Assembly: GCA_964481155.1 (NCBI GenBank)
Contig: CAYZSX010000002.1
Location: 1-57,529 of the forward strand
Length of the DNA: 57,529 bases
Direction of reading: 5' to 3'
Source: an uncultured Candidatus Saccharibacteria bacterium
GTDB taxonomy: Bacteria; Patescibacteriota; Minisyncoccia; Phycocordibacterales; UBA9973
In this document: positions 1 through 57,529 of the stretch, one piece after another
Layout of the letters: the number at the start of each line of letters is the position of its first letter
Position numbering within the stretch: the stretch's first letter is position 1
Position numbers and translations under genes: made by a program
The notes under the pieces: model-generated
What the model was told of the DNA's origin: nothing
Databases searched by the model: none
Seen by the model: only the letters and a program-made list of their open reading frames with translations

Positions 1-55
1 CGAACGTGGGTCTTAAGGTTATGAGCCTTACGAGATACCTCTTCTCTACCCCGCG
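1..55 (-). tRNA. tRNA-Met (anticodon CAU), 3' part cut off by the window edge
   Basis: The reverse complement of 1..55 reads CGCGGGG-TA-GAGA-AGAGGTA-TCTC-G-TAAGG-CTCATAA-CCTTA-...CCACGTTCG. That gives an acceptor 5' half, a D arm, an anticodon arm with CAT and the start of the T arm. The 5' CGCGGGG resembles a bacterial initiator tRNA. The anticodon stem has only two G-C pairs next to the loop, so initiator, elongator and tRNA-Ile2 cannot be told apart. Confidence 0.8.
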
Positions 56-98
56 GTGTGTAGAGAGCATGATACAACAGGTATCTCTCGGGCGCAAG

Positions 99-731
99 TC
101 AGGCAATCACTCCGAGATCACGGAACACAATCTCAAAGTATGAGTATACCCGGCGCACCTCTGGCATCGTAAGCGAAAAATCAGCACCATCATGTGCGAT
201 CCGATTGCGGACCTTGTGCGCTTCCCATGCGACCTGGACTGATGGAAGTATGCTCGGTGAGACGTTTTTGAGTTTGTCTCCAAGCGTATCTCCTGGGACA
301 CCTTTGATATCGAGGACTCGGTCGAGATAGATATCGGCCTCGATGATACCGATCCTCCAGTCACTTTCTGTTTCGCTCAAAAGTTTGCCTCGTATACTTT
401 CCCATGTTTCGTTGCGAGGGACAGATTGCTCGATCGGAGCTGCCCCTGGAAGTGTGTCGTTTTGACCAGCTGAGGCAGTTGAGATTTGTGTAGGAGTAGA
501 AGATGCAGCTTTTTCTTTTGCTGCTTTTTTGGCGTCTTCTTGTTTGATCTCATAAAGTCTCACGAGACAATACAGCACAATAGTGATCCCTGCGATGAGG
601 AGGATCGATGCAAGGATCTCGAGGAATGACAAAAATCCTTGAGAAAAAATAGGAGAAATGATGTGTCCCCACAACCATGAAAAGATAAATTCTACATTGA
701 GAAATACCGGATCTGGTACAGATGATTGCAT
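99..731 (-). CDS. membrane-anchored hypothetical protein
   Basis: 210-aa ORF. It has one strong TM helix (LEILASILLIAGITIVLYCLV), a Lys/Ala-rich linker and a C-terminal soluble domain. I recognise no family. Confidence 0.6.
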   Translation of the reverse strand: MQSSVPDPVFLNVEFIFSWLWGHIISPIFSQGFLSFLEILASILLIAGITIVLYCLVRLYEIKQEDAKKAAKEKAASSTPTQISTASAGQNDTLPGAAPIEQSVPRNETWESIRGKLLSETESDWRIGIIEADIYLDRVLDIKGVPGDTLGDKLKNVSPSILPSVQVAWEAHKVRNRIAHDGADFSLTMPEVRRVYSYFEIVFRDLGVIA

Positions 732-738
732 AGAGACA

Positions 739-2124
739 TTATCTCACAGATTCTATCGTTTTGCCGAGTGCAAAAAGTGTTTGTTCACCAAATCGAGGCC
801 CTATAAACTGAATACCAAAAGGGAGTCCTTTACTATCCTTACCAGATGGTACTGAGATTGCTGGATGCTGTGCGATATTTGCAGGTACAGTAAAAAGATC
901 TGCAAGATACATTGCGACTGGATCGTTTGCTTTTTCTCCTATCTTAAACGCTACTGTTGGAGAGGTTGGTGTAACGATAGCATCATACTTTTCAAGAACT
1001 GTTTCTATCTCTTTACGAATTATTGCGCGAAGCGCTACAGCTTTGTTGTAATATGCGTCATAGTATCCATGAGAAAGAACGTATGTACCTGTGAGAATGC
1101 GTCGACGAACTTCTTTACCAAAAAGCGCCCCCCTAGTATCTCCATAAAAATCTTTGATTGACCCTGTACCAACACGATCTCCATACCGTACCCCTTCAAG
1201 ACGCGCAAGATTTGATGATACTTCTGCAGGAATCAATATATAATAAACCGCCAAAGAATCTCCAAAATGTGGCAATTCAACTTCCTCAACAATAAAACCT
1301 TCTTTTTTAAGTTTTTCAACAGTCTGTTCAAAATTTTCCTTCACTTCTTGTTCTACACCTCCTTGTGTAAAAATACCTCGAGGGATAGCAAGTCTTTTTT
1401 TAAGAACGACTTCTCGAGACTCTTGAGAAACTGAAGTACTATCCAATACGTCCTGGACTGCAATTGTATCGTAAAGAGTCTTCACATCTTCGACAGTGTG
1501 AGCGATTGGTCCAATAACATCAAATGAACTAGCCATGGCTATCAAACCGTGTCGAGATACTGTCCCATATGTTGGAAGCATACCAACCACACCACAAAAA
1601 GATGATGGTTGCCTGATAGATCCCCCAGTATCTGAACCTAGTGCAACAACCGCAAGGTCTGCAGCAACAGCTGCGGTACTACCACCAGATGAACCTCCAG
1701 GAACACGGGTTGGATCAAGTGGATTATGAGTAACTCCGTATGCAGAGTTTTCAGTTGATGCACCCATAGCTCCGTCATCCATATTTACTCGGCCAATGAT
1801 TACCGCTCCCGCTTCTTTAAGCTGTTTAACTGCAGTAGAATCATATGAAGCAACATAGTGCTCGAGCATTTTGGATGCAGCACCCGCAATATGGCCGGCA
1901 AATAAAATATTGTCTTTAAGTACAACAGGTACTCCGGTCATTGGTGTAGCGGTTCCATTATCAAACATTGCCTGAGCTTTCTCTATCTGTTCATCAACAT
2001 CAGTAAACACCTCTCGAAATATGTTGAGAGTATCTGCTTTGGCGCGAGTAATATAGTCATGTATAACAACGGCTACAGTTGTTTCTTTTGTAAGATATTT
2101 TTTATTAAGCTCTGAAATAGTCAT
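739..2124 (-). CDS. gatA: Asp/Glu-tRNA(Asn/Gln) amidotransferase subunit A
   Basis: 461 aa with the amidase signature (VPGGSSGGSTAAVAA, GSDTGGSIRQPSSFCGVVG). It lies directly downstream of gatC. Confidence 0.95.
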   Translation of the reverse strand: MTISELNKKYLTKETTVAVVIHDYITRAKADTLNIFREVFTDVDEQIEKAQAMFDNGTATPMTGVPVVLKDNILFAGHIAGAASKMLEHYVASYDSTAVKQLKEAGAVIIGRVNMDDGAMGASTENSAYGVTHNPLDPTRVPGGSSGGSTAAVAADLAVVALGSDTGGSIRQPSSFCGVVGMLPTYGTVSRHGLIAMASSFDVIGPIAHTVEDVKTLYDTIAVQDVLDSTSVSQESREVVLKKRLAIPRGIFTQGGVEQEVKENFEQTVEKLKKEGFIVEEVELPHFGDSLAVYYILIPAEVSSNLARLEGVRYGDRVGTGSIKDFYGDTRGALFGKEVRRRILTGTYVLSHGYYDAYYNKAVALRAIIRKEIETVLEKYDAIVTPTSPTVAFKIGEKANDPVAMYLADLFTVPANIAQHPAISVPSGKDSKGLPFGIQFIGPRFGEQTLFALGKTIESVR

Positions 2125-2127
2125 AAA

Positions 2128-2403
2128 TTATTCAATTACTTTTGGAACTTTTACAAAATGATCTTGGTGAGCTGGAGCGCATTCAACAAGGTCATAAGCA
2201 CTTGCTAGTGACCTAACAGTATCATCTCGAACAATATTAGTTTGCATACCACTTATATCTGGTACCACATCGAGCTGAACATTGCGAACACGGTCGACAA
2301 AGCCGATGATGTTGCCTATATCTTTTGCAAAACTTTCAAGCTCTTCATCGGGCACTGTTATACGTGCGAGCTGTGCGAGTTTCTTCACCTGATCGATATC
2401 CAT
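2128..2403 (-). CDS. gatC: Asp/Glu-tRNA(Asn/Gln) amidotransferase subunit C
   Basis: 91 aa with a typical GatC N-terminus (VKKLAQLARITVPDEELESFAKD) and C-terminus (HFVKVPKVIE). It is 3 nt upstream of gatA. Confidence 0.9.
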   Translation of the reverse strand: MDIDQVKKLAQLARITVPDEELESFAKDIGNIIGFVDRVRNVQLDVVPDISGMQTNIVRDDTVRSLASAYDLVECAPAHQDHFVKVPKVIE

Positions 2404-2446
2404 AGTGTAGTAACTATAGCAGAATATGGCCTTTTTGGGGATGGTG

Positions 2447-2474
2447 TTGACAGATAAAATATATATTTTATAAA
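2447..2474 (+). promoter_or_regulatory. candidate sigma70-type promoter for the 2524 ORF
   Basis: TTGACA (2447-2452), a 16-nt spacer, then TATAAA (2469-2474), in an AT-rich intergenic region. A perfect TATAAT at 2511-2516, only 7 nt before the ATG, is an alternative -10. AT-rich sequence produces such matches by chance. Confidence 0.3.
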
Positions 2475-2523
2475 GTTTTTACAAAATATAGCTAATGTAT
2501 AACAAAACAGTATAATTGTAGTT

Positions 2524-3135
2524 ATGAAAAAACAATGGATTGTTACTTTATTTTGCATTCAGGTTGTATTTCTTTTTATAGTTGTAAGCGGAGATTCGGG
2601 TTTGCTACCTGTATCTTACAAAATATTAGATTCTATTCTTCCACTAATTGCTGCGTGGGTACTCATTATTAATCCTATTATTTTATTTTCAGCAGGTATA
2701 TCTTTACTTAAAAAAGATATAATTTCTGCTGCTGGTATTATATTTTATTCACTTGCAACCCTATGTTTCTTAGTTAGGTTTCTAGGTCTATATCAAGAAC
2801 CCCGCAAAAGTCATGATCTGATAGTTAAAGCATATGTTAGCAACATGTTAGCGGAAGCACAGACTATATATAGCAAAACTGGTTCTTATTCATCGGCATG
2901 TGATAATCCTGTATTAGTTACCATGATCGACACAATAAAAAAGAACAATGCAAAGAAGGAGCCTGTACTTTGTTTTGGAGATAGCGATAGTTGGGTAGCA
3001 ACAACAAAATTAAGAGGGGGTAACCATGAGAAAGACGCAGTAAATTACTTTTGCTCAGATTCTACAGGTACCCGAAAAGTAATTACTGCTGAACAATACA
3101 ACTCTATTGTTAATAGCGATACACTTTGTCAATAA
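2524..3135 (+). CDS. polytopic membrane protein with a type IV pilin-like C-terminal globular domain and no prepilin leader
   Basis: 203 aa with about 3 N-terminal TM helices. The C-terminal half (AQTIYSKTGSYSSAC...VLCFGDSDSWVATTKL...NYFCSDSTGTRKVIT...LCQ) aligns by eye with the globular domains of the two pilins in this window (YYCVDSAGASK, WCIDSTGIAVS). There is no G/FTLIE processing motif. It is one of the few plus-strand genes and is visibly AT-richer than its neighbours. Confidence 0.6.
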   Translation: MKKQWIVTLFCIQVVFLFIVVSGDSGLLPVSYKILDSILPLIAAWVLIINPIILFSAGISLLKKDIISAAGIIFYSLATLCFLVRFLGLYQEPRKSHDLIVKAYVSNMLAEAQTIYSKTGSYSSACDNPVLVTMIDTIKKNNAKKEPVLCFGDSDSWVATTKLRGGNHEKDAVNYFCSDSTGTRKVITAEQYNSIVNSDTLCQ

Positions 3136-5623
<2,488 letters not shown>

Positions 5624-5639
<16 letters not shown>

Positions 5640-6232
5640 GGTGTGAGTATGATTGATTGTGTTGTAGATTTCCTATTAGTACCGTTGAGCCAGTCCATCC
5701 GAGCGGTAACGATAAGCTGCGGATCAGGTGTAGTTGTCACTAGATCCATTTTGACTGTTCGCACAAACGATGTTTCGTACCGATTTGTATCTGCATTGGA
5801 AGGATCAAACACATTGAGAGAGCCGGTATATCCATAAAATCCTGATGCTGGGAAATATGAAAGATTGGGACAATCACCTGAACACCCGACAACAGCATCG
5901 CTTACACTGTATGAGCCTTGGTATGCATCACTATATGGATTGATAATGCAGCCGTCACTATTTATATCTGTTCGACATTGCTTGTATTGATCAATCCATG
6001 TATTCCAATCCAAACCTCCCTGGGCAGCGTTGTCTCGCGTATTTCTGATAAATTCGAGCGATTCTTGGAGAAGATTTGCTGCAACAATATCGTTTTTGGC
6101 ATACCGTATAGAGAAAAATCCACCCGCAGTAAGTGTCAGCAGTGCCCCGATCGTGAGCGCGAGAATAAGAATCGCGATGAGTGTCTCGATAAGCGTAAAC
6201 CCTTTTTGGTTTTTGATGCTCTGTTTTTTCAT
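5624..6232 (-). CDS. minor pseudopilin with prepilin N-terminal methylation motif
   Basis: 202 aa with MKKQSIKNQKG/FTLIETLIAILILALTIG, a class III signal peptide with Glu at position +5. Confidence 0.8.
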
Positions 6233-6235
6233 ATA

Positions 6236-6868
6236 TTATGTACCAACGATTGGTTCTGGGGTGCGCTGTGAGAGTAGTGTCTGTACAGCAAACGGTACTG
6301 AGGTACCACCTGGCACCGATGCAACACCTTCTATCTTGACGATAACACTCGGTTGAGCTCCATCAGTATACTCTGCTCCATCCACATAAAAACTAAACGA
6401 ATCGATAGTGATCTCTGGTGATGTGATAGCGATCCAGTCGCTATCACGGGGTACTTCTGGTATTCCTGAGGTGATATCGTTGATGCTTGTTACAAAGCCA
6501 GTGTTTCTTTTTTCTATAGCACCGTTGTTGAGTCGATACTCTACAACCTGACGTTTGCCGAGCGTACTTCGCATTGAAATAATCTCATTGGGGCCAGCAC
6601 TAATCGGTTTGATTCGACAATTAGGGTCGCCCGTATTTCGAAACTCACTTCCACAGACAATCTTTTCACTCGTTCTGATATTGCGACTCATCGACTCCAT
6701 AGCAAAGTTGAGGTTGTCCATAACAGTACGCATCGCCTGGACACGTCTGGATGCATCGTTGACCGTATAGAGCGATGCGACAAGTGCAAGCACGACGATG
6801 ATAAAGAGCGAGAGCGATACCATGAGCTCAACGAGGGTGAATCCGGATTGTGATGAGTGGTACTTCAT
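6236..6868 (-). CDS. minor pseudopilin (PilW-like) with prepilin motif
   Basis: SQSG/FTLVELMVSLSLFIIVVLALV. The start was moved to the internal Met (MKYHSSQSGF) at 6868, which removes the overlap with the upstream gene ending at 6874. Confidence 0.75.
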   Translation of the reverse strand: MKYHSSQSGFTLVELMVSLSLFIIVVLALVASLYTVNDASRRVQAMRTVMDNLNFAMESMSRNIRTSEKIVCGSEFRNTGDPNCRIKPISAGPNEIISMRSTLGKRQVVEYRLNNGAIEKRNTGFVTSINDITSGIPEVPRDSDWIAITSPEITIDSFSFYVDGAEYTDGAQPSVIVKIEGVASVPGGTSVPFAVQTLLSQRTPEPIVGT

Positions 6869-6873
6869 GATTG

Positions 6874-7536
6874 TTATTGTACGCTGATCTGCCCAGTGGT
6901 CCAAATGGTCACTGATCGCTTAAGCCCTTTTGCTGACTCGAGATTGATCACAACGTAGGGTATGGTACACAAATATTCACTTTGGTTTGCACTCAAACAG
7001 ATTATTGCGTCAGGGCTTGGACGTTCAAATGTGATATCAACTTTTGCGTCGGTATAGCATACTGGTCGACCTGAACCAGGGATACCACAGATACTCGTGA
7101 TACGGTCAGCAGTTGTGATCGCAAAACTCTCGAGACACTCGTCGCTTGCGCTAGGATTGCCACACTGTAAACCTTTGTCGTACAATGGCTGATCTCCTTG
7201 ACCTCCAACCTGTGCAAAAAGTACAAACTGTTTCGGACCTGGTGTCATCGGATCTGATGGTGTAAGTGGTCCCCCAACCGAAAAACTAATGCCGTATCCT
7301 GGGAACGACCCACTATCGACACCACTAAGCCCGTCGATCGGACGAGCACTCGTCGCATAGGTTTGTGCCTTGCGGACTGAGAGTGCGATTTCTTGCGCGA
7401 GGTTGCGTACCGACACGTTGGTACTAAAGTCTGAGTAGTTAAAGATGATCACACTCGAGACCGCTGCGATGATCGCAACGACGACGATCATCTCAATGAG
7501 GGTGACACCTTTTTGTAGGTTTGTTGTTACTGCCAT
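6874..7536 (-). CDS. minor pseudopilin (GspH/FimT-like) with prepilin motif
   Basis: LQKG/VTLIEMIVVVAIIAAVSSVIIF. The start was moved to MAVTTNLQKG at 7536, leaving a 10-nt overlap with the pilD stop. Confidence 0.75.
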   Translation of the reverse strand: MAVTTNLQKGVTLIEMIVVVAIIAAVSSVIIFNYSDFSTNVSVRNLAQEIALSVRKAQTYATSARPIDGLSGVDSGSFPGYGISFSVGGPLTPSDPMTPGPKQFVLFAQVGGQGDQPLYDKGLQCGNPSASDECLESFAITTADRITSICGIPGSGRPVCYTDAKVDITFERPSPDAIICLSANQSEYLCTIPYVVINLESAKGLKRSVTIWTTGQISVQ

Positions 7537-8318
7537 ACAGGAAAGAGTGATTGTATTGTAACATTCCAGAGCGCCACGATACAAAGACCGATCACGAGAA
7601 ACGGACCAAATGCGATCTCACTCTTCATACCATATCGACGCGAGATGCCGATAAGGAACAGTCCGACGATCGCTCCCACCCAAAACGCAAGGAGTACTGC
7701 GGTAAAGCCCTGCACGATCCCGACGAGCCATCCGATCGCAAGTGCAAGCTTGACGTCGCCAAACCCCATTGCTTTGCCTTTGGAGAAATACCACAATACA
7801 AAAAACGGAAGCGCAACGATAAGTCCTCCGAGGATAAGACCCCATGCCGACGTTGTGTATGGATCCTGCACTGCGCGCCAGATGATCGACGCAAATGCAA
7901 GCAAGATCAGCGGGTATACCGCCTGATCAGGGATGATCTTGTGCCGTAGATCGTACACGGTGATGACGATGAGGAGAGCTGCAACGACCGCTGCAAATCC
8001 AAACATGATCCACGCGCCGAGTGTAAATCCGCCAATCAAAAACTTGGTATACAGGAGGACAAACACGATACCGGTGATGAGCTCAACGATCGGATACTGC
8101 ACCGAGATATGGTTGCGACAGGTACGGCACTTGCCGCGTAGTCCGATAAATGAGAACACCGGGACAAGCTCATACCACTCGAGCCTGTGGTTGCATCGCG
8201 GGCATGCACTGCGCCCAGTGACGACTGATCTCCCGGTGTTCATCCGCAAGATGACGACGTTGAGAAAACTCCCGACCAACAGTCCGATGACAAAAATAAC
8301 AAGTGGAAGAAAAAACAT
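7527..8318 (-). CDS. pilD: prepilin peptidase (A24 family)
   Basis: 263 aa and polytopic. Cys-rich cytoplasmic loop CPRCNHRLEWYELVPVFSF...GKCRTCRNHIS. Catalytic Asp motifs VYDLRHKIIPD and GFGDVKLALAIG. Confidence 0.9.
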   Translation of the reverse strand: MFFLPLVIFVIGLLVGSFLNVVILRMNTGRSVVTGRSACPRCNHRLEWYELVPVFSFIGLRGKCRTCRNHISVQYPIVELITGIVFVLLYTKFLIGGFTLGAWIMFGFAAVVAALLIVITVYDLRHKIIPDQAVYPLILLAFASIIWRAVQDPYTTSAWGLILGGLIVALPFFVLWYFSKGKAMGFGDVKLALAIGWLVGIVQGFTAVLLAFWVGAIVGLFLIGISRRYGMKSEIAFGPFLVIGLCIVALWNVTIQSLFPVWQ

Positions 8319-8364
8319 ACATACAGTATATCACCACCAGTTCTCTATGCTACCTGTGCAAAAC

Positions 8365-8391
8365 AAAAACACCCCAACTCGGGGTGTTTTT
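8365..8391 (-). terminator. rho-independent terminator after the major pilin gene
   Basis: Stem ACACCCC (8369-8375) pairs with GGGGTGT (8381-8387) around a 5-nt loop, flanked by A and T runs. On the minus strand the hairpin is followed by TTTTTGTTTTG, 13 nt after the pilin stop. Confidence 0.8.
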
Positions 8392-8403
8392 GTTTTAAGA
8401 AAA

Positions 8404-8880
8404 CTAACAATTAACAGCGCTTGCAGCTAGAGGATTATCAATTGTCTTTGATGCACCCGCGCTATCTACGCAGTAATAATCTACACCCGAACTAGCACTT
8501 ACAACATTTGCTTGCTTAAGAGGAACTGAAGCAGCCCAAGCAGAGTTTGTTGAGAAACAGTATGATGAGGTAGTTGTTTGAGCAGTTGTTCCACTTGTAT
8601 TAAGTGTTGCACCTGCTGTAGTAGCTGCTGCCGCAATCAATGCATTTATCCCACCACTTGCTGTACAAACAGTTGCATATGTTTGGTTACCGGTAGGACC
8701 GTCATAGAAGAGCTCTGCTTGTGCACGCGCGTTTGCAAGGTTTGCTTTGATGTTTGCATCAGCACCTTTTGATCGAGCAGTGTTGAGTGATGCAAGTACC
8801 ACTGATGCGAGGATACCGATGATCGCAATGACGACAAGGAGCTCAATCAGAGTGAAACCTCCTTTAAAATTCTTTTTCAT
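8404..8880 (-). CDS. pilA: type IV pilin (probable major pilin)
   Basis: 158 aa with MKKNFKGG/FTLIELLVVIAIIGILASVVLASLNTARSKG. The globular domain has four Cys. The gene has its own strong terminator and its own upstream intergenic region. Confidence 0.9.
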   Translation of the reverse strand: MKKNFKGGFTLIELLVVIAIIGILASVVLASLNTARSKGADANIKANLANARAQAELFYDGPTGNQTYATVCTASGGINALIAAAATTAGATLNTSGTTAQTTTSSYCFSTNSAWAASVPLKQANVVSASSGVDYYCVDSAGASKTIDNPLAASAVNC

Positions 8881-8968
8881 AAATCAAACTTAAAATAATT
8901 GATAATAATCGATTATTACAAATGTCTTTGTAACGTCTTATAGTATAGCACCTTGAGGTATATTGGTA

Positions 8969-9508
8969 CTATTTCTCAAGCCCTGAATCGCTACAGCTAT
9001 ATGCAAGAGTTGTGAGTCGCTTTTTATAAGAAACTGCAATACCAGTACTGTCAATACACCATCCTGGATACACAGTATCTGATTTGTCGGGATCTCCTAC
9101 GGTAGCATATATAGCATATCCCGGAGTCGGTGTTACTGTGATATTTACACGAACGCATTTACAAGGATCTGATGTTTTCTTCGCAATATCTTGTATCAAT
9201 GCAAATATAGTTGGATCATTTAATACAGAGCATGGGTACGACGCTCCCGGCAGATCAGAAGCATGGAGTGCACAACTTCCTTGTGTATTACTAGGTACAA
9301 TAACGCCATAATTTTTATTAGTGTCATAATAAATCTCCAATTGAGTACGCAACTGACTAAATGTTGATTTAATAGCTGAATCTCTCCCCTTATCTCGGGC
9401 ACTATTGAGACTCGCGAGTATGACTGACGCAAGAATACCGATGATCGCAATGACGACGAGGAGCTCGATAAGAGTAAAGCCTGATTTTGTAAATCGTGTG
9501 GTAGACAT
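8969..9508 (-). CDS. type IV pilin, second paralogue
   Basis: MSTTRFTKSG/FTLIELLVVIAIIGILASVILASLNSARDKG. The start was moved to the Met at 9508, so the gene begins 1 nt after the pilC stop instead of overlapping pilC by 71 nt. Confidence 0.85.
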   Translation of the reverse strand: MSTTRFTKSGFTLIELLVVIAIIGILASVILASLNSARDKGRDSAIKSTFSQLRTQLEIYYDTNKNYGVIVPSNTQGSCALHASDLPGASYPCSVLNDPTIFALIQDIAKKTSDPCKCVRVNITVTPTPGYAIYATVGDPDKSDTVYPGWCIDSTGIAVSYKKRLTTLAYSCSDSGLEK

Positions 9509-9509
9509 G

Positions 9510-10718
9510 TTAGTTGATACCGCTTGCGATGTTGTAGATCGGGACAAGGATCGACACAAGGAGGAGTCCGACACCCACACCGAGTGAGATGATCATAAAC
9601 GGCTCAATGAGTCCCACGAGCGTGTCGACCGCTTCGTCGACTTCGCGGTTATAAAACTTGGCAAGCATCTTGAGGATAGAGCCCATCGATCCTGTTTCTT
9701 CACCGACGAGGATAATCTGGGTCATGATCTTGGGTATCTCAGTTGGATGCGCTGAGAGTGCTTGCGAGAGTGACTTACCGGCTTTGACTGATTCCATGGC
9801 ATCGAGCATGACTGCTTGGTAGCGTTTGTTGCCGACCACGTTTGCAGTGATCTCGATCGCGCGGATGATTGGGATACCTGATGAGAGCATGGTATCCATG
9901 TTGTCAGCGATACGCGCGAGGTAGAGCTTTTGGTACAAGTTGCCGACAACCGGGATCCCGAGACGTGCTTCATCAAGCGCTTCTTTGCCGCGCTTGGTAC
10001 GAGAGAGTCTGATAAGGTACCCTGCAAATATCACAACACCAATCAAAAGGAATATGCCGTACTGCACTAGGAAGTTTGAAACCGCCATAACGATCTTGGT
10101 ATAAAACGGTACTTCTTGGCCTGATTCTTGGATGATCGCAGAGAGTTTGGGGACGACGACAGTAAACATAAGGATCATCACGGCGATAAAGATGCCAATC
10201 ACAAACGCTGGGTACACAAGCGCATGTTTGGTCTTGGACGTGAGGGCGTACTGCCGATCGAGATAGTCTGCCATGTAGGCAAATACTTGCGTGAGCTTAC
10301 CACTCTCCTCACCTGCTTTGACCATGTTGACATAAAAGTCCGAAAACACATCGGGATGTTTGGCAAGCGCTGCAGCAATCGCAGATCCTGCCTGGAGATC
10401 TGCGACGATCTGACTGAGTTTACCTGCAAGGAGTTTGTTTTCGGTGTTGTCCGCAAGGAGCGAAAAAGCCTTGAGCGCTGAAACTTGTGCATCAAAGAGT
10501 GTCGAAATCTGACGTGAGAGGATCACAACAGATTTCATCGGGATCTTTTCGTAGATAGAAAGCTCAAACCATTTCTTTTGTTCTTTTTCATCTTTGATCG
10601 TGGTGACGATGAGTCCACGACGCTGGAGTCCTGCAATCGCAAGGTCACGATTGACCGCTTCGATGACGCCTTCTCGTTTCTCTCCAGTATTGGTGATAGC
10701 TTGGTATTTAAAATTCAT
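9510..10718 (-). CDS. pilC: type IV pilus platform protein (GspF/PilC family)
   Basis: 402 aa with two T2SS-F type repeats and three TM segments. It sits between pilT and the pilins. Confidence 0.9.
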   Translation of the reverse strand: MNFKYQAITNTGEKREGVIEAVNRDLAIAGLQRRGLIVTTIKDEKEQKKWFELSIYEKIPMKSVVILSRQISTLFDAQVSALKAFSLLADNTENKLLAGKLSQIVADLQAGSAIAAALAKHPDVFSDFYVNMVKAGEESGKLTQVFAYMADYLDRQYALTSKTKHALVYPAFVIGIFIAVMILMFTVVVPKLSAIIQESGQEVPFYTKIVMAVSNFLVQYGIFLLIGVVIFAGYLIRLSRTKRGKEALDEARLGIPVVGNLYQKLYLARIADNMDTMLSSGIPIIRAIEITANVVGNKRYQAVMLDAMESVKAGKSLSQALSAHPTEIPKIMTQIILVGEETGSMGSILKMLAKFYNREVDEAVDTLVGLIEPFMIISLGVGVGLLLVSILVPIYNIASGIN

Positions 10719-10723
10719 AGGTT

Positions 10724-11782
10724 TTATAGCAATCGCTCGAGGTTTTTAGGATTAAGAGAGTATGCGTACGCGGTTTCTATTGTGATCTCTCCCTGTCTGA
10801 CGAGATCAACGAGACAGCGGTTCATATCGATCATCCCTTGCTCAAATCCTGTCTCGATGACCATATCGATCTCATGGGTGCGCTTCTCGCGGATGAGATT
10901 GGCAACAGCTGCGTTGTTGATAAGAAGTTCATAGACAGGGATACGACCTCCTGCCACACGTGGTACGAGACGCTGCGAAAAGATACCGATAAGCGATGAC
11001 GCAAGCTGGATGCGCACCTGGTCTTGTTGTGCAGCTGGAAATGAGTCGATGATACGATCGATGGTTTGTGATGCGTTGTTGGTATGCAGTGTCGAAAGAA
11101 CCAAGTGCCCCGTCTCTGCTGCAGTGACTGCTGCTGCCATCGTCTCAGCATTGCGCATCTCACCGATCAAGATGACGTTGACGTCTTGACGAAATGCACT
11201 CCGAAGCCCTGCCTCAAAGCTTGCGGTATCGATCCCTACTTCACGCTGGTCGATGATAGCCTTTTTGGGTTCGTAGACGTACTCAACAGGATCTTCGATC
11301 GTGAGCACGTGGGCTGATCGTTCTTCGTTGATGATACCTACCATCGATGACATGGTTGCGCTTTTGCCTTGTCCGACCGGTCCCACTACCAAGAAAAATC
11401 CTTGTCGACGCCGTGCAAAATCAGCGAGCATAGGAGGGAGATTGAGTTCTTGGAGTGTTTTGACATGTGGGATGAGACGCAGCACCATTGAGTACTTGTT
11501 CTGCTGAACAAACACGTTGCCACGCAAACGAATCGAACCCTGATACTCATATGAAAAATCAAGCTCTTGTGTTTCGGTAAAGTGCTTGTAGTGTTCAGGA
11601 CTCAAAACCGCCTGGATGATACCTTCGAGATCTTCTTGGGTGAGTGCTTGTCTGTTCATCAAAAAGATAAGCTCACCGTTGACACGGATCGCTGGAAATC
11701 GACCTGTCGAAAGATGAAGATCGGAACCATCTTCACGAATCAATATATCGATCAATTCTTCAAATGTCTTTTTATACTCCAT
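10724..11782 (-). CDS. pilT: twitching-motility retraction ATPase
   Basis: 352 aa. Walker A GPVGQGKSAT, Walker B/Asp box ILIGEMRNAET, His box TGHLVLSTLHTN, and a PilT-type AVANLIREKRTHEI motif. Confidence 0.9.
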   Translation of the reverse strand: MEYKKTFEELIDILIREDGSDLHLSTGRFPAIRVNGELIFLMNRQALTQEDLEGIIQAVLSPEHYKHFTETQELDFSYEYQGSIRLRGNVFVQQNKYSMVLRLIPHVKTLQELNLPPMLADFARRRQGFFLVVGPVGQGKSATMSSMVGIINEERSAHVLTIEDPVEYVYEPKKAIIDQREVGIDTASFEAGLRSAFRQDVNVILIGEMRNAETMAAAVTAAETGHLVLSTLHTNNASQTIDRIIDSFPAAQQDQVRIQLASSLIGIFSQRLVPRVAGGRIPVYELLINNAAVANLIREKRTHEIDMVIETGFEQGMIDMNRCLVDLVRQGEITIETAYAYSLNPKNLERLL

Positions 11783-12167
11783 GTTGTTTCATTACTTCTT
11801 GGACGTGCGCGACGACCTCACTTGGGGTTGCATTTGCTTTGACGATATAGCTTGCTGCACCGAGCGATTTGCCACGTGCGATATCTTGTTCTTGACCAAG
11901 GTTTGAGAGATATATTTTGATAGTGTTTTTTGCGAGACCTTCTGCATTAATCTTTTCGAGAAGCTCAAATCCATCAGTGCCGGGCATCACAACATCCAAA
12001 AGCATGACATCTGGGACAGTGCCCCCTCGGAGCTTCTCGAGCGCCTGATCTGCCCCACTTGCAGTCACCACTGTATATTTTTCTTGCGAGAACCGCATCG
12101 CGTACATGTCGAGGAGGAAACTATCATCATCAACAATCAAAATCGTTTTTTGTGCATTTGCATCCAT
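11772..12167 (-). CDS. stand-alone response-regulator receiver domain (CheY/PilH-like)
   Basis: KTILIVDDDSFLLDMY...PDVMLLDVVMPGTDGFELL...IYLSNLGQEQD...KSLGAASYIVKA. It is a receiver domain only, with no output domain. The start was moved to MDANAQK at 12167, downstream of the pilB stop at 12202. Confidence 0.85.
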   Translation of the reverse strand: MDANAQKTILIVDDDSFLLDMYAMRFSQEKYTVVTASGADQALEKLRGGTVPDVMLLDVVMPGTDGFELLEKINAEGLAKNTIKIYLSNLGQEQDIARGKSLGAASYIVKANATPSEVVAHVQEVMKQHGV

Positions 12168-12201
12168 ATGTCTGAGTATACTCTGATTCCCTTTGTTTCG
12201 T

Positions 12202-13929
12202 CTATAGGCCGTAGACCTCTTGCATGAGGACATCTCCACTGAGCGCCTTTAGAAGTGCGTCTTCTCGCAGTGTGGTCATCCCTTTTGCACGACATGCCTT
12301 ATAAATCTCTTGCTCAACTGGGTTTTTGAGGATGATCTGTTGGATGTCTTTGTCGACCTCAAACATCTCAAATACTGCGATACGACCTCGAGTCATCGAT
12401 GGTGCTTCTGAGGAAGGTTTGACATCGTACATAGTTGTAGGAATCGATAGTTTCGACCGTACTTCAGGGTTGAGGTCAGCAAATTCTTGATCGATAAATG
12501 CCTTGGTCGCATCATCGATGGGGACTTGGTGGCGTGCACTCGGATGGACTCGTCTGACGAGACGCTGCGCCATCGCAAGGACGAGTGTCGGCGCGATGAG
12601 ATATGGATCGATCCCCATGTCGACGAGACGTGGCACGATACCGATCGAGTTGTTGGTGTGGATAGTCGAGAGCACGATGTGACCCGTGAGCGCCGCCTGG
12701 ATCGCAAGCTCAGCGGTTTCTTTGTCACGGATCTCTCCGACCATAATGATGTTGGGGTCCTGGCGAAGAATCGAACGTAGTCCTGCTGCAAACGTGTACC
12801 CGATCTCAGGAAGCACCTGTGACTGTGTCACGCCAGGGATTTGGTACTCGACCGGGTCTTCGAGTGAAACGACGTTGGCGCTTTCGCGGTCGATATCGTT
12901 GAGCATCGAATAGAGTGTGGTTGATTTACCAGATCCGGTTGGACCCGAGATGAGGATCAGGCCATACGGACGCGCGAGCGCTCGTCTGATCATCTCGCGC
13001 TGTTGTGGTGCCATGTCGAGATCATCAATCTTGCGGATACCTCGTTCAGAATCAAGGATACGCATCACGATCTTTTCTCCAAAGTATGCGGGGAAGGTCG
13101 AGACACGAAACTCAATCTTGCGACCTTCGATCATCGTAAAGAACGATCCGTCTTGTGGTTTGCGCTTTTCATCAAGACGAAGTTTGGACAAGATTTTGAC
13201 ACGAGCAACAATACCATCAAATGTATTGAGTGGTAGGACCAACGTAGTATGGAGCGTACCATCGACACGATAGCGGACTTTGACCTGTTCACCATTGTTT
13301 TCGATGTGGATATCTGATGCTCCACCTTCAACTGCGTGGTTGATGATCACTGCGACGATTTTGATGATTGGTGCATCTTCGACAATCTTTGCCTCGCCTT
13401 CTCCTGTTGAAGGTTTGAGTACATCGCCTTTGTTTTGCAATACCTCTTTGTTTGCAAGCTCAAGCTCGTCGTTGAGATCATTTACCGCTTTGTCGACTTC
13501 AGTACTGACTCCTTTGTATACCTCAATCGCTGCGAGATAGTCGCTATGTGAAATCAAAAATATCTTGAATGGTACCGCAAGTTTGACCGAGATAAACTGG
13601 AGCGCATTCATCGCCTCGATGTTTTCTGGTTCAGTCACACCGATAGATAATACGCCATCTGCAAATGCGATTGGGACAAACTTGTAGTGGGTTGCAGCAC
13701 TCTCTTCGACATATCGAACGATGTCTGGAGTAAGCGCACTGATATTTACTTTTTGGTATGGAATCTTGTAAAACCCTGCTTTTGCAGTAGTAACCGCGTC
13801 TTCAGTTACCCCGACGGATACGAGTGCTTTTGTGAGGTCACCGTGGAACTCAGTATCCAAGGTGTTCATCACCTTGTTGTATTGAAGCTCTGTGATTGTC
13901 CCTTGCGAAAGAAGAAAGTCGAGAAACAT
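12202..13929 (-). CDS. pilB: type IV pilus assembly ATPase (GspE/PilB family)
   Basis: 575 aa. N-terminal T2SS-E N domain, Walker A GPTGSGKSTT, IMVGEIRDKETA and TGHIVLSTIHTN. Confidence 0.9.
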   Translation of the reverse strand: MFLDFLLSQGTITELQYNKVMNTLDTEFHGDLTKALVSVGVTEDAVTTAKAGFYKIPYQKVNISALTPDIVRYVEESAATHYKFVPIAFADGVLSIGVTEPENIEAMNALQFISVKLAVPFKIFLISHSDYLAAIEVYKGVSTEVDKAVNDLNDELELANKEVLQNKGDVLKPSTGEGEAKIVEDAPIIKIVAVIINHAVEGGASDIHIENNGEQVKVRYRVDGTLHTTLVLPLNTFDGIVARVKILSKLRLDEKRKPQDGSFFTMIEGRKIEFRVSTFPAYFGEKIVMRILDSERGIRKIDDLDMAPQQREMIRRALARPYGLILISGPTGSGKSTTLYSMLNDIDRESANVVSLEDPVEYQIPGVTQSQVLPEIGYTFAAGLRSILRQDPNIIMVGEIRDKETAELAIQAALTGHIVLSTIHTNNSIGIVPRLVDMGIDPYLIAPTLVLAMAQRLVRRVHPSARHQVPIDDATKAFIDQEFADLNPEVRSKLSIPTTMYDVKPSSEAPSMTRGRIAVFEMFEVDKDIQQIILKNPVEQEIYKACRAKGMTTLREDALLKALSGDVLMQEVYGL

Positions 13930-13930
13930 G

Positions 13931-14584
13931 TTACCGAGCTAGCGTGGTAAACGTCATGATATTGCCAGGAGTAGTCATCGACCCTTGCGCAAGGACTGCT
14001 CGTACATAATACGTTGTAGCCGGAGCAAGTCCTGTGACTCGGTACAATACTGTACCGTTTTTGCCAAGTGCGACTGGAGCAGTTGCTGATCCGAGAAGAT
14101 CATTGGTGCCATACTCAAACACAACACTTGCAGTCTCTGGTGTGCTGACGATAGCTTGCGCTCCAAACTCTGCAGTGGTTGCCGTCACTTTGCCTGGCTG
14201 GATGGTGTCAAACTGTACTTGGACAACAGGAGCAACACCAGTGATGCTCCCTGTATCAACACCGATCGGCGCAAATGGATTTGGGCGCCCCTTTATATCA
14301 GTGCCGAGAGTGATTGGATAATCACGAAGTGCTCGATATGCACTATCGGTAAATATACTCGTATCGATGTTGATGCTGTTGATTGTCGAGAGGAGTACTG
14401 AAAACTCACTTGGAGCAGATGAAGTGGTCGGAAGTGGGACACCTGCTGCTTTTTGTGCTGAAGAAGCAATCCCGTTGTTTGAAGGCGCTGGAGTAGATGC
14501 TGGCTTTTTGATAAAGGTCATCGCCGCTATGACTGCAGCAATCACCAACCCCACAATTGCAAAAATTTTAACTTTTTTACTCAT
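13931..14584 (-). CDS. membrane-anchored pilus-operon accessory protein with an Fn3-like C-terminal domain
   Basis: 217 aa. N-terminal TM (IFAIVGLVIAAVIAAMTFI), a GRPNPFAP motif like the R(D/N)PF motif of PilP-type proteins, and a C-terminal beta-rich segment (VTGLAPATTYYVRAV) that looks like a fibronectin-III fold. It is 1 nt from both pilO and pilB. Confidence 0.5.
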   Translation of the reverse strand: MSKKVKIFAIVGLVIAAVIAAMTFIKKPASTPAPSNNGIASSAQKAAGVPLPTTSSAPSEFSVLLSTINSINIDTSIFTDSAYRALRDYPITLGTDIKGRPNPFAPIGVDTGSITGVAPVVQVQFDTIQPGKVTATTAEFGAQAIVSTPETASVVFEYGTNDLLGSATAPVALGKNGTVLYRVTGLAPATTYYVRAVLAQGSMTTPGNIMTFTTLAR

Positions 14585-14585
14585 A

Positions 14586-15158
14586 CTACTGTTTTAGCCA
14601 ATACGTTTTTAATGCGACCTTGTATGTCATGCTCGTTGCAGCGCTCTGCTGGACACCTTGATCCGCAGGGCTAAATTCTATACTGGTCACATCGACAAGT
14701 CGTAGGTTTTGCTCTAGGTCTGACATAAATGCGAGGAAGTTTTTGTATTGTCCAGTTGTTTGGAACGAGATAGCAAACTCACCGTACGAACGCTTGGCAA
14801 GAGATGGGTCTTGGACCGCACCGGGAGTAGTGTCTTCTGCTGTTTGATAATCAACATTGCGCAATGACGAAAGACCGTTTTTGTTTGCAAGCGAGTTGAT
14901 CTGGATGATGAGACGGATGTTATCAACCGCATCTGGCAAAAGTGTGCGGAGGTTATCGAGATCAGTTTTGCTGATACTGTTGTATCGAGCAATGAGTTCA
15001 TCACGAGAACGAGCGAGTTTGCTTGCTGTATCGAGATTTGCTTGCGCAGTGTTTACTGACTGACGGGTTGCCTGGAGCTCTGCATATTGCGGCTTGATAA
15101 GCACGATGAACACCGCGACTGATACTGCTATGAGAAGTAGAGAGAAAAAGTATTTCAT
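14586..15158 (-). CDS. pilO: PilO-like pilus assembly protein
   Basis: 190 aa with an N-terminal TM, a coiled coil, then an alpha/beta domain. It follows pilN with a 4-nt overlap. The call rests on position and architecture. Confidence 0.65.
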   Translation of the reverse strand: MKYFFSLLLIAVSVAVFIVLIKPQYAELQATRQSVNTAQANLDTASKLARSRDELIARYNSISKTDLDNLRTLLPDAVDNIRLIIQINSLANKNGLSSLRNVDYQTAEDTTPGAVQDPSLAKRSYGEFAISFQTTGQYKNFLAFMSDLEQNLRLVDVTSIEFSPADQGVQQSAATSMTYKVALKTYWLKQ

Positions 15159-15790
15159 ATAGCTGTTTGTTTTTGAAGACCTGCGATAAATGATTCGTAT
15201 GAGAGTGATGCAGGATTTACCTCAAACACGAGTTTGAAGGTCACCGCATTGGTTTTGTCATCGAGTGTGAGGTTTGAGAACACAGGATTTTTGATAAGAC
15301 TATTTTGGGTAAATGAATCAGACTGGAGTGCAATCGTCGCATAACTCTTTGCAGATCCAGTGAGTGTCACTTTGACTATTTTTGATTTGGTCGCAGGGTC
15401 AGTGTCAAATATATAACTAAACGTCTTGTACTGGACCGATCGAAGAGTCGTCTGCTCAAGCGCTGCAAAGATAGGAGATACGACGATATGGTTATCGATC
15501 GTTTGCTTGACCCCAACGATACGCGCATCGAGCCGCTTCATATCTGCAAGGAAATCCGTACCGATCCCCTTTCGGGCTTCGTTGATCTGTAGATCAAGTT
15601 TTGCTTTTTGTGCGAGAAGATTTTTGTGATAAAAACGCACGCCAACATATGACACGCCAGTAGCGATCACTACAACTGCAGCAAGAAGTGAGAGCAGTCC
15701 CACAACATGAGAACTTTTGTGCGAAACAGGTACCGGCTCGGTACTCACCGGACGCTTTGGGATAAACGATGTAGGCATCATTGGTTCCAT
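15155..15790 (-). CDS. pilN: PilN-like pilus assembly protein
   Basis: A bitopic protein (LLSLLAAVVVIATGVSYVGV) directly after pilM. The start is probably one of the Mets in MEPMMPTSF; the longest ORF reaches 15829. Confidence 0.6.
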   Translation of the reverse strand: MEPMMPTSFIPKRPVSTEPVPVSHKSSHVVGLLSLLAAVVVIATGVSYVGVRFYHKNLLAQKAKLDLQINEARKGIGTDFLADMKRLDARIVGVKQTIDNHIVVSPIFAALEQTTLRSVQYKTFSYIFDTDPATKSKIVKVTLTGSAKSYATIALQSDSFTQNSLIKNPVFSNLTLDDKTNAVTFKLVFEVNPASLSYESFIAGLQKQTAI

Positions 15791-15853
15791 TGATACTCTA
15801 GTATACCGAGTAACACTAGTAGAGTGCAAGGAAAAACGATTGATTTCAGTGGA

Positions 15854-16987
15854 TTACTGCTGAAACTTTTTGAGTGCGAGACCAAGCGCGATAGAAAACT
15901 CTGGCCCCGTTGTCTTGAGTACTCCTGCGAGGAACACTGGTGCTTCGACTTTCGAAAACGGATCAGCAATCGCAAGCTCTGCAGAGAAACTCTGACTTGC
16001 ATACTCGAGGAGTCCCTTGGTCATCGCACCACCGCCGGTAAAAATAATCTTGCCAATGTTTTTGTTATACCGTTTTTCATATGCGAGGATGTTGGTATTT
16101 GCTTCTTGAAAGATATCGACAAACTGTGTCTTCATGATGTCAGAGACTGTCGGATGCTCAGGGCTTGCGATGAGCCCAAACTGTTTTTTGTATTCTTCTG
16201 CTTTATCAAACGTGACTTCGAGTGAGCGCGCGATTGCTTGCGTCATATCTTGGCTTCCACGATTGACAAGTCTAAACGTCTCGACGATACCGTGCTCGAC
16301 GATCGTGAGCTTAGTCTTGGACGCACCGATATCGATGATAAGCACCGGGAACAGTTCACGAGTCAGTGTCGAACGGATATGGCTAAAGATCTCGATCTCG
16401 AGCGAGTCGTTTGCAAGTCCTGTCTTTTGGAGGACGTCGGTGTATTTGACGAGTGTTTCGTTGAGCGTTGCAACAACCAGTACTGACATCATTGCCTCTC
16501 CGCCAGACTCTGCGACGACGCGAGATGCGATACCTGAGTCTTCGCGACGCGGGATCACGTACCAGTCGAGCGACACATCTTCGATCGGGACAGGGATAAA
16601 CTTTTTGGATTCGGCAGGGACCACTTGTGGCAAGTTTGCTTCATCGATCGCCGCAGGAAGCTGCAAGATAAAAATGATACATGAGATAGATGGGATACCG
16701 ACGACTACATTTTTACTTTGGATATTAGTTTCCTTGAGTGCATCGAGGAGTGCTTTGGCAGTAGTATCTGCATCGAGCACTACCACCTGTCCGAGCATGC
16801 CGCCTTCTTTGTATTGCCCAAGAGAGAGCGCACCGTATGTCGAAAGGAGCGCGCGACCGTTTTCACGTTTGAGCTCGACGACTTTGATCGACGAAGACCC
16901 GATATCAATACCGACTGCCGTGTTGTCCTGCGCCTTGCCAAAGATACCACTGAGTGCAGATTTGAGTCCTGAGAGTATACTGTCCAT
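15854..16987 (-). CDS. pilM: PilM, actin-like ATPase of the type IV pilus alignment complex
   Basis: 377 aa. Actin/FtsA-like phosphate motifs (VGIDIGSSSIKVVEL, LIIDIGASKTKLTIV, IIFTGGGA). It is the first gene of the pilMNO set. Confidence 0.85.
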   Translation of the reverse strand: MDSILSGLKSALSGIFGKAQDNTAVGIDIGSSSIKVVELKRENGRALLSTYGALSLGQYKEGGMLGQVVVLDADTTAKALLDALKETNIQSKNVVVGIPSISCIIFILQLPAAIDEANLPQVVPAESKKFIPVPIEDVSLDWYVIPRREDSGIASRVVAESGGEAMMSVLVVATLNETLVKYTDVLQKTGLANDSLEIEIFSHIRSTLTRELFPVLIIDIGASKTKLTIVEHGIVETFRLVNRGSQDMTQAIARSLEVTFDKAEEYKKQFGLIASPEHPTVSDIMKTQFVDIFQEANTNILAYEKRYNKNIGKIIFTGGGAMTKGLLEYASQSFSAELAIADPFSKVEAPVFLAGVLKTTGPEFSIALGLALKKFQQ

Positions 16988-17022
16988 ATACAGCTAGTAT
17001 AAAGCATATTTGGATATTTCCT

Positions 17023-17667
17023 ATGGGGTCATGGATGTCACATCTACTGTTCCCCGAGCGCTGCAGCGCCTGTCGGACACCGGGAGCTGCGCTGTGCGCA
17101 GTGTGTATCTCACGCATCAAGCCAAGTGCGCCGCTATCTCCCCATCAACACGCAATATTTAGCTACAGCGACAGACTCGTCCAGCGCGCCATATGGGAGC
17201 TCAAGTACTACCGCCACAGCGAGCTCGCTCGATCCCTTGCAAGCGCAGCACTCCCCTATATAGCAAACGTTCTTGCTCCGTACTCATCTGTGCTACTCAT
17301 CCCGATACCTGGGAGCAAACGACGCGCGCGTGAGCGTGGATACAACCAAGCGCACCTCCTCGCGTCATGGTGGGTCTCCAAACTACCTGGCGCATCGATA
17401 GCGCCGATCCTCCAAAAGACGCGGTTCACACTCCCCCAAGCTCGCTGCGACAAACACACTCGTCATACCAATGTAGTGGATTCGATGTCTACTACAAAAG
17501 TGCTCGATCCATCGCGCACCTATGTCATCATCGATGATGTGATCACAACAGGTGCAACGATAGCCGAAGCTACTCGTGCACTCAGAGCATCTGGCGCACT
17601 ACATATCATCGCGATCGCGCTTGCGCATGGCTATAAACAACACCCCCGCCACACGGGCGGGAGCTAA
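17023..17667 (+). CDS. comFC: ComF-family phosphoribosyltransferase-like competence protein
   Basis: 214 aa. N-terminal Cys pairs CSACRTPGAALCAVC and the PRT motif YVIIDDVITTGATIAEA. It is divergent from pilM. Confidence 0.85.
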   Translation: MGSWMSHLLFPERCSACRTPGAALCAVCISRIKPSAPLSPHQHAIFSYSDRLVQRAIWELKYYRHSELARSLASAALPYIANVLAPYSSVLLIPIPGSKRRARERGYNQAHLLASWWVSKLPGASIAPILQKTRFTLPQARCDKHTRHTNVVDSMSTTKVLDPSRTYVIIDDVITTGATIAEATRALRASGALHIIAIALAHGYKQHPRHTGGS

Positions 17668-17904
17668 CTATCTCATCATACGAGTATGCATCGGCACTCC
17701 GTAGCTTGCCATGATGTATCCCTTGAGCTCTCCAAGATAGTATCCGACAAAAAACGCCGCGATCACCCCAAACACGAGGATGAGGAAGTGTCGCACCCAG
17801 TACCCTTTGCGGATCCCGATGCCGTGCGCGCACACCGCACCGCACCCATCACACTCACAACAATGGTGTGTACATACTTTTTTGTTTTGATCTGGTTGTT
17901 GCAT
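17668..17904 (-). CDS. small Cys/His-rich membrane protein
   Basis: 78 aa from the internal Met: MQQPDQNKKVCTHHCCECDGCGAVCAHG, followed by one TM helix (HFLILVFGVIAAFFVGYYLG). The upstream part of the 138-aa ORF runs through the terminator hairpin at 17928-17952, so the short form is preferred. Confidence 0.45.
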   Translation of the reverse strand: MQQPDQNKKVCTHHCCECDGCGAVCAHGIGIRKGYWVRHFLILVFGVIAAFFVGYYLGELKGYIMASYGVPMHTRMMR

Positions 17905-17927
17905 ATGAGGGAAGTATAGCATCAAAA

Positions 17928-17952
17928 AACTCGGTTCACTGTGAACCGAGTT
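17928..17952 (-). terminator. rho-independent terminator
   Basis: AACTCGGTTCAC/TGTGAACCGAGTT is a near-perfect inverted repeat. On the minus strand it is followed by TTTTTTGAT. It overlaps the stop codon of the 17951..18388 gene. Confidence 0.75.
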
Positions 17953-18388
17953 AGATACGTTTTGGGGTAGCAACAAATAGCTTTGTAAACGCCTCATCAA
18001 GTGTACGACCAGATGATGTTCTCTCATAGTTACCAGGATTGTCACCAAGCAAATTGATTCTGTATGTTTTGTGTACAATCTCAATCAACTCATTTGAAAG
18101 GTGGATAGCGGTAAAACTATTCTGTAACAATATATCTTCCGTTGTTTGATTTGTTGGTAAAGACTGGAATCGATATGTTTGTTCTATGGTACGCTCAAGC
18201 TCTTTATCCTCGAGGACTTTTGCAACCAACCGAGCAAGTACATATCGTACGCCACCAGTCCACTCAAACCGATCATGCACATGTTCGTCAAGAAGATATG
18301 ATGCCACAAACACATGACTACGATCACCGATATGGATACTGCTCCCCTTTTTACGTAAGATGCGTTTTATTTCATTGTCGATATTCAT
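17951..18388 (-). CDS. hypothetical protein
   Basis: 145-aa ORF with its own terminator. I recognise no motif. Confidence 0.5.
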   Translation of the reverse strand: MNIDNEIKRILRKKGSSIHIGDRSHVFVASYLLDEHVHDRFEWTGGVRYVLARLVAKVLEDKELERTIEQTYRFQSLPTNQTTEDILLQNSFTAIHLSNELIEIVHKTYRINLLGDNPGNYERTSSGRTLDEAFTKLFVATPKRI

Positions 18389-18438
18389 CTATTATAAGGA
18401 TTTGAGCGTATCCTATACGTTTTTACAGAAAAAGCAAT

Positions 18439-19740
18439 TTGGCGCATAATAAGCCGATGTACAGCACCCAAGAAGTCTACGATCGAATCAAAAATACACT
18501 CTATGCAGTATCAACAGACACCAGGAATCTTTCTCCTGGAAGTGTTTTTTTTGCATTGACTGGTGATACATTTGATGGCAATACGTATACCCAAGAAGCA
18601 CTTGAAAAAGGAGCATCCTGGGTTATTGTGGACAATCCGGACTATCAAATAAATGATCGTTGCATGCTTGTAGAGAATGTACTAGAAACACTCCAAAACA
18701 TTGCGCAGATTCATCGAAAATCATATTCGATTCCTATTATTGCGATTGGTGGATCGAACGGCAAAACAACAACCAAAGAACTTATACATACTGTGCTTTC
18801 AAAAAAATACGCGGTACATACCACCAAAGGAAACCTCAATAACCACATTGGTGTCCCACTCACACTTTTACAACTAACAGATGATACTGATATAGCGGTG
18901 ATTGAAGTTGGCGCAAACCACCCCCAAGAACACTCTCGTTTGATGGAGCTTGTTGCACCAACCCATGTACTCGTAACCAACAATGGTGCAGATCATCTTG
19001 AAGGGTTTGGAAATCTCGATGGAGTACGGAGAGCAAACGCTGAAATATACACCTATGCAAAAACGCGCGACGCAACTATTTTTGTAAACAAAACAATTTC
19101 TGATCTTGTAGAAGATAGTCTTTGTGAAAAACAATATCTTTACCCAACAAAACCATGGGTAGGTACTTCTACTATTACCACTTCGATAACCTATGATGGG
19201 GCATTGATTAATTCTCAATTATTTGGTGCATACAATGAGTCAAACATACTTGCAGCGATTGCTGTTGGTGAATATTTTGATATACCACTACCTGATATCA
19301 GGGATGCAATACAAACATACACACCAACACTCAAAAGATCTCAAGTACTTCATGTAGACAGTTTGACAGTAGTGCTTGATTGCTACAATGCAAACCCTTC
19401 AAGTATGGAACTTGCTCTACGTGATTTTATACAAACAACTCCGGCAGGTAACCGTATTGTTGTCATCGGAGATATGCTTGAGATGGGGACTGAAGAAAGT
19501 CGTGTACACAAAGAAATACTCGCTCTGGTACAAAAAATCTCTGATACAAAAGATATCATAATCTGCGTCGGTCCTCGATTTGGTATATACACCAACGAGT
19601 TTCCATTTATGTTTTTTGAAACAACAACCTCTGCAGCAAAATACATAGAAAAACTGACTTTAACTAATATGTATATGTTTTTAAAAGCATCTCGAGGTAT
19701 CAAATTAGAAGATGTTATAAAAGAAAAAATCTCGCTATAA
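18439..19740 (+). CDS. murF: UDP-N-acetylmuramoyl-tripeptide--D-alanyl-D-alanine ligase
   Basis: Mur ligase P-loop GGSNGKTTTKE and a MurF-type N-terminus (TDTRNLSPGSVFFALTGDTFDGN). The ORF opens with TTG at 18439; the ATG at 18457 (MYSTQ) is an equally plausible start. Confidence 0.9.
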   Translation: MAHNKPMYSTQEVYDRIKNTLYAVSTDTRNLSPGSVFFALTGDTFDGNTYTQEALEKGASWVIVDNPDYQINDRCMLVENVLETLQNIAQIHRKSYSIPIIAIGGSNGKTTTKELIHTVLSKKYAVHTTKGNLNNHIGVPLTLLQLTDDTDIAVIEVGANHPQEHSRLMELVAPTHVLVTNNGADHLEGFGNLDGVRRANAEIYTYAKTRDATIFVNKTISDLVEDSLCEKQYLYPTKPWVGTSTITTSITYDGALINSQLFGAYNESNILAAIAVGEYFDIPLPDIRDAIQTYTPTLKRSQVLHVDSLTVVLDCYNANPSSMELALRDFIQTTPAGNRIVVIGDMLEMGTEESRVHKEILALVQKISDTKDIIICVGPRFGIYTNEFPFMFFETTTSAAKYIEKLTLTNMYMFLKASRGIKLEDVIKEKISL

Positions 19741-19768
19741 CTATAACGAGATCATTTGTTCAAAAGTT

Positions 19769-19933
19769 TTATGTGCACTCACCGCATACTGGCATACCTG
19801 ATGTATTTAATACTGTGGCGAGCTCGCTACAGTAGGTACACTGTACAATGCATTTAGAAATCGCATCAAGCACTTCTTCTTGTGAATTAAACTGTTGAAC
19901 CTGTTCGTCTATTTTTTTAATTTCGTCTGACAT
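19769..19933 (-). CDS. small zinc-ribbon-like protein, below the ORF-track length cutoff
   Basis: Hand translation of the minus strand gives MSDEIKKIDEQVQQFNSQEEVLDAISKCIVQCTYCSELATVLNTSGMPVCGECT* (54 aa). It has two CxxC pairs (CTYC, CGEC). It fills the otherwise empty gap between murF and smc and is co-directional with smc. Confidence 0.4.
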   Translation of the reverse strand: MSDEIKKIDEQVQQFNSQEEVLDAISKCIVQCTYCSELATVLNTSGMPVCGECT

Positions 19934-19969
19934 ATACAAGGTTTTTTCTTATATATACCAGATACACAC

Positions 19970-22234
19970 CTATTTCGCCACTTTCACCGCTTCATCAAAC
20001 TTGATCGAGAGGAGTTTGGATGCGCCGTCAGAACCGAGAGTGACACCGTAGAGGACATTTGCGCGACTCATAGTCTCGCGGTTGTGGGTCACGACGATGA
20101 GCTGTGAGTATTCACTGAGTCGCTCCACCATATCGCCATATCGGCGAGAGTTGGCTTCATCGAGCGCTGCATCAGTCTCGTCGAGGACAAGAAATGGTGG
20201 TGGGTTGACCTGACTGATCGCAAAGAGAAGCGCGATCGACACAAGGGATCGTTCGCCACCAGAGAGCATGGTGAGTTCTTTGACCTTTTTCTCGGGGAGG
20301 TTCACATGCACCTCGATACCGCGTTCCATGAAGCGATCATCACCACTGTCTTCTACTTCATCTATATCAGAGAGCTCAGTATCGCTTTTTTTCTTGCGGC
20401 GCTTTTCAGTAGTGATCGAGAGAAACGCGCTTCCCCCACCAAACATGGTTTTGAAAAATTCACTGAAGCGTTCGTTGATGATTGCGACACCGCTCGTGAA
20501 CTTGTCATCGAGCACCTTTTTGAGATCAATGATGAGGGTCTCGAGGTTGCGGATCGAGGCTTCGATATCAGCAACTTCTCGCGCGAGAAATGCATCACGC
20601 TCTACTGTACTTTCATACTCACCCACCACTTCATGGCCGATGCCTGCGTGTTCATCAAGACGGATCTTGAGCCTGTCGATCGAGCGCTTGAGATCGTGGA
20701 GATCGATCTCGGGTGTCCCAGCAGTTTGTTGGAGTCGGTGGATCATCTGCGGACCAAAGATCACCGCAGCTTCTTTGAGCTCTGTATCAAAGATCTGCTT
20801 GCGCTCCGCCCAGGTACTGTGGCTTGCCGAGAGGATGTGAAGCTCAGCATTGCACTCAGTGAGCTGTCCTTGGATCTGGTACCGCGCAGCTACTGCGCTT
20901 TGTTGCGCTTGTGCATGGGCATCACGATCACGCTCAAGTGTTTCGATTGTTTTTCGCACAGATGTTTCTTGTTGGACAATCTGCACAAGGGTATGCTGTA
21001 CGTCTTCGAGTTCACGCGCCATATCAGCGATCGTATCTCTATCAGTCTGTGCTACTTGCTTATCACCCTGAGAAGTTTGTGGCTGACGAGCGCGAAGTGC
21101 CTGTATGATTGGCGTGATCTGTCCAAGTGCGCGCTCAACATCAGCAATCGTCTGCGCGGCCCCAATCGTCTGGATACCATACTCAAGGTCTGTGAGAAGC
21201 TGTGCGTACTCGGTCGGCGCAAATGTGATACTCGGCCCTGCGGCAGGTGTGCGCTCATGCATGAGTCTACGCTCAACTTCGATCATACCTTCGAGACGCG
21301 CGATGCGACTTTCGAGAGAGCGACGTTTTTCTCGAAGCTCGTCGAGCGCGTTTCGCTCGCGAGCAATGTCGTGATGGTGCTCACTCACCGATTCTGCAGG
21401 GAGCGATGCGAGCGCGCGCTCGAGATCTTGTTTTTTGTGTTGGAGAAGCTGTATCGCGCTCATGATACGAGTTTCTTCTTGAGCAAGGTGCATCTTTTCG
21501 GTAGCGAGGTATTGGACAAGGAGCCCTTCGAGCTCTGTACGAATCGTTTTACCTTTTTCTATTTTTTCAACTTGTTTTTTGAGAAATGAAAGGTGAGGCG
21601 CAAGTTCGCGACGAAGCGACTGGACATCTTTGAGGGTGTCTATACTTTTGATGAGTTTTGATTCGCTTTCTTTGATACGGTAGTGATAGATTTTGAGCCC
21701 AAGCGCTTCCTCGAGCATCTCTCGTCGCTCGCGCGCGTTGACGCGCAAGATACTGTCAGCTTCACCCTGAGAGATGATGTGGTGGCTCGACGCGCCAATG
21801 TTGACCGATGAGAGGAGCTCGATCATCGTCTTGAGTCTGATTTCTGTACCGTTCATGAGGTACTTACTCGTCCCATCTGCAAACAACTCACGAGTAAATG
21901 TGATCGTATCAAACAACACTGGCGTATCTGATTGCTCAGCACCTTCACGAAGCGGAAATGCAAAGACATTGTCACTGTTGTCAAACGTGATTGAGACCGA
22001 TGCGCGTGAGAGTTTGGCAGCACCATTTGATCCACGAAAGATAAGGTCGGCGCCTGTCTTGCCGCGCATACTTTTCATGGACTGCTCACCAAGGACAAAG
22101 CGAAATGCTTCAACCACATTGGATTTACCCGATCCGTTGGGACCTACGACCGCAGTGACTGGTGCGGTAAACGACAGATTGCTCTTTTTAGCAAACGATT
22201 TAAACCCGGCTATCTCGATGTGCTGGAGACGCAT
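19970..22234 (-). CDS. smc: SMC-family chromosome segregation ATPase, short form without an obvious hinge
   Basis: 754 aa. Canonical SMC head halves: N-terminal FKSF...VVGPNGSGKSNVVEAFRFVLGEQS, C-terminal LSGGERSLVSIALLFA and FLVLDETDAALD. The middle is Glu/Arg/Leu-rich coiled coil. Confidence 0.85.
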   Translation of the reverse strand: MRLQHIEIAGFKSFAKKSNLSFTAPVTAVVGPNGSGKSNVVEAFRFVLGEQSMKSMRGKTGADLIFRGSNGAAKLSRASVSITFDNSDNVFAFPLREGAEQSDTPVLFDTITFTRELFADGTSKYLMNGTEIRLKTMIELLSSVNIGASSHHIISQGEADSILRVNARERREMLEEALGLKIYHYRIKESESKLIKSIDTLKDVQSLRRELAPHLSFLKKQVEKIEKGKTIRTELEGLLVQYLATEKMHLAQEETRIMSAIQLLQHKKQDLERALASLPAESVSEHHHDIARERNALDELREKRRSLESRIARLEGMIEVERRLMHERTPAAGPSITFAPTEYAQLLTDLEYGIQTIGAAQTIADVERALGQITPIIQALRARQPQTSQGDKQVAQTDRDTIADMARELEDVQHTLVQIVQQETSVRKTIETLERDRDAHAQAQQSAVAARYQIQGQLTECNAELHILSASHSTWAERKQIFDTELKEAAVIFGPQMIHRLQQTAGTPEIDLHDLKRSIDRLKIRLDEHAGIGHEVVGEYESTVERDAFLAREVADIEASIRNLETLIIDLKKVLDDKFTSGVAIINERFSEFFKTMFGGGSAFLSITTEKRRKKKSDTELSDIDEVEDSGDDRFMERGIEVHVNLPEKKVKELTMLSGGERSLVSIALLFAISQVNPPPFLVLDETDAALDEANSRRYGDMVERLSEYSQLIVVTHNRETMSRANVLYGVTLGSDGASKLLSIKFDEAVKVAK

Positions 22235-22270
22235 GATGAGGGAAGTATACCATTGTACGTATATAAATAT

Positions 22271-22297
22271 AAAAAAACCCGCTACGTGCGGGTTTTT
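22271..22297 (-). terminator. rho-independent terminator
   Basis: AAAAAAACCCGC-TACGT-GCGGGTTTTT, symmetric, located between the 22317 gene stop and the smc start. Confidence 0.75.
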
Positions 22298-22316
22298 GTT
22301 TGGCGAGATAGTTACT

Positions 22317-22823
22317 CTATTGAGGATTCAATATTTTAACCACCCCTCTTCTGATTATTTCATTTCCTGCTGCAATCACCGTTTGGCCAGCTGGAGAATT
22401 CGCAATCGCTGTCAATGTTTCCCGGCTTCTGGTTTTTTTCTCAGTATCAGTACTTCCATAAACTGCACTTGCTTTTTGTACAAAAGCTTTTGCGGTAAAT
22501 GAGTAAAAATACTTACCCTCATACGAAAGGAGTGTTTCTCCTTTTGCAGGTACAAGGATAGAAGTTGTACCGTTAGAGTAGTAATACACGTACTGACTCT
22601 TTTCTTTTTTCTTCAGAACCTTCTTTTTAGTACTGGGACTGTTGAGCACAGCATTCGGATCAGCAATGCAGATATCTTTGATTTTTTGTTTTCCTCCTTC
22701 AGAGCTGAGGAGAACAATATCAATCGAATCGACACCAATCGCCCACGGCTGCTGGATTTGCGCTTGGGCATGTATGCCGGTAGAAATGATTAACAACAAA
22801 GCAATAGCAAAGAACTTTTTCAT
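22317..22823 (-). CDS. secreted hypothetical protein
   Basis: 168 aa with a signal peptide (MKKFFAIALLLIISTGIHAQA) and a Lys-rich patch. No family recognised. AT-richer than its neighbours. Confidence 0.55.
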   Translation of the reverse strand: MKKFFAIALLLIISTGIHAQAQIQQPWAIGVDSIDIVLLSSEGGKQKIKDICIADPNAVLNSPSTKKKVLKKKEKSQYVYYYSNGTTSILVPAKGETLLSYEGKYFYSFTAKAFVQKASAVYGSTDTEKKTRSRETLTAIANSPAGQTVIAAGNEIIRRGVVKILNPQ

Positions 22824-22897
22824 TACACAATAGTTTTTATGGTTAATGTAATTATTTCCTAATCACATTATACACTATTTGTATAAAAAAGTCAAGT

Positions 22898-23596
22898 CTA
22901 TTTCCACCCTTTAATTTCAAGGGCATTTTGAGCTGCCGCCTGCTCACCTTCTTGCTTACTGCGGCCTTTTCCTTCTGCTATTTTCTTGTCGCCAAAAAAG
23001 ATGCCGATCGTGAAGTTTTTGTCATGATCCGGACCGGTCTCTGCGACGACTTTGTAGGCTGGGGTGACCCCGACTCGCTCTTGCGCTTCTTCTTGGATGC
23101 GGCTCTTGGGGTCTTTCCATGCTTTGTTTTTGATGATGTCATCGAGCTTGATGAGGAGTGTGTCTTTGACGAATGCGTCACACGCAGCATAGCCTTGATC
23201 GAGATAGAGCGCTCCGACAAATGATTCGTATGTGTTAGCAAGGATAGTCTGTCGAGCGCGACCGGTGTCTTTGGATTCACCTTTTGAAAGGAGGAGGTAG
23301 TCATTCATCCCGAGATCGCGAGCAACTTCTCCCATGATGACAGCATTGACAAGCGCAGAGCGGTACGCGGTCAGATCACCTTCGTGGTTTGTTGGGTAGT
23401 TGCGAAACAGGTAGTCAGTGACAACGAGCTCGATCACTGCATCACCGAGAAACTCGAGGCGTTCATTGTGTTCGAGGCCGCTTTTGGGGTTTTCGTTGAT
23501 GTATGAACGATGGATAAACGCGTGCTTGAGTATGTCTTTGTTGATAAACGTGATACCGATCGATTGTTCAAATGGAGTAAAATCTTTTTCTTTCAT
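22898..23596 (-). CDS. rnc: ribonuclease III
   Basis: 232 aa with the signature NERLEFLGDAV and a C-terminal dsRNA-binding domain (GPDHDKNFTIG...GRSKQEGEQAAA). Confidence 0.95.
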   Translation of the reverse strand: MKEKDFTPFEQSIGITFINKDILKHAFIHRSYINENPKSGLEHNERLEFLGDAVIELVVTDYLFRNYPTNHEGDLTAYRSALVNAVIMGEVARDLGMNDYLLLSKGESKDTGRARQTILANTYESFVGALYLDQGYAACDAFVKDTLLIKLDDIIKNKAWKDPKSRIQEEAQERVGVTPAYKVVAETGPDHDKNFTIGIFFGDKKIAEGKGRSKQEGEQAAAQNALEIKGWK

Positions 23597-23666
23597 AATA
23601 AATACAAATAAGTATGTGAGATAAATTGGAGATTATCGACTAGTCCTCTAGTCTACAATCTGCAAC

Positions 23667-24578
23667 TTACTTGCTAGTAATCTTTTCAATCGCCTTTGCG
23701 ATCAGCGGCAATATATCATCGTAGATAGTTAAGTCAACTACCTCATGGAGCTGGAACCACTGAGCCTTGTCGAGACCGCCGTTGGTATGTAGATCAAGTT
23801 CTTGGTACGTCGCCTCTGCAAGGTAAAACACTACCTTTTTGAGCAGTTTACCCTTTTCTGGATGCGAAGCGACGTATTCGATCGCACCGAGCTCAGGACC
23901 AAGCTCGACAGTGATACCGAGCTTTTCTTCGATCTCGCGCTTTGCCGTTTGTTCGATAGTTTCGCCTTCTTCAGCGCCGCCTTTGGGGAGTGTCCAGTAT
24001 CCAAATACATCGTGTACAAGTGCGACATACTCAACACCTTCGTGTCGCGCATGAACGATGCCGCCCCCCTTGAGTTCAACCGGAAGCTTGGAGATATCGA
24101 TTGGTTCTTCTGGTTCTTTTGCTTTTGATGCACGAGGTTTTGATGTTTGCTCTTTACCCGGTTCGCCGATTTCTTTGTAGACCGCACCGAGCACACCGTT
24201 GACAAACTTGCCACTATTTTCTCCCCCAAACGTCTTGGCGAGTTCGATCGCTTCATTGATTGCAACTTTTGGCGGAACCTGTTCTCTATCACCAAAGAGA
24301 AGCTCAGCAAGTCCCATGCGCAAGATGTTGCGATCGACGTTTGAGATCTTTTCAAGTGGCCATTCAGGAGCAGCCTTGGTGAGGATATCATCGATGATGG
24401 CAAGCTTGCGCTGGACGAGCTCTGCGATCGCGTAGATAAACGCTTCATCATTGTGCCCTGGCGCAAACTCAGCAGTATCTCGATCAATGATTGATTTGAG
24501 ATCTTCTGGTTTGCCAATGAAATCCCACTCAAAGAGCGCCTGGAGGACTATTGATCGTGAGAGGTGTCGGTTTGCCAT
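23667..24578 (-). CDS. nusB: NusB antitermination factor fused to a NUDIX hydrolase domain
   Basis: The N-terminal roughly 140 aa are NusB-like (RSIVLQALFEWDF...DRNILRMGLAELLF...VAINEAIELAKTFG). A Lys/Pro/Glu linker follows. The C-terminal domain carries a near-consensus NUDIX box, GGAEEGETIEQTAKREIEEKLGI. It is one uninterrupted ORF. Confidence 0.8.
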   Translation of the reverse strand: MANRHLSRSIVLQALFEWDFIGKPEDLKSIIDRDTAEFAPGHNDEAFIYAIAELVQRKLAIIDDILTKAAPEWPLEKISNVDRNILRMGLAELLFGDREQVPPKVAINEAIELAKTFGGENSGKFVNGVLGAVYKEIGEPGKEQTSKPRASKAKEPEEPIDISKLPVELKGGGIVHARHEGVEYVALVHDVFGYWTLPKGGAEEGETIEQTAKREIEEKLGITVELGPELGAIEYVASHPEKGKLLKKVVFYLAEATYQELDLHTNGGLDKAQWFQLHEVVDLTIYDDILPLIAKAIEKITSK

Positions 24579-24602
24579 AAAGAACAAGAGGTTTAGGTTA
24601 GA

Positions 24603-24809
24603 TTATTTCTTAGCTTTTTTCTGCTTTTTGATGACCTTTTTGACCTGGTCTTTGCCTACCGAGCGGCCTTTGTACATACCATCAAGAGTAGCCTTGTGGC
24701 GGATGTGCGGAGTGCCAGCCTTGTCTGTCGAAAGCGCAAGCGGTTTGAGCGCGTGATGTGAGCGGCGGTTTGCCGTGTGCGCTCGGGTGTGTCTCATTCG
24801 TACTACCAT
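24603..24809 (-). CDS. rpmF: 50S ribosomal protein L32
   Basis: MVVRMRHTRAHTANRRSHHALK...HIRHKATLDGMYKGRSV matches the L32 pattern (RRSH.AL, H..C/H...G.Y.GR). The start was moved to 24809; the longest ORF would overlap thrS. Confidence 0.85.
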   Translation of the reverse strand: MVVRMRHTRAHTANRRSHHALKPLALSTDKAGTPHIRHKATLDGMYKGRSVGKDQVKKVIKKQKKAKK

Positions 24810-24890
24810 AGTGGATATACTATACACCAAAAGATCAAAATATGCAAAAGAGTCTTTTATAAGGCGAGAAACGGTGGTATAGTCTTGTCT

Positions 24891-26636
24891 ATGAATACCG
24901 ACAACCTCGCACATCAGCGCCATTCACTCGCCCATCTCCTTGGGGCTGCCGTGATGGAGCTCTACCCTGATGCCAAGCTAACCCTCGGACCTGCAGTAGA
25001 CGACGGATTTTACTATGATGTCAAGTTCTCGCAGCCACTGAGTGCTGACGCACTCCCTGCGATCGAAGCAAAAATGCGCGAGATCCTCCCGGCATGGACA
25101 TCTGTAGTACACCAAGAAGTGTCAAAAGAGGAAGCGCTTGCGCACTATGCTGGCAATGAGTTTAAGATAGAGCTCATAAGAGAGATCGCAGACCGTGGTG
25201 AACCAATCACTCTCTACACAATGGGATCATTTACCGATCTGTGCCGCGGTGGACATATCGATGATCTGAGCTCAATCGACCCGGATTCATTTATGCTTGA
25301 TCGTATCGCCGGTGCATACTGGCGCGGCAACGAATCAAATCCGATGCTCACTCGTATCTACGGACTTGCGTTTCTCACAAAGGCAGACCTGGACGCGCAC
25401 CTTGCAGCCCGTGCTGAAGCTGAAAAACGTGATCACCGCAAACTCGGCAAAGAAATGTCTATCTTTGCGTTTGACGATATGGTCGGCGGTGGACTTCCGC
25501 TCTGGCTCCCCAACGGCGCAGCAATGATCGAAGAGCTCGAAACGCTTGCCAAAGAATCAGAATTTGCTCAAGAGTACAGTCGCGTGCGCACCCCACACCT
25601 TGCCAAAGAATCGATGTACCTGACCTCAGGACACCTCCCCTACTACGAAGACTCCATGTATCCTCCGATGGAGTACGAAGGCGGCAAATACTATCTCAAG
25701 GCTATGAACTGTCCGCACCACCACAAGATATTTGCAGCAGAACCCAAAAGCTACCGCGATCTCCCGCTCCGACTCGCTGAGTATGGCACCTGCTACCGTC
25801 ACGAAAAATCCGGTGAACTCTTTGGGCTCATGCGCGTACGCTCGCTCCAAATGAACGATGCACATATCTACTGTACCGAAGAGCAGTTTGCAGATGAGTT
25901 TCGCAAGGTAAACGACCTCTATCTCCAGTATTTCAAGATATTTGGTATTGATAAATACGTCATGCGTCTGTCACTTCACGACAAAGCACATCTTGGCAAA
26001 AAATACGTCGACGAACCCGAGCTCTGGGCAAAGACCGAGGCGATGGTCCGCAAGGTACTCGTTGATTCTGGTATCCCATTTGTCGAGGTTGCCAACGAAG
26101 CAGCATTTTATGGTCCCAAGATCGATGTGCAAGTATGGAGCGCGATTGGTCGTGAGTTTACCCTTGCAACCAACCAAGTTGACTTTGCTGTCCCTGCCCG
26201 GTTTGGACTTGTCTACACTGACCGTGACGGCAAACAAAAGACACCGCTGTGCATCCACCGCGCACCCCTCGGCACTCATGAGCGTTTCATCGGATTTCTC
26301 ATCGAACACTTTGGCGGAACATTTCCAACATGGCTTGCTCCTATCCAAGTTTCACTTATCCCTGTCAAAGATGCGCATGTAGATGCAGCGCACGATGTCA
26401 AAAAAGAGCTTCGCGCACTCGGTATACGAGCAACCGTATATGATGATACCAACTCACTCGGTAAACGGATCCACGCCGCAAAAACAATGAGGCCTCCCTA
26501 TATCATCGTACTCGGTGACCAAGAAATTCAGTCTGGAACCTATACTATCGAACTCCGCTCTGGAGAGAAACTCTCCATGACCAAACAAGCGTTTGTAGAA
26601 AAAATAACTACTGAGATTGCCAACCGAACTCGATAG
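24891..26636 (+). CDS. thrS: threonyl-tRNA synthetase lacking the N-terminal TGS domain
   Basis: The start was moved to MNTDNLAHQRHSLAHLLG, where the editing-domain HxxxH motif is at residues 11-15. Class II core and HRAPLGTHERFIGFLIEHFGGTFPTWLAP are present, followed by an anticodon-binding domain. Confidence 0.9.
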   Translation: MNTDNLAHQRHSLAHLLGAAVMELYPDAKLTLGPAVDDGFYYDVKFSQPLSADALPAIEAKMREILPAWTSVVHQEVSKEEALAHYAGNEFKIELIREIADRGEPITLYTMGSFTDLCRGGHIDDLSSIDPDSFMLDRIAGAYWRGNESNPMLTRIYGLAFLTKADLDAHLAARAEAEKRDHRKLGKEMSIFAFDDMVGGGLPLWLPNGAAMIEELETLAKESEFAQEYSRVRTPHLAKESMYLTSGHLPYYEDSMYPPMEYEGGKYYLKAMNCPHHHKIFAAEPKSYRDLPLRLAEYGTCYRHEKSGELFGLMRVRSLQMNDAHIYCTEEQFADEFRKVNDLYLQYFKIFGIDKYVMRLSLHDKAHLGKKYVDEPELWAKTEAMVRKVLVDSGIPFVEVANEAAFYGPKIDVQVWSAIGREFTLATNQVDFAVPARFGLVYTDRDGKQKTPLCIHRAPLGTHERFIGFLIEHFGGTFPTWLAPIQVSLIPVKDAHVDAAHDVKKELRALGIRATVYDDTNSLGKRIHAAKTMRPPYIIVLGDQEIQSGTYTIELRSGEKLSMTKQAFVEKITTEIANRTR

Positions 26637-26649
26637 TTGGTAGTACACA

Positions 26650-26678
26650 AAAACATCTCGCATATCGCGAGATGTTTT
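26650..26678. terminator. bidirectional rho-independent terminator
   Basis: AAAACATCTCGC-ATAT-CGCGAGATGTTTT is a perfect palindromic hairpin between the convergent thrS (+) and the cohesin gene (-). Confidence 0.8.
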
Positions 26679-26679
26679 G

Positions 26680-28176
26680 TTATCCAAGGATAGAATCTTG
26701 TGTCTTTTTGATCGTACTGTTTACTGATTCTTGTGTGCGAACAATGTCTTGCTTGATCTGCACAAGCGCGCTTCGCTCTGTTTCTGTGAGATGTTGTGTC
26801 GAGTGAGATTTGAGAAGTAACCGTGCATATTCTTCGAGATCACTATCGATTGCTTGGAACTTTTTGCGAACATCGTTTTCTCCGACAAGCAGATCAGCAG
26901 CAACACGTTTCTTGAAGCGCTTGTACCGAGCAAGTGTATAGATAATGATAAAGAAGAAAACAAAGAGGAGTGCGATGAGTGGAATAATGAGTGAGAGCGT
27001 GTTGGTGAGCCAGAGTGTGAGACGTGAAAATACGTCATCGTGCACCACGATACGTACTGGTGCCGTTGGGGTGCTCTGAAGTCCTCCTTCAGATACAGCA
27101 CGTGCATAGATCGAGTAGCTACCGGATGAAGCTTTTTCTGGAGAGATATAGTTAAACTCACCCTTTTCATTAGCAATGGTTGTAGACTCAACTGGTCGAG
27201 TATCTGGATTGACGCCGGTGATGCGCGCAAAGAACGGGAATCGCCCCGGCAATCGTGTAGTGGTAAAGACTACTTTTGCTCGAGGATCAGCGATACCCTT
27301 GAGTACCATATATTCACCCGCAAATACATTTGTTGGGTAATCAGTGATAACTGGCTGACTCAAGTTTTTGGTTACAAAATCTGCAAAGGCAGTCAGTAGC
27401 ACACCATCTGGAGTAAGTGTTTTGAATTTTATGAGATGTGTACCCCGGGCAAGCTGCGGTGTCTGAAATACATGTGTCCCATCATCGGTCCATGTGATAA
27501 GTGGCAAATCATCTATTTGTACATCGTATTGCTGACCAGGATCAAGGAGTGTCGTGCTGATACGAAACTGTGTATACGGAGTAAATTCGTCTGCTTTAGG
27601 CACCTCTTCAACAGAAAGTGTATGCGTTGTCGTTGTTGGAACTACAGGGGTTTCTGTTATTGTTTGACTTGGGGCGGCAGTAGCTTTGGCAGGCCCGATG
27701 ATAACACGAGCGCTTTCACGAGCATTTAAAACATTGGTACCCTCCCCATTGTTTGCAAGGACGCTACCACTTGTCACCTCGACTGATGCAGTACCAGCCT
27801 TTTTTGCTTTAAAAACAAGTGTCACTACGGTGCCGTTTGTACCAGTAAATCCATTGAGTGCAATCGCTTCAAACTTGGCAGTACCTGTCGCATTTGAAAA
27901 CGTTGGTTCCTGTGCCCACAAGGTCATGATAGAACCTGTTTTGGATATAGAAGAGAGTGAAAGTAAATCAGTCGGATATGTAATCGTTGCAGCAGCACCA
28001 TTGATAGACTGCGTATCACTTGAAACTGCCACTTTGACCCGGACCGTATCTCCAACAGCGTATGAAGTTGATGTCGGGATAGCTTTGAGGACAGCTGCAT
28101 GCGCGACGATGCTCCCACTCGCAAGTGAGAGCATGCATACGACAATCATTATCTGTATCTTATGTTTTATACGCAT
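26680..28176 (-). CDS. membrane-anchored cohesin-domain surface protein
   Basis: Signal peptide (MRIKHKIQIMIVVCMLSLASGSIVAHA). Cohesin-like module (AVGDTVRVKVAVSSDTQSINGAAATITYPTDLLSL...FEAIALNGFTGTNGTVVTLVFKAKKAGTASV). Beta-rich Ig-like segments, a C-terminal TM (LIIPLIALLFVFFFIIIY) and a roughly 85-aa charged cytoplasmic tail. Confidence 0.7.
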   Translation of the reverse strand: MRIKHKIQIMIVVCMLSLASGSIVAHAAVLKAIPTSTSYAVGDTVRVKVAVSSDTQSINGAAATITYPTDLLSLSSISKTGSIMTLWAQEPTFSNATGTAKFEAIALNGFTGTNGTVVTLVFKAKKAGTASVEVTSGSVLANNGEGTNVLNARESARVIIGPAKATAAPSQTITETPVVPTTTTHTLSVEEVPKADEFTPYTQFRISTTLLDPGQQYDVQIDDLPLITWTDDGTHVFQTPQLARGTHLIKFKTLTPDGVLLTAFADFVTKNLSQPVITDYPTNVFAGEYMVLKGIADPRAKVVFTTTRLPGRFPFFARITGVNPDTRPVESTTIANEKGEFNYISPEKASSGSYSIYARAVSEGGLQSTPTAPVRIVVHDDVFSRLTLWLTNTLSLIIPLIALLFVFFFIIIYTLARYKRFKKRVAADLLVGENDVRKKFQAIDSDLEEYARLLLKSHSTQHLTETERSALVQIKQDIVRTQESVNSTIKKTQDSILG

Positions 28177-29038
28177 ATCGTTTGTACAACCACACCATTG
28201 CAGGAAAGATACCAAGTAACAATACAACAATAACTATCGCAACTGAAACTCTGTTGATCGGTGTACCGATTGTAACTATTGTTTTGTTGCCTGCATAATC
28301 AACTGCACGTACCTCTAGTGTAGCGCTATCGCTCTGATCTTCCAAGCGATATGGGCTTGATATTCGTTTCCATTCTCCATTTTGCTCTCGCACTTCTACG
28401 TACCATACCCCTGACTGCGCATCAGTCGCAGAAAATACAAGTACAGCGTCGCCATTATATAGATCAGATTCATGTACTCGCTGTGCTTGCAGTACTGGTG
28501 CGATAGTATCGGTGACAGTATATGTTTTGTTTGATGCTACAGAAGAAACCGTGAGTGTACTCTCAGATGAAGTGATCGGTGTGATCGTACCGTCACCATC
28601 ACCAGCTGCAACTGATCCACTCGAGACGATACGCGCAGTTCCTGGTGCGATTGATTCAAACACCAAACGAACGAGTTTCCCTGACTTGCGCACCGATGGT
28701 TCAAATGGATCGATAAATCCTGCAAAACCGTTTGGGATGATACCGCTAAATGACGTAGTACCCTGTCCCATCTGTGGCGATTCAATCCAGAGCGAGACGA
28801 TAGATTCACCGTCTTCGACTCGGACAAGTCGCAATGTATCAGTGCTGTACCTAATAGAGCTTTCGATACCATTAATAGTTGCACCCTCGGTATCAAGGAG
28901 CGCATCAACAGTGAACTGCTCTCGGAGATCAACCGATGCTGGATGCTCGAGATTGATCACCGCAGCATGTGCATAGAGCGGCAGTGCGAGTGCAATGATC
29001 ATACTCATTATAAAAGTGTGATGTGTTAGTATACGCAT
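28160..29038 (-). CDS. membrane-anchored cohesin-domain surface protein (short paralogue)
   Basis: 292 aa with a signal peptide. Cohesin-like module (EQFTVDALLDTEGATINGIESSIRYSTDTLRLV...IIPNGFAGF...GKLVRLVFESIAPGTARI), one Ig-like domain and a C-terminal TM (VAIVIVVLLLGIFPAMVWLY). Confidence 0.7.
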   Translation of the reverse strand: MRILTHHTFIMSMIIALALPLYAHAAVINLEHPASVDLREQFTVDALLDTEGATINGIESSIRYSTDTLRLVRVEDGESIVSLWIESPQMGQGTTSFSGIIPNGFAGFIDPFEPSVRKSGKLVRLVFESIAPGTARIVSSGSVAAGDGDGTITPITSSESTLTVSSVASNKTYTVTDTIAPVLQAQRVHESDLYNGDAVLVFSATDAQSGVWYVEVREQNGEWKRISSPYRLEDQSDSATLEVRAVDYAGNKTIVTIGTPINRVSVAIVIVVLLLGIFPAMVWLYKRYAYKT

Positions 29039-29040
29039 AC

Positions 29041-29922
29041 TTATCCTGTCCAGTTAAATGCCATGATTGAAAAGTCGACAAGTGTGACCGCGCCGTCGTT
29101 GTTGAGATCGACTTTGACAGGCACTCCAGTCTTTTTGTACCAAAACGCCATGATTGAAAAGTCTATCAAGTTTACTCGAGTATCGCAGTTGACATCGCCT
29201 CGAAGTTTACTACAACTACCCGGTGTTTTGGGGATACTCACATCACCAACCTTAAACGGAACTGCATCACTAAACAAACTCACATCAGCAGGTGCAATCG
29301 CTGCTGATTTGGTACTGTGATCACCGTACTCGAGCACACCACTATCAAATCGCAAAAAGTAGGCTCCTGATTGGTTGGTAGGGATCCGTCTGATGTGTTG
29401 TGTTGGCGAATGCACAACGATCGAGACTTCGGCATTGGGTATACTTCGTCCAAAGATAGCGATAGGTTCACCCTTTTTGACCTGCAGTTTGTCGACATCG
29501 ATTGTTGGTGAGATAAATATCCCCCCGATTGTGACCGATGTACCAGCGGTCACATATACTGGAAACGAATACGATGTTGACTTGCGACCATCACTGTCTT
29601 CGCCATACACACCAAACGTATATCCTCGCTGAACAAGATCAGAAAGGGTTACCGAAAACTTTGCCTGCGGATCTGCAACAGTCGTTGCGACGATCACCCC
29701 GTCTTGCACGATGACTACTTTAGAAAGCGGGTAGGCCATCCCCGAAAATATCACCTGCGTAGGACTCGACATACTTCCACCACCTCCCCCACCCCCTGGG
29801 GCACTTGGACTATTGACCTGTGCTGATATAACAACAGAGTTTACGGTTTGTGCTTGAACACCCGCACTACAGAGGACTAACGTAAGTGCACATACGAGGA
29901 TATATCTACTGAGCATCGTCAT
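29041..29922 (-). CDS. secreted dockerin-containing protein
   Basis: The start was moved to MTMLSRYILVCALTLVLCSAGVQAQ. A poly-Gly linker and two beta-sandwich-like segments follow. The C-terminus is a duplicated dockerin Ca-binding repeat: GDVNCDTRVNLIDFSIMAFWY and DLNNDGAVTLVDFSIMAFNW. Confidence 0.7.
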   Translation of the reverse strand: MTMLSRYILVCALTLVLCSAGVQAQTVNSVVISAQVNSPSAPGGGGGGGSMSSPTQVIFSGMAYPLSKVVIVQDGVIVATTVADPQAKFSVTLSDLVQRGYTFGVYGEDSDGRKSTSYSFPVYVTAGTSVTIGGIFISPTIDVDKLQVKKGEPIAIFGRSIPNAEVSIVVHSPTQHIRRIPTNQSGAYFLRFDSGVLEYGDHSTKSAAIAPADVSLFSDAVPFKVGDVSIPKTPGSCSKLRGDVNCDTRVNLIDFSIMAFWYKKTGVPVKVDLNNDGAVTLVDFSIMAFNWTG

Positions 29923-30919
29923 ACTCGCTACCACGAGCACGAGCGATGATGAGTTTGTTGTAGTGATGAAGTGCTTTTTTACCAATCCATCTGATACAGA
30001 TACCTGCAACAATGATGCAGATAAGTAATTGCCAAGGGAACACAAAGAACCTGACAACATCTTTTGCGTGTTGTTGTTGAACACCGTATGCAATATCGAT
30101 ATGCGCACTATAGAGTCCAAATGCAAAGTTTTTCCATTGATATCGAACTGTGTGGAGGAACTTTTTCATTGCGCTTGCCGCAAGTGGCGCTCCGTCTGGA
30201 TCGGAGTATTTGATCCAGTCAACTTTAAATTTACGTGTGCTTGCCGGGAGTACGTTGCCTTGTACAGGGTTTGCATCGATACGATCTGCTCGTAGGTATA
30301 CTGTGTTGCGAATCGTGATGGTACCAGTAGGCTTCACGCGATCTCCACCATCATTTTTGAATCGATACTCAAACGACACTGGAAGTGTGTTGTACCAAAA
30401 TTTATTTTCTTTTGTTTTAAAATCTACAAGCCCACCTGCTTCTTTGACATCACCATTGACTGAAAGCAGTACGAGCATACCTGTCTTGGCGCTGATTGCG
30501 ACTTCTCCTGGTTTGTCTGATTCTGGTGCAGTCCCCCAAAAGATGGCACCAAAGTACCCTCCAGGAGTTGTGTCTTTGGGGATAGCAATACTGATAGAGA
30601 TCGTTTTGGTTTCATTGGGACCGAGAGTGATAGAATCTGCAGTTTTCATCCACGTAGCGATACCTTCTGAAGCACTTGTAAAAGAAGGTGTCCCGGTATC
30701 ACCCTGCGCTTCAAAGTTTGCATATGACGAATAAAACGTTGCGCTTGTAGATTGCTCGTTGATGAGCGTCATTTCTTCGGTGAGCACCTGACCCGGATCA
30801 CCTTTGATCTCGATACGTACTGGGGTGATCGTGAGTGCGTATGTAGGGATTGTGTACACAAAGAACGCGATCAGTCCCAAAATGATGTACCGGAGTGTTT
30901 GGTGAGCAGATTTGATCAT
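29906..30919 (-). CDS. surface protein with DUF916/DUF3324 (CscA)-like architecture
   Basis: 337 aa with a signal/anchor sequence. Beta-rich domain (LTITPVRIEIKGDPGQVLTEEMTLINEQ...TPGGYFGAIFWG), a second beta domain, a C-terminal TM (WQLLICIIVAGICIRWI) and a short basic tail. This topology matches the CscA-type proteins of Gram-positive WxL clusters. The family assignment is from memory and was not searched. Confidence 0.5.
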   Translation of the reverse strand: MIKSAHQTLRYIILGLIAFFVYTIPTYALTITPVRIEIKGDPGQVLTEEMTLINEQSTSATFYSSYANFEAQGDTGTPSFTSASEGIATWMKTADSITLGPNETKTISISIAIPKDTTPGGYFGAIFWGTAPESDKPGEVAISAKTGMLVLLSVNGDVKEAGGLVDFKTKENKFWYNTLPVSFEYRFKNDGGDRVKPTGTITIRNTVYLRADRIDANPVQGNVLPASTRKFKVDWIKYSDPDGAPLAASAMKKFLHTVRYQWKNFAFGLYSAHIDIAYGVQQQHAKDVVRFFVFPWQLLICIIVAGICIRWIGKKALHHYNKLIIARARGSEYDDAQ

Positions 30920-30922
30920 AGA

Positions 30923-32005
30923 TTAAAACGTGCCAGTTGCTACGTATGTGATTGATGTTGCATACGAACCAGCAGGGGTTGTGGAAGCAATATTGGCAAG
31001 ATAGTGCATTGCAATAGAGTCACTTGTCGGAGCTGAAGCAGAAGCAAGTGTTGTGGTAGTTGTAGGAACAAAGTTCCAATCGTTTGCACCGTTGTTATAT
31101 CCAGAAGCAACTGTTCCACCTCCAGTGAGTGCTGCTGCGAGTGCAAACTGTTCACTACCCGGGGTACCGTTTGCATCACCAGTAATTGTTGCCGCATCGA
31201 TCGTATTGAGACCTGAAGTAAGTGTTGGGCCATTGTATGTCAACACATATCCGCCAGTCGCATTGGTTCCAACAGTCATTGTGTGTGCAGTGGTATCTGT
31301 TCCTGAACCAGAAGCAGCGCTGTTTGCGTATCGTGCGGCTGCAGCAGAAAGAGTACCAAACCCGATTGATGCATCGTCGTTTGCAAACGTAAGAGTAGGG
31401 TTAACTGTTGCAGTGATCGAAACGACTGAATTGGTCTCTATCGAAACTGCCGCAAGCCCAGTGTCGCCGTTTGATTGTGTAAGTGAAACTTGTGATGAAT
31501 CAACATCTGAACCATTGGTCATGGTACCAGTACCACTTGCGGTAGTACCGTTTATCACGAAAGTAATATTTGCATTTGCGCCTGACGCATTCCAGCTTGC
31601 ACAAGTAGTGATTGTAAACGTGTTGTTTGTCGTATCGATAGTGACTGTATAGTTGTTACTCCCAGCACTACACGAGGGCGCTGCGCCCACTGCGACTGGT
31701 GCTTGGTTACTTCGAGTACCGTCACTAAACGCAAAATCTGATGTCTGCCAGTTGCCGATACTGTTGAGAGTAAAATCAGTATTTGAAAAATCAATCGCAT
31801 ATGTTTCTGCGGTAGCAACCGTATCACCCCCCACCAATGTCCAGGTAAGTGTATGGGTTGCAGTCGTTGATGGCAACTGCGTTGACATTGTGTCTTTGAA
31901 CGAAGAGACCGATGCGGCTTCTGCAATGAGTGAGAGTCCTGTGTGGACAAAAAGAAGAATCGCGACAAAGAGTACCGAAAGAATGTTTTTTGTGTACGTT
32001 TTCAT
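30923..32005 (-). CDS. secreted Thr/Ala/Gly-rich protein sharing its C-terminal domain with the giant protein
   Basis: 360 aa with a signal peptide (LLFVHTGLSLIAEA). The C-terminal roughly 165 aa (IGFGTLSAAAARYA...AHTMTVGTNATGGYVLTYNG...GSEQFALAAAL...NIASTTPAGSYATSITYVATGTF) align with the C-terminus of the 2129-aa protein encoded immediately upstream. Confidence 0.7.
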   Translation of the reverse strand: MKTYTKNILSVLFVAILLFVHTGLSLIAEAASVSSFKDTMSTQLPSTTATHTLTWTLVGGDTVATAETYAIDFSNTDFTLNSIGNWQTSDFAFSDGTRSNQAPVAVGAAPSCSAGSNNYTVTIDTTNNTFTITTCASWNASGANANITFVINGTTASGTGTMTNGSDVDSSQVSLTQSNGDTGLAAVSIETNSVVSITATVNPTLTFANDDASIGFGTLSAAAARYANSAASGSGTDTTAHTMTVGTNATGGYVLTYNGPTLTSGLNTIDAATITGDANGTPGSEQFALAAALTGGGTVASGYNNGANDWNFVPTTTTTLASASAPTSDSIAMHYLANIASTTPAGSYATSITYVATGTF

Positions 32006-32054
32006 ACTGCACTGCAGTATACCCTACGTCAAGCGACACCGTCTAGTGGATAAC

Positions 32055-35000
32055 CTAAAAGTTTCCTGTAACAACATAGGTGAGATCAGTTGCATAACTA
32101 CCTGCAGGAGTTGTGGAAGCGATGTTGCACATATATCGAGCTGAGTATGTCGTATCAATTCCATCACCCGAGGAAGCGCTTGCGACCTGGCTAGTAGTTG
32201 TCGCATCGGCGCCGTACGCAAACCCCGACGCTGCATACGGACTCGAGACTGTACCACTACCACCACTGGCCACAAGCCTGAGCCCGAACTGCTCGCTACC
32301 GATACTTGGCACCGTGTTGGTCCCACCGATTGCACTGATCGTGTGCCCTACCTTGCCGAGCGATGCCCCTCGCACCGTGAGTGAGTATCCTGATGGCGCA
32401 CTTGTACTGATTGTGATTGTGTGCGCCTCTGTTTCAGTACCACTTCCTACCGCGTCTCCTGTTGCATATCTTGTACCAGTTGCAGAAAGTGCTCCAAATC
32501 CAATCGTTGCATCAGAGATACTAAACGTGATTGATGTATTGATCCAACAAGTACCGTTGTTGCCTGAGTTGGTAAGGTTTGTCGGATTGAGAAAGATAGA
32601 TCCGCTCTCACAAGCACTATCTTGTACATCCACATAACTAACACTCGCTGTACCTGTTGGGTGAAATTTCCATTGAGTACCACTCGAGTCTGATCGCAAT
32701 CTGATGAGGTTGCCTAATGATCCTGTCACCGTAAACAATCCACTCACGGTAAATATCGGCGATCCGCTCGTCTGGAACTGTACTTCTTTTGCAGCGGTGT
32801 GGGTGATAGTGAGGTTGTTGAACGTCGTTGCCCCGCTCACAGTCGCAGTTGTAGCGCCATTCATCACTACTGTGGACGTCCCCGCGGTAAACGTACCTGT
32901 GTTGGCCCAGTTGCCGGTGAGTGTGATCGTTGCCCCTTGACCGAGGACTGTACCAGTACCACTGATAGTAAGATTGCCCGTAGTAAATGCGTAGTTTTGA
33001 CCACTAACTGTATCGAGCGTACCCGCAGATACTGTTGTCGTACCAGAGACAGTCGTTGCAGCAGCGAGACTTTTGGTACCAGCTGTTGCAATAGTCAAGT
33101 TGAAGTACGGGTTTGTTGTTGGGGTTTTGATGGTTTGCGTAGATCCGCCATAGATGACAGTGTTGGTACTCGTCGATGGCACAAGGGTGCCTGTAGACAT
33201 GACTGTGCTATCAAACTCTGTCGTAGATCCTGACCCTGTTGCAAATGTTGACGACGCATTGCCACCTGTTACCGATGAAACAAAGTTAACAAGACCAGTG
33301 TTGTTGTTGGTCAGCGTCACTCCACTTGCGATCGTCACCGCCCCACCAAACGACATGTTTGAGCTCCCTGCGAGGTTTTGGTTGGCACTAAATATCGTCG
33401 CAGCACTACCACTATTGAACGTTGTACCATCCATCGTGATGCCGTCTCCAAATGATGTTACCGGATTTACCGGAGACATATCAAACACACCGCCTGGATC
33501 AATCGTCACCAATCCGGTAAACGTCTTGGTCCCAGTTGCTGATGTCACTGACACAAGCGATCCGTCAATTGTTGTTGTGCCTGCAAAAGTGACTGCCACC
33601 CCACCAAGAGAGAGCGTCCCTGATGGGATACTCAGGTTCCCAAATGTATACGCACCAGTGATCGACGATGATCCTGTGGAAACAAGTGTACTAGATGCAT
33701 TGATTGAAAGCGTCCCGTTTGCAGGGATAGCTCCTGTGAGGTTAAGCGTACTGTTTGCGCCCATGGTCAAAAAGTTTACTGAAGCTATACCGACAAAACT
33801 TATACCGGCACCTGCAGTGAGTGTGCCTGTATCGAAACTAACATTGATAGTTCCGCCACCGCTAACACCTCCCCAAACGATCAATCCGGAAGATGCAAGT
33901 GTGCAATCCCTCATTGTAAGGTTGATGCTACCAGTGACTCCTGAGTTTCCTCCTTGGAGGCTTATACCTGTTGCACCAACAGTGAGCGCCCCCGTTGCAC
34001 TTGCTGCACACGTGATATTGGACTGACCGGTCGAAGTCGGGCGGTTGATGGTGAGCGACCCTGCAGTGATGTTGGCAGTGCCGTTCATGGTGATGGTTTG
34101 TGTGTTGGCAGTTGCGTTAGCAGTGTAGGTGACCGCACCAGTGACGTTGGTGGTAGAGCCGGTGGTGAGTGAGAGACCGTTGGATGCCACTGGGCTTGCG
34201 ATCGTGAGCGCTCCCATGGTGACTGTACCGGTGTTTGAGTTGGTGAGCGTCACCCCAGAGTTGACCGTCACGGTACCCCCGAGTGATATGTTGCCCGCAC
34301 CGAGCAAACTCAGCGAAGTGCCCATGGTCACCGCACCAGTACCACTGTTGAACGTCCCTGTACTATCCACCGTGATATTGCTATCAAAACGAGTCGTTGT
34401 TGCAACAGCAGAAAGATCAAAAGATCCTCCAGAGTTGACCGTGACAGTTCCAGTAAATGTCTTAAGACCTGTAGCCGATGCACACACCAGCGAACCTGAA
34501 ACAACTGTGTTCCCAGCAAACGTAATCGCAACATTGTTAAGTGTAGTTGTGCCAGATGAAACCGTAAAATTACGAATAGTATACGCACCCGAAATTGCCG
34601 CAGTACCAGTTGTGTAAAGAGTGTTTGCACTATCAAAAGTTAATGTTCCACCAGAACCAAGTGTCCCTGTAAGGTTGAAGTTACCGGAACCTATGTTGAG
34701 CACATTGCGCGCTGCTGTACCAGTAAAGGTGACACCAGCACTTGCAGTAAGTACTCCGGTAGTTGTTGTGAATGTGATATTTCCTCCTGTAGTACCTCCC
34801 GCGATCGTGAGTAGTCCACCCGACGTAAAGCTGCAGGTATTCATTGTGATGTTGACAGTCGCAGTAGCTGTCGAGGCACCGTTGATCGTTGCGGCCCCCG
34901 TCGTTGCAAACGTCCCTGTTGCACTTGCTGCACACGTGATATTGGACTGACCGGTCGAAGTCGGGCGGTTGATGGTGAGCGACCCTGCAGTGATGTTGGC

Positions 35001-38000
35001 AGTGCCGTTCATGGTGATGGTTTGTGTGTTGGCAGTTGCGTTAGCAGTGTAGGTGACCGCACCAGTGACGTTGGTGGTAGAGCCGGTGGTGAGTGAGAGA
35101 CCGTTGGATGCCACTGGGCTTGCGATCGTGAGCGCTCCCATGGTGACTGTACCGGTGTTTGAGTTGGTGAGGGTCATGTTGGTTGGGACGGTGACCGTAC
35201 CACCAAGCGAGACGTTTCCTGATCCGCTGATCGTGCGCGTCCCGGTACCAGTGAGCGTCACTGCCCCACCACCACTATCAAATGTCGTACCGTTTGCCGT
35301 GATGTTACCACCAAAACTCGTCACTGCTGCAAAGTTGCTACCTGTACGCAAATCAAATATACCTCCTGAGTTCACTGTAATCCCCGCACTAAACGTCTTG
35401 GTACCGGTCGCGCTTGAAGTCGTCAATGTCGCACTGTTGGCAACTGTCACGAGTCCCGCATACGTGATCGCAACCGCACCCATCGTCGTTGTACCACTGT
35501 TGACGTTGAGTATACCGAACGTCGTCGCGCGACTCAGTGTCACGGTACCAGTTGTGTTGAGCGCCGTACCTGCGTTGATCGTCACGGTACCACCAGTACT
35601 CATCGTGCCAGTAAGGTTGATCGTCGAGGCACCGGCATTGGTGATTCGTGCTTGTGCAGCGGTACCTGCAAACGTGATACCTGCAGTCGTAGTAAATGTA
35701 GAGCCAGCAGAAAGCGCAAGTACACTGTTGCGACTTGCAGTTGCACTTCCTGTGATCGTGATACCTGCGGTCGAAAATGTACCGGATGTACCTCCTCCAA
35801 CCGTGATAGTATTGGCAACCGCAGCACCGGGTGATGGGATACTCGTCGTACCAGTGACCGTAAACGTCACTCCGTTGCTGACCGAAAGACCTGCAGCTAC
35901 TGTCGATGCAGCAAACGTGAGTGATTTGATAGTGACAGTTGTGTCTGCAGTCACCACTACTCCTGAGTTGATTGTGAGGTCATCGTTTACCCCGGGACGG
36001 TTGCCAGTACCCGATCCACCACTTGCAGCACCCGTACAGTTGACGAAGCTTGCGGTTGCACTCCATGTACCTGTAGCAGTTGCATTACAAGCCGCGTCCG
36101 ATGCAATCTGCCACTGACGATCTTCTTCAAAAGAACTTGTGCCTGTCATCACCGCTGGACCCAAAAGATAAAACTCCGGACTTATATCTGGTGCATTGAA
36201 ATAATATCCAAGCTGCACGGTCTCCCCCGCTGATATCGATACATCCCAGGTGATGAGTTTGGTATCACCGTCTTCGGTCACACTATCGTATGCTTGGCTT
36301 TGCTGTGGGAGCGATACCTCAAACGACACAGGGACGCGTTCGGTGACAGTCCCCTCCCACGCAGTATCACTGGTTACTCGGAGTGTCATCGGGTATAGCG
36401 CAACAGGATAGATACGTGTCGGGCCTGTGCGCACAACCGCAATTGATAAATCTGACTGAACACTAAACGTGTCAGTGATTTGCTTTGTTCCGTTTGCAGT
36501 GTGTGCAGTCAAACGCATTGTATAGACACCTTGTTCGCCGGGAATCGTATAGTATGCAAAATAATCAGGCACACTAATGACATTGTTTGGACCACACTCT
36601 GGAGCACGGACGATACTTCCATCATCAGTACTTTTGCTTACAACAGTACCGCTCGGTGTACTAATCACAAGATCAAGATCTGCATCACAAATAGTATGCC
36701 CACCATCATTGAGTACACCCATTTGTAAATACGCTGTAGCGCCTGGACGGTACACACTCATATCAGTGTTGATCGCAAGTACTCCCCAACTAAAGTCTTG
36801 CTGTGAGACAAGGATCGCTTGCGGCGTCGTGACAGTCACAACGAGTGTGTATTTACCCGGACGAAACGACCGATCAGGACGATCGATCTGCACACGGCGC
36901 TTACCAGTTGTGGTGTCAGTTATCACTGCTACTGGTATATCCGTTGGTGCACCGTTGTCATCGAGTATCTGTGCTTCGACATTTGAAGTTTGCGCCTCAG
37001 CAACGGTCGGAGTTAGTAGTGATTTGAGCAAAGAAACAGGTGATGATTCGCTTTGTGGTTGTTCGAGAGGAGTAGGTGGTGGCAATATAAGTTCTTTGGA
37101 AGTATCGATTGTTTCTTGGATAGTCTGTACCACTTCATCAATCGCTTGTGTATGCTCTGGATCATCTACCTTTTCACCAAGTACCCCGGCAGTATCTTTG
37201 ACGACATCAGCTTTGCCTTCTTGGACGAGTGTCTTGATATCTTCGGTTGTGTAGTTGGGAGTTTCAAGGGTAAAGGTAACATCTTCGGTTGGATTAAACC
37301 CATCTTTACCACTGATGAGAGAGTCAGCATCTTTGAGGACAACAGTTGGTTTCGTAGGGACGTTTTCCATGTCGGTATACTCAACATCGAGTTTGACCGC
37401 ATCGAGATACACTGTCGGGAGCGCATCAAATGTTGGCAACGTTTTGAGCGCTACTTGGAGCGTGCTAAGGTTTTCCCATTTTTCAAGCGGAATCTCAAAC
37501 GATGCACGTTTCCATTCACTTCGACTGATCGTACCGAGTGTGTTCCAGGTAGTACCGTCGAGTGTGTACGAGACTTCCATAAACCCATCTGAAACTGTGC
37601 CGCTGCTCGACTCAGTGACTACTTCCTCGATAGGCACAGAGGCATCTTGTGCTTCTATTGTATCTGCTGTACCCACTGCTTCTTCTGCGGAGCTACTTAC
37701 ATCAACAGCGGGTGCTTCTTCTTGTACTGACTGTGTTGATACCTCTTCAGAAACAGTGGGAGGAGTTGGGTCTGACTCTTGCGCAAGGACACGAGTTGTG
37801 AAGAGGTGTTTGAAAAATGACACCGTAGTACTCTCGGTAGCAGATTCTTGTGCGGGGACAGATTCTTGTACCGATTGTTGTTCGATTGTAGAACTATCTT
37901 GTTCTTGAGCTGGGATGACGATACCTTGTGCGGGTATATCAAACGGTTGCGGTTCGGTACGGATCGATGATGAATCTTTGTCTTCTACCGACCATGAGAA

Positions 38001-38444
38001 CGTGAGTTTAAATGTCTTGGGGTTTGCGTTTTCGGGAATCTCTCCGGTAAATGATCCGCAATATATAGAGGAGACTGTGCCCGACATCCGCGCAGAGTTT
38101 TCTACTGAAAAGTCTTGAGCGCTTGATTCGTTGGGAAGTGAGGGTGCGCCTTGCGCATTGTCAACACGTTCCCAGTCGCCCAAACAGGACTGCGGATAAA
38201 ACGTTGCAACTGACGCATGTCCTGTCGAAAACGAACTGAGCACGAGTGCACCAATGATAATCGATGCGATGATAAAAAACTTGTGTTGGTGTGCAAACCA
38301 CCACGCGGTGATCTGTGCTTTGTTGATTTGGATCGCAGGGAGCTTTTTTTTGAGATCGAGTACTGGTCGCGACACCGTACGCGCGATATCTCCCACGACG
38401 GGTGGTTTTTGCGGCTCGGTTTTCTTGCGACCTGAAATTTTCAT
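32055..38444 (-). CDS. giant (2129 aa) membrane-anchored repeat-containing surface protein, putative adhesin
   Basis: Basic N-terminus plus a TM anchor (FFIIASIIIGALVLSSF). An acidic Ser/Glu/Val-rich linker and Ig-like domains follow. The central roughly 1000 aa are Thr/Gly/Ala/Ser/Asn-rich, predicted beta-helix, arranged as at least three modules of about 308 aa. The C-terminal domain matches that of the 360-aa neighbour. All long ORFs on the opposite strand are shadows of this gene. Confidence 0.85.
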   Translation of the reverse strand: MKISGRKKTEPQKPPVVGDIARTVSRPVLDLKKKLPAIQINKAQITAWWFAHQHKFFIIASIIIGALVLSSFSTGHASVATFYPQSCLGDWERVDNAQGAPSLPNESSAQDFSVENSARMSGTVSSIYCGSFTGEIPENANPKTFKLTFSWSVEDKDSSSIRTEPQPFDIPAQGIVIPAQEQDSSTIEQQSVQESVPAQESATESTTVSFFKHLFTTRVLAQESDPTPPTVSEEVSTQSVQEEAPAVDVSSSAEEAVGTADTIEAQDASVPIEEVVTESSSGTVSDGFMEVSYTLDGTTWNTLGTISRSEWKRASFEIPLEKWENLSTLQVALKTLPTFDALPTVYLDAVKLDVEYTDMENVPTKPTVVLKDADSLISGKDGFNPTEDVTFTLETPNYTTEDIKTLVQEGKADVVKDTAGVLGEKVDDPEHTQAIDEVVQTIQETIDTSKELILPPPTPLEQPQSESSPVSLLKSLLTPTVAEAQTSNVEAQILDDNGAPTDIPVAVITDTTTGKRRVQIDRPDRSFRPGKYTLVVTVTTPQAILVSQQDFSWGVLAINTDMSVYRPGATAYLQMGVLNDGGHTICDADLDLVISTPSGTVVSKSTDDGSIVRAPECGPNNVISVPDYFAYYTIPGEQGVYTMRLTAHTANGTKQITDTFSVQSDLSIAVVRTGPTRIYPVALYPMTLRVTSDTAWEGTVTERVPVSFEVSLPQQSQAYDSVTEDGDTKLITWDVSISAGETVQLGYYFNAPDISPEFYLLGPAVMTGTSSFEEDRQWQIASDAACNATATGTWSATASFVNCTGAASGGSGTGNRPGVNDDLTINSGVVVTADTTVTIKSLTFAASTVAAGLSVSNGVTFTVTGTTSIPSPGAAVANTITVGGGTSGTFSTAGITITGSATASRNSVLALSAGSTFTTTAGITFAGTAAQARITNAGASTINLTGTMSTGGTVTINAGTALNTTGTVTLSRATTFGILNVNSGTTTMGAVAITYAGLVTVANSATLTTSSATGTKTFSAGITVNSGGIFDLRTGSNFAAVTSFGGNITANGTTFDSGGGAVTLTGTGTRTISGSGNVSLGGTVTVPTNMTLTNSNTGTVTMGALTIASPVASNGLSLTTGSTTNVTGAVTYTANATANTQTITMNGTANITAGSLTINRPTSTGQSNITCAASATGTFATTGAATINGASTATATVNITMNTCSFTSGGLLTIAGGTTGGNITFTTTTGVLTASAGVTFTGTAARNVLNIGSGNFNLTGTLGSGGTLTFDSANTLYTTGTAAISGAYTIRNFTVSSGTTTLNNVAITFAGNTVVSGSLVCASATGLKTFTGTVTVNSGGSFDLSAVATTTRFDSNITVDSTGTFNSGTGAVTMGTSLSLLGAGNISLGGTVTVNSGVTLTNSNTGTVTMGALTIASPVASNGLSLTTGSTTNVTGAVTYTANATANTQTITMNGTANITAGSLTINRPTSTGQSNITCAASATGALTVGATGISLQGGNSGVTGSINLTMRDCTLASSGLIVWGGVSGGGTINVSFDTGTLTAGAGISFVGIASVNFLTMGANSTLNLTGAIPANGTLSINASSTLVSTGSSSITGAYTFGNLSIPSGTLSLGGVAVTFAGTTTIDGSLVSVTSATGTKTFTGLVTIDPGGVFDMSPVNPVTSFGDGITMDGTTFNSGSAATIFSANQNLAGSSNMSFGGAVTIASGVTLTNNNTGLVNFVSSVTGGNASSTFATGSGSTTEFDSTVMSTGTLVPSTSTNTVIYGGSTQTIKTPTTNPYFNLTIATAGTKSLAAATTVSGTTTVSAGTLDTVSGQNYAFTTGNLTISGTGTVLGQGATITLTGNWANTGTFTAGTSTVVMNGATTATVSGATTFNNLTITHTAAKEVQFQTSGSPIFTVSGLFTVTGSLGNLIRLRSDSSGTQWKFHPTGTASVSYVDVQDSACESGSIFLNPTNLTNSGNNGTCWINTSITFSISDATIGFGALSATGTRYATGDAVGSGTETEAHTITISTSAPSGYSLTVRGASLGKVGHTISAIGGTNTVPSIGSEQFGLRLVASGGSGTVSSPYAASGFAYGADATTTSQVASASSGDGIDTTYSARYMCNIASTTPAGSYATDLTYVVTGNF
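33994..34247. repeat. 254-nt exact direct repeat, copy 1, inside the giant gene
   Basis: Base-for-base identical to 34918..35171 when compared by eye across the full length. The offset is 924 nt, or 308 codons. Confidence 0.95.
34918..35171. repeat. 254-nt exact direct repeat, copy 2, inside the giant gene
   Basis: Identical to 33994..34247. It encodes ...TNSNTGTVTMGALTIASPVASNGLSLTTGSTTNVTGAVTYTANATANTQTITMNGTANITAGSLTINRPTSTGQSNITCAASATG, which appears twice in the protein. Confidence 0.95.
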
Positions 38445-38488
38445 GCTATCTAGCAGTGTACCACGGGCTCGTGCTACAATCAGCGCAT

Positions 38489-38677
38489 ATGCAACAAAAC
38501 AATGTTTACAACCTGATGCACCAGCTCACCCAAGAATCCAAAAGTCTCTGGCGCATCAGCAACAACTATATGAATGAAGCCGCTTCGGATCAAGAAAAAG
38601 CATTTTGGACCAAACTCGCTACTGACAAAGAAGCTCATATCAACGAGCTTCGAGAACTGATCAAACAAGCGATCTAA
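38489..38677 (+). CDS. small helical hypothetical protein
   Basis: 62 aa from the internal Met: MQQNNVYNLMHQLTQESKSLWRISNNYMNEAASDQEKAFWTKLATDKEAHINELRELIKQAI. A terminator hairpin follows. The upstream part of the 91-aa ORF overlaps the start of the giant gene. Confidence 0.5.
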   Translation: MQQNNVYNLMHQLTQESKSLWRISNNYMNEAASDQEKAFWTKLATDKEAHINELRELIKQAI

Positions 38678-38691
38678 AAAATGTACACGCT

Positions 38692-38719
38692 AAAAATCCT
38701 CTCACTTGAGAGGATTTTT
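38692..38719. terminator. bidirectional terminator hairpin
   Basis: AAAAATCCTCTCA-CT-TGAGAGGATTTTT between the convergent 38489 ORF (+) and gyrB (-). It overlaps the gyrB stop codon. Confidence 0.7.
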
Positions 38720-40799
38720 ATATATCAAGATTTGCCATCTTGGCGTTACTTTGGATAAATGACTTACGCGGTGCAACTTCAGAACCCATGAGGATATCAA
38801 AGACCTGATTTGCTTCTTCAGCGTCTTCGATCGATACTTGCTTGAGCACACGACGAGCAGGATCCATCGTTGTTTCCCAGAGTTCTTCAGCGTTCATTTC
38901 TCCGAGACCTTTGTAGCGCTGGATTTTTGGGGTACCAAGTTTTTTCTTAGAAGATTCTTCTTCATCTTCTTCACTCTCAAGAACTTCTTCTACTGTTTCT
39001 ATATCTGTTTCAACAAGAACTTCGGAGTTCTTTGGATTGCCCCCGAGAGCCTTATACATCTGATCACGCTCTTCATCTGAGTATGCATAGCGAATATCTT
39101 TTCCTTTAGTGATTTTGTACAGTGGTGGCTGTGCGATGTATACATACCCCGCATCGATGACCGAACGGAAATACCGATAAAACAGTGTGAGGATGAGCGT
39201 CGTGATGTGCGCACCGTCGACGTCCGCATCGGTTGCGATGATGATTTTGTGGTAGCGAATCTTTTCGATATCAAACGTGTCTCCGATCGAAGTCCCCATC
39301 GCGATCACGAGATTTTTGATCTGCTCACTCCCAAGCATACGATCGAGGCGTGCGCGCTCCACGTTGAGGATCTTGCCGCGAAGCGGGAGGATCGCTTGCG
39401 TCCGACGATCGCGACCCATTTTGGCAGTACCACCCGCCGAGTCTCCCTCTACGATAAAGAGTTCTCCGTCTTGGGCATCTTTGGCCTGACAGTCAGCGAG
39501 CTTACCAGGAAGCGTCATGCCTTCGAGTGCGCCTTTGCGGAGGATCGAATCCTTGGCAGCTTTTGCAGCTTTGCGCGCGCGCAGCGCAAGAAGTCCCTTG
39601 CTAATCATCGCTTTTGCTTCATCAGGGTGTTCTTCGAGGAATGTACTAAACGCTTCACCAAACACAGTCGTCGTTGCGCCTTGCGCTTCAGTACTACCGA
39701 GCTTTGCTTTGGTTTGCCCTTCAAACTGGATCTCTGCAAGCTTGACCGACACTACTACCGTAAGACCTTCGAGCACATCGTCACCCGAGAGTGCCCCATC
39801 TGCTTCTTTGATCAAGTTATTTTTCTTGCCGTACGTGTTGAGGACACGAGTGAGCGCCATTTTAAACCCAGCGATGTGTGTACCTCCTTCTGAGTTGTAG
39901 ATGTTGTTGGCAAACGGCACGATGCGAGAAGAGATATCGTCGACATACTGAAGTGCGATCTCGACACCAACACCATCCTGCTCTTTTTCGGTATAAAAAA
40001 TAGTATCGTGAATCGGTTTCTGGAGACGGTTGTAGTGCGCAACGAGAGACTTGAGTCCTCCTTCAAAATAGTAGGTTGTGGTTGGTGCCTCAAGTCCGAG
40101 ATCGCGGAGCCAGTAGGTACTCGTTGGATCAAATTTATCAGCAACCTCACGCGCGTCGATCACAGTGACGCGCAGCTTTTTGACGAGATACGCCTGCTGA
40201 CGAAGTCGATCGATGATTGTTTTCCAGTCAAACACAACTGTGTCTTTGAAAATAGTTGGGTCTGGTTGAAACGTGATGATCGTACCGTTGTAGGCACTCT
40301 TGCCAATCTTTTTGACCGGACCTTTTTTGACGCCGATCTCATATTCTTGCGCAAAGACTTCTCCTTCGCGATGCACCTCTGCGCGTGTGTAGGTCGAAAG
40401 GGCGTTGACCACCGACGCACCCACACCGTGAAGTCCTCCCGAAACTTTATATCCTGATCCATCACCGCCAAACTTGCCTCCTGCATGGAGTGTCGTCATG
40501 ACTGTTTCAAGCGCAGAGACTTTGGTTTTGGGATGGATCGCAGTCGGGATACCACGACCATTGTCAGCGACACGGATGCGGTTGCCTGGCAGGATCGCGA
40601 CCTCGATGCGATCAGCATAACCGCCCATCGCTTCATCGCGTGAGTTGTCAAAGATTTCCCATACAAGGTGATGAAGTCCGTCGACACCAGTGGTACCGAT
40701 GTACATACCTGGACGCTTGCGGACCGGCTCGAGACCTTCAAGGACAGAGATCTGTTCTGCGCCATAGTTTGCTGCTTTTTTGCTTGGGTCTGCTGCCAT
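38718..40799 (-). CDS. gyrB: DNA gyrase subunit B
   Basis: 693 aa with YGAEQISVLEGLEPVRKRPGMYIG, GGLHGVGASVVNALS, EGDSAGG, PLRGKILNVE and a C-terminal QRYKGLGEMN. Confidence 0.97.
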   Translation of the reverse strand: MAADPSKKAANYGAEQISVLEGLEPVRKRPGMYIGTTGVDGLHHLVWEIFDNSRDEAMGGYADRIEVAILPGNRIRVADNGRGIPTAIHPKTKVSALETVMTTLHAGGKFGGDGSGYKVSGGLHGVGASVVNALSTYTRAEVHREGEVFAQEYEIGVKKGPVKKIGKSAYNGTIITFQPDPTIFKDTVVFDWKTIIDRLRQQAYLVKKLRVTVIDAREVADKFDPTSTYWLRDLGLEAPTTTYYFEGGLKSLVAHYNRLQKPIHDTIFYTEKEQDGVGVEIALQYVDDISSRIVPFANNIYNSEGGTHIAGFKMALTRVLNTYGKKNNLIKEADGALSGDDVLEGLTVVVSVKLAEIQFEGQTKAKLGSTEAQGATTTVFGEAFSTFLEEHPDEAKAMISKGLLALRARKAAKAAKDSILRKGALEGMTLPGKLADCQAKDAQDGELFIVEGDSAGGTAKMGRDRRTQAILPLRGKILNVERARLDRMLGSEQIKNLVIAMGTSIGDTFDIEKIRYHKIIIATDADVDGAHITTLILTLFYRYFRSVIDAGYVYIAQPPLYKITKGKDIRYAYSDEERDQMYKALGGNPKNSEVLVETDIETVEEVLESEEDEEESSKKKLGTPKIQRYKGLGEMNAEELWETTMDPARRVLKQVSIEDAEEANQVFDILMGSEVAPRKSFIQSNAKMANLDI

Positions 40800-40880
40800 A
40801 TATCGTAGATTTATTTTAGCATAAAAAAGGCCTTGCTCCTAGCGGACAAAGTGGTCAAATACGCTTATAAGTAAAGGCTT

Positions 40881-42695
40881 TTAGAGCGTTTCTCCTGCTG
40901 GAGGTTCGGGGTCTTGTGACACCTCTTGTTCTTGTGGTGTTTGCGTATCAGTAGGAGGCTCTGTGGGAGCATCTGCTTCAACAGTGGTTTGCACTGGTTG
41001 TACTGGTGCAGCGGACTGTGTCTGAAGGAGCTGTTTAAGTTCGACGAGCTGCGCCTTAGTCAGACACTCCGATGATCCATCAGGATCGGTGAGACAGATC
41101 TCTCCGGTAAAGATACGCGTGATGCGGTTCCCGACATCGCCAAGCCAGTTTCTGAGAACACCTGCAAACGACCCTTCCGTATTAAGCGATGCAATATCCT
41201 GCACCTGCACATCAAGCTCTTGGATGGCTTTGGTGAGTATAGGAGCCATGCCAGCGTAGTTGACTTGGAGGTATCCATTGGATGCTTGTGAGACAAGGAG
41301 CGGGAAATGTTGCCTCATGTCTTGTGCGATAAACCCAACCTGGGTGCCAACTTTGGTGTTCTGGCTCCATTCATACGTCACTGTTCTGAGTGAACGTAGT
41401 GTATCGAGCGTATCAGTGAGGTCACTCACGTCTGTCTTGAGTCGTTCATCTGACGTACAGGCGATGCCGGTACCTGTGGTGATCGTACACTCAGTTCCGC
41501 CAGTGCCAGTAAAAACTGTGGCATCGATAGGCACCCCACCGTTACCAATCATTAGTTGGTTTGAAGCGGTGTTGGTAGCACCAGTACCAAGCGCGATACT
41601 ATCTACAAAACCGCCAGTTGAAGTATCATTTCCAATCAGAATCGAGCTTGAACCTCCAGTGTTGTCGACTGTGTCACCCTCGCCCGCCTCGTAACCAATA
41701 AAAATTGAGTTTGCAGCATTGGTTGCACCATTACCCGAGTTAAAACCAAGCATAGTCGAATTGGTTGCAAACGCAGCACCGCTTCCTGAAAAAAAACCTA
41801 TAAATGTTGCCCTGTCTGCATTTGAAGCATTAAACCCAGCGCTTTTACCAATAGCAACGGAAGCAGATGCATTTGAAGCAGCAACCCCAGACCCCTCTCC
41901 TATAAAAACACTATCTGCTGCATTTGTAGCACCATAACCACTAATTGAACCAATAAAAACGGATTTTGTTGCATCGGTAGCATTAGCACCAGCATTTTCA
42001 CCAATAAAAACACTTCTGAAATATGTAGGCGGAAATCCGCTACTATATACAGAATCTGTTGCGGTATTTAATCCAGCATTTTCACCAATAAAAACAGAGT
42101 ACGTTGCGTTCGGGGCAGTATACCCGGAAAAACCTCCTATAAAAATAGAATATTTTGCGTTCGTTGCATTTTTCCCGGCTTGTTGTCCAAAAAAGTTTGA
42201 ATATTCTGCATTTGTAGCTCCTAATCCAGCTTGATTTCCGATAAAGTTTGAAACTTGCGCATTTGTTGCAAGGTAACCTGCACCCCCGCCAATAAAGACT
42301 GCGTTCGTTGCATTAGTTGCATTACCACCAGCATCAGTTCCTATGTATACGGTATCAACACTTGATCCTCCTGTTCCCGCATTCCCAAGCCACGTCTCTG
42401 TCCCGAGCTCTGAGGTCGAGCCAATAAGATTTGACCCTCCACTCACTGTAGCCCAGCTCAGTGTCGTACCGTCAGTAGTGAGATATTTTCCATTGTTTCC
42501 TGTTTGATCAGGGATGATGAGTACCGTACAGTTCGTATCCCCTGGTGCACATGATGGATCAAGCGTTTGTCCTCCCGTGTATGGTGAGCCAGGCGGTGTT
42601 GCGTATGCGGTGAGTACCGAGAATGCGCTCGCGATGAGGAGTGCGAGGATTGTTTTTTTGTGGTTGTGATACGTTGTTACAACAAAAGACAGCAT
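40881..42695 (-). CDS. tail-fibre-like surface protein with a peptidase S74 intramolecular chaperone domain
   Basis: 604 aa with an N-terminal signal/anchor (ILALLIASAFSVLTAYA). About 300 aa of periodic repeats of roughly 17-18 aa follow (NATNA..S.FIG..AG). Next come CTSDERLKTDVSDLTDTLDTLRSLRTVTYEW...GFIAQDM...VNYAGMAPILTKAIQEL, typical of the S74 self-cleaving chaperone of phage tail spikes and endosialidases. The tail is Pro/Thr/Gln/Glu-rich. Confidence 0.75.
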   Translation of the reverse strand: MLSFVVTTYHNHKKTILALLIASAFSVLTAYATPPGSPYTGGQTLDPSCAPGDTNCTVLIIPDQTGNNGKYLTTDGTTLSWATVSGGSNLIGSTSELGTETWLGNAGTGGSSVDTVYIGTDAGGNATNATNAVFIGGGAGYLATNAQVSNFIGNQAGLGATNAEYSNFFGQQAGKNATNAKYSIFIGGFSGYTAPNATYSVFIGENAGLNTATDSVYSSGFPPTYFRSVFIGENAGANATDATKSVFIGSISGYGATNAADSVFIGEGSGVAASNASASVAIGKSAGFNASNADRATFIGFFSGSGAAFATNSTMLGFNSGNGATNAANSIFIGYEAGEGDTVDNTGGSSSILIGNDTSTGGFVDSIALGTGATNTASNQLMIGNGGVPIDATVFTGTGGTECTITTGTGIACTSDERLKTDVSDLTDTLDTLRSLRTVTYEWSQNTKVGTQVGFIAQDMRQHFPLLVSQASNGYLQVNYAGMAPILTKAIQELDVQVQDIASLNTEGSFAGVLRNWLGDVGNRITRIFTGEICLTDPDGSSECLTKAQLVELKQLLQTQSAAPVQPVQTTVEADAPTEPPTDTQTPQEQEVSQDPEPPAGETL

Positions 42696-42727
42696 GTACG
42701 TCTAGTGTATCAAATATATCGTGAGCA

Positions 42728-45658
42728 TCACAGCGCGCGAAGTGCGCAATACGTACACTCTTTGTCATCACAGCGTTTGTCCCAAAACGCAACTGTACGG
42801 ATCTCGTGCGCAATACGATCGATTTCAGACTTGAGCGCCACGACTTCGTCCGTAGTGATTGCAAATGATTCTTTGTGACAGATACCCTTTTCGTCAGGTT
42901 CGACAAAGTCGATCACGCCATGACTCATGACATGCTGTCCGTCCTTAAACAGTTCGAGGAGAAGTTTGTAAAACGTGAGCTGACGATAGTAGTTGCCGTC
43001 ACTATTTTTGGTTTTGCCCATGAGTTCGTTGCGTGTCTTGGGTTTACCTGTTTTGTAATCAGTGACTGTCACCGTGTCGTCATCGTTCCACTCTATCTTG
43101 TCGAGGACGCCAGTGAGGCGTGTACCATTGTACTCCACACCATTGATACGAAATTCGTTCTGACTACGAGTCGCGGCATGCTCGTATGTGTCGTACCACA
43201 CAGACAGTGCCTGCTGACCTTTTGCTTTGGATTCCGCAAAATCGATCGGCGCAAGCGGTACAGTATTGATCCATCGCTCAAATGCGGCAAGCAAGTATTC
43301 TTTGCCTACCGATTCGTCCTTGAGTGCGTTGTGGAAGTCTGCAAGAGCTCCGTGGATTGCAGTACCGTATGCCTGGTGTTTGTTCTGCGCAGTAGGGATG
43401 CGCAATAGATTTGTATAGAAATATTTCCACGGACACTCGAGATAGTTGTTGAGCGCAGTTGGCGAGAACCCTTGCTTGTCAAAGAGCTCGTTTACAAACT
43501 GCTGCTCACTTTCAGGAGTCACTATTTCATTATTTATAGGAGTAAATGCAAACGTTTTGTCATTAGCAAATCTTTGCTCCCATACCTGGCTATCGACTTG
43601 CTCCACAAGCTCAGGCTTGATTTCAGCGATGAACTCACTCGGCAGCGTTTCTCTGTGACCCTCATCTTCGTGCGCATACGTGATCGTCACTGACTCTTTG
43701 GCACGAGTGAGCGCGACATAAAAGAGCCGACGCTCATCGTCAAAGGATGTATCTACTTCATCATGGGATACATTGACGCCGTATACTGATTCGATTAGCG
43801 GAAGTCGATCGCGATCAACACCACCCCCAAACACACCGTGCACCGCGCCAATGATGTACACGTGCGCAAACTCAAGCCCTTTGGATTTGTGGGCAGTCAT
43901 GAGGCGTACCTTGCCTTCCCGACTACTTGCTGATTGTCGTTTGATAAAGAGTTTGTGTTTCTGCACTGTCTCAAGATATACAAAGAAATCAATGAGTGTC
44001 GCATCGGGTTTGCGCTCAAGCAGTCCCCTGACCTGATCAAAGAGTGCGTTTACTTCATCAAATCGCTCGCTCGCATCAGTAGCTCCTACGATATCTCCGA
44101 GAAGTCCTGTCTCTCGCACGATGTATTCAAAGAAGTTGAGTAGATCTTGTTTCCTACTCTCAAGCGTCCACTGTTTCAGTTTTTCTCCCGTAGTTTTAAT
44201 ACTCTCTATATCACTCTCGAGCATGAGTTCATATACATTTTTTTTCTTTGCATCAGCATTGCTTCGCAAGAGTTTGTATGCATCGAGCGGATCAATCCCA
44301 AAGAGTGAGATGTGCAAAAGCGGCGCAACGTAGAGATCATCACCGTAGTTAGCAATTGCTCGCAGTATGATGAGAAGCTTTGCAATATCGCCCTGCGAAA
44401 AAAGGTCTTGCTCGCTCTCAATCTGGTGCGGGATCCCCAGTCGAGCGAGGTCTCGCGCGATCGCAAATGCATGTCGATTGTTTCTAAAAAGTATTGCGAT
44501 CTCATGCGGCGCAATACCGCTGTCTATCTTTTCTTTGATATCATGCACGATATAGTAGCGCTCACTCGCAGGTGTACTAAATGCTCCGATATGGATTGGT
44601 GCTTCAGTATGCAAAGCGTTTTTTTTGAGACCCGATGCAAGGAGTGCATCTGCAGCATCGAGCACCGTCTGCGTCGAGCGATAGTTTTGTGTGAGAGTTA
44701 TGAGCTGTACGTCTTTATATGTATGTTTAAAATATTGAAAATTTTCGAGTGATGCACCCTGGAACCGAAACACTGCTTGCTTCTCATCTCCCACCACAAA
44801 CAAATTGGGTCGATCATGGTAGCTCATGATAAGCTCGAGGATTCTGTTTTGAGCATTGTTGGTGTCTTGGTGTTCGTCTACGAGTACGTATTGGTGTTCT
44901 TCTTGGAGAAGTTGGAGCAGGGCCTGATTAGTTTCGAGCGTCGTGAGTACCTCGAGGATCATATCTGAAAAGTCATACCCTTTGCGCTCCATGAGCATCT
45001 CTTGGTACTTGTGATACACGCGAGCAAGCTCTTCATTTTTGAGTATCTTGCGCTCGAGCTTGATGTACTCGCCTTTCATCTTGCCGACGTGTGCACCCTT
45101 TGTATGATACAAATCTTGAATGTTTTGGAACTTATTCTTTTCTTCTTGGACAAGTGTTGCAAACCGCTCCGGCGTAACCCCTTCACGTTTGAGCTCACTG
45201 ATACGTGCGATACTATCGCGGACGTACAGTAGCCGATCACCGTACGGTTTGAGAAGGACGAGATCAGTATGTTCAATAATTTCTTCTATATATGACACCT
45301 GATCGACGTCAGTCACTGGTTTACTCCCGATAACTTTTGGGAAATCTTCGGGATATCTGCGTATGATATCGTTACAAAATCCATGAAACGTGTTGATGAC
45401 GACGCGATACGCAGCATTGCCGATGAGTTTGGTAAGTCGTGCGCGCATATTTTGCGCTGCAGCTTCGGTAAAAGTGAGCGCGAGTATCTGCTCAGGCTCG
45501 GTGTCGGTCTCCCTGAGGATGTTTGCGATACGGAGCGTGAGGATCTGCGTCTTGCCCGTCCCTGGTCCTGCAACAACCATCACCGGTCCCTCGATCGTGT
45601 CGACCGCCCGCTTTTGCTCGGCATTGAGTGAATTGTACGCCTGAGTAAATGGATCCAT
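42728..45658 (-). CDS. UvrD/PcrA-type helicase fused to a PD-(D/E)XK Cas4/AddB-like nuclease
   Basis: The start was moved to MDPFTQAYNSLNAEQKRAV. Helicase motifs AGPGTGKT, VDEHQDTN and QNYRS. The C-terminal nuclease has LECPWKYFY...GVLDKIE...VTDYKTGKPK...CDDKECTYC, a one-plus-three Cys pattern typical of a 4Fe-4S RecB-family nuclease. Confidence 0.85.
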   Translation of the reverse strand: MDPFTQAYNSLNAEQKRAVDTIEGPVMVVAGPGTGKTQILTLRIANILRETDTEPEQILALTFTEAAAQNMRARLTKLIGNAAYRVVINTFHGFCNDIIRRYPEDFPKVIGSKPVTDVDQVSYIEEIIEHTDLVLLKPYGDRLLYVRDSIARISELKREGVTPERFATLVQEEKNKFQNIQDLYHTKGAHVGKMKGEYIKLERKILKNEELARVYHKYQEMLMERKGYDFSDMILEVLTTLETNQALLQLLQEEHQYVLVDEHQDTNNAQNRILELIMSYHDRPNLFVVGDEKQAVFRFQGASLENFQYFKHTYKDVQLITLTQNYRSTQTVLDAADALLASGLKKNALHTEAPIHIGAFSTPASERYYIVHDIKEKIDSGIAPHEIAILFRNNRHAFAIARDLARLGIPHQIESEQDLFSQGDIAKLLIILRAIANYGDDLYVAPLLHISLFGIDPLDAYKLLRSNADAKKKNVYELMLESDIESIKTTGEKLKQWTLESRKQDLLNFFEYIVRETGLLGDIVGATDASERFDEVNALFDQVRGLLERKPDATLIDFFVYLETVQKHKLFIKRQSASSREGKVRLMTAHKSKGLEFAHVYIIGAVHGVFGGGVDRDRLPLIESVYGVNVSHDEVDTSFDDERRLFYVALTRAKESVTITYAHEDEGHRETLPSEFIAEIKPELVEQVDSQVWEQRFANDKTFAFTPINNEIVTPESEQQFVNELFDKQGFSPTALNNYLECPWKYFYTNLLRIPTAQNKHQAYGTAIHGALADFHNALKDESVGKEYLLAAFERWINTVPLAPIDFAESKAKGQQALSVWYDTYEHAATRSQNEFRINGVEYNGTRLTGVLDKIEWNDDDTVTVTDYKTGKPKTRNELMGKTKNSDGNYYRQLTFYKLLLELFKDGQHVMSHGVIDFVEPDEKGICHKESFAITTDEVVALKSEIDRIAHEIRTVAFWDKRCDDKECTYCALRAL

Positions 45659-45691
45659 GGGTGGATTGTAGCACAAGCACATTTTGGTATT

Positions 45692-45719
45692 AAAAAAAGG
45701 CCCCTTAAGGGACCTTTTT
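45692..45719 (-). terminator. rho-independent terminator
   Basis: On the minus strand AGGTCCCTTAAGGGGCCT (a stem with one mismatch) is followed by TTTTTTT. It lies 12 nt after the 45731 gene stop. Confidence 0.6.
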
Positions 45720-45730
45720 CAAAAAAAATC

Positions 45731-46660
45731 TTACTGGTTCTCTCTTTGTCGCTGGATCAAATAGTTAGTGTGCCTTAGTGCATTTTGTTCTAAAGCTACC
45801 CTGTTACGGACAAATTCTTTAGCATACTTTCGATTTTTTGTACTTCTACGTTCTTTTATATAGAGTGACAATTTCGATAATGAATCAGTGATTTTTTTAT
45901 CATGCAGCTTGATTGCACTGATAATACTGTCCGTTTTTTTGTTTACAGCATCAATCACTGATTTCATGTCAGTAGCACTTAAAGCAATAGAAGATTGCGA
46001 TTGAGAAAGTTGTTGGATTTGTTGCACAGTGTCTTGTTTTGGTGTGGTTGCTGTTGTGTCGTTTTGATGAGTAGTCCTGCTATTGTCCGGTTTGTTTTTT
46101 GAATGATTCCAAAATGCTATTTTGCTAAAAACCGTACGAACCATGGCTGGTTGATCCACCCAAAACGCTCCAAGTAAAAGAATTAGTGCAATCCCCCAAA
46201 GCAGTTTTTTATTTTCATCCAAAATAAAATAAAATACCACGATCAAAATGATTGCCAAAATATACAACCAAGACCCCTTGATGAATGACCATGATATCAA
46301 TATCACAGCAGTCATAACAAGTAATGACCCGAGATACACCATGCAAGCACCAAAAGAGATTGGGTCAAACTCTTCTGCTGAAAGAATAGGTTTCATTGTT
46401 GTAGAGTGTCTTTTTGGTTTATGAGCACTATCCCAAAACAAAGCAATGAGAAGAATCCCCACAAAAACAAAACTGATCGAGCGAGAAAAATACGGATCAT
46501 TTACAATCCAAAACTTAATCTCATCCCAAAACCAAATAAAACAACATGCGAGGCATGCACCAAAAGCGCACCCTAAAATGATTTTGAGCCAAAACGGCAT
46601 CTTTTTTTTACCGTTTTCACTCACCACCTGAGCTTCTTCGATACTGGTATTTGTAGACAT
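45731..46660 (-). CDS. AT-rich hypothetical polytopic membrane protein with a C-terminal coiled coil
   Basis: 309 aa with about 5 TM helices, then a Gln/Ser/Lys-rich helical tail. No family recognised. It is visibly AT-richer than its flanks and sits next to tRNA-Ser. Confidence 0.55.
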   Translation of the reverse strand: MSTNTSIEEAQVVSENGKKKMPFWLKIILGCAFGACLACCFIWFWDEIKFWIVNDPYFSRSISFVFVGILLIALFWDSAHKPKRHSTTMKPILSAEEFDPISFGACMVYLGSLLVMTAVILISWSFIKGSWLYILAIILIVVFYFILDENKKLLWGIALILLLGAFWVDQPAMVRTVFSKIAFWNHSKNKPDNSRTTHQNDTTATTPKQDTVQQIQQLSQSQSSIALSATDMKSVIDAVNKKTDSIISAIKLHDKKITDSLSKLSLYIKERRSTKNRKYAKEFVRNRVALEQNALRHTNYLIQRQRENQ

Positions 46661-46729
46661 ATGCGATTGTTTAAGAAGTGAAAAATATTTTCATGTTTTA
46701 TATCACAAAAGCATATATATGTCAATCTG

Positions 46730-46816
46730 CGGAGGATGAGAGATTCGAACTCTCGAACGAGTTACCCCGTTGCCACCTTTCCAAGATGGTGCACTAGACC
46801 GCTATGCGAATCCTCC
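46730..46816 (-). tRNA. tRNA-Ser (anticodon GGA)
   Basis: The reverse complement is GGAGGAT-TC-GCAT-AGCGGTCTAG-TGCA-CCATC-TTGGAAA-GGTGG-CAACGGGGTAACTCGTTC-GAGAG-TTCGAAT-CTCTC-ATCCTCC-G. This gives a 7-bp acceptor stem, a long variable arm, the T-loop TTCGAAT and anticodon GGA. CCA is not encoded. Confidence 0.9.
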
Positions 46817-46838
46817 TAACTGGTATGGACACTGTACA

Positions 46839-47732
46839 CTAGAGAGCCATATCTGTCAGCGCCTTGATACGCTCCTCCACTGGTGGGTGCGTCATAAACA
46901 GATGACTGATCCCGCGCGCTGCTTTTGCTCCAAATGGGTTGCTGATATACATATGCGCGGTTGCGTTGGATGCAGTTGCCATCGGTTGTCCATATGAAGA
47001 TATCTTGCGCAACGCTGATGCGAGTCCGTCTGGGTAGCGGGTGAGGAGCGCTCCTGATGCATCAGCGAGAAACTCTCGTTTGCGCGAGATAGCAAGCTGG
47101 ATGAGGGTGGCAATGATCGGAGAAAGAATGATAAAGACAATGCCGACGATCGCAAGCACGCTCCCGCCTTGTTGCTCATCGTCACGATGACCACCAAACC
47201 AGAGGCTGCGGGTGAACATATCCGCGAGTATTGAAATAAATCCAACAAGCACTGCAACCATACTCTGGAGCAAGATGTCGCGATTGCCGATATGTGAGAG
47301 CTCATGCGCGATCACTCCTTCGAGTTCGCTCCGGTCGAGCATCTCGAGGAGTCCCGCGGTCACAGCAACTGATGCGTGCCTTGCATTGCGACCTGTTGCA
47401 AATGCGTTGGGCGCCCTATCGGGGATGATCCAGACCTTGGGCGCCGGAAGTCCTGCAGTGATCGCAAGGTTTTCGACGATACGGTTGAGCTCTGCATATT
47501 GGGGCGCTGTTGCAGGCACTGCACGTGCCATCGAGAGCGCAATCTTGTCAGAGTACCAGTAGCTCGCGATGTTCATCACCACCGAAAAGATGATTGCGAT
47601 CGTGAGGATACCTGGGTTTTGATATTGCACCGCAAGGAAGTACCCGACCCCAAGCACGATCGCCAAAAACACCCCGACAAGGAGCCATGTCTTGGTGATG
47701 TTTTGTGATTTGTGGGTGTAGATGGTTGCCAT
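46839..47732 (-). CDS. htpX: M48-family membrane protease HtpX
   Basis: 297 aa with the zinc motif HELSHIGNRD and four TM segments. The C-terminus is MTHPPVEERIKAL. Confidence 0.93.
   Translation of the reverse strand: MATIYTHKSQNITKTWLLVGVFLAIVLGVGYFLAVQYQNPGILTIAIIFSVVMNIASYWYSDKIALSMARAVPATAPQYAELNRIVENLAITAGLPAPKVWIIPDRAPNAFATGRNARHASVAVTAGLLEMLDRSELEGVIAHELSHIGNRDILLQSMVAVLVGFISILADMFTRSLWFGGHRDDEQQGGSVLAIVGIVFIILSPIIATLIQLAISRKREFLADASGALLTRYPDGLASALRKISSYGQPMATASNATAHMYISNPFGAKAARGISHLFMTHPPVEERIKALTDMAL
47665..47732. repeat. 68-nt exact direct repeat, copy 1 (5' end of htpX)
   Basis: Identical to 49474..49541. It covers the ATG and the first 22 codons (MATIYTHKSQNITKTWLLVGVF). Confidence 0.95.
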
Positions 47733-47756
47733 ACTTCGATTATAACAAATAAGGGG

Positions 47757-49541
47757 TTACCAGCTTCCACCACCACCGCCCCCTCCGCCGCCGCCTGAGA
47801 ATCCGCCTCCACTTGAACCTGAACTACTAACTGCTGGTGCACTAAAAAAACTAGAGGAGAAGTTCTCTGAAAAATCAGAGATAAATAGTGCTGGTGCAAA
47901 TCTCCCGCCAGAAGACGTATACCATGAAGGTTGTTGTAAAGTAATTCCCTCAAAAGCGCTTACCCATTTTTTTTCAAGACCAAAGAGTATTGCAAACGGA
48001 AGAAGTGCATCAAACAATGCTGGGTTTGTTTCTGGTGCGTTATGAAATGCAATACGATCTTTTTCTGCAACTTTTATGTATTCTTTGAGTCCCAAGAGGT
48101 GCTCTCGAGCATATGCGCCTTTTATAGTTTTTGCGGGCATAATGTTTTTAAAAAAACTATATATAGCAACAGCAACAATAACCCCTATGAGAAATACTAG
48201 TGGTGTCATTTCTTGTACAAACAACAATATAAACTCACTCTCTGTAAAATCGAAAAATTTGTACACATGATTTGCCAACGACGATCTAAAGAATAGAACG
48301 GTCAATCCTGTAAATGCTGCAAAAATTCCTATTTGTTTACTTGTAAGAGAAATCTTTTCCCGGAAAGAGCGTTCAATAAAATCTTTGGTGTAATATTCTT
48401 GGGCAACAAGCTTTTCTTTGACACTTCTTGTGAGTGAGTGAGTAATACCATAGAGGCTGTGGTTACTTGAGAGCAATACAGATGTTCCAACATTCATGCC
48501 GGATTGAAATACTTCTTGAAGCAGAGATACATCAAAAGAACTCAATGAGTTATCTAGTATCTTTGTAAGCTCAAGTATATAGTCATTTTTTTTACCGATA
48601 CCTTTCTTTTCTTCTGTCTGTGTAATCTTGATATAACCTCTTACTGCAAGCGAAAGTATTTGCGCAATAATTGCTCTTCCATTAAACGTCTGATCTATAA
48701 TCACCGCTGCTTCGATCGGTGTGAGGTTGTCAATTACATCATACTCCGGCACGATCACTCCCCGCCCTTTCGCATCGCGACCTTTGCGATACCATTTGCT
48801 GAACATGTATATAAACACACTGATCGGAATAACCACCGGCCACCAGAGACCTATCAGATCCATAATCTTATCTTTGGTCGTTGGTATATAAGGTACAACT
48901 ACACCTTTTGGAAATCCGACAGCGACCGTAAGCCCTTCGCCTACAATAAGGTTTGATGCGGTAAATCCATTATGTAGTCTGCACGGCATCGTGCTTCCTT
49001 TTGCACCTACGTAGCATGCTTCCTGAAGCGCTGTTACACCCTCAGGCAAGGAAACAGAAGCAGTTACTTTTTTAATAACAAAGGGCCAATTGTTACCAGT
49101 TGCGTTCCAATAAATCTCATCGTACCCATCAAAATATGAGATTGCATTCGTCGCCGTGTAGCGAACAATATATGTTTTTTCTCCGGTAAATGTACTATTT
49201 GGATCACCGATCTTGAGTCGGACGTCGCCATTATTTTTTTGTTGCTGCCATGGATATACTACGCCAGACACATCAGCTACAGAAATATCTCGTATCTTCA
49301 TCATTTCGCCTTTCGCATTTTGTGGTGTTATATCGCGATAGATACCGTGTTTATTTATTCCTTCACTGTCGTAAACAATCGTTTCAACAACTGAAACACT
49401 CGCATCTTTGTTTACCATTATCTGTGAGTCAAAGCTTTTAATGACTTCTGCATGTACCGGTACAGCAAAAACAAAAAACACCCCGACAAGGAGCCATGTC
49501 TTGGTGATGTTTTGTGATTTGTGGGTGTAGATGGTTGCCAT
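47757..49541 (-). CDS. DUF2207-family membrane protein with a chimeric N-terminus
   Basis: 594 aa. It has an extracytoplasmic N-terminal beta domain, a TM cluster and the family-typical C-terminal Gly run (SSGSSGGGFSGGGGGGGGGGSW). It shows the usual LemA-DUF2207 neighbourhood. The first 22 aa are identical to HtpX. Confidence 0.85.
   Translation of the reverse strand: MATIYTHKSQNITKTWLLVGVFFVFAVPVHAEVIKSFDSQIMVNKDASVSVVETIVYDSEGINKHGIYRDITPQNAKGEMMKIRDISVADVSGVVYPWQQQKNNGDVRLKIGDPNSTFTGEKTYIVRYTATNAISYFDGYDEIYWNATGNNWPFVIKKVTASVSLPEGVTALQEACYVGAKGSTMPCRLHNGFTASNLIVGEGLTVAVGFPKGVVVPYIPTTKDKIMDLIGLWWPVVIPISVFIYMFSKWYRKGRDAKGRGVIVPEYDVIDNLTPIEAAVIIDQTFNGRAIIAQILSLAVRGYIKITQTEEKKGIGKKNDYILELTKILDNSLSSFDVSLLQEVFQSGMNVGTSVLLSSNHSLYGITHSLTRSVKEKLVAQEYYTKDFIERSFREKISLTSKQIGIFAAFTGLTVLFFRSSLANHVYKFFDFTESEFILLFVQEMTPLVFLIGVIVAVAIYSFFKNIMPAKTIKGAYAREHLLGLKEYIKVAEKDRIAFHNAPETNPALFDALLPFAILFGLEKKWVSAFEGITLQQPSWYTSSGGRFAPALFISDFSENFSSSFFSAPAVSSSGSSGGGFSGGGGGGGGGGSW
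49474..49541. repeat. 68-nt exact direct repeat, copy 2 (5' end of the DUF2207 gene)
   Basis: Identical to 47665..47732, at an offset of 1809 nt. Confidence 0.95.
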
Positions 49542-49543
49542 GT

Positions 49544-49855
49544 CTATGAACGTACAAACGGTATTGGAAACTGGAAAAATTGTTGCCTATCTCGTATCCA
49601 CCAGCCTGTGTATCCTGCAAGGAGCATGAGTACGATGACCCAGATGAGGCGAACGGTCTTGTGGGCTTTTTTTGATTGAGATGCACTAGTACCGGCCTGC
49701 CCTGCGGTAGGTTCGAGATCTATCGCGGCAAATGCTTCCGCAATGTCGACGATACTCCATCCCCCTCCCTGCGCAAGCTCAGCCTTGATCGTGTCACGAT
49801 CTTTACCTTTTTGTAGTTCTGATTTGATAAAGGTGATGAGCGCCGGAGTGATCAT
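49544..49855 (-). CDS. small bitopic membrane protein
   Basis: 103 aa with an N-terminal soluble helical segment and a TM (LIWVIVLMLLAGYTGWW). It is packed 2 nt from both neighbours. Confidence 0.55.
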   Translation of the reverse strand: MITPALITFIKSELQKGKDRDTIKAELAQGGGWSIVDIAEAFAAIDLEPTAGQAGTSASQSKKAHKTVRLIWVIVLMLLAGYTGWWIRDRQQFFQFPIPFVRS

Positions 49856-49857
49856 AG

Positions 49858-50406
49858 TTAAAACTTCACTTCTACCGGCTGACTTTCTACGCCGTTGTCG
49901 TCGATGTCAAAGAATTCTGATGCAGTAAACCCAAACATGTTTGCGATCATATTTGCTGGAAATACCTGGAGGCGCGTGTTGTAGTCTCGGACATTGCCGT
50001 TGTAAAAGCGTCGTGCTGCCTGGATCTTGTTCTCAGTGTCGGCGAGCTCACGTTGGAGTTCGACAAAGTTGGTGTTTGCCTTGAGGTCTGGGTACGCTTC
50101 AGATACTGCAAAGAGTGACTTGAGCGCGCCAGTGAGCATGTTCTCAGCTTGTGCATGATCAGCGGTCGTCGTTGCACCCATCGCAGCTGCACGTGCAGCG
50201 GTTACCTTTTCAAATGCAGTACTTTCGTGGGTCGCGTAGCCTTTGACCGTATTTACAAGGTTGGGGATGAGATCATAGCGACGCTTGAGCTGTACCTCGA
50301 TGTCTGCCCATGCCTCCTGTACGCGGTTGCGCACCCGCACAAACCCGTTGTACGAAGCGATAAACCACAAAACAATAATGCCTAAAATGATGAATACTAT
50401 AGTCAT
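49858..50406 (-). CDS. lemA: LemA family protein
   Basis: The start was moved to MTIVFIILGIIVLWFIASYNGFV. Typical LemA motifs are present (RRYDLIPNLV, YPDLKAN.NF..LQ, ARRFYN..V..YN). Confidence 0.9.
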   Translation of the reverse strand: MTIVFIILGIIVLWFIASYNGFVRVRNRVQEAWADIEVQLKRRYDLIPNLVNTVKGYATHESTAFEKVTAARAAAMGATTTADHAQAENMLTGALKSLFAVSEAYPDLKANTNFVELQRELADTENKIQAARRFYNGNVRDYNTRLQVFPANMIANMFGFTASEFFDIDDNGVESQPVEVKF

Positions 50407-50580
50407 ATTTGTAAGTATACTCCTTTTGAGAGGATTGACAAATAAGTATAAAATGTAATTATATTGCAAAAGACCTTATTATGAAAGATGCGCAAGAGTA
50501 CATGTTTGCTTGCATCCAGTGACTACAAGCAAACAAAAGAACCTTTCAGGCAGTATTGCTTGGGATATTAATACTTTTAT

Positions 50581-50608
50581 TTAAAAAATAATCCTCTTTC
50601 GAGGGTTA
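50581..50608 (-). terminator. rho-independent terminator
   Basis: On the minus strand TAACCCTC-GAAA-GAGGATTA is followed by TTTTTTAA. It lies 7 nt after the 50615 stop codon. Confidence 0.6.
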
Positions 50609-50614
50609 TTTATT

Positions 50615-51544
50615 TTAAAACTCTAGGTATCGAAACACCGCTTGACTCGAAGAGGTCTCAGCAAATACCCCCATCCTACCAACAAATAAGAGTGATGTGA
50701 GGATGATCACCATAAGTACGCCGTAGGCCATATGCTTGTGATGATGTCGTTGTACCTGTCTCGTACTTAGTCCAGTAAGCGCAAGGATGATGAGCACGAT
50801 GATACCTTCAAGTACAGTACCGATGTGTCGATCTATCCGAAGCAAAAATTTGCTAAACCATGAACTTTTGGTATCAAGTGGTGCTGAAACAGTCTCACGT
50901 GTGGCCAACGCAGGATCTATGTTTTTGATCGATATAGACCGCTCACTCTCATCAACAATCCGAATAGGATCGGCAGTAACTGACTTGCCTGCCACCTGCC
51001 TGTACGCAGGGGTTCCCAATATCGCGACACCATACAGTGCGGGTACACCATCACGTCCCCCTTGAACTGTTGCGATACCTATTTCGGTAAATTCTGGATT
51101 GAGTACTACTTCTTGATCAAGAGAAGGGTGTGTGGCATCCGCGATAAGCTGTTCTCCTGCATGCGTAAACGTGTAGCTTGCTTGGTCAAGCCAGTGCCAC
51201 AAAGGAGTACCTGTTGGAGAAGTATGCGAAAAGTAATTGTACGCAACCATATCGCTTGCCTTGAGTGTTGCTGCATATTCAAGTGCGGGATTTATCGAAA
51301 GCGGATCAAGTCCAAGCGCACTTCGATCTTGGTTGATACGCGCAAGTACTGTGTGAGGATAGAGTTCTGCTTGCACGCGCTGATAGCTAGATATATGCAA
51401 AAACTGTGTAAATCCAAAAAGTGAGATGCTTGCTCCGAGGATCGCCCATACTGCTCGCTCACAAAGCAACCGAGGAATAAACCCGTTGCGCCCAGTGGGA
51501 GCAATATGGTCTGTGATATGGTGTACAACCTTGGTATGCAACAT
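50615..51544 (-). CDS. membrane protein with a CAP/SCP (YkwD-like) domain
   Basis: The start was moved to MLHTKVVHH at 51544, downstream of the secF stop. After a TM comes INQDRSALGLDPLSINPALEYAATLKASDMVAYNYFSHTSPTG...HAGEQL, a CAP-domain pattern. Two C-terminal TM helices follow. Confidence 0.6.
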   Translation of the reverse strand: MLHTKVVHHITDHIAPTGRNGFIPRLLCERAVWAILGASISLFGFTQFLHISSYQRVQAELYPHTVLARINQDRSALGLDPLSINPALEYAATLKASDMVAYNYFSHTSPTGTPLWHWLDQASYTFTHAGEQLIADATHPSLDQEVVLNPEFTEIGIATVQGGRDGVPALYGVAILGTPAYRQVAGKSVTADPIRIVDESERSISIKNIDPALATRETVSAPLDTKSSWFSKFLLRIDRHIGTVLEGIIVLIILALTGLSTRQVQRHHHKHMAYGVLMVIILTSLLFVGRMGVFAETSSSQAVFRYLEF

Positions 51545-51593
51545 GTCTTTGTAGTATAGCAAAACCGCTCCGATATCGGAGCGGTTTTGACTA

Positions 51594-52484
51594 TCACGCT
51601 TTTGTTTTTTGCATACGTTCAAACAACACAAGAAGCGGACTCGCAAGGAAAATCGATGAGTATGTCCCAAAAAACATACCGATCGCAAGCACGGTCGCAA
51701 AGAGTTGCGTACTCTTGGGACCAACAACTGCAAGTGTGACTACCATGACAAGCACCATGAGAGATGTATTGATCGATCGAGCAAACGTTTCATTGAGACT
51801 TTCTCCAACAATTGTTTCAAAGGGTTTACCTTTTTTGGCATCAGTACTGAGGTGCTCACGGATACGATCAAACACCACGATAGTATCTGAGATAGAAAGC
51901 GCAAGTGTTGTAAGGAGTGCTACCACAAACAGTGTATCAACTTCGACCCCTTTCAGATGACTGATCACCGCAAACGCACCAAGCGGGATCGCGATATCGT
52001 GGATGAGTGCGATGATGACCGCAAGTCCGTATTTCCATGAAGATACCGGTCGAGATACTTTGCGAAATGCATACGCAACAAAACAAATAATTGCACAAAG
52101 GACAAGAATGATAGAGAGCACTGCTTTGTGTTTGAGTTCTGCCCCAACCGAAGGACCGATCGTGGTGACTCCCTGCTCTGTCACCCCAGTCCCGAGCGCA
52201 GCAACAAGTGCTTGTTTTTGCGATTCTGTAAGTGATTGTGTTTTGATGATGATGCCGCGCTCTCCTGTTGGCTGAACAGTTGCTTCAGTAAACCCTGCTT
52301 GAGCAAGAAGGGTCTTGATTTGTGGAGCATCTGGACGCTCTTGTGTATAGAGAACCTGTACCTGTGATCCACCCTTAAAGTCAATGCCGAGCGGTAGTCC
52401 AAATACCGCTGCCGCGCTAATGCCTGCAAGGACAAACAGTGCTGAAAGGGTGATAAAAAACGTTTTGTATTTGATGACAAACAT
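51594..52484 (-). CDS. secF: protein translocase subunit SecF
   Basis: 296 aa with GIDFKGGS, typical SecF TM bundle motifs (ALIHDI, DTIVVFDRIRE). Confidence 0.92.
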   Translation of the reverse strand: MFVIKYKTFFITLSALFVLAGISAAAVFGLPLGIDFKGGSQVQVLYTQERPDAPQIKTLLAQAGFTEATVQPTGERGIIIKTQSLTESQKQALVAALGTGVTEQGVTTIGPSVGAELKHKAVLSIILVLCAIICFVAYAFRKVSRPVSSWKYGLAVIIALIHDIAIPLGAFAVISHLKGVEVDTLFVVALLTTLALSISDTIVVFDRIREHLSTDAKKGKPFETIVGESLNETFARSINTSLMVLVMVVTLAVVGPKSTQLFATVLAIGMFFGTYSSIFLASPLLVLFERMQKTKA

Positions 52485-52487
52485 ATA

Positions 52488-53864
52488 CTAGAAATGAAAT
52501 CCGCTACTAAAGAGTACTCGTCCAAGTTTGCTGCGCTCAAGTGTCGGGAGTGCTTGAAGGAAAAGCTTGGTGATACTGATTGCTGAAAAGAGTGCGACGA
52601 TCACTCCGAGCCCGAGTGTGAGCGCAAACCCTTTGATAAGTGATGTACCGAACCAAAACAGAATCACCGAGATGATCAAGCTCGCTGTGTTGGCATCGCG
52701 GATCGAAAACCATGCTCGATCAAACCCCGCAGCGATTGCTTCAGCATTTGATTTGCCACGCGCGCGCTCCTCACGCATACGCTCAAAGATAAGAATGTTT
52801 GCATCAACCGCCATACCGATGGAAATGATAAATCCTGCGATACCCGCTGCGGTGAGCGTCACCGGGATAAATTTGTACAAAAGTAGTGTGATCACGATAT
52901 AGAGTGCAAGCGCAAGTACTGCAACCACTCCTGGCAACCGATACCACATGATGAGAAAGAGCGCGATCAAGACAAACCCGATAAGTGCCGCACGTACTCC
53001 TGCATGGATTGCTTCTGCACCAAGGGAGGCACCGATTGTTTGTGTTGAGATGAGTGAGATAGGGACAGGGAGCGCACCTGAGTTGAGACGTCCAACGAGT
53101 TGCTTTGCTTCTTGTGGAGTGAGGCTTCCTGAGATTTGTGCTTCACCACCTGAAATCGCTTCGCGTACCACTGGCGCAGAGATAACTGACCCATCGAGAT
53201 AGATTGCGATCACTTTGCCAATGTTTTCACTCGTGATTTTTTCAAAGAGTTTTGCACCCTCATCGTTAAACTGCAGTGACACTTGTGGTTCACCAGTGTT
53301 GGGTTCAAAGACAACTTGTGCACGTTTCAAGTATTTGCCATCGAGCCCACTTGGGACAAAGTTTTGTGCTGCCGAAAGATCAACTACACCATCTTTTCCA
53401 ACTGACGCTTTTGTTGGCGTATCAGACTGGATTCGAAATTCGAGAAACGGTGTTTGGCCGATTGTCTTGATAGCTTCATTGATATCAGTGACACCAGGGA
53501 GCTCTACCGAGAGACGGTGCTCTTTGGCACCACCGAGCGTACTTGTCTGCACCTGGATGACAGGTTCAGCTACACCAAACGCATTGATACGTCGCTCGAT
53601 CACATCACGAAGCGCATCCATCGAATCATCGATTTGTCCAGGGGCAAGCTGGCTCACATCTGCTTTGTAGAGAAGGTACGATCCTCCTGAGAGATCTAGT
53701 CCGAGGCGAAACGGGTGTCGTGCAACGATATCGGTGTGTCCTGGCTTGATTGATCGCAAGAGGAGTATCGCGAGCAGTGCGCCAACTACAATGATTGCGC
53801 CTGCGATGATTCTTTTTTGTATCATATGTGGGAGCATTCTAGCTCGTTTTGGACTGGTCAGCAA
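52488..53864 (-). CDS. secD: protein translocase subunit SecD
   Basis: LGLDLSGGS, a periplasmic domain, and AGIAGFIISIGMAVDANILIFERMREE. The longest ORF starts with TTG at 53864. The ATGs at 53837 and 53825 are alternative starts that remove the overlap with the PAP2 gene. Confidence 0.9.
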   Translation of the reverse strand: MLTSPKRARMLPHMIQKRIIAGAIIVVGALLAILLLRSIKPGHTDIVARHPFRLGLDLSGGSYLLYKADVSQLAPGQIDDSMDALRDVIERRINAFGVAEPVIQVQTSTLGGAKEHRLSVELPGVTDINEAIKTIGQTPFLEFRIQSDTPTKASVGKDGVVDLSAAQNFVPSGLDGKYLKRAQVVFEPNTGEPQVSLQFNDEGAKLFEKITSENIGKVIAIYLDGSVISAPVVREAISGGEAQISGSLTPQEAKQLVGRLNSGALPVPISLISTQTIGASLGAEAIHAGVRAALIGFVLIALFLIMWYRLPGVVAVLALALYIVITLLLYKFIPVTLTAAGIAGFIISIGMAVDANILIFERMREERARGKSNAEAIAAGFDRAWFSIRDANTASLIISVILFWFGTSLIKGFALTLGLGVIVALFSAISITKLFLQALPTLERSKLGRVLFSSGFHF

Positions 53865-54435
53865 CCTCTACGTGTGTTGTAACTCGATGGAGTATGTAAG
53901 CTATCCCCCAGCCAAGAACTGCCCCTGCAACAACATCAATCGGATAGTGTACACCGACATATATACGCGAAAGCGCAACAATCAGAGCAAAAATGTAGAG
54001 TATAATACCCAATCGACGATGGTAAAAAAATGTTGCCGTAGCGATTGCTACAGTGATTGCTGCATGTGCCGAAGGAAAAGAATACCCACTCTCATATGGG
54101 GCAAGTGCGTTGATTGATGCGAGCACTTGAAACGGTCGAGGAAGTGCGATTATGACCTTGATTGCTTGTACTACTACCACTGTAGTGAGCACCGAAAACA
54201 CAAAGAGGATGCTCTGACGAAATGCACGTAATCGATCTTGGAGGTCTTGTACCTTGAGAGGGTGCCATATCACCATATATATCGCAACCCCAATACAAAC
54301 GATATATGCAAGGTTGTTTGTCAAAAACAACACTGCAGTATCGACACTACTATACGTACCGGCAACGCCGTTGATGATATAAAGCAATGTAAGATTGAGA
54401 TTATGCATAGCCAAGAAACTCGTTGTTGATATCAT
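53839..54435 (-). CDS. PAP2-family phosphatase (possible undecaprenyl-diphosphatase)
   Basis: The three acid-phosphatase motifs are present: KVIIALPRP, SFPSAHA and SRIYVGVHYPIDV. The Met at 54408 is an alternative start. Confidence 0.8.
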   Translation of the reverse strand: MISTTSFLAMHNLNLTLLYIINGVAGTYSSVDTAVLFLTNNLAYIVCIGVAIYMVIWHPLKVQDLQDRLRAFRQSILFVFSVLTTVVVVQAIKVIIALPRPFQVLASINALAPYESGYSFPSAHAAITVAIATATFFYHRRLGIILYIFALIVALSRIYVGVHYPIDVVAGAVLGWGIAYILHRVTTHVEVADQSKTS

Positions 54436-55534
54436 CTGGATGGATCGCTCTCTCGTACCGAGCCATCGATAATATCATACCAAGCCCGATACACTCTCCG
54501 AGTAAGTGCGATCCCCCGTAGCTCATAAACGGGAGTGGGATACCAGTGACTGGCATGATACCGATGTTCATCCCGACGTTGACGACGACGTGACTAAATA
54601 TCACGATCGCATACCCCGCACAAAAGAGCGTCTCAAAGTTGGACGCACCTCGCCGTGCATGCAGTAGTACTCGCCACAAAAACACGCATAATGCGGCGAT
54701 GATAATGAGCGCTCCCACAAGTCCCCACTCTTCGGCAAACGCAGCAAAGATAAAGTCTGTCTCATACTCGGGCAAGTAGTTGAGTCTGCTTTGAGTCCCG
54801 TACCCAAAGCCTTTGCCAAGCAATCCCCCAGAACCCACCGCGATCACCGACTGGTACGCATTGTACCCACTTCCCCTGATATCTGCAGTTGGGTTGATGA
54901 ACGTCTGGATACGAGCTTTTTGGTATGGCTTAAAGAGTGCAAACCACGCAATCGCAAAGGCAACGATTGCAACTCCGCCCACAATCATAATATGTCGTTT
55001 GGATATACCTGCAACGAGCGCCATACCAAGCCAGAGCGCCATAAGCACCATCGCAGAACCAAAGTCTGGCTGAAGCATGATAAATCCAACCGGCACCAAA
55101 ACATACAGCGCTGAAACAAGGAGGTGTTTGATCCGTTTAATTTCGACATGTCTTCGCGAAAAGTATTTGGCAAGCACCGCAATCACTACGAGTTTGACAA
55201 GATCAGTTGGTTGAAATGAAAATCCTCCAAAATTAAACCAGCTCTGCGCACCCTTGACCGTCTTGCCCACGAGAAGCACGAGGACAAGAAGTGCAAGTGA
55301 GATCCCGTAGAGTATCATCACGTACCGTGAATCTCTAAAAAACCGCACGTCAGATCGCGATATAGTCCACACTAACCCAAGTCCGATACCTATCCACAAA
55401 AGTTGCTTACTAAAAAACGATACCTCTCCTCCAAAGCTTGTCATAGTTGCAAGCCCTCCAAGCACCATTGGGAGGATCGAGGCAATGAGTATCCAATCAG
55501 TCCGCGCAGTAAGTCTGCCGCTTCGTTTCATCAT
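54401..55534 (-). CDS. FtsW/RodA/SpoVE-family peptidoglycan glycosyltransferase
   Basis: A protein of about 10 TM segments with PDFGSA, ETDFIFAAFAEEWGLVGA and GIPLPFMSYGGS. The start was moved to MMKRSGRL at 55534, giving an ATGA overlap with the upstream stop. Confidence 0.88.
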   Translation of the reverse strand: MMKRSGRLTARTDWILIASILPMVLGGLATMTSFGGEVSFFSKQLLWIGIGLGLVWTISRSDVRFFRDSRYVMILYGISLALLVLVLLVGKTVKGAQSWFNFGGFSFQPTDLVKLVVIAVLAKYFSRRHVEIKRIKHLLVSALYVLVPVGFIMLQPDFGSAMVLMALWLGMALVAGISKRHIMIVGGVAIVAFAIAWFALFKPYQKARIQTFINPTADIRGSGYNAYQSVIAVGSGGLLGKGFGYGTQSRLNYLPEYETDFIFAAFAEEWGLVGALIIIAALCVFLWRVLLHARRGASNFETLFCAGYAIVIFSHVVVNVGMNIGIMPVTGIPLPFMSYGGSHLLGECIGLGMILSMARYERAIHPDDINNEFLGYA

Positions 55535-56310
55535 AATGCTTTGGAAGTAAACGGGTTGACTCGAGGGATCACCTCGATACGTTCGATCGGCACGGGCATA
55601 GCAAATGGCCACGTAAAGACTACCTGTTGAGCACTCTGACCTGGGAGAGTTTTGAGGTATGCCTTGGATGCCGTGACAGCGTTGTCATCTGCATCGTACA
55701 AGATAGCCACCACATCCACATCGCGGAAACTTGTACGACTCGTGTTGTCGATTGTCGCAGTGAGTCTCGTGCTATCGGTGAGTGACTCGAGCGCCGTGCG
55801 ATCAGTTTTGATCACAACTTGTGAGTAGCTCGCAGGGATCTTTTCCCATGGAAGCGGTGGTATCACACTAAACCGTACAAGTGCAGGCGCAACGTTACCA
55901 GTCTTGATAAGCGTCTCAACGATAGCGGTGCGGCCCATAGGACCTACAAACGTCGATCCGGTACGCTCAGCAATGAGCGTGTTTTTGTCGTCATAGAGTT
56001 TGAAACTATAGCGCATCGTACGCGCTGCAGCGGTCGGATACGTGTGCTCGATATATGCTACTGCATGCACGATACCTGGCCTGATCTCAAACGTACGCAC
56101 CCACCGCACTTTGGGATCGGCGAGCTCATCGCGACAATAAAATGTGCAAGGACCACCACAGTCGATACCAACCTCTCCTTGGTTTTGCTTGCCATCATAA
56201 CAGGTCGGCGCAACTTTGGTTGTCTGTCTAACGACAAGCGCAAGTAGTCCTACGAGTACCAGTAGTACCCCCATCACATACGCAAGTTTGCGCCGCTGTG
56301 CCCAAGTCAT
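55531..56310 (-). CDS. membrane-anchored hypothetical protein
   Basis: The start was moved to MTWAQRRKLAYVMGVLLVLVGLLALVV. The extracytoplasmic part has a Cys-rich segment (CYDGKQNQGEVGIDCGGPCTFYC) and a beta-rich domain. No family recognised. Confidence 0.55.
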   Translation of the reverse strand: MTWAQRRKLAYVMGVLLVLVGLLALVVRQTTKVAPTCYDGKQNQGEVGIDCGGPCTFYCRDELADPKVRWVRTFEIRPGIVHAVAYIEHTYPTAAARTMRYSFKLYDDKNTLIAERTGSTFVGPMGRTAIVETLIKTGNVAPALVRFSVIPPLPWEKIPASYSQVVIKTDRTALESLTDSTRLTATIDNTSRTSFRDVDVVAILYDADDNAVTASKAYLKTLPGQSAQQVVFTWPFAMPVPIERIEVIPRVNPFTSKAL

Positions 56311-56326
56311 ATCGACCAAGTATAAC

Positions 56327-56348
56327 AAAAAACCGCCCTTGCGGGCAG
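56327..56348 (-). terminator. rho-independent terminator of the rRNA operon
   Basis: On the minus strand CTGCCC-GCAA-GGGCGG (a GNRA tetraloop) is followed by TTTTTT. It lies about 40 nt after the 5S 3' end. Confidence 0.75.
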
Positions 56349-56384
56349 TGTTTTGTTGTGTGATTGAACAAGTTCAAGCGCACA

Positions 56385-56498
<114 letters not shown>

Positions 56499-56846
56499 GT
56501 GCGCTCGAATATTTATTTTTTTCCGCCGGCTGGCGGATTATGATTTCCAGATTTCCTAATAGGACTTGGGCAATTAGTACACCTTGGCTCAACGCATTGC
56601 TGCGCTTCCACCTAGTGCCTATCAACGTGATCATCTCTCACGGCCCTCAAACGATACCTTATCTTAGAACTGGCTTCCCTCTTAGATGCTTTCAGAGGTT
56701 ATCCATTCCGAACATAGCTACCGGGCGGTCCAGCTGGCGCTAGAGCCCGTACACCAGAGGTTCGTTCACTCCGGTCCTCTCGTACTAGGAGCGAACTTCT
56801 TCAAGTATCAACGCCTGCAGTAGATAGGAGACCAACCTGTCTTACG

Positions 56847-57489
56847 CTTCTTTTCATTTGTTACCAAATGGAATGGACTATATCTTCTTCTCAAAATAAA
56901 TTGAGAAGCTCAACGTGGTTGTAGTCTCTAGAGGTTCTGTGTAAGATGGTTTTTCAATCTTTCTAATTCATCCTCTAAACGAATTCTTTCGGCGTCTTGC
57001 TCTGGAGTTAATTCTTCCTTTGCTTTGAATTTTCCGCGAAGATATATGTACTGACTAATGTCCGTATAAACTCCTTCATAAGAATTAGTTTTAGTTTCAG
57101 AATTATTTTGAATTTTTTCGATATTTTCCATATCCTTAATATACCACAGATTCCCTCGGAATTGTCCAAATAAATTTGGATTCTTCCGATATTAGTTGAG
57201 CATGTACATATACATCGCTGTATATGACCGCCGTAACTGATTGGTTTCTTTATTACTATCTTTCTCTCATGTGCTTTTGCAGAAAAACACACGAGCTTTA
57301 ACCTTATTAGACGAAAAGACTAAAACATATTTTATATGTGAATGTTTTTATAAAAAACATTTCAAAAAATTTCCTCAAGGATTCAGACGGTGAGTCAGTC
57401 AAAAGAGACTTGAACTCATGAGTATCACGCAAACAAGAGTCGTAACCCTTCGTTCCGTACACTACAATGATAAAACTTTTCACTTCCTC
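56847..57489 (-). other. 643-nt AT-rich intervening sequence in 23S rRNA (candidate group I intron or CPR-type rRNA insertion)
   Basis: Conserved 23S sequence stops at ...GGGTTCAGACCGT (57490) and resumes at CGTAAGACAGGTTGGTC (56846). Joined, the two ends recreate the conserved ...AGAACGTCGTGAGACAG... region as I recall it for E. coli. The upstream exon ends in U and the insert ends in G, as group I introns do. Boundaries are good to within a few nt. Confidence 0.75.
56928..57131 (-). CDS. 67-aa ORF inside the 23S insertion, of uncertain function
   Basis: MENIEKIQNNSETKTNSYEGVYTDISQYIYLRGKFKAKEELTPEQDAERIRLEDELERLKNHLTQNL. The frame stays open a further 20 codons upstream but has no ATG there. 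No LAGLIDADG, GIY-YIG or HNH motif is visible. Confidence 0.3.
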   Translation of the reverse strand: MENIEKIQNNSETKTNSYEGVYTDISQYIYLRGKFKAKEELTPEQDAERIRLEDELERLKNHLTQNL

Positions 57490-57529
57490 ACGGTCTGAAC
57501 CCAGCTCGCGTACCTTTTTAATTGGCGAA

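Follow-up and report, generated by a model that had tools for sequence, protein, structure and literature searches.

The system closest to the locus reported here is the Pam pilus of Ca. Mycosynbacter amalyticus, described in 2026 (Troman et al., bioRxiv 10.64898/2026.03.03.709456). In the cryo-EM structures of these filaments the inter-domain linker of one pilin is inserted into the C-terminal domain of the neighbouring pilin (bioRxiv 10.64898/2026.03.03.709456). According to the same preprint, PamC and PamD are PapD/FimC-like proteins with a C-terminal TM helix, and PamR is an RbmA-like proposed terminator of two FnIII domains which combines a strand at its N-terminus with a TM helix at its C-terminus in the same polypeptide; the taxa with Pam systems are mainly Saccharimonadia and Microgenomatia (bioRxiv 10.64898/2026.03.03.709456). 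A second related system is formed by the WxL/Csc clusters of Firmicutes, which comprise a small WxL protein, a large WxL protein and the WxLIP, a protein made of DUF916, DUF3324 and a TM segment (PMC10599100).

We analysed six minus-strand genes, G1 to G6, at positions 26680–38444 of a Patescibacteria (CPR) contig, CAYZSX010000002.1; the window, that is the whole stretch of DNA analysed, comprises 57,529 nt.

32055-38444, minus strand: G1, 2129 aa, putative giant tip adhesin
30923-32005, minus strand: G2, 360 aa, predicted major pilin
29906-30919, minus strand: G3, 337 aa, candidate membrane-anchored chaperone with two Ig-like domains, PamC/D-like and WxLIP-like
29041-29922, minus strand: G4, 293 aa (start MTMLSRY), putative secreted adaptor or terminator
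28160-29038, minus strand: G5, 292 aa, cohesin-like module and C-terminal TM segment
26680-28176, minus strand: G6, 498 aa (start MRIKHK), cohesin module and TM segment

The cluster is bordered by gyrB upstream and by a convergent thrS downstream. A preliminary description of this DNA had listed six tightly packed genes whose products all have a signal peptide or a TM segment and none of which looks like an enzyme. The open reading frames and their spacings (49, 3, −17, 2 and −17 nt from G1 to G6) were confirmed. N-terminal signal-like hydrophobic segments are present in G2, G4, G5 and G6 and C-terminal TM segments in G3, G5 and G6, and Pfam and NCBIfam profile searches found no enzyme domain in the six products. 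Furthermore, none of the six proteins contains an LPxTG-like motif, no usher domain is encoded in the cluster or in the neighbouring genes, and glycoside hydrolases, CBMs and other enzyme domains are absent from the six proteins and from the neighbours. The 17-nt overlaps of G3/G4 and of G5/G6 suggest translational coupling.

The synteny in relatives, on which the preliminary description had made its reading depend, turned out to be strict. In 74/74 loci the gene of the dockerin protein and one or more cohesin genes lie directly behind the chaperone gene, the cohesin genes numbering at least two in 70/74, and sets of two or three cohesin proteins occur; the 74 are the loci with enough flanking DNA from the best 80 of 231 chaperone relatives (identity at least ~42%). 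As the identical gene order recurs in dozens of genomes, the cluster is not a product of chance. The surrounding genomic contexts vary among the loci which keep this linkage. In a distant locus, L006, a region resembling the N-terminal domain of the pilin is fused to a dockerin.

The C-terminal domain common to the 2129-aa and the 360-aa protein, already recognized before, is readily detected (G1 1968–2129 and G2 201–360, 49% identity, E 4e-25). The Pam system is represented in NCBIfam by the models NF058581 and NF058579, and both copies of the domain exceed the curated cutoff of 55 bits for NF058581 (CPR_Pam_pilin_C), G2 with 64.5 bits and the G1 domain with 68.4 bits (E 7e-19). Judged by this profile, the end domain of G1 and G2 is a Pam pilin C-domain. 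A WxL domain was considered as well and rejected, as Pfam WxL gave no match (E up to 1) and the C-domains of G1 and G2 contain no Trp-x-Leu. Of the former label "pilin/WxL-like" only the first half can therefore be kept.

32058..32543, minus strand: G1 aa 1968–2129, Pam pilin C-domain, predicted donor-strand acceptor
31394..31438, minus strand: G2 aa 190–204, linker ETNSVVSITATVNPT, presumed donated strand

G2 consists of a signal peptide, an N-terminal beta-sandwich (aa ~36–189), the linker (190–204) and the Pam pilin domain (205–360). Its AF2 model (pLDDT 90.9) has two beta domains, and the linker is unstructured in this monomer model (pLDDT 62). The 379 homologues are all ~360 aa long and belong to Patescibacteria. 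Within the pilin family the linker ranks among the most conserved stretches; A199 is invariant and V195, T198, V201, P203, T204 and F207 are conserved at ≥90%. Comparison of the model with the PDB gave generic beta-sandwich matches only, the libraries searched containing no Pam structures. The modelled succession of N-terminal domain, disordered conserved linker and C-terminal domain is the layout seen for PamA/PamB by cryo-EM, and the conserved donor linker suggests that G2 polymerises.

G1 begins with a basic leader of 50 aa and a hydrophobic segment (54–76) which is followed by the signal-peptidase-like site GHA|SV. The leader is probably cleaved there; the segment might also be an uncleaved anchor, which would alter the topology. 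Thus, of the "N-terminally anchored repeat protein" proposed previously, the repeats were found and the anchoring is unproven. Acidic/Ser-Thr-rich and Ig-like regions (aa ~80–780) precede a repeat fibre (aa ~780–1960) which is rich in T/S/G/A/N, has almost no charged residues and comprises three super-repeats of ~312 aa, the copies of which are up to 74–77% identical. In Pfam G1 has only weak matches to MG2 and WxLIP_HBD. The donor-strand motif is absent before the C-domain of G1, where NSGNNGTCW replaces the pilin linker, and a linker motif adjoining this domain is also absent from the tip proteins of other loci. Against the PamT model G1 scores 46 bits (cutoff 240) with its C-terminal half alone aligned; small tips of related loci match the PamT N-terminus too. 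The proteins at the G1 position in relatives keep the C-domain and range in length from ~330 aa (PamT-like) to 2642 aa.

G3 has a signal peptide, two beta-sandwich domains, a C-terminal TM helix (aa ~296–318 in the sequence, 296–336 in the model) and a basic tail; the AF2 model (pLDDT 83) accordingly displays two Ig-like domains and a C-terminal membrane helix. Foldseek places the E. faecium WxLIP on top (9i1y/9i25, E 6e-11, TM-score 0.52–0.56), followed by RbmA (E 1.6e-9) and by CfaA, CsuC, Caf1M and DraB (5e-9 to 7e-7). The match to Pfam WxLIP_PGBD is sub-threshold (22.4 bits, threshold 27.3), a profile search of the PDB returned EfmWxLIP1 at E ~0.1, and the NCBIfam Pam models did not match. 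An earlier assignment as a CscA-like anchor is thus right in so far as G3 is WxLIP-like and anchored, the DUF916 similarity being apparent in Foldseek; as a mere anchor G3 is described too narrowly, since it also matches the chaperones of chaperone-usher systems. G3 has 885 homologues, the top 120 of which are at least 50% identical. R35 is invariant. It is approximately residue 7 of the mature protein and presumably recalls Arg8 of PapD. On the basis of the model, G3 fits a PamC/D-type anchored chaperone of the donor-strand type rather than a mere anchor.

From its N-terminus onwards G4 comprises a signal peptide, a donor-strand-like segment, a poly-Gly linker, a pair of Ig-like Big_6 domains and the dockerin at the C-terminus, and no pilin domain was found in this protein.

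29815..29835, minus strand: G4 aa 30–36, VVISAQV, strand at the mature N-terminus, with GGGGGGG at aa 43–49
29044..29202, minus strand: G4 aa 241–293, dockerin with two F-hand Ca2+ loops, DVNCDTRVNLID and DLNNDGAVTLVD

Pfam matches to Big_6 and Dockerin_1 were obtained, the latter (PF00404) with 23.5 bits barely over the cutoff of 22.9, and of the 1221 homologues most of those listed carry precomputed PF00404 and PF17936. The family profile matches solved dockerins (2y3n_B at 5e-5, also 5nrm, 1daq, 2mte and 4fl4), and D243, D247, N251, D254, D272, D276 and D283 are invariant in the dockerin alignment, in line with the duplicated repeat already proposed for this protein. At the other end of the protein no variation is seen at A34 and V36. 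The N-termini of G4 homologues contain the motif [VILFT]x[VILF][STN]Ax[VIL] in 96/120 and 69/76 cases, and it was met in 1/120 of the remainders of G4, in 116/120 pilins, in 5/120 chaperones and in 41/916 background ORFs; the enrichment in G4 N-termini amounts to 87% versus 4.5% in the background for what is a short motif. The following linker has a median length of 25 aa with 34% Gly, so that the strand lies outside the Ig domain. Strands of cognate G4/pilin pairs share 4.73/12 identities as compared to 4.46 ± 0.105 after shuffling, a small excess which is confounded by phylogeny. At the level of sequence the G4 strand, V-x-I-S-A-x-V, mimics the donated linker strand of the pilin, V-x-I-T-A-T-V, which is a new observation of this analysis.

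The presence of two cohesin proteins could be corroborated, directly for G6 and by homology for G5. G6 is composed of a signal peptide, the cohesin (aa 33–144; Pfam PF00963, 39.1 bits, cutoff 24.1, E 1.1e-9), an Ig-like region, a TM segment (aa ~386–419) and a charged cytoplasmic tail of ~80 aa; TM segment and tail are kept in 69/71 (median of 46 aa after the TM segment). G5 is composed of a signal peptide, a cohesin-like module (aa ~26–165), an OmpL47-type/Ig-like part (aa ~194–253) and a TM segment at the extreme C-terminus (aa ~253–287), the position of which is kept in 73/76; its family has 4753 representatives. Pfam gave no direct cohesin match in G5, and NF047446 is matched with 39.7 bits (cutoff 40). 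G5 is identified as a cohesin solely because its module is homologous to that of G6 (34% identity, E 1e-17). The joint G5/G6 profile matches solved cohesins including 5aoz and 5m2o, and PF00963 is matched by 9/24 family members (best 4e-11). As far as profiles can tell, the dockerin and cohesin assignments hold at the family level. Each cohesin protein has a single cohesin module.

With moderate confidence we suggest that G1–G6 encode a variant of the Pam-type donor-strand-exchange pilus, the base of which is held by a putative cohesin–dockerin joint. All six products would be exported by Sec. G3, tethered by its C-terminal helix, would cap G1 and G2 at the groove that is open in their Pam pilin C-domains. 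As G1 has an acceptor C-domain and no donor strand, it would start the fibre and end up at the distal tip, where its repeat fibre of ~1900 aa would be presented as an adhesin. In the G2 polymer the linker strand VVSITATV of each subunit would enter the groove in the C-domain of the previous subunit. G4, which itself lacks an acceptor domain, would close the polymer as terminator by filling the groove of the last pilin with VVISAQV on the poly-Gly linker. Its dockerin would bind, with Ca2+, the cohesin of G5, of G6 or of both, two proteins with their C-terminal helices in the membrane. From the tip to the cell the order would then be the giant adhesin G1, the G2 polymer, the terminator G4 with its dockerin and the membrane cohesins, and this putative anchoring step probably fastens the filament to the cell.

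A non-filamentous surface complex of the WxL/Csc type would be built from the same parts in a different way: without polymerising, G1 and G2 would each be displayed singly on the membrane-bound WxLIP-like G3, a strand of which would insert into their end domain, and the cohesin and dockerin proteins would be extra scaffolding. The WxLIP, including its complex with a long WxL protein, is the best structural and profile match of G3, to which the weak WxLIP_PGBD match can be added. In addition, the combination of a small and a very large protein having the C-terminal domain in common with an adjacent two-Ig protein on a TM anchor is the logic of WxL clusters, where the two-Ig protein is likewise predicted to insert a strand into the common domain (PMC10599100). 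Nevertheless, we regard this explanation as quite unlikely, as the end domain passes the Pam pilin C cutoff and lacks the WxL signature, and as the conserved exposed linker of G2 corresponds to the strand which polymerises PamA/B in the solved filaments, PamA/B being filamentous by experiment. The locus also differs from the WxL/Csc clusters in its missing LPxTG partner, its added cohesin/dockerin genes and its CPR host.

It is likewise conceivable, but in our opinion unlikely, that the G1–G3 pilus and the cohesin–dockerin proteins G4–G6 are co-regulated yet physically separate surface systems, with G4 being an Ig-domain protein which membrane cohesins display, for instance in an adhesion scaffold or one that resembles an S-layer. 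Cohesins and dockerins outside cellulosomes are widespread, G4 is devoid of a pilin domain, and the contact between G4 and the pilin is a predicted one. On the contrary, adjacency in every one of the 74 loci across differing contexts and the G3/G4 overlap speak against this reading, a Gly-tethered strand like that of the pilin linker has no obvious role in a simply displayed protein, and in L006 a region like the pilin N-terminal domain is joined to a dockerin. The cohesin and dockerin modules could also point to a miniature cellulosome-like scaffold for polysaccharide degradation, and the type-I-like dockerin with duplicated Ca2+ F-hands as well as the jelly-roll cohesin module on a cell-anchored protein do resemble known pairs. 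This is highly improbable, as enzyme domains and CBMs are missing, a multi-cohesin scaffoldin is replaced by single modules and the one dockerin detected in the cluster belongs to a protein with Ig domains; moreover, the anchor is a C-terminal TM segment instead of SLH or sortase, and the proposed cargo is a pilus.

The proposed anchored pilus shares several traits with the chaperone-usher pili (Pap/Fim, Csu, CFA/I, Caf1), namely the proposed donor-strand exchange, a predicted two-Ig chaperone, a putative tip adhesin in two parts whose C-terminal pilin domain lacks a donor strand like those of FimH and PapG, and a terminator which, like PapH, would donate a strand and could not accept one. In contrast to them, outer membrane and usher are absent here, the predicted chaperone is tied to the membrane, the presumed donor strand lies in an internal linker (G4 alone has it as an N-terminal extension), and anchoring would proceed via cohesin and dockerin. 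With the Pam system the locus has in common the restriction to CPR, a tip protein (here the candidate G1) for which an acceptor domain without a donor strand is predicted, a chaperone of the PapD/FimC type on a C-terminal TM helix (here predicted from the G3 model) and Sec dependence without usher or sortase. The differences are one chaperone instead of PamC and PamD, a single pilin where M. amalyticus has PamA, PamB and PamE, a 2129-aa fibre tip instead of the small PamT, and named relatives which are mostly Nomurabacteria, Paceibacterota and Parcubacteria instead of Saccharimonadia and Microgenomatia. Furthermore, a PamR-like gene is missing from the cluster: the strand belongs to G4, which is secreted, and G5/G6 contain the TM helices, so that the strand and dockerin of G4 together with the membrane cohesins would do the proposed job of PamR in two polypeptides.

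Taken as a whole the preliminary interpretation is partly supported, and its component list was right almost item by item. Its statement that no such system had been described does not apply to the core, which matches the Pam pilus; it holds for the combination with cohesin and dockerin, as we found no paper that joins them to such a pilus logic, and the Pam preprint does not mention cohesin, dockerin or WxL (bioRxiv 10.64898/2026.03.03.709456). A role of the cluster in host attachment appears reasonable. The presumed pilus core is thus already known from Pam, and the cohesin–dockerin addition appears to be new and sets this locus apart from the M. amalyticus operon as described in the preprint.

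The six co-directional open reading frames claimed in the preliminary description were all found on the minus strand. Their coordinates use start codons that yield signal peptides:

32055–38444, minus strand, G1, giant tip candidate, 2129 aa
30923–32005, minus strand, G2, pilin, 360 aa
29906–30919, minus strand, G3, chaperone candidate, 337 aa
29041–29922, minus strand, G4, dockerin protein, 293 aa, start MTMLSRY
28160–29038, minus strand, G5, membrane-anchored cohesin-type protein, 292 aa
26680–28176, minus strand, G6, membrane-anchored cohesin-type protein, 498 aa

The block is bordered by gyrB upstream and by the convergent thrS downstream, and the genes are as tightly packed as had been claimed (spacings from G1 to G6 of 49, 3, −17, 2, and −17 nt). 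The same holds for the claims of export and of non-enzymatic products: all six proteins have a hydrophobic N-terminal segment, G3, G5, and G6 have an additional C-terminal TM segment, and domain searches detected no enzyme domain in G1–G6. About 11 nt 5′ of the ATG of both G1 (38445–38484) and G2 (32006–32054) there is a TACACT/TATACT box and no obvious Shine–Dalgarno sequence, which hints at possible separate, near-leaderless promoters for tip and pilin. A scan with promoter and terminator consensus sequences gave a signal no better than shuffles.

The domain shared by the ends of G1 and G2 had been termed pilin/WxL-like. Residues 1968–2129 of G1 and 201–360 of G2 are 49% identical (E 4e-25), and the NCBIfam model NF058581 ("Pam pilus system pilin subunit"), which stems from a 2026 preprint (10.64898/2026.03.03.709456), matches G2 with 64.5 bits and the isolated C-domain of G1 with 68.4 bits at a curated cutoff of 55. 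Judged by sequence, the shared domain is the Pam pilin domain. Thus, the pilin part of the term is appropriate, but the WxL part has to be dropped, as there is neither a WxL match in Pfam nor a W-x-L motif. In Ca. Mycosynbacter amalyticus, cryo-EM of the filaments revealed two pilins, PamA and PamB, and the operon also encodes the PapD/FimC-like PamC and PamD with a C-terminal TM helix, the single-domain tip pilin PamT, and the RbmA-like membrane terminator PamR (10.64898/2026.03.03.709456). The AF2 model of G2 (pLDDT 90.9) has two beta domains (36–189 and 205–360) bridged by residues 190–204, which are unstructured and of low confidence in this monomer model. This linker is among the most conserved stretches of the family (consensus E-T-N-D-V-V-[NT]-[IV]-T-A-T-V-x-P-T-L-T-F, with A199 invariant), and strong conservation has likewise been reported for the donated Pam linker (10.64898/2026.03.03.709456). 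As modelled, G2 fits the Pam pilin template. When compared with the PDB by Foldseek, the G2 model matched generic beta-sandwiches alone (cohesin dyads, MSCRAMMs, integrins; TM-scores <0.3) in a library without the Pam structures 25PZ and 25QA, and this search neither confirms nor denies a Pam or WxL fold identity. By sequence, neither G2 nor G3 found a match in the PDB, and the G2 family profile gave chance-level chagasin matches only.

In its model (pLDDT 83), G3 folds into two beta-sandwiches followed by a long C-terminal helix. Its best Foldseek matches in the PDB are Enterococcus faecium WxLIP, the two-Ig TM-anchored protein of WxL/Csc clusters, in its free and its long-WxL-bound form (9i1y, 9i25; E 6e-11), followed by RbmA and then by the chaperone–usher chaperones CfaA, CsuC, Caf1M, and DraB. 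At the sequence level the WxLIP signals are weak only. Since the fold matches both WxLIP and the chaperone–usher chaperones, the earlier call of G3 as CscA/DUF916-like and the PapD-like chaperone of the Pam preprint name one and the same fold. Going by this model, G3 is a membrane-anchored chaperone, and we infer the chaperoning itself. WxL clusters encode a small and a large protein with a common C-terminal domain beside a TM-anchored two-Ig protein which is predicted to insert a strand there (PMC10599100). This is the organization logic of G1–G3, but in our case the common end domain lacks the WxL signature. WxL does not appear in the text of the Pam preprint (10.64898/2026.03.03.709456).

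In related loci the protein encoded at the position of G1 always keeps the Pam C-domain, and its size is either ∼330 aa (21 cases, PamT-like) or 519–2642 aa (15 cases). These tip proteins have no linker motif ahead of the C-domain. A region of ∼1200 aa in G1 is rich in T, S, G, A, and N and nearly uncharged, and the protein has three diverged super-repeats of ∼312 aa which are up to 77% identical; in the G1 DNA, Tandem Repeats Finder found no tandem repeats. This repeat-bearing region of low charge suggests that the G1 fibre is fast-evolving. G1 begins with a long basic leader and a hydrophobic segment (aa 54–76, then GHA|SV), which could be either cleaved off or retained.

The cohesin and dockerin assignments of the preliminary description appear genuine from the profile matches. 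Pfam Cohesin matches G6 with 39.1 bits against a cutoff of 24.1, G5 is homologous to G6 (E 1e-17), and a joint cohesin profile matches solved cohesins. Pfam Cohesin is matched by 9 of 24 family members. G4 narrowly passes the cutoff of Pfam Dockerin_1; its family comprises 1221 proteins, most of which, among the matches listed, carry PF00404 and Big_6, and the family profile matches solved dockerins, with both Ca2+ loops invariant. We reject a cellulosome, for which such a pair might be taken, since no enzyme domain was detected in G1–G6 or their neighbours, and our literature search found no paper connecting dockerin or cohesin with the Pam pilus. The two cohesin proteins differ behind the membrane: G5 stops right after the TM segment, and its type ends ∼3 residues past it, whereas G6 has a charged and probably helical cytoplasmic tail of ∼80 aa (aa ∼420–498; 26680–26920), and a tail (median 46 aa) is kept in 69/71 G6-type relatives. 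This difference suggests that one of the two cohesin proteins alone contacts something cytoplasmic.

In G4 the signal peptide is followed by QTVNSVVISAQVNS, then by a poly-Gly tract and the first Ig domain. The 7-residue pattern [VILFT]x[VILF][STN]Ax[VIL] was counted together with controls, since a PWM of the linker proved too stringent.

Occurrence of the donor-like strand pattern (proteins with pattern/proteins counted)
G4 homologues from database search, N-terminus: 96/120
G4 homologues from GTDB loci, N-terminus: 69/76
G4 homologues, rest of protein: 1/120
Pilins, inside linker: 116/120
Chaperones: 5/120
G5-type cohesin proteins: 3/76
G6-type cohesin proteins: 5/71
Unrelated ORFs, N-terminus: 41/916

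Ala34 and Val36 are invariant in G4, and glycine makes up 34% of the tether behind the motif (median length 25 residues). When the strand of G4 is compared with the linker of the pilin from the same locus, 4.73 of 12 positions are identical, as against 4.46 ± 0.105 in shuffled pairs, a small excess which may lend weak backing to a match of strand and linker.

G2, G3, and G4 have hundreds of homologues each, all from Patescibacteria wherever the source is named. Among the GTDB species genomes scanned, at least 231 encode a relative of G3. The best 80 of these 231 loci were profiled with our own HMMs, and 74 had sufficient downstream DNA. The synteny is conserved: in 74/74 loci the chaperone gene is immediately followed by the gene for the dockerin protein and by one or more cohesin genes, and 70/74 have at least two of the latter. 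The genomic surroundings of the block differ between loci. A distant, differently arranged Pam-like locus (L006, 4716–14501, GCA_964384035.1) encodes two pilins and a PamT-like protein, and among its TM proteins three are chaperone-like and one (315 aa) is cohesin-like; its dockerin is located on a 511-aa protein with a pilin-NTD-like N-terminus and without the G4-type strand motif. As dockerin and cohesin genes are present even there, their association with the pilus may be older than this clade. The longer G4 variants P0176, P0181, and P0231 (413–455 aa) and the ∼330-aa tips (e.g., 8879–9886 in the related locus L002) have in common an N-terminal module of three "sTNF"-type repeats, and in L002 and L006 the PamT model matches this module with its N-terminal part.

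Other parts of the window deserve mention. A complete type IV pilus cluster (5124–16987, minus strand) lies ∼10 kb from the Pam-like operon and encodes PilM, PilO, a PilB-like ATPase, a response regulator, a PilT-like ATPase, PilC, five pilins with the N-methyl motif, and a prepilin peptidase; apparently, then, the filament systems of this cell are two and unrelated. A 604-aa protein with a Peptidase_S74 domain (endosialidase-chaperone, tail-fibre-like) is encoded immediately upstream of gyrB (40881–42695, minus strand), and the closest relative, L001, has a 798-aa counterpart in the same position. A tail-fibre-like protein has been noted to co-localise with pam operons (10.64898/2026.03.03.709456). 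Within 56386–56991 (minus strand) there are a 5S rRNA (56386–56495) and a 23S rRNA match limited to model positions 2656–2912 (56566–56810), directly upstream of which lies a sub-threshold group I intron match (56854–56991; 31.7 bits, E 6e-6). The 23S gene is therefore probably interrupted by an intron; such interrupted 23S genes are common in CPR.

We infer the following assembly. G1, as an acceptor only, would take the distal position and serve as the tip adhesin, G2 as donor and acceptor would form the shaft, and G4 as a donor only would have the place of the proximal terminator. The subunits would be chaperoned at the membrane by G3, and the dockerin of G4 would grip the membrane-seated cohesins of G5/G6. 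In M. amalyticus PamR is a single membrane terminator, whereas here G4 is secreted and G5/G6 are anchored; the role proposed for PamR would be shared out between one secreted and one anchored polypeptide. The components named in the preliminary description stand, but the core of the operon does correspond to a described system, the Pam pilus of 2026. New beyond Pam as described are the cohesin–dockerin coupling, the dockerin protein bearing a donor-like strand, the giant tip, and the link to WxLIP.

We consider it quite possible, albeit somewhat short of an even chance, that in a large CPR clade the cohesin–dockerin joint is the standard membrane fastening of a donor-strand-exchange pilus with a dockerin-bearing terminator plugging the last pilin, and that the Pam chaperone and WxLIP belong to one fold family. 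If true, this fastening would be a structural use of cohesin and dockerin not previously described, and the common fold would make the enigmatic WxL/Csc clusters evolutionary relatives of Pam pili. The structural tie of the Pam chaperone to the WxLIP of enterococci and lactobacilli may help to explain the WxL clusters. Termination and anchoring of a pilus without usher and sortase could be explained, in a testable way, by a dockerin-bearing terminator together with membrane cohesins. Pam pili were described only in 2026 and in one cultivated species of Saccharimonadia (10.64898/2026.03.03.709456). A related system widespread in relatives that mostly bear the names Nomurabacteria, Paceibacterota, and Parcubacteria gives the Pam-type pili a wider range. 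These pili are thought to mediate the first contact of parasitic CPR cells with their hosts, and the giant, rapidly varying tip adhesin is a candidate determinant of host range.

Follow-up and report, generated by a model that had tools for sequence, protein, structure and literature searches.

A putative Pam-type donor-strand-exchange pilus operon with a giant candidate tip adhesin in a CPR bacterium

Six consecutive minus-strand genes between positions 38444 and 26680 of the window (the whole stretch of DNA analysed, 57,529 nucleotides) probably make up a single operon that encodes a chaperone-assisted donor-strand-exchange pilus of the Pam type, with a giant tip adhesin, a WxLIP-like chaperone and a dockerin-bearing terminator. 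Central to this reading is a domain of about 160–165 amino acids at the C-termini of a 2,129-aa protein and its 360-aa neighbour, which by its sequence is the C-terminal strand-accepting domain of the Pam-type pilins of CPR bacteria. The genes run in the order giant protein, 360-aa pilin, WxLIP-like protein, dockerin protein and two cohesin proteins, and this order is kept, with differing flanks, in four syntenic loci (L011–L014). There is a single pilin gene and a single chaperone gene, and the operon holds no usher-like gene. The bacterium is a CPR member, probably of the Paceibacteria. The features are as follows, all on the minus strand.

32055–38444, minus: giant 2,129-aa protein (translation, Pfam, composition, orthologues)
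32058–32543, minus: Pam-type C-terminal domain (acceptor) of the giant protein, aa 1968–2129 (NF058581, 68.9 bits)
30923–32005, minus: 360-aa pilin (AlphaFold2 model; NF058581, 64.5 bits; homologues)
31394–31438, minus: linker of the pilin, presumed donor strand, aa 190–204, ETNSVVSITATVNPT (conservation, model, linker HMM)
30926–31393, minus: Pam-type C-terminal domain (acceptor) of the pilin, aa 205–360 (BLASTP against the giant's domain, NF058581, alignment)
29906–30919, minus: 337-aa WxLIP/CscA-like membrane-anchored protein, presumed pilus chaperone (AlphaFold2, Foldseek, hhalign)
29041–29916, minus: 291-aa protein, presumed terminator/adaptor (Pfam, orthologues, synteny)
29803–29850, minus: mature N-terminus of the dockerin protein, QTVNSVVISAQVNSPS, donor-strand-like motif (orthologues, motif count)
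28160–29038, minus: 292-aa membrane protein, presumed anchor (sequence similarity, NCBIfam, translation)
26680–28176, minus: 498-aa membrane protein, second presumed anchor (Pfam Cohesin, translation)

Pam pili have been described in Candidatus Mycosynbacter amalyticus (Troman et al. 2026, preprint, 10.64898/2026.03.03.709456; NCBIfam NF058581 and NF058579). Their pilins consist of an N-terminal domain, a linker and a truncated Ig-like C-terminal domain, and polymerise by donor-strand exchange into helical filaments that were seen by cryo-EM; in PamA and PamB the linker is the donated strand that fills the C-terminal domain of the next pilin. The chaperones, PamC and PamD, are TM-anchored, PapD/FimC-like proteins of two Ig domains. 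PamT is a small tip subunit made of the C-terminal domain alone, without a linker, and PamR, the RbmA-like donor-strand terminator, has a strand at its N-terminus and a TM helix of its own (10.64898/2026.03.03.709456).

The shared C-terminal domain

The initial annotation had described a domain of roughly 165 residues common to two otherwise unrelated proteins, and both points hold. Residues 1968–2129 of the giant protein and 201–360 of its neighbour are identical at 81 of 167 positions (49%, E = 4e-25, BLASTP with composition-based statistics), no other pair of segments from the two proteins matches (all E > 10), and the three peptide blocks that had been quoted occur verbatim in the translations. 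The span 30926–32560, given there for the shared region, comprises the entire 360-aa gene and the 3' end (~168 codons) of the giant gene, with the domains themselves at about 30926–31393 and about 32058–32543. Both copies pass the NCBIfam model NF058581 (CPR_Pam_pilin_C; cutoff 55 bits), with 64.5 bits for the 360-aa protein and 68.9 bits for the giant. The domain thus already bears a name, that of the C-terminal domain of Pam pilins.

The related proteins that the initial annotation had proposed to look for are numerous. When the giant's domain was compared by phmmer with 1.84 billion representative proteins, 462 relatives were found at E <= 1e-3, 95 of them at E <= 1e-30. In the 150 listed matches, which range from 146 to 3,243 aa in length, the domain lies at the extreme C-terminus, and in all 145 cases where it could be located among these and the two window proteins it ends at most five residues from the C-terminus. 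Most of the record titles that name a lineage, among the listed relatives, name CPR. The giant's domain shares 62–80% identity with the C-terminal ends of other large proteins and 49% with that of its neighbour, which argues for an old shared module rather than local gene conversion; judged by these identities, the two copies in the window are old paralogues.

The pilin and its linker

The 360-aa protein comprises a signal peptide, an N-terminal beta-sandwich (aa ~32–189), a conserved linker and the Pam-type domain. Its AlphaFold2 model (mean pLDDT 91.5) shows two beta-rich domains; a Foldseek search with the full-length model returned generic two-Ig-domain matches only, and the N-terminal domain has no Pam-specific NCBIfam or sequence match. 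The protein has 379 matches at E <= 1e-3, and the 120 listed are 308–391 aa long, mostly full-length matches, and come from CPR/Patescibacteria where the source is named.

In 50 homologues, A199 and V201 of the linker are invariant and V195, T200, P203 and F207 nearly so. The conserved core is VxITATV, represented here by VVSITATV, and the linker HMM scores 38.8 bits on the 360-aa pilin. In the monomer model the linker forms no strand and pLDDT falls to 83. Among proteins that carry the C-terminal domain, the linker is limited to one size class: the HMM reaches at least 10 bits in 18 of the 45 proteins of 261–420 aa, as against 1/17 of at most 260 aa, 0/50 of 421–1000 aa and 0/33 above 1000 aa. 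A generic donor motif is distributed likewise (20/45, 3/17, 1/50 and 0/33, respectively). The linker is present in only about 40–45% of the pilin-sized proteins in a match list that was seeded with the giant's domain.

The giant protein

The giant protein begins with a long N-terminal signal/anchor, with a hydrophobic span at aa ~56–72 followed by GHA/SV, and continues through an acidic region (aa ~150–450), a weak, in Pfam sub-threshold, MG2-like Ig match (aa 559–606), a passenger region, ~1,200 aa long and enriched in T, S, G, A and N, and a junction reading NSGNNGTCW to the Pam-type domain. An orthologue in L011 is 79% identical and one in L014 is partial. The gene also holds a recent internal duplication. 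The giant's C-terminal domain scores 46.7 bits with the PamT equivalog model (NF058579), far under its cutoff of 240. Upstream of this domain there is no pilin-type linker (linker HMM, −1.0 bits) and the generic donor motif is absent. With an acceptor domain but no linker, the protein could only sit at the tip of a strand-exchange filament, and it is best read as a tip adhesin.

The WxLIP/CscA-like protein

The product of the next gene, 337 aa long, starts with a signal peptide and ends in a TM helix, with two Ig-like beta-sandwich domains between them; its AlphaFold2 model (pLDDT 83) places helices at residues 3–21 and 296–336. The earlier description of this protein as CscA-like is borne out. 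The top Foldseek matches of the model are the WxLIP of E. faecium (9i1y_A, E = 1.4e-10; 9i25_C, E = 1.6e-10), followed more weakly by the chaperones CsuC and CfaA of chaperone-usher systems (E about 8e-7). By hhalign the protein matches WxLIP with a probability of 94.9% (E = 4e-8, 203 columns; controls at most 1.1%), and of 99.0% once actinobacterial DUF916 sequences are added. The Pfam model WxLIP_PGBD (PF06030, DUF916) gives 22.4 bits against a gathering score of 27.3, and a sub-threshold match in 25 of the 46 members of the family; no NCBIfam model matched. The protein is a true homologue of the WxLIP/CscA of Firmicutes, as a superfamily relative rather than a curated member. A homologue lies directly downstream of the gene for the C-terminal domain in 71 of 80 loci.

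The dockerin and cohesin proteins

The 291-aa protein, read from a re-assigned start codon, consists of a signal peptide, an N-terminal donor-like strand, a poly-Gly spacer, a Big_6 Ig domain and a C-terminal dockerin, and the position of its gene is kept in the four syntenic loci. Big_6 scores 31.8 bits, above the Pfam cutoff, as it does in orthologues; Dockerin_1 scores 23.3 bits, barely over its cutoff of 22.9, and 24.4 and 32.3 bits in orthologues. An NCBIfam usher match obtained with a truncated version of this protein is noise (E = 0.06).

The mature N-terminus reads QTVNSVVISAQVNSPS, followed by APG and then GGGGGGG, and it contains a motif similar to the pilin linker: VVISAQV in the window copy and VNISAIV, VSIGATV or VTISATV in orthologues. 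Counted at the mature N-terminus of the gene that follows the chaperone gene, the motif [VI]x[IV][STGAQ]Ax[VI] occurs within residues 16–65 in 26 of 39 loci where 0.5 would be expected, an enrichment of about 50-fold, and in 20 of 24 clusters (P about 7e-34); the expression was written post hoc, after the data had been seen, and the proteins compared are homologues. The family-wide HMM of the 21-residue linker misses this N-terminus, and an HMM of the 10-residue core ranks three of five orthologues high, with the window copy outside the top 40.

The dockerin protein itself has no TM helix; TM helices are found on the separate cohesin proteins. The 292-aa protein carries a signal peptide, a cohesin-type domain, an OmpL47-type Ig-like domain (NCBIfam OmpL47 barrel, 39.7 bits, slightly under the cutoff of 40) and a C-terminal TM helix. 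Its cohesin domain is 34% identical over 158 aa to that of the 498-aa protein (E = 1e-17), in which a signal peptide and a cohesin domain (Pfam Cohesin, 39.1 bits; cutoff 24.1) are followed by more beta-rich sequence, a TM helix and a cytoplasmic tail. In L011–L014 the position of the 498-aa gene is filled by a gene of about 300–500 aa, with a weak Cohesin match in L011 only and no Pfam match in L012 or L014. Taken together, the domains suggest that the 291-aa protein acts as a terminator and that its dockerin, by binding a cohesin, would fasten it to the membrane.

Proposed assembly and alternative readings

In the proposed assembly, all products of the operon would be exported by Sec, and the membrane-anchored 337-aa protein would lend a strand to the incomplete Ig-like C-terminal domain of each fresh subunit. 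The chaperone strand would then be displaced by VVSITATV, the linker strand of the 360-aa pilin that follows, giving a head-to-tail chain in which the giant protein, analogous to FimH or PamT, would be the first and most distal subunit. The 291-aa protein, having a donor-like N-terminal strand and no acceptor domain, would cap the base, and its dockerin would bind the cohesins of the two membrane-anchored proteins and so tether the filament to the cell. The distribution of the linker among the size classes and the N-terminal motif of the dockerin protein support strand exchange indirectly. The initial annotation had suggested that the shared domain may be an anchoring or polymerisation module through which a small subunit and a giant tip or fibre protein could dock onto the same receptor. 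The module and the tip position agree with the assembly put forward here, as does a common docking partner; a separate receptor protein does not, the partner being most likely a beta-strand donated by the pilin linker or the chaperone.

Three other readings were weighed. The similarity might stem from local duplication or gene conversion, or from composition, and reflect no modular function: the genes lie side by side, T, S, G and A are abundant in both products, and the giant gene holds a recent internal duplication. Yet the E-value of 4e-25 withstands compositional adjustment, the curated family model is passed, the 462 relatives carry the domain C-terminally throughout the top 150, the giant's domain is closer to other large proteins than to its neighbour, and reversed-sequence and N-terminal-domain controls in hhalign remain at noise level. 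The BLASTP, phmmer and hhalign results effectively refute this reading, whose probability is negligible, and with it the low-complexity alternative under which the initial annotation would have fallen. Strict membership in the WxL, SCPU/Csu or DUF4402 families, to which the terminal strand had been likened, is improbable. The pattern G-x-Y-x3-(I/L)-T-(Y/W)-x-(V/I/L) is indeed common to the C-terminal strands of the domain and of WxL termini, e.g., SYESKLTYSIVTGP (pXO1), and hhalign sets the two terminal strands in register with a score of 19.8, compared with 9.7–12.3 for controls. However, neither PF13731 (WxL), PF05229 (SCPU) and DUF4402 nor any other Pfam model matches at E <= 10 in the two window domains and 20 family members, W-x-L motifs are absent, and the domain has no PDB sequence match. 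Against 10 verified or annotated WxL domains the hhalign probability is 1.5% (P = 0.034, insignificant), with the alignment confined to the terminal strand pair; even with bridging by WxL-like sequences from actinobacteria, whose own match to WxL is 84%, it reaches only 2.3%. Homology to WxL, SCPU or DUF4402 is thus not demonstrable by Pfam or hhalign.

It is less improbable, though still unlikely, that the locus encodes a surface display complex resembling WxL clusters and forms no filament, in which the shared domain docks on the WxLIP-like protein and/or the cell wall and the small and giant proteins are held non-covalently at the surface, as has been proposed for Firmicute WxL proteins. 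The 337-aa protein is a WxLIP homologue, one WxLIP together with two proteins, one small and one large, that have a C-terminal domain of ~160 aa in common corresponds to the published definition of a WxL cluster, PDB 9i25 is a WxLIP bound to a long WxL protein, only one pilin gene is present, and WxL domains end in a similar strand. Set against this, the domain is not detectable as a WxL domain but passes the model of Pam pilins, which form filaments, and display alone leaves unexplained both the restriction of the linker to pilin-sized proteins and the matching motif at the N-terminus of the dockerin protein. Display and pilus may be compatible, should strand complementation operate in WxL clusters as well.

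Comparison with known systems

The locus shares with Pam pili the C-terminal domain family, the two-domain pilin with its conserved linker, a Sec-exported helper of two Ig domains with a C-terminal TM helix, one acceptor-only subunit without a linker, one N-terminal-donor subunit without an acceptor domain, and a prevalence of CPR among lineage-naming titles. It differs in that the subunit with an acceptor domain but no linker is 2,129 aa long, whereas PamT is a small single domain; in having one pilin and one chaperone gene in place of PamA/B/E and PamC/D; in that the donor-only subunit ends in a dockerin and is followed by two cohesin membrane proteins, whereas the RbmA-like PamR has a TM helix; and in that neither the N-terminal pilin domain nor the chaperone matches a Pam-specific NCBIfam model. 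The lineage is Paceibacteria-like, whereas the preprint stresses Saccharimonadia and Microgenomatia, and its text names neither WxL, cohesin, dockerin nor Paceibacteria (10.64898/2026.03.03.709456).

In WxL/Csc clusters, WxLIP (CscA) consists of DUF916, DUF3324 and a TM helix and accompanies small and large WxL proteins, the large ones often adhesin-like; to qualify as a cluster, a locus must encode two or more proteins that end in a WxL domain (PF13731, with its dual W-x-L motif), and AlphaFold2 predicts a WxLIP strand inserted into the WxL domain (Hassan et al. 2023, PMC10599100). The locus resembles these clusters in its WxLIP homologue of equal size and architecture and in a small and a large protein with a common all-beta C-terminal domain of about 160 aa. 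In contrast, the shared domain has neither W-x-L motifs nor Pfam or hhalign support as WxL, and the locus lacks an LPXTG CscD-like gene. Filaments are not known from WxL clusters, which have no linker or donor motif, dockerin or cohesins. Tentatively, the Pam pili of CPR bacteria and the WxL/Csc clusters of Firmicutes and Actinobacteria might be two branches of one ancient, usher-less and chaperone-assisted strand-complementation system of monoderm-type envelopes, in which WxLIP/CscA would serve as the chaperone, anchored in the membrane, and the WxL domain would be divergent from, but homologous to, the C-terminal domain of Pam pilins. In the Paceibacteria-type variant of the window, the filament would bear giant adhesins at its tip, and a dockerin–cohesin pair would tether it to the membrane in place of a transmembrane terminator.

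With chaperone-usher pili (Fim, Pap, Csu, CFA/I) the proposed filament would share its polarity, with a FimH-like acceptor tip lacking a donor strand, shaft subunits with both donor and acceptor, and a PapH-like terminator with a donor strand only; the match of the 337-aa model to CsuC and CfaA is a further likeness. In contrast, there is neither an outer-membrane usher nor a free periplasmic chaperone, the cell being presumably monoderm, and the donor strand lies in a linker within the protein and not, the terminator excepted, in an extension of the N-terminus; the PapD-family Pfam models (PF00345 and PF02753) match none of the operon proteins. As in cellulosomes, successive genes of the locus encode dockerin (Dockerin_1) and cohesin (Cohesin) domains, and the proteins that carry the cohesins are anchored to the cell, but here these lie in a putative pilus operon of a CPR genome, with no glycoside hydrolases in their context. 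No known precedent was found for the tethering of a filament base by dockerin and cohesin that is proposed here.

Implications and further observations

CPR bacteria live attached to host cells. If the proposed pilus exists, the Pam-type domain would mount very diverse passengers of up to about 3,200 aa on a pilus tip, and a search with the domain alone would be enough to list candidate proteins for host recognition from many CPR lineages. The dockerin–cohesin pair would be a previously unreported mode of anchoring for a donor-strand pilus. The homology to WxLIP would tie the CPR machinery to the WxL clusters found in enterococci, lactobacilli, Listeria and Bacillus, that of pXO1 among them, and would suggest a testable mechanism for these poorly understood clusters, namely strand complementation by WxLIP. 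The tip adhesin, the WxL link and the anchoring are all absent from the Pam preprint. Finally, a Peptidase_S74 tail-fibre-like gene lies near the locus, as the preprint notes for pam neighbourhoods (10.64898/2026.03.03.709456).

A Pam-type domain at two C-termini

The giant 2,129-aa protein and the adjoining 360-aa pilin are encoded in a string of six co-directional genes flanked in the window by gyrB upstream and thrS downstream. Successive genes, from the giant onwards, are separated by 49 nt, 3 nt, an 11-nt overlap, 2 nt and a 17-nt overlap.

Genes of the string (window coordinates, strand, product)
32055-38444, minus: 2,129-aa protein (giant)
30923-32005, minus: 360-aa protein (pilin)
29906-30919, minus: 337-aa protein (WxLIP-like)
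29041-29916, minus: 291-aa protein (Big_6/dockerin)
28160-29038, minus: 292-aa protein (cohesin-type)
26680-28176, minus: 498-aa protein (cohesin)

The initial annotation had proposed, from aligned peptide blocks, that the giant and the pilin share a C-terminal domain and are otherwise unrelated. The quoted blocks occur verbatim in both translations, and BLASTP bears out both parts of the proposal: a single significant alignment joins giant residues 1968-2129 to pilin residues 201-360 (49% identity, 167 columns, E = 4e-25), and no further similarity is found in the rest of the giant, all other segments having E > 10. Both copies match the NCBIfam model NF058581 ('CPR_Pam_pilin_C, Pam pilus system pilin subunit') with 64.5 and 68.9 bits at a cutoff of 55, and the NCBIfam model of the PamT tip matches the domain weakly. 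The isolated domain and its profile matched neither a Pfam family nor a PDB sequence, and the full-length pilin model retrieved with Foldseek only generic two-Ig-domain proteins (integrins, MSCRAMMs, RbmA and cohesins, with CfaB at rank 50), a result that does not discriminate. Membership of the domain in the Pam pilin C-terminal family is very likely.

Pam filaments have been seen by cryo-EM in Ca. Mycosynbacter amalyticus and assemble by donor-strand exchange, the linker of one subunit filling the open C-terminal domain of its neighbour (10.64898/2026.03.03.709456). Also encoded in the pam operon are two PapD-like chaperones, PamC, WP_260763277.1, and PamD, WP_260763284.1, which retain a transmembrane helix at the C-terminus; a proposed tip consisting of the C-terminal domain alone (PamT); and PamR, the proposed terminator and anchor, which is RbmA-like and bears one additional N-terminal strand plus a transmembrane helix (10.64898/2026.03.03.709456). 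The shared domain is real and is explained by this system, published in 2026. The window locus is a distinct variant of it, with an acceptor-only giant as presumed tip protein, a single WxLIP-type helper and a proposed dockerin/cohesin base; the full assembly model of the window pilus seems to us rather likely.

Other proteins ending in the domain, for which the initial annotation had proposed a search, are readily found: a filter-free phmmer search of 1.84 billion representative proteins, with the domain of the giant as query, gave 462 relatives at E <= 1e-3, 95 of them at E <= 1e-30. Among the best 150 of the 462, with lengths of 146 to 3,243 aa, the domain reaches the final residue or the one before it in 150 of 150, and at most 5 residues follow it in all 145 sequences where the HMM located it. 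Scanning a single genome of each prokaryotic species yielded 224 coding stretches with the domain, whose titles name Nomura-, Uhr-, Falkow-, Kaiser-, Doudna-, Kerfeld- and Peregrinibacteria, Paceibacteria/Paceibacterota, Parcubacteria and 'Saccharibacteria', together with a few doubtful automated 'Gammaproteobacteria' titles. The closest source-named relatives of the window proteins, among the matches listed, are labelled Pacebacteria, Nomurabacteria or Patescibacteria. At L020, L045, L046, L049, L051, L052, L056, L071, L085, L092 and L094 (L numbers denote compared genomic loci), this CPR-type domain lies on contigs titled 'uncultured Gammaproteobacteria' or 'Pseudomonadales'; most of these also encode a CPR-type chaperone, and one is 876 kb long. 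These automated labels are probably wrong; if they are right, the domain is not confined to CPR.

Relation to WxL domains

The initial annotation had likened the terminal strand to those of WxL and other surface subunits; homology of the domain to WxL gained no support from sequence comparison. In addition to the negative Pfam search, hhalign of the 124-sequence Pam-type domain alignment against ten WxL domains from six plasmids (one Pfam-checked) was insignificant (probability 1.5%, P = 0.034); only the last two strands were aligned, placing Y-x3-LTY on Y-x3-ITW, and controls scored lower. Actinobacterial domains adjoining DUF916 genes proved to be WxL relatives (84%, E = 7e-6) and provide no bridge to the Pam domain (1.4%); the WxL comparison was insignificant with them added, too.

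These actinobacterial sequences comprise a 208-aa protein of a Clavibacter plasmid (L003, 6101-6727) and, on Streptomyces plasmid NZ_CP033582.1 (L004, 4795-6828), an unannotated ORF for a 677-aa GH43/ricin-like protein that ends in a WxL-like domain and lies directly upstream of a DUF916 gene. Since the two together match Firmicute WxL domains at that hhalign probability, Actinobacteria appear to have enzyme-attaching WxL-type clusters. In B. anthracis pXO1 (L009, NC_007322.2, 4193-5954), a WxL and WxLIP gene pair adjoins type IV secretion-like genes; a Y replaces the second W in its WxL terminus (SYESKLTYSIVTGP), which makes this the WxL variant most like the Pam-type terminus.

A WxLIP homologue as presumed helper

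In the structural model of the 337-aa protein (pLDDT 83), a signal helix at the N-terminus is followed by two beta-sandwich domains and, at the C-terminus, by a long helix. Its best PDB matches in Foldseek are 9i1y_A, 'WxLIP from Enterococcus faecium' (E = 1.4e-10), and 9i25_C, 'WxLIP ... bound to long WxL' (E = 1.6e-10, TM 0.54 on the target), followed at lower rank by RbmA and the chaperone-usher chaperones CsuC and CfaA (~8e-7). Pfam WxLIP_PGBD (DUF916) reaches 22.4 bits, below its threshold of 27.3, and is likewise sub-threshold in 25 of 46 family members; tblastn against 72,556 plasmids returned 16 weak matches, seven of them on DUF916-annotated genes. Searching for homologues of a Rossellomorea WxL protein yielded nothing but the query, and WxL and WxLIP sequences were gathered from plasmid records, which supplied seven WxLIP proteins from Firmicutes and two DUF916 proteins from actinobacteria. 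In hhalign, the 337-aa family aligned to the seven WxLIP proteins with 94.9% probability (E = 4e-8, 203 columns across both domains) and to these plus the two DUF916 proteins with 99.0% (E = 3e-18), while reversed-sequence and unrelated-domain controls reached at most 1.1%. On the strength of the hhalign and Foldseek matches, the description of this neighbour as CscA-like in the initial annotation reflects real homology.

DUF916 matches at E < 1e-10 in CPR genomes, including TM7x, appear uncommented in a published table. WxL is not mentioned in the Pam preprint (10.64898/2026.03.03.709456). Through this homology CPR Pam pili are connected with the WxL clusters of Firmicutes, a link found neither in that preprint nor in the 2023 WxLIP paper (PMC10599100). 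A 272-aa protein on Deinococcus sp. AB2017081 plasmid NZ_CP140100.1 (L095, locus 2851-8536) scores 38 bits with the CPR chaperone HMM, apparently lacks a transmembrane helix, is flanked by small secreted proteins and precedes a 1,090-aa CarboxypepD_reg-domain protein; the locus may represent a related diderm system that has an usher-like partner. A Deinococcus neighbour ending '...KLTGTF' was considered as domain carrier and rejected, having no match to the domain HMM.

The pilin linker and its distribution

The pilin has 379 relatives at E <= 1e-3, the best 120 of which measure 308-391 aa and are mostly full-length. Its AlphaFold2 model, built on 50 relatives, shows two beta-rich domains (mean pLDDT 91.5) joined by residues 190-204 (ETNSVVSITATVNPT), which lack secondary structure in the monomer and coincide with a dip in confidence. 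Within the pilin alignment A199 and V201 are invariant, and V195, T200, P203 and F207 nearly so. This agrees with the preprint, which states that conservation is highest in the donated linker and the site that binds it (10.64898/2026.03.03.709456). VVSITATV or QTVNSVVISAQV would be the candidate donor strands for the groove of the C-terminal domain.

The distribution of the linker was followed in the two window proteins and in those giant-seeded phmmer matches where the domain was located. An HMM made from the pilin alignment was scored on the 30 residues upstream of the domain, and a generic donor motif, [VI]x[IV][STGAQ]Ax[VI], was counted within 25 residues of it.

Donor-strand signals by protein length (linker HMM at >= 10 bits; generic motif)
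<= 260 aa: 1/17; 3/17
261-420 aa: 18/45; 20/45
421-1000 aa: 0/50; 1/50
> 1000 aa: 0/33; 0/33

With the linker HMM, the pilin of the window reaches 38.8 bits, the giant -1.0. The linker is present in fewer than half of the pilin-sized matches of this list, which was seeded with the giant's domain and is biased to tip-type proteins. Other conserved junctions replace it in large proteins, that of the giant being of the type C..GAI.I.PTNS.NSGNN.SCW.

The giant protein as presumptive tip

The giant carries an acceptor domain without a detectable pilin-type donor strand and could therefore, in a donor-strand polymer, occupy only the first-assembled end, i.e., the distal tip. The same position is held in type 1 pili by FimH. 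PamT is likewise placed at the tip in the preprint's model (10.64898/2026.03.03.709456). Size, composition and tip position are what suggest an adhesin. Its N-terminus, where a hydrophobic span and then GHA|SV follow a long charged segment, resembles an extended signal peptide or an anchor; an acidic third then precedes ~1,200 aa with 60-74% T/S/G/A/N. The passenger region matched no family and no solved structure, the DHBP-synthase matches of the PDB sequence search (E ~4e-3) being spurious. Self-BLAST of the protein gave no internal repeat among the matches listed. The gene contains a 99% identical direct repeat of 266 nt (33987-34252 and 34911-35176) with a spacing of 924 nt (308 codons); this repeat indicates recent expansion by duplication, or gene conversion, of one ~308-aa passenger module, and it could also be a site prone to assembly collapse or variation in length.

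A proposed dockerin/cohesin base

Big_6 and Dockerin_1 both score above Pfam cutoffs in the 291-aa protein, whose dockerin spans residues ~235-291. The 498-aa protein contains a Pfam Cohesin domain (39 bits), the same domain recurs in the 292-aa protein (E = 1e-17), and both end in C-terminal transmembrane helices. The mature dockerin protein begins QTVNSVVISAQVNSPSAP-GGGGGGG, and its orthologues have VVISAQV, VNISAIV, VSIGATV or VTISATV at this position, with a spacer of Gly or Pro next. The 21-residue linker HMM missed the N-terminus of the dockerin protein, and a 10-residue HMM of the core recovered three of five orthologues; the clear signal came from counting the generic motif. Among 39 loci with a visible start of the gene after the chaperone, 26 have the donor motif in residues 16-65, with 0.5 expected at a background of 2.8e-4 per residue. 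Clustering at 60% identity leaves 20 of 24 clusters with the motif, and the binomial P of ~7e-34 is not a clean probability, as the expression was picked after seeing examples and the proteins are homologous, though the effect is still large.

The 291-aa protein may be a base cap that donates but does not accept a strand, with a function like that of PamR; the cap would be tethered by dockerin-cohesin binding and not by a transmembrane helix of its own. Neither cohesin nor dockerin is mentioned in the Pam preprint (10.64898/2026.03.03.709456). A different post-chaperone family, starting AQT(M/L)NS(G/T)xYxxExSxxDGGGExSSSxNY and lacking a donor-like motif, occurs as a putative alternative partner at L043, L057-L060, L070, L072, L075, L079, L083 and L084; the corresponding gene is housekeeping-like at L065 and pilin-like at L093.

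Conserved gene order and neighbouring genes

The order giant or other domain carrier, pilin, WxLIP-like, Big_6/dockerin, ~290-305-aa protein and ~300-500-aa protein is conserved at four loci (L011-L014), where the pilins are 87, 60, 59 and 49% identical to that of the window and the flanking genes are unlike those of the window. In 71 of 80 further loci the WxLIP-like gene directly follows the domain-carrying gene.

Just past gyrB in the window (40881-42695, minus), a 604-aa protein carries Peptidase_S74 (endosialidase chaperone), a domain that tail-fibre-like proteins typically have, and an orthologue is present at L011. A 'tail fibre-like protein' is a recurrent neighbour of pam operons (10.64898/2026.03.03.709456). 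A type II/IV secretion ATPase (T2SSE, E = 8e-114, with an MshEN domain) is encoded at 12202-13929 (minus) inside a run of co-directional ORFs at ~9.5-16 kb; the run is probably a type IV pilus cluster, in which case two pilus systems unrelated to each other would lie within 25 kb of this genome.

L012 (8893-9891) and L013 (8879-9886) encode an extra protein of 332-335 aa with a Pam-type C-terminal domain, a different N-terminal domain and no pilin linker, preceded by a 146-154-aa membrane protein. Near it in L012 lies a 1,799-aa protein without the Pam-type domain, so that the tip subunit seems exchangeable between loci.

Follow-up and report, generated by a model that had tools for sequence, protein, structure and literature searches.

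We propose that the 643-nt insert near the right end of the 57,529-nt stretch of DNA analysed here (the window) is a group I intron of a member of the Patescibacteria (CPR), located in helix 93 after U2593 of the single 23S rRNA gene. The intron has no endonuclease gene, its P1 loop is enlarged, and we infer that it is removed by canonical splicing. This explanation as a whole is given a probability of roughly 0.88. Assignment to group I at site L2593 is supported by the terminal U and G and by the presence of P1, P10 and P2 to P9 with covariation. Comparison of sequences has established the anatomy and the homology of the intron, as well as the covariation of its P1-adjacent, P10, core and exon-binding helices.

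The insert and its 23S rRNA setting

The minus strand carries the 23S rRNA gene, which extends beyond the right end of the window. The conserved 23S sequence on that strand halts at 57490 with ...GCGAGCTGGGTTCAGACCGT and restarts at 56846 with CGTAAGACAGGTTGGTC; the junction strings read on the minus strand are ...GGGUUCAGACCGU at 57490 and CGUAAGACAGGUUGGUC from 56846. The insert occupies 56847-57489 on the minus strand, and the same length of 643 nt was returned by a script locating both exon motifs. It is preceded by U, its final base is G, and its GC content is 33.7%, against ~0.51 in the 3' part of the 23S gene. Another assembly of this organism has a longer contig, to which the Rfam bacterial LSU model aligned continuously from 2029 to 2886, with a single gap of 649 versus 6 nt at the position of the insert in helix 93. 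An earlier note, made from the sequence alone, had described a 643-nt AT-rich insertion splitting the 23S gene at 56847-57489 and had proposed an alignment to the bacterial LSU model. Both the exon motifs and the gap in that alignment place the boundaries exactly where the note had them, to the base, and the AT-richness holds as well. The note had also put the site near E. coli 2590-2600, in the neighbourhood of L2593. Counted by hand from the E. coli landmarks U2585 and A2602, which we take as fixed points, the insert falls after U2593. This numbering, made without a tool, agrees with the '2593' hot spot of CPR 23S genes in PMC11270868. The features of the region are as follows.

57490..57529, minus strand: 5' exon, the final 40 nt of 23S rRNA preceding the intron (~E. 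coli 2554-2593); Rfam LSU fragment, model 2580-2608
56847..57489, minus strand: group I intron, 643 nt, in helix 93 after U2593; exon motifs and partial matches to Rfam Intron_gpI
56566..56846, minus strand: 3' exon, 23S rRNA from C2594 to the 3' end, starting CGUAAGAC; Rfam LSU 226.7 bits over 56566-56810 (model 2656-2912)
56386..56495, minus strand: 5S rRNA gene, downstream of 23S; Rfam 74.6 bits

The window takes in just 40 nt of 5' exon upstream of the insert, and the remainder lies beyond its end; in another assembly of the same organism, the 5' exon sequence of the window joins upstream 23S sequence without a break. The 23S gene is split across contigs, with model positions 15-1782 on contig C9 (1-2006) of the same genome, the window beginning at ~2580, and another assembly reaching back to 2029. 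Model stretch 1782-2029, which takes in the published 1917, 1931 and 1952 intron hot spots, is absent from the assemblies examined, and further introns may be present there. The window also holds a tRNA gene with a long variable arm at 46730-46816 on the minus strand (Rfam, 49.7 bits).

The group I core and the L6 filler

In permissive mode, the Rfam model Intron_gpI (RF00028) matched the 3' part of the insert with 31.7 bits (E 5e-6) and the P4-P6 region with 17.2 bits (model 60-143). The segment comprising J8/7, P7 and P9 (GAAGAUAUAGUCC plus hairpin) aligned almost perfectly to the model, in an alignment that covers AAGAUAUAGUCC. The window copy stays under the gathering score of 50 bits because the L6 filler of ~205 nt splits the model. 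Homologues score 58.1, 57, 55.9, 53.3, 52.2 and 50.5 bits, and one close relative 32.3. Group II introns are marked by a 5' GUGYG, a 3' AY end and a domain V. The insert begins with GAGGAA and ends with GAAG, and in the permissive Rfam scan no group II family matched even at E values up to 10, for which reasons a group II intron was rejected.

All core helices from P2 to P9, including the P3/P7 pseudoknot, can be drawn on the window sequence. They are listed here in the 5' to 3' order of the intron.

57208..57225, minus strand: P2 hairpin with GCGA (GNRA) loop, intron 265-282; six pairs with 4-6 standard pair types each in 69 sequences; RNAalifold
57195..57201, minus strand: P3 5' strand GCUCAAC, intron 289-295; pairs with 56908-56914; covariation
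57156..57189, minus strand: P4-P5 domain, P4 UCGGAA/UUCCGA (intron 301-306 with 329-334) and P5 UCCAAA/UUUGGA (intron 310-325); partial Rfam match, model 60-143; covariation
57146..57155, minus strand: P6 5' strand (GGG..UCUGU), intron 335-344; pairs with 56931-56940; RNAalifold
56931..56940, minus strand: P6 3' strand (ACAGA.CCUC), intron 550-559; pairs with the P6 5' strand
56921..56930, minus strand: J6/7 and P7 5' strand, UAGAGACUAC; conserved in all homologues
56908..56914, minus strand: P3 3' strand GUUGAGC, intron 576-582; covariation
56887..56908, minus strand: P8 hairpin, intron 582-603; Rfam alignment, covariation and RNAalifold
56876..56886, minus strand: J8/7 and P7 3' strand (AAGAUA UAGUC); aligned to the Rfam consensus with high posterior probability
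56855..56870, minus strand: P9 hairpin with GUAA loop, intron 620-635; all six pairs covary; RNAalifold
56847..56847, minus strand: terminal G (omega G), intron 643; a 3' G also ends 25/25 introns from relatives

Introns are found at exactly the same site in the genes of 25 relatives. Together with the insertions from a one-genome-per-species scan (at least 120 matches, those listed being mostly Patescibacteria assemblies, with some Acidimicrobiaceae and others), they make up a set of 93 insertions. The pairs of P2, P3, P4, P5, P7, P8 and P9 are kept in 69 non-identical homologues among the matches listed, where most positions show between three and six of the standard pair types. In P7 (intron 564-568 with 610-614), the fifth pair is A-U in 55 of these 69 and G-C in the other 14. 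RNAalifold, applied to 18 short homologues with exon flanks, independently gives P2-P6, P8, P9 and P10, with compensatory double changes at 44 of its 65 pairs. The earlier note had taken the exon-terminal U and the insert-terminal G to fit a group I intron and had proposed a scan with Rfam group I and group II models and a search for P3-P9 by folding. The scan returned Intron_gpI, at a score below gathering, and no group II family; the helices were found; and the same ends recur in relatives.

The window copy departs from its homologues in a few respects. P6 has one G.U pair, J6/7 reads CUAGA versus GUAGA in most homologues, and the P6 loop is swollen by ~205 nt, so that the P4/P6 motif lies 220 nt from J6/7 versus 13-47 nt in most relatives. 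The swelling could slow folding. With the swollen L6, the one changed base of J6/7 and the competing 5' stem described below, this copy may fold slowly or need host factors. Two features fill the loop.

56941..57145, minus strand: L6 filler of 205 nt separating the two P6 strands, intron 345-549; LAGLIDADG genes of relatives sit here
56928..57131, minus strand: 67-aa ORF inside L6, from the ORF list; its stop is the UAG of J6/7

The filler has 30% GC (204-nt slice). No homologue of it was found in 50 other genomes of the genus or elsewhere in its own genome, and the same search space yielded no further copies of the intron. Related introns of ~670-750 nt carry L6 ORFs of 145-177 aa with the motif AGFLDGDGS, single-motif LAGLIDADG proteins of the I-CreI kind; L097 and L105 are LAGLIDADG-bearing introns of the same structural class as the window intron. 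In these related introns, the UAG of J6/7 likewise serves as the stop of the LAGLIDADG ORF. A protein profile built from 9-12 related L6 endonucleases gave only a weak match to the C-terminal part, in one frame of the filler (E 1.7), and a DNA profile (nhmmer) gave none. With no Pfam match either, an intact endonuclease ORF is absent, and a mobile LAGLIDADG intron of the I-CreI type was rejected. Judged by its position, the filler is possibly the last trace of a decayed endonuclease gene.

It might be argued that the intron is not ORF-less and that the 67-aa ORF encodes a working small protein, for example a novel maturase or nuclease. The ORF is intact, it is identical on 9 contigs of other assemblies, and it sits at the position of the homing-endonuclease gene of the family with the same UAG stop. 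Against this, a search of 5.8 billion proteins, restricted to similar lengths, returned only the ORF itself; Pfam gave no match, the Atlas (features included) no usable one, and structure comparison only generic helical look-alikes; and none of the 50 other genus genomes has a homologue. The Lys/Glu/Asn-rich composition is as expected from filler of 30% GC, an AAGGA motif stands just one base before the AUG, and the Atlas model is of low confidence (pLDDT 0.61). We consider a working protein unlikely, and the ORF is most likely meaningless. The intron is thus read as endonuclease-less, in keeping with the earlier note, which had listed a 67-aa ORF and had seen no LAGLIDADG, GIY-YIG or HNH frame. 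Its suggestion of an intron that has lost its endonuclease is supported by the absence of the gene from the loop where relatives have it; the core helices, P1 and P10 are intact.

The displaced guide sequence, the 5' domain and splicing

According to the earlier note, no internal guide sequence could be placed near the 5' end of the insert. None is there, since an elaborated P1 loop has moved GCGGUC ~260 nt further downstream. The complementary GCGGTC reported at about 290 nt is indeed the guide, able to pair with GACCGU, but its position is intron 259-264.

57226..57231, minus strand: GCGGUC, the P1-forming half of the internal guide sequence, intron 259-264; 6-bp pairing with 5' exon GACCGU, U.G at the splice site
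57232..57236, minus strand: UUACG, the P10-forming half of the internal guide sequence, intron 254-258; partner of 3' exon CGUAA, as RNAalifold also predicts

P2 and P3 come directly after the guide sequence, as they do in group I introns generally. An exact match to ACGGCGG is present in 74/93 insertions and missing from 19/93; within the 74, GCGG is universal by selection (among the matches listed). The guide is at 6 nt from the splice site in L098, which has a plain P1 hairpin in the textbook position, and at ~30 nt in six more of the 74 listed. P10 covaries with the exon across these 74: CGUAA exons go with UUACG or AUACG in 21 and CGUGA exons with NCACG in 50, a G.U pair occurs in 3, and there is no A/C mismatch. 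At exon position +4, the pair with the guide is accordingly A-U in 21, G-C in 50 and G.U in 3 (among the matches listed). This covariation of host exon and guide is the best available evidence for canonical splicing of L2593 introns. The helix-93 tetraloop of the exon (window 56839-56846, minus strand, CGUAAGAC) reads GUAA throughout the sampled genomes of the genus, versus GUGA in most relatives outside it; the guide sequence of the intron is altered in step with the GUAA tetraloop.

The enlarged P1 loop has a common plan. In 65 insertions among the listed matches it measures 50-250 nt and opens with a hairpin (hairpin A), a linker of 3-4 bases and a 10-nt element. Both elements are found in the window.

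57392..57489, minus strand: hairpin A, a long stem-loop closing on the first intron base, intron 1-98; minimum-free-energy fold, compensatory stem changes across homologues
57379..57388, minus strand: element (a), GUCUGAAUCC, intron 102-111; complementary to exon -13 to -4, GGGUUCAGAC (~23S 2581-2590), 10/10 pairs

The exon bases complementary to element (a), ~23S 2581-2590, include the peptidyl-transferase residues G2583-U2585. Variants of the element match variants of the exon, with CAGAC-GUCUG, CAAAC-GUUUG, UAGAC-GUCUA and UAAAAC-GUUUUA as partners, and a U-to-A exon variant with a matching change in the element is present in the wider set. For 60 introns among the matches listed, the element was chosen by its own consensus, blind to the adjoining exon. 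In these 60, exon -6 and element position 3 form G-C in 50, A-U in 8 and G.U in 2, while exon -8 and element position 5 form C-G in 59 and U-A in 1; neither position shows a mismatch. When the exon labels were shuffled 10,000 times, the observed level of pairing was never reached; this statistic ignores relatedness. At least three different exon types are compensated, in addition to G.U intermediates. In the seven introns with the guide near the splice site, the element is short in six (GAACC or GAACCC pairing with GGGUUC) and absent in L098, which suggests a stepwise growth of the 5' domain.

It should be mentioned that intron 112-253 (window 57237-57378), between the exon-binding element and the guide, contains the motif UUUUAGUCUUUUCGUCUAA (57307-57325), which is conserved and can be recognised in different families. 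Also present is a hairpin whose loop reads CUGCAA, and differences in its stem among members of the genus are compensatory. By this conservation, the stretch does not appear to be junk. A reading frame at the 5' end of the intron (58 aa, or 73 aa if read in from the exon) was rejected as a gene: relatives are frameshifted in the homologous stretch, and the frame is therefore regarded as part of a hairpin that does not code for protein.

In the lowest-energy fold of the 5' domain, the splice site lies within one long stem. The U at the splice site is opposite the first base of the linker in 64/65 class A introns (A in 57, G in 7), G-2 faces C or U, and C-3 is unpaired in 59 (65 class A introns listed). 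With this U paired to A and not to the guide G, P1 must compete with an alternative structure. The arrangement has led us to weigh whether P1 is in fact this long 5' stem, so that most members would have U-A where cleavage takes place and GCGG would serve another role. Such a reading would account for the pairing of the splice-site U just given and for a stem that shows covariation to either side of the splice site. Group I introns, however, follow a near-universal rule of U.G wobble pairing at the cleavage site. GCGG gives U.G in every member selected by ACGGCGG, including the one with its guide at 6 nt and the six at ~30 nt, and the sequence directly 5' of GCGG varies in concert with the 3' exon, as expected of a true guide. 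We regard the 5' stem as a very improbable P1 and retain GCGGUC as the guide.

The splicing route proposed for this intron follows standard group I chemistry. At rest, the 5' splice site would be buried in one long stem made of hairpin A and the pairing of the 10-nt element with exon -13 to -4. With the splice site inside that stem, the last four exon bases must shift to the guide sequence; they would be handed over while the upstream helix can stay and hold the 5' exon. GCGGUC (intron 259-264) would then form P1 with the last six exon bases GACCGU, with the U.G wobble at the cleavage site, which a free guanosine bound in P7 would attack. Finally, UUACG and the five bases that open the 3' exon would form P10, the terminal G would be used in exon ligation, and helix 93 would be restored. 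Splicing itself, the order of these events and the role of the extra helix are what we infer from the structure and its covariation.

A more specific proposal concerns the family as a whole. L2593 introns of this kind may recognise their 5' exon twice, by a P1 of 4-6 bp and by a separate 10-bp helix between the P1-loop element and 23S 2581-2590; with hairpin A, the splice site would be buried in a stem that would need rearranging to give P1. On the exon strand, the upstream helix directly adjoins P1; the two could stack there, and jointly they would form a pseudoknot. This dual recognition, with its pseudoknot topology, is offered tentatively, as an arrangement that may well turn out otherwise. 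If true, the upstream helix may retain the 5' exon past the first splicing step, may block folding of the catalytic-centre strand until the intron leaves, or may serve endonuclease-less copies as a 13-nt reverse-splicing address in rRNA. A LAGLIDADG gene is kept in 2/65 introns with the full element versus 5/7 guide-near introns (listed matches, relatedness uncorrected).

Public wastewater contigs from two metatranscriptome and two DNA runs were compared over the intron and its exons. DNA covers the whole intron at ~7-8x, and RNA is heavy on the exons and leaves most of the intron bare; these are contigs, not reads, and many organisms contribute to the exon depth. A direct joint of the two exons (56847 to 57490) occurs in the DNA runs and also in one of the RNA runs.

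Decay of the core to a dead relic, with its swollen L6 and altered J6/7, would leave the intron unspliced, and either the rRNA gene would be non-functional or the insert would stay in the ribosome. The Rfam score under threshold and an L6 filler unique to the species are in line with this. All core helices, P1 and P10 are nevertheless intact in the window copy. The genome of the host (0.50 Mb, 24 contigs) is estimated to be 97% complete and one 23S gene was found in it, so this copy must function, and the ribosome would probably not tolerate an insert of 643 nt in helix 93, part of the peptidyl-transferase centre. The identical sequence also recurs in assemblies of several samples and studies. 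Such a relic is highly improbable. An intervening sequence excised by RNase III or another host nuclease, leaving a fragmented 23S with unligated exons as in Salmonella or Leptospira, is hardly credible: the 5' domain is a long near-perfect stem, the preferred type of RNase III substrate, but that stem takes in ten essential exon bases, a spacer would have no reason to keep a complete group I core, a guide and an exon-covarying P10, and known CPR spacers of the RNase III type are at other sites (23IS2, 23IS4) in PMC11270868.

Host, relatives and comparison with known systems

As far as sequence identities reach, the host is placed in the Patescibacteria and no finer. Its nearest labelled genomes conflict, with SecD 61% identical to a 'Nomurabacteria' assembly and the 3' end of 23S ~85% identical to assemblies labelled 'Saccharibacteria'. 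A published statement holds that Saccharibacteria are without rRNA introns; with the host placed only to Patescibacteria, no contradiction of it is claimed. The organism, an ultrasmall bacterium, recurs in activated-sludge and wastewater runs of several studies. Every genus relative with both exon sides assembled carries the intron, at lengths of 362-647 nt. Outside the genus, homologous introns are present in many other Patescibacteria, and four relatives from the same order have an uninterrupted 23S sequence here, which supplies the comparison with intron-lacking genes that the earlier note had proposed.

Two further introns or insertions were seen in passing. On contig C10 of the same genome (~20075-20627; L045:1233-1785), a second group I intron of 553 nt (Rfam, 71 bits) lies within a tRNA gene and contains a 113-aa ORF with an HNH motif (CANCH...H). 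When the flanks are joined after ...CCUGU and after the terminal G, ARAGORN finds tRNA-Asn(GTT), split between anticodon bases 35 and 36. In a genus relative (G002, contig C2) that also carries an L2593 intron, the sarcin-ricin loop is interrupted by a 787-nt insertion (L018:869-1655; AGUA|CGAGAGGACC, after ~A2657), with a 161-aa LAGLIDADG ORF; its site matches the published '2657' hot spot.

Alone, the window intron is one more endonuclease-less group I intron at a published CPR rRNA hot spot. It accounts for the break in the 23S assembly and for gene mis-calls by rRNA-based tools. The exon-intron covariation at two separate contacts is of wider use, as direct evolutionary evidence of canonical splicing in organisms that cannot be cultured, and the second exon-binding helix would be a natural case of extended substrate recognition by a group I ribozyme.

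Three known systems invite comparison. Intervening sequences of 23S rRNA processed by RNase III are located in helices 25 and 45. They are likewise extra bacterial 23S sequences to be removed, but they differ from the window intron in site and in having neither a ribozyme core nor exon ligation. The insert, in helix 93 and with a full group I core, was rejected as a member of that class of stem-loops in helix 25 or 45. The closest known counterparts are the CPR introns at 2593, which share host group, insertion site and intron class with the window intron. The survey of Tsurumaki et al. (2024; PMC11270868) classifies CPR insertions with Rfam and Pfam, gives 2593 (site 23IS12) as one of the places where group I introns and LAGLIDADG genes are concentrated, cites Brown et al. 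(2015) as the first to note introns there, and reports that CPR insertions are removed from transcripts and form a patchwork of copies with and without endonucleases. The suggestion of the earlier note that the insert may be one of the rRNA insertions reported for CPR bacteria is borne out by that hot spot, and the three readings of the note, group I intron, endonuclease loss and CPR insertion, are compatible with one another. No description of the displaced guide, the exon-binding element or the exon/guide covariation was found in the survey. Nor was the exon-binding helix found in Haugen et al. (2007; PMC1995217), and an earlier description elsewhere is possible; the upstream exon-binding element may be the one feature of the family not yet known.

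The third system is formed by the cyanobacterial L2593 introns and the I-CreI intron of the Chlamydomonas chloroplast (Cr.LSU). The cyanobacterial introns occur in Synechococcus C9, S. lividus C1 and Thermosynechococcus elongatus, and their P7.1 and P7.2 have been described (Haugen et al. 2007; PMC1995217). These introns occupy the same site as the window intron and have a short P5 and a single-motif LAGLIDADG gene. In CPR introns whose guide is ~30 nt away from the splice site, P7 and P3 are separated by two additional hairpins that resemble the cyanobacterial P7.1/P7.2. The window intron, in contrast, has no P7.1/P7.2 and no endonuclease gene, and has a P1 loop of ~250 nt and a 10-bp helix with the upstream exon. 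It is an ordinary intron for its group, apart from the second exon-pairing element of its family.
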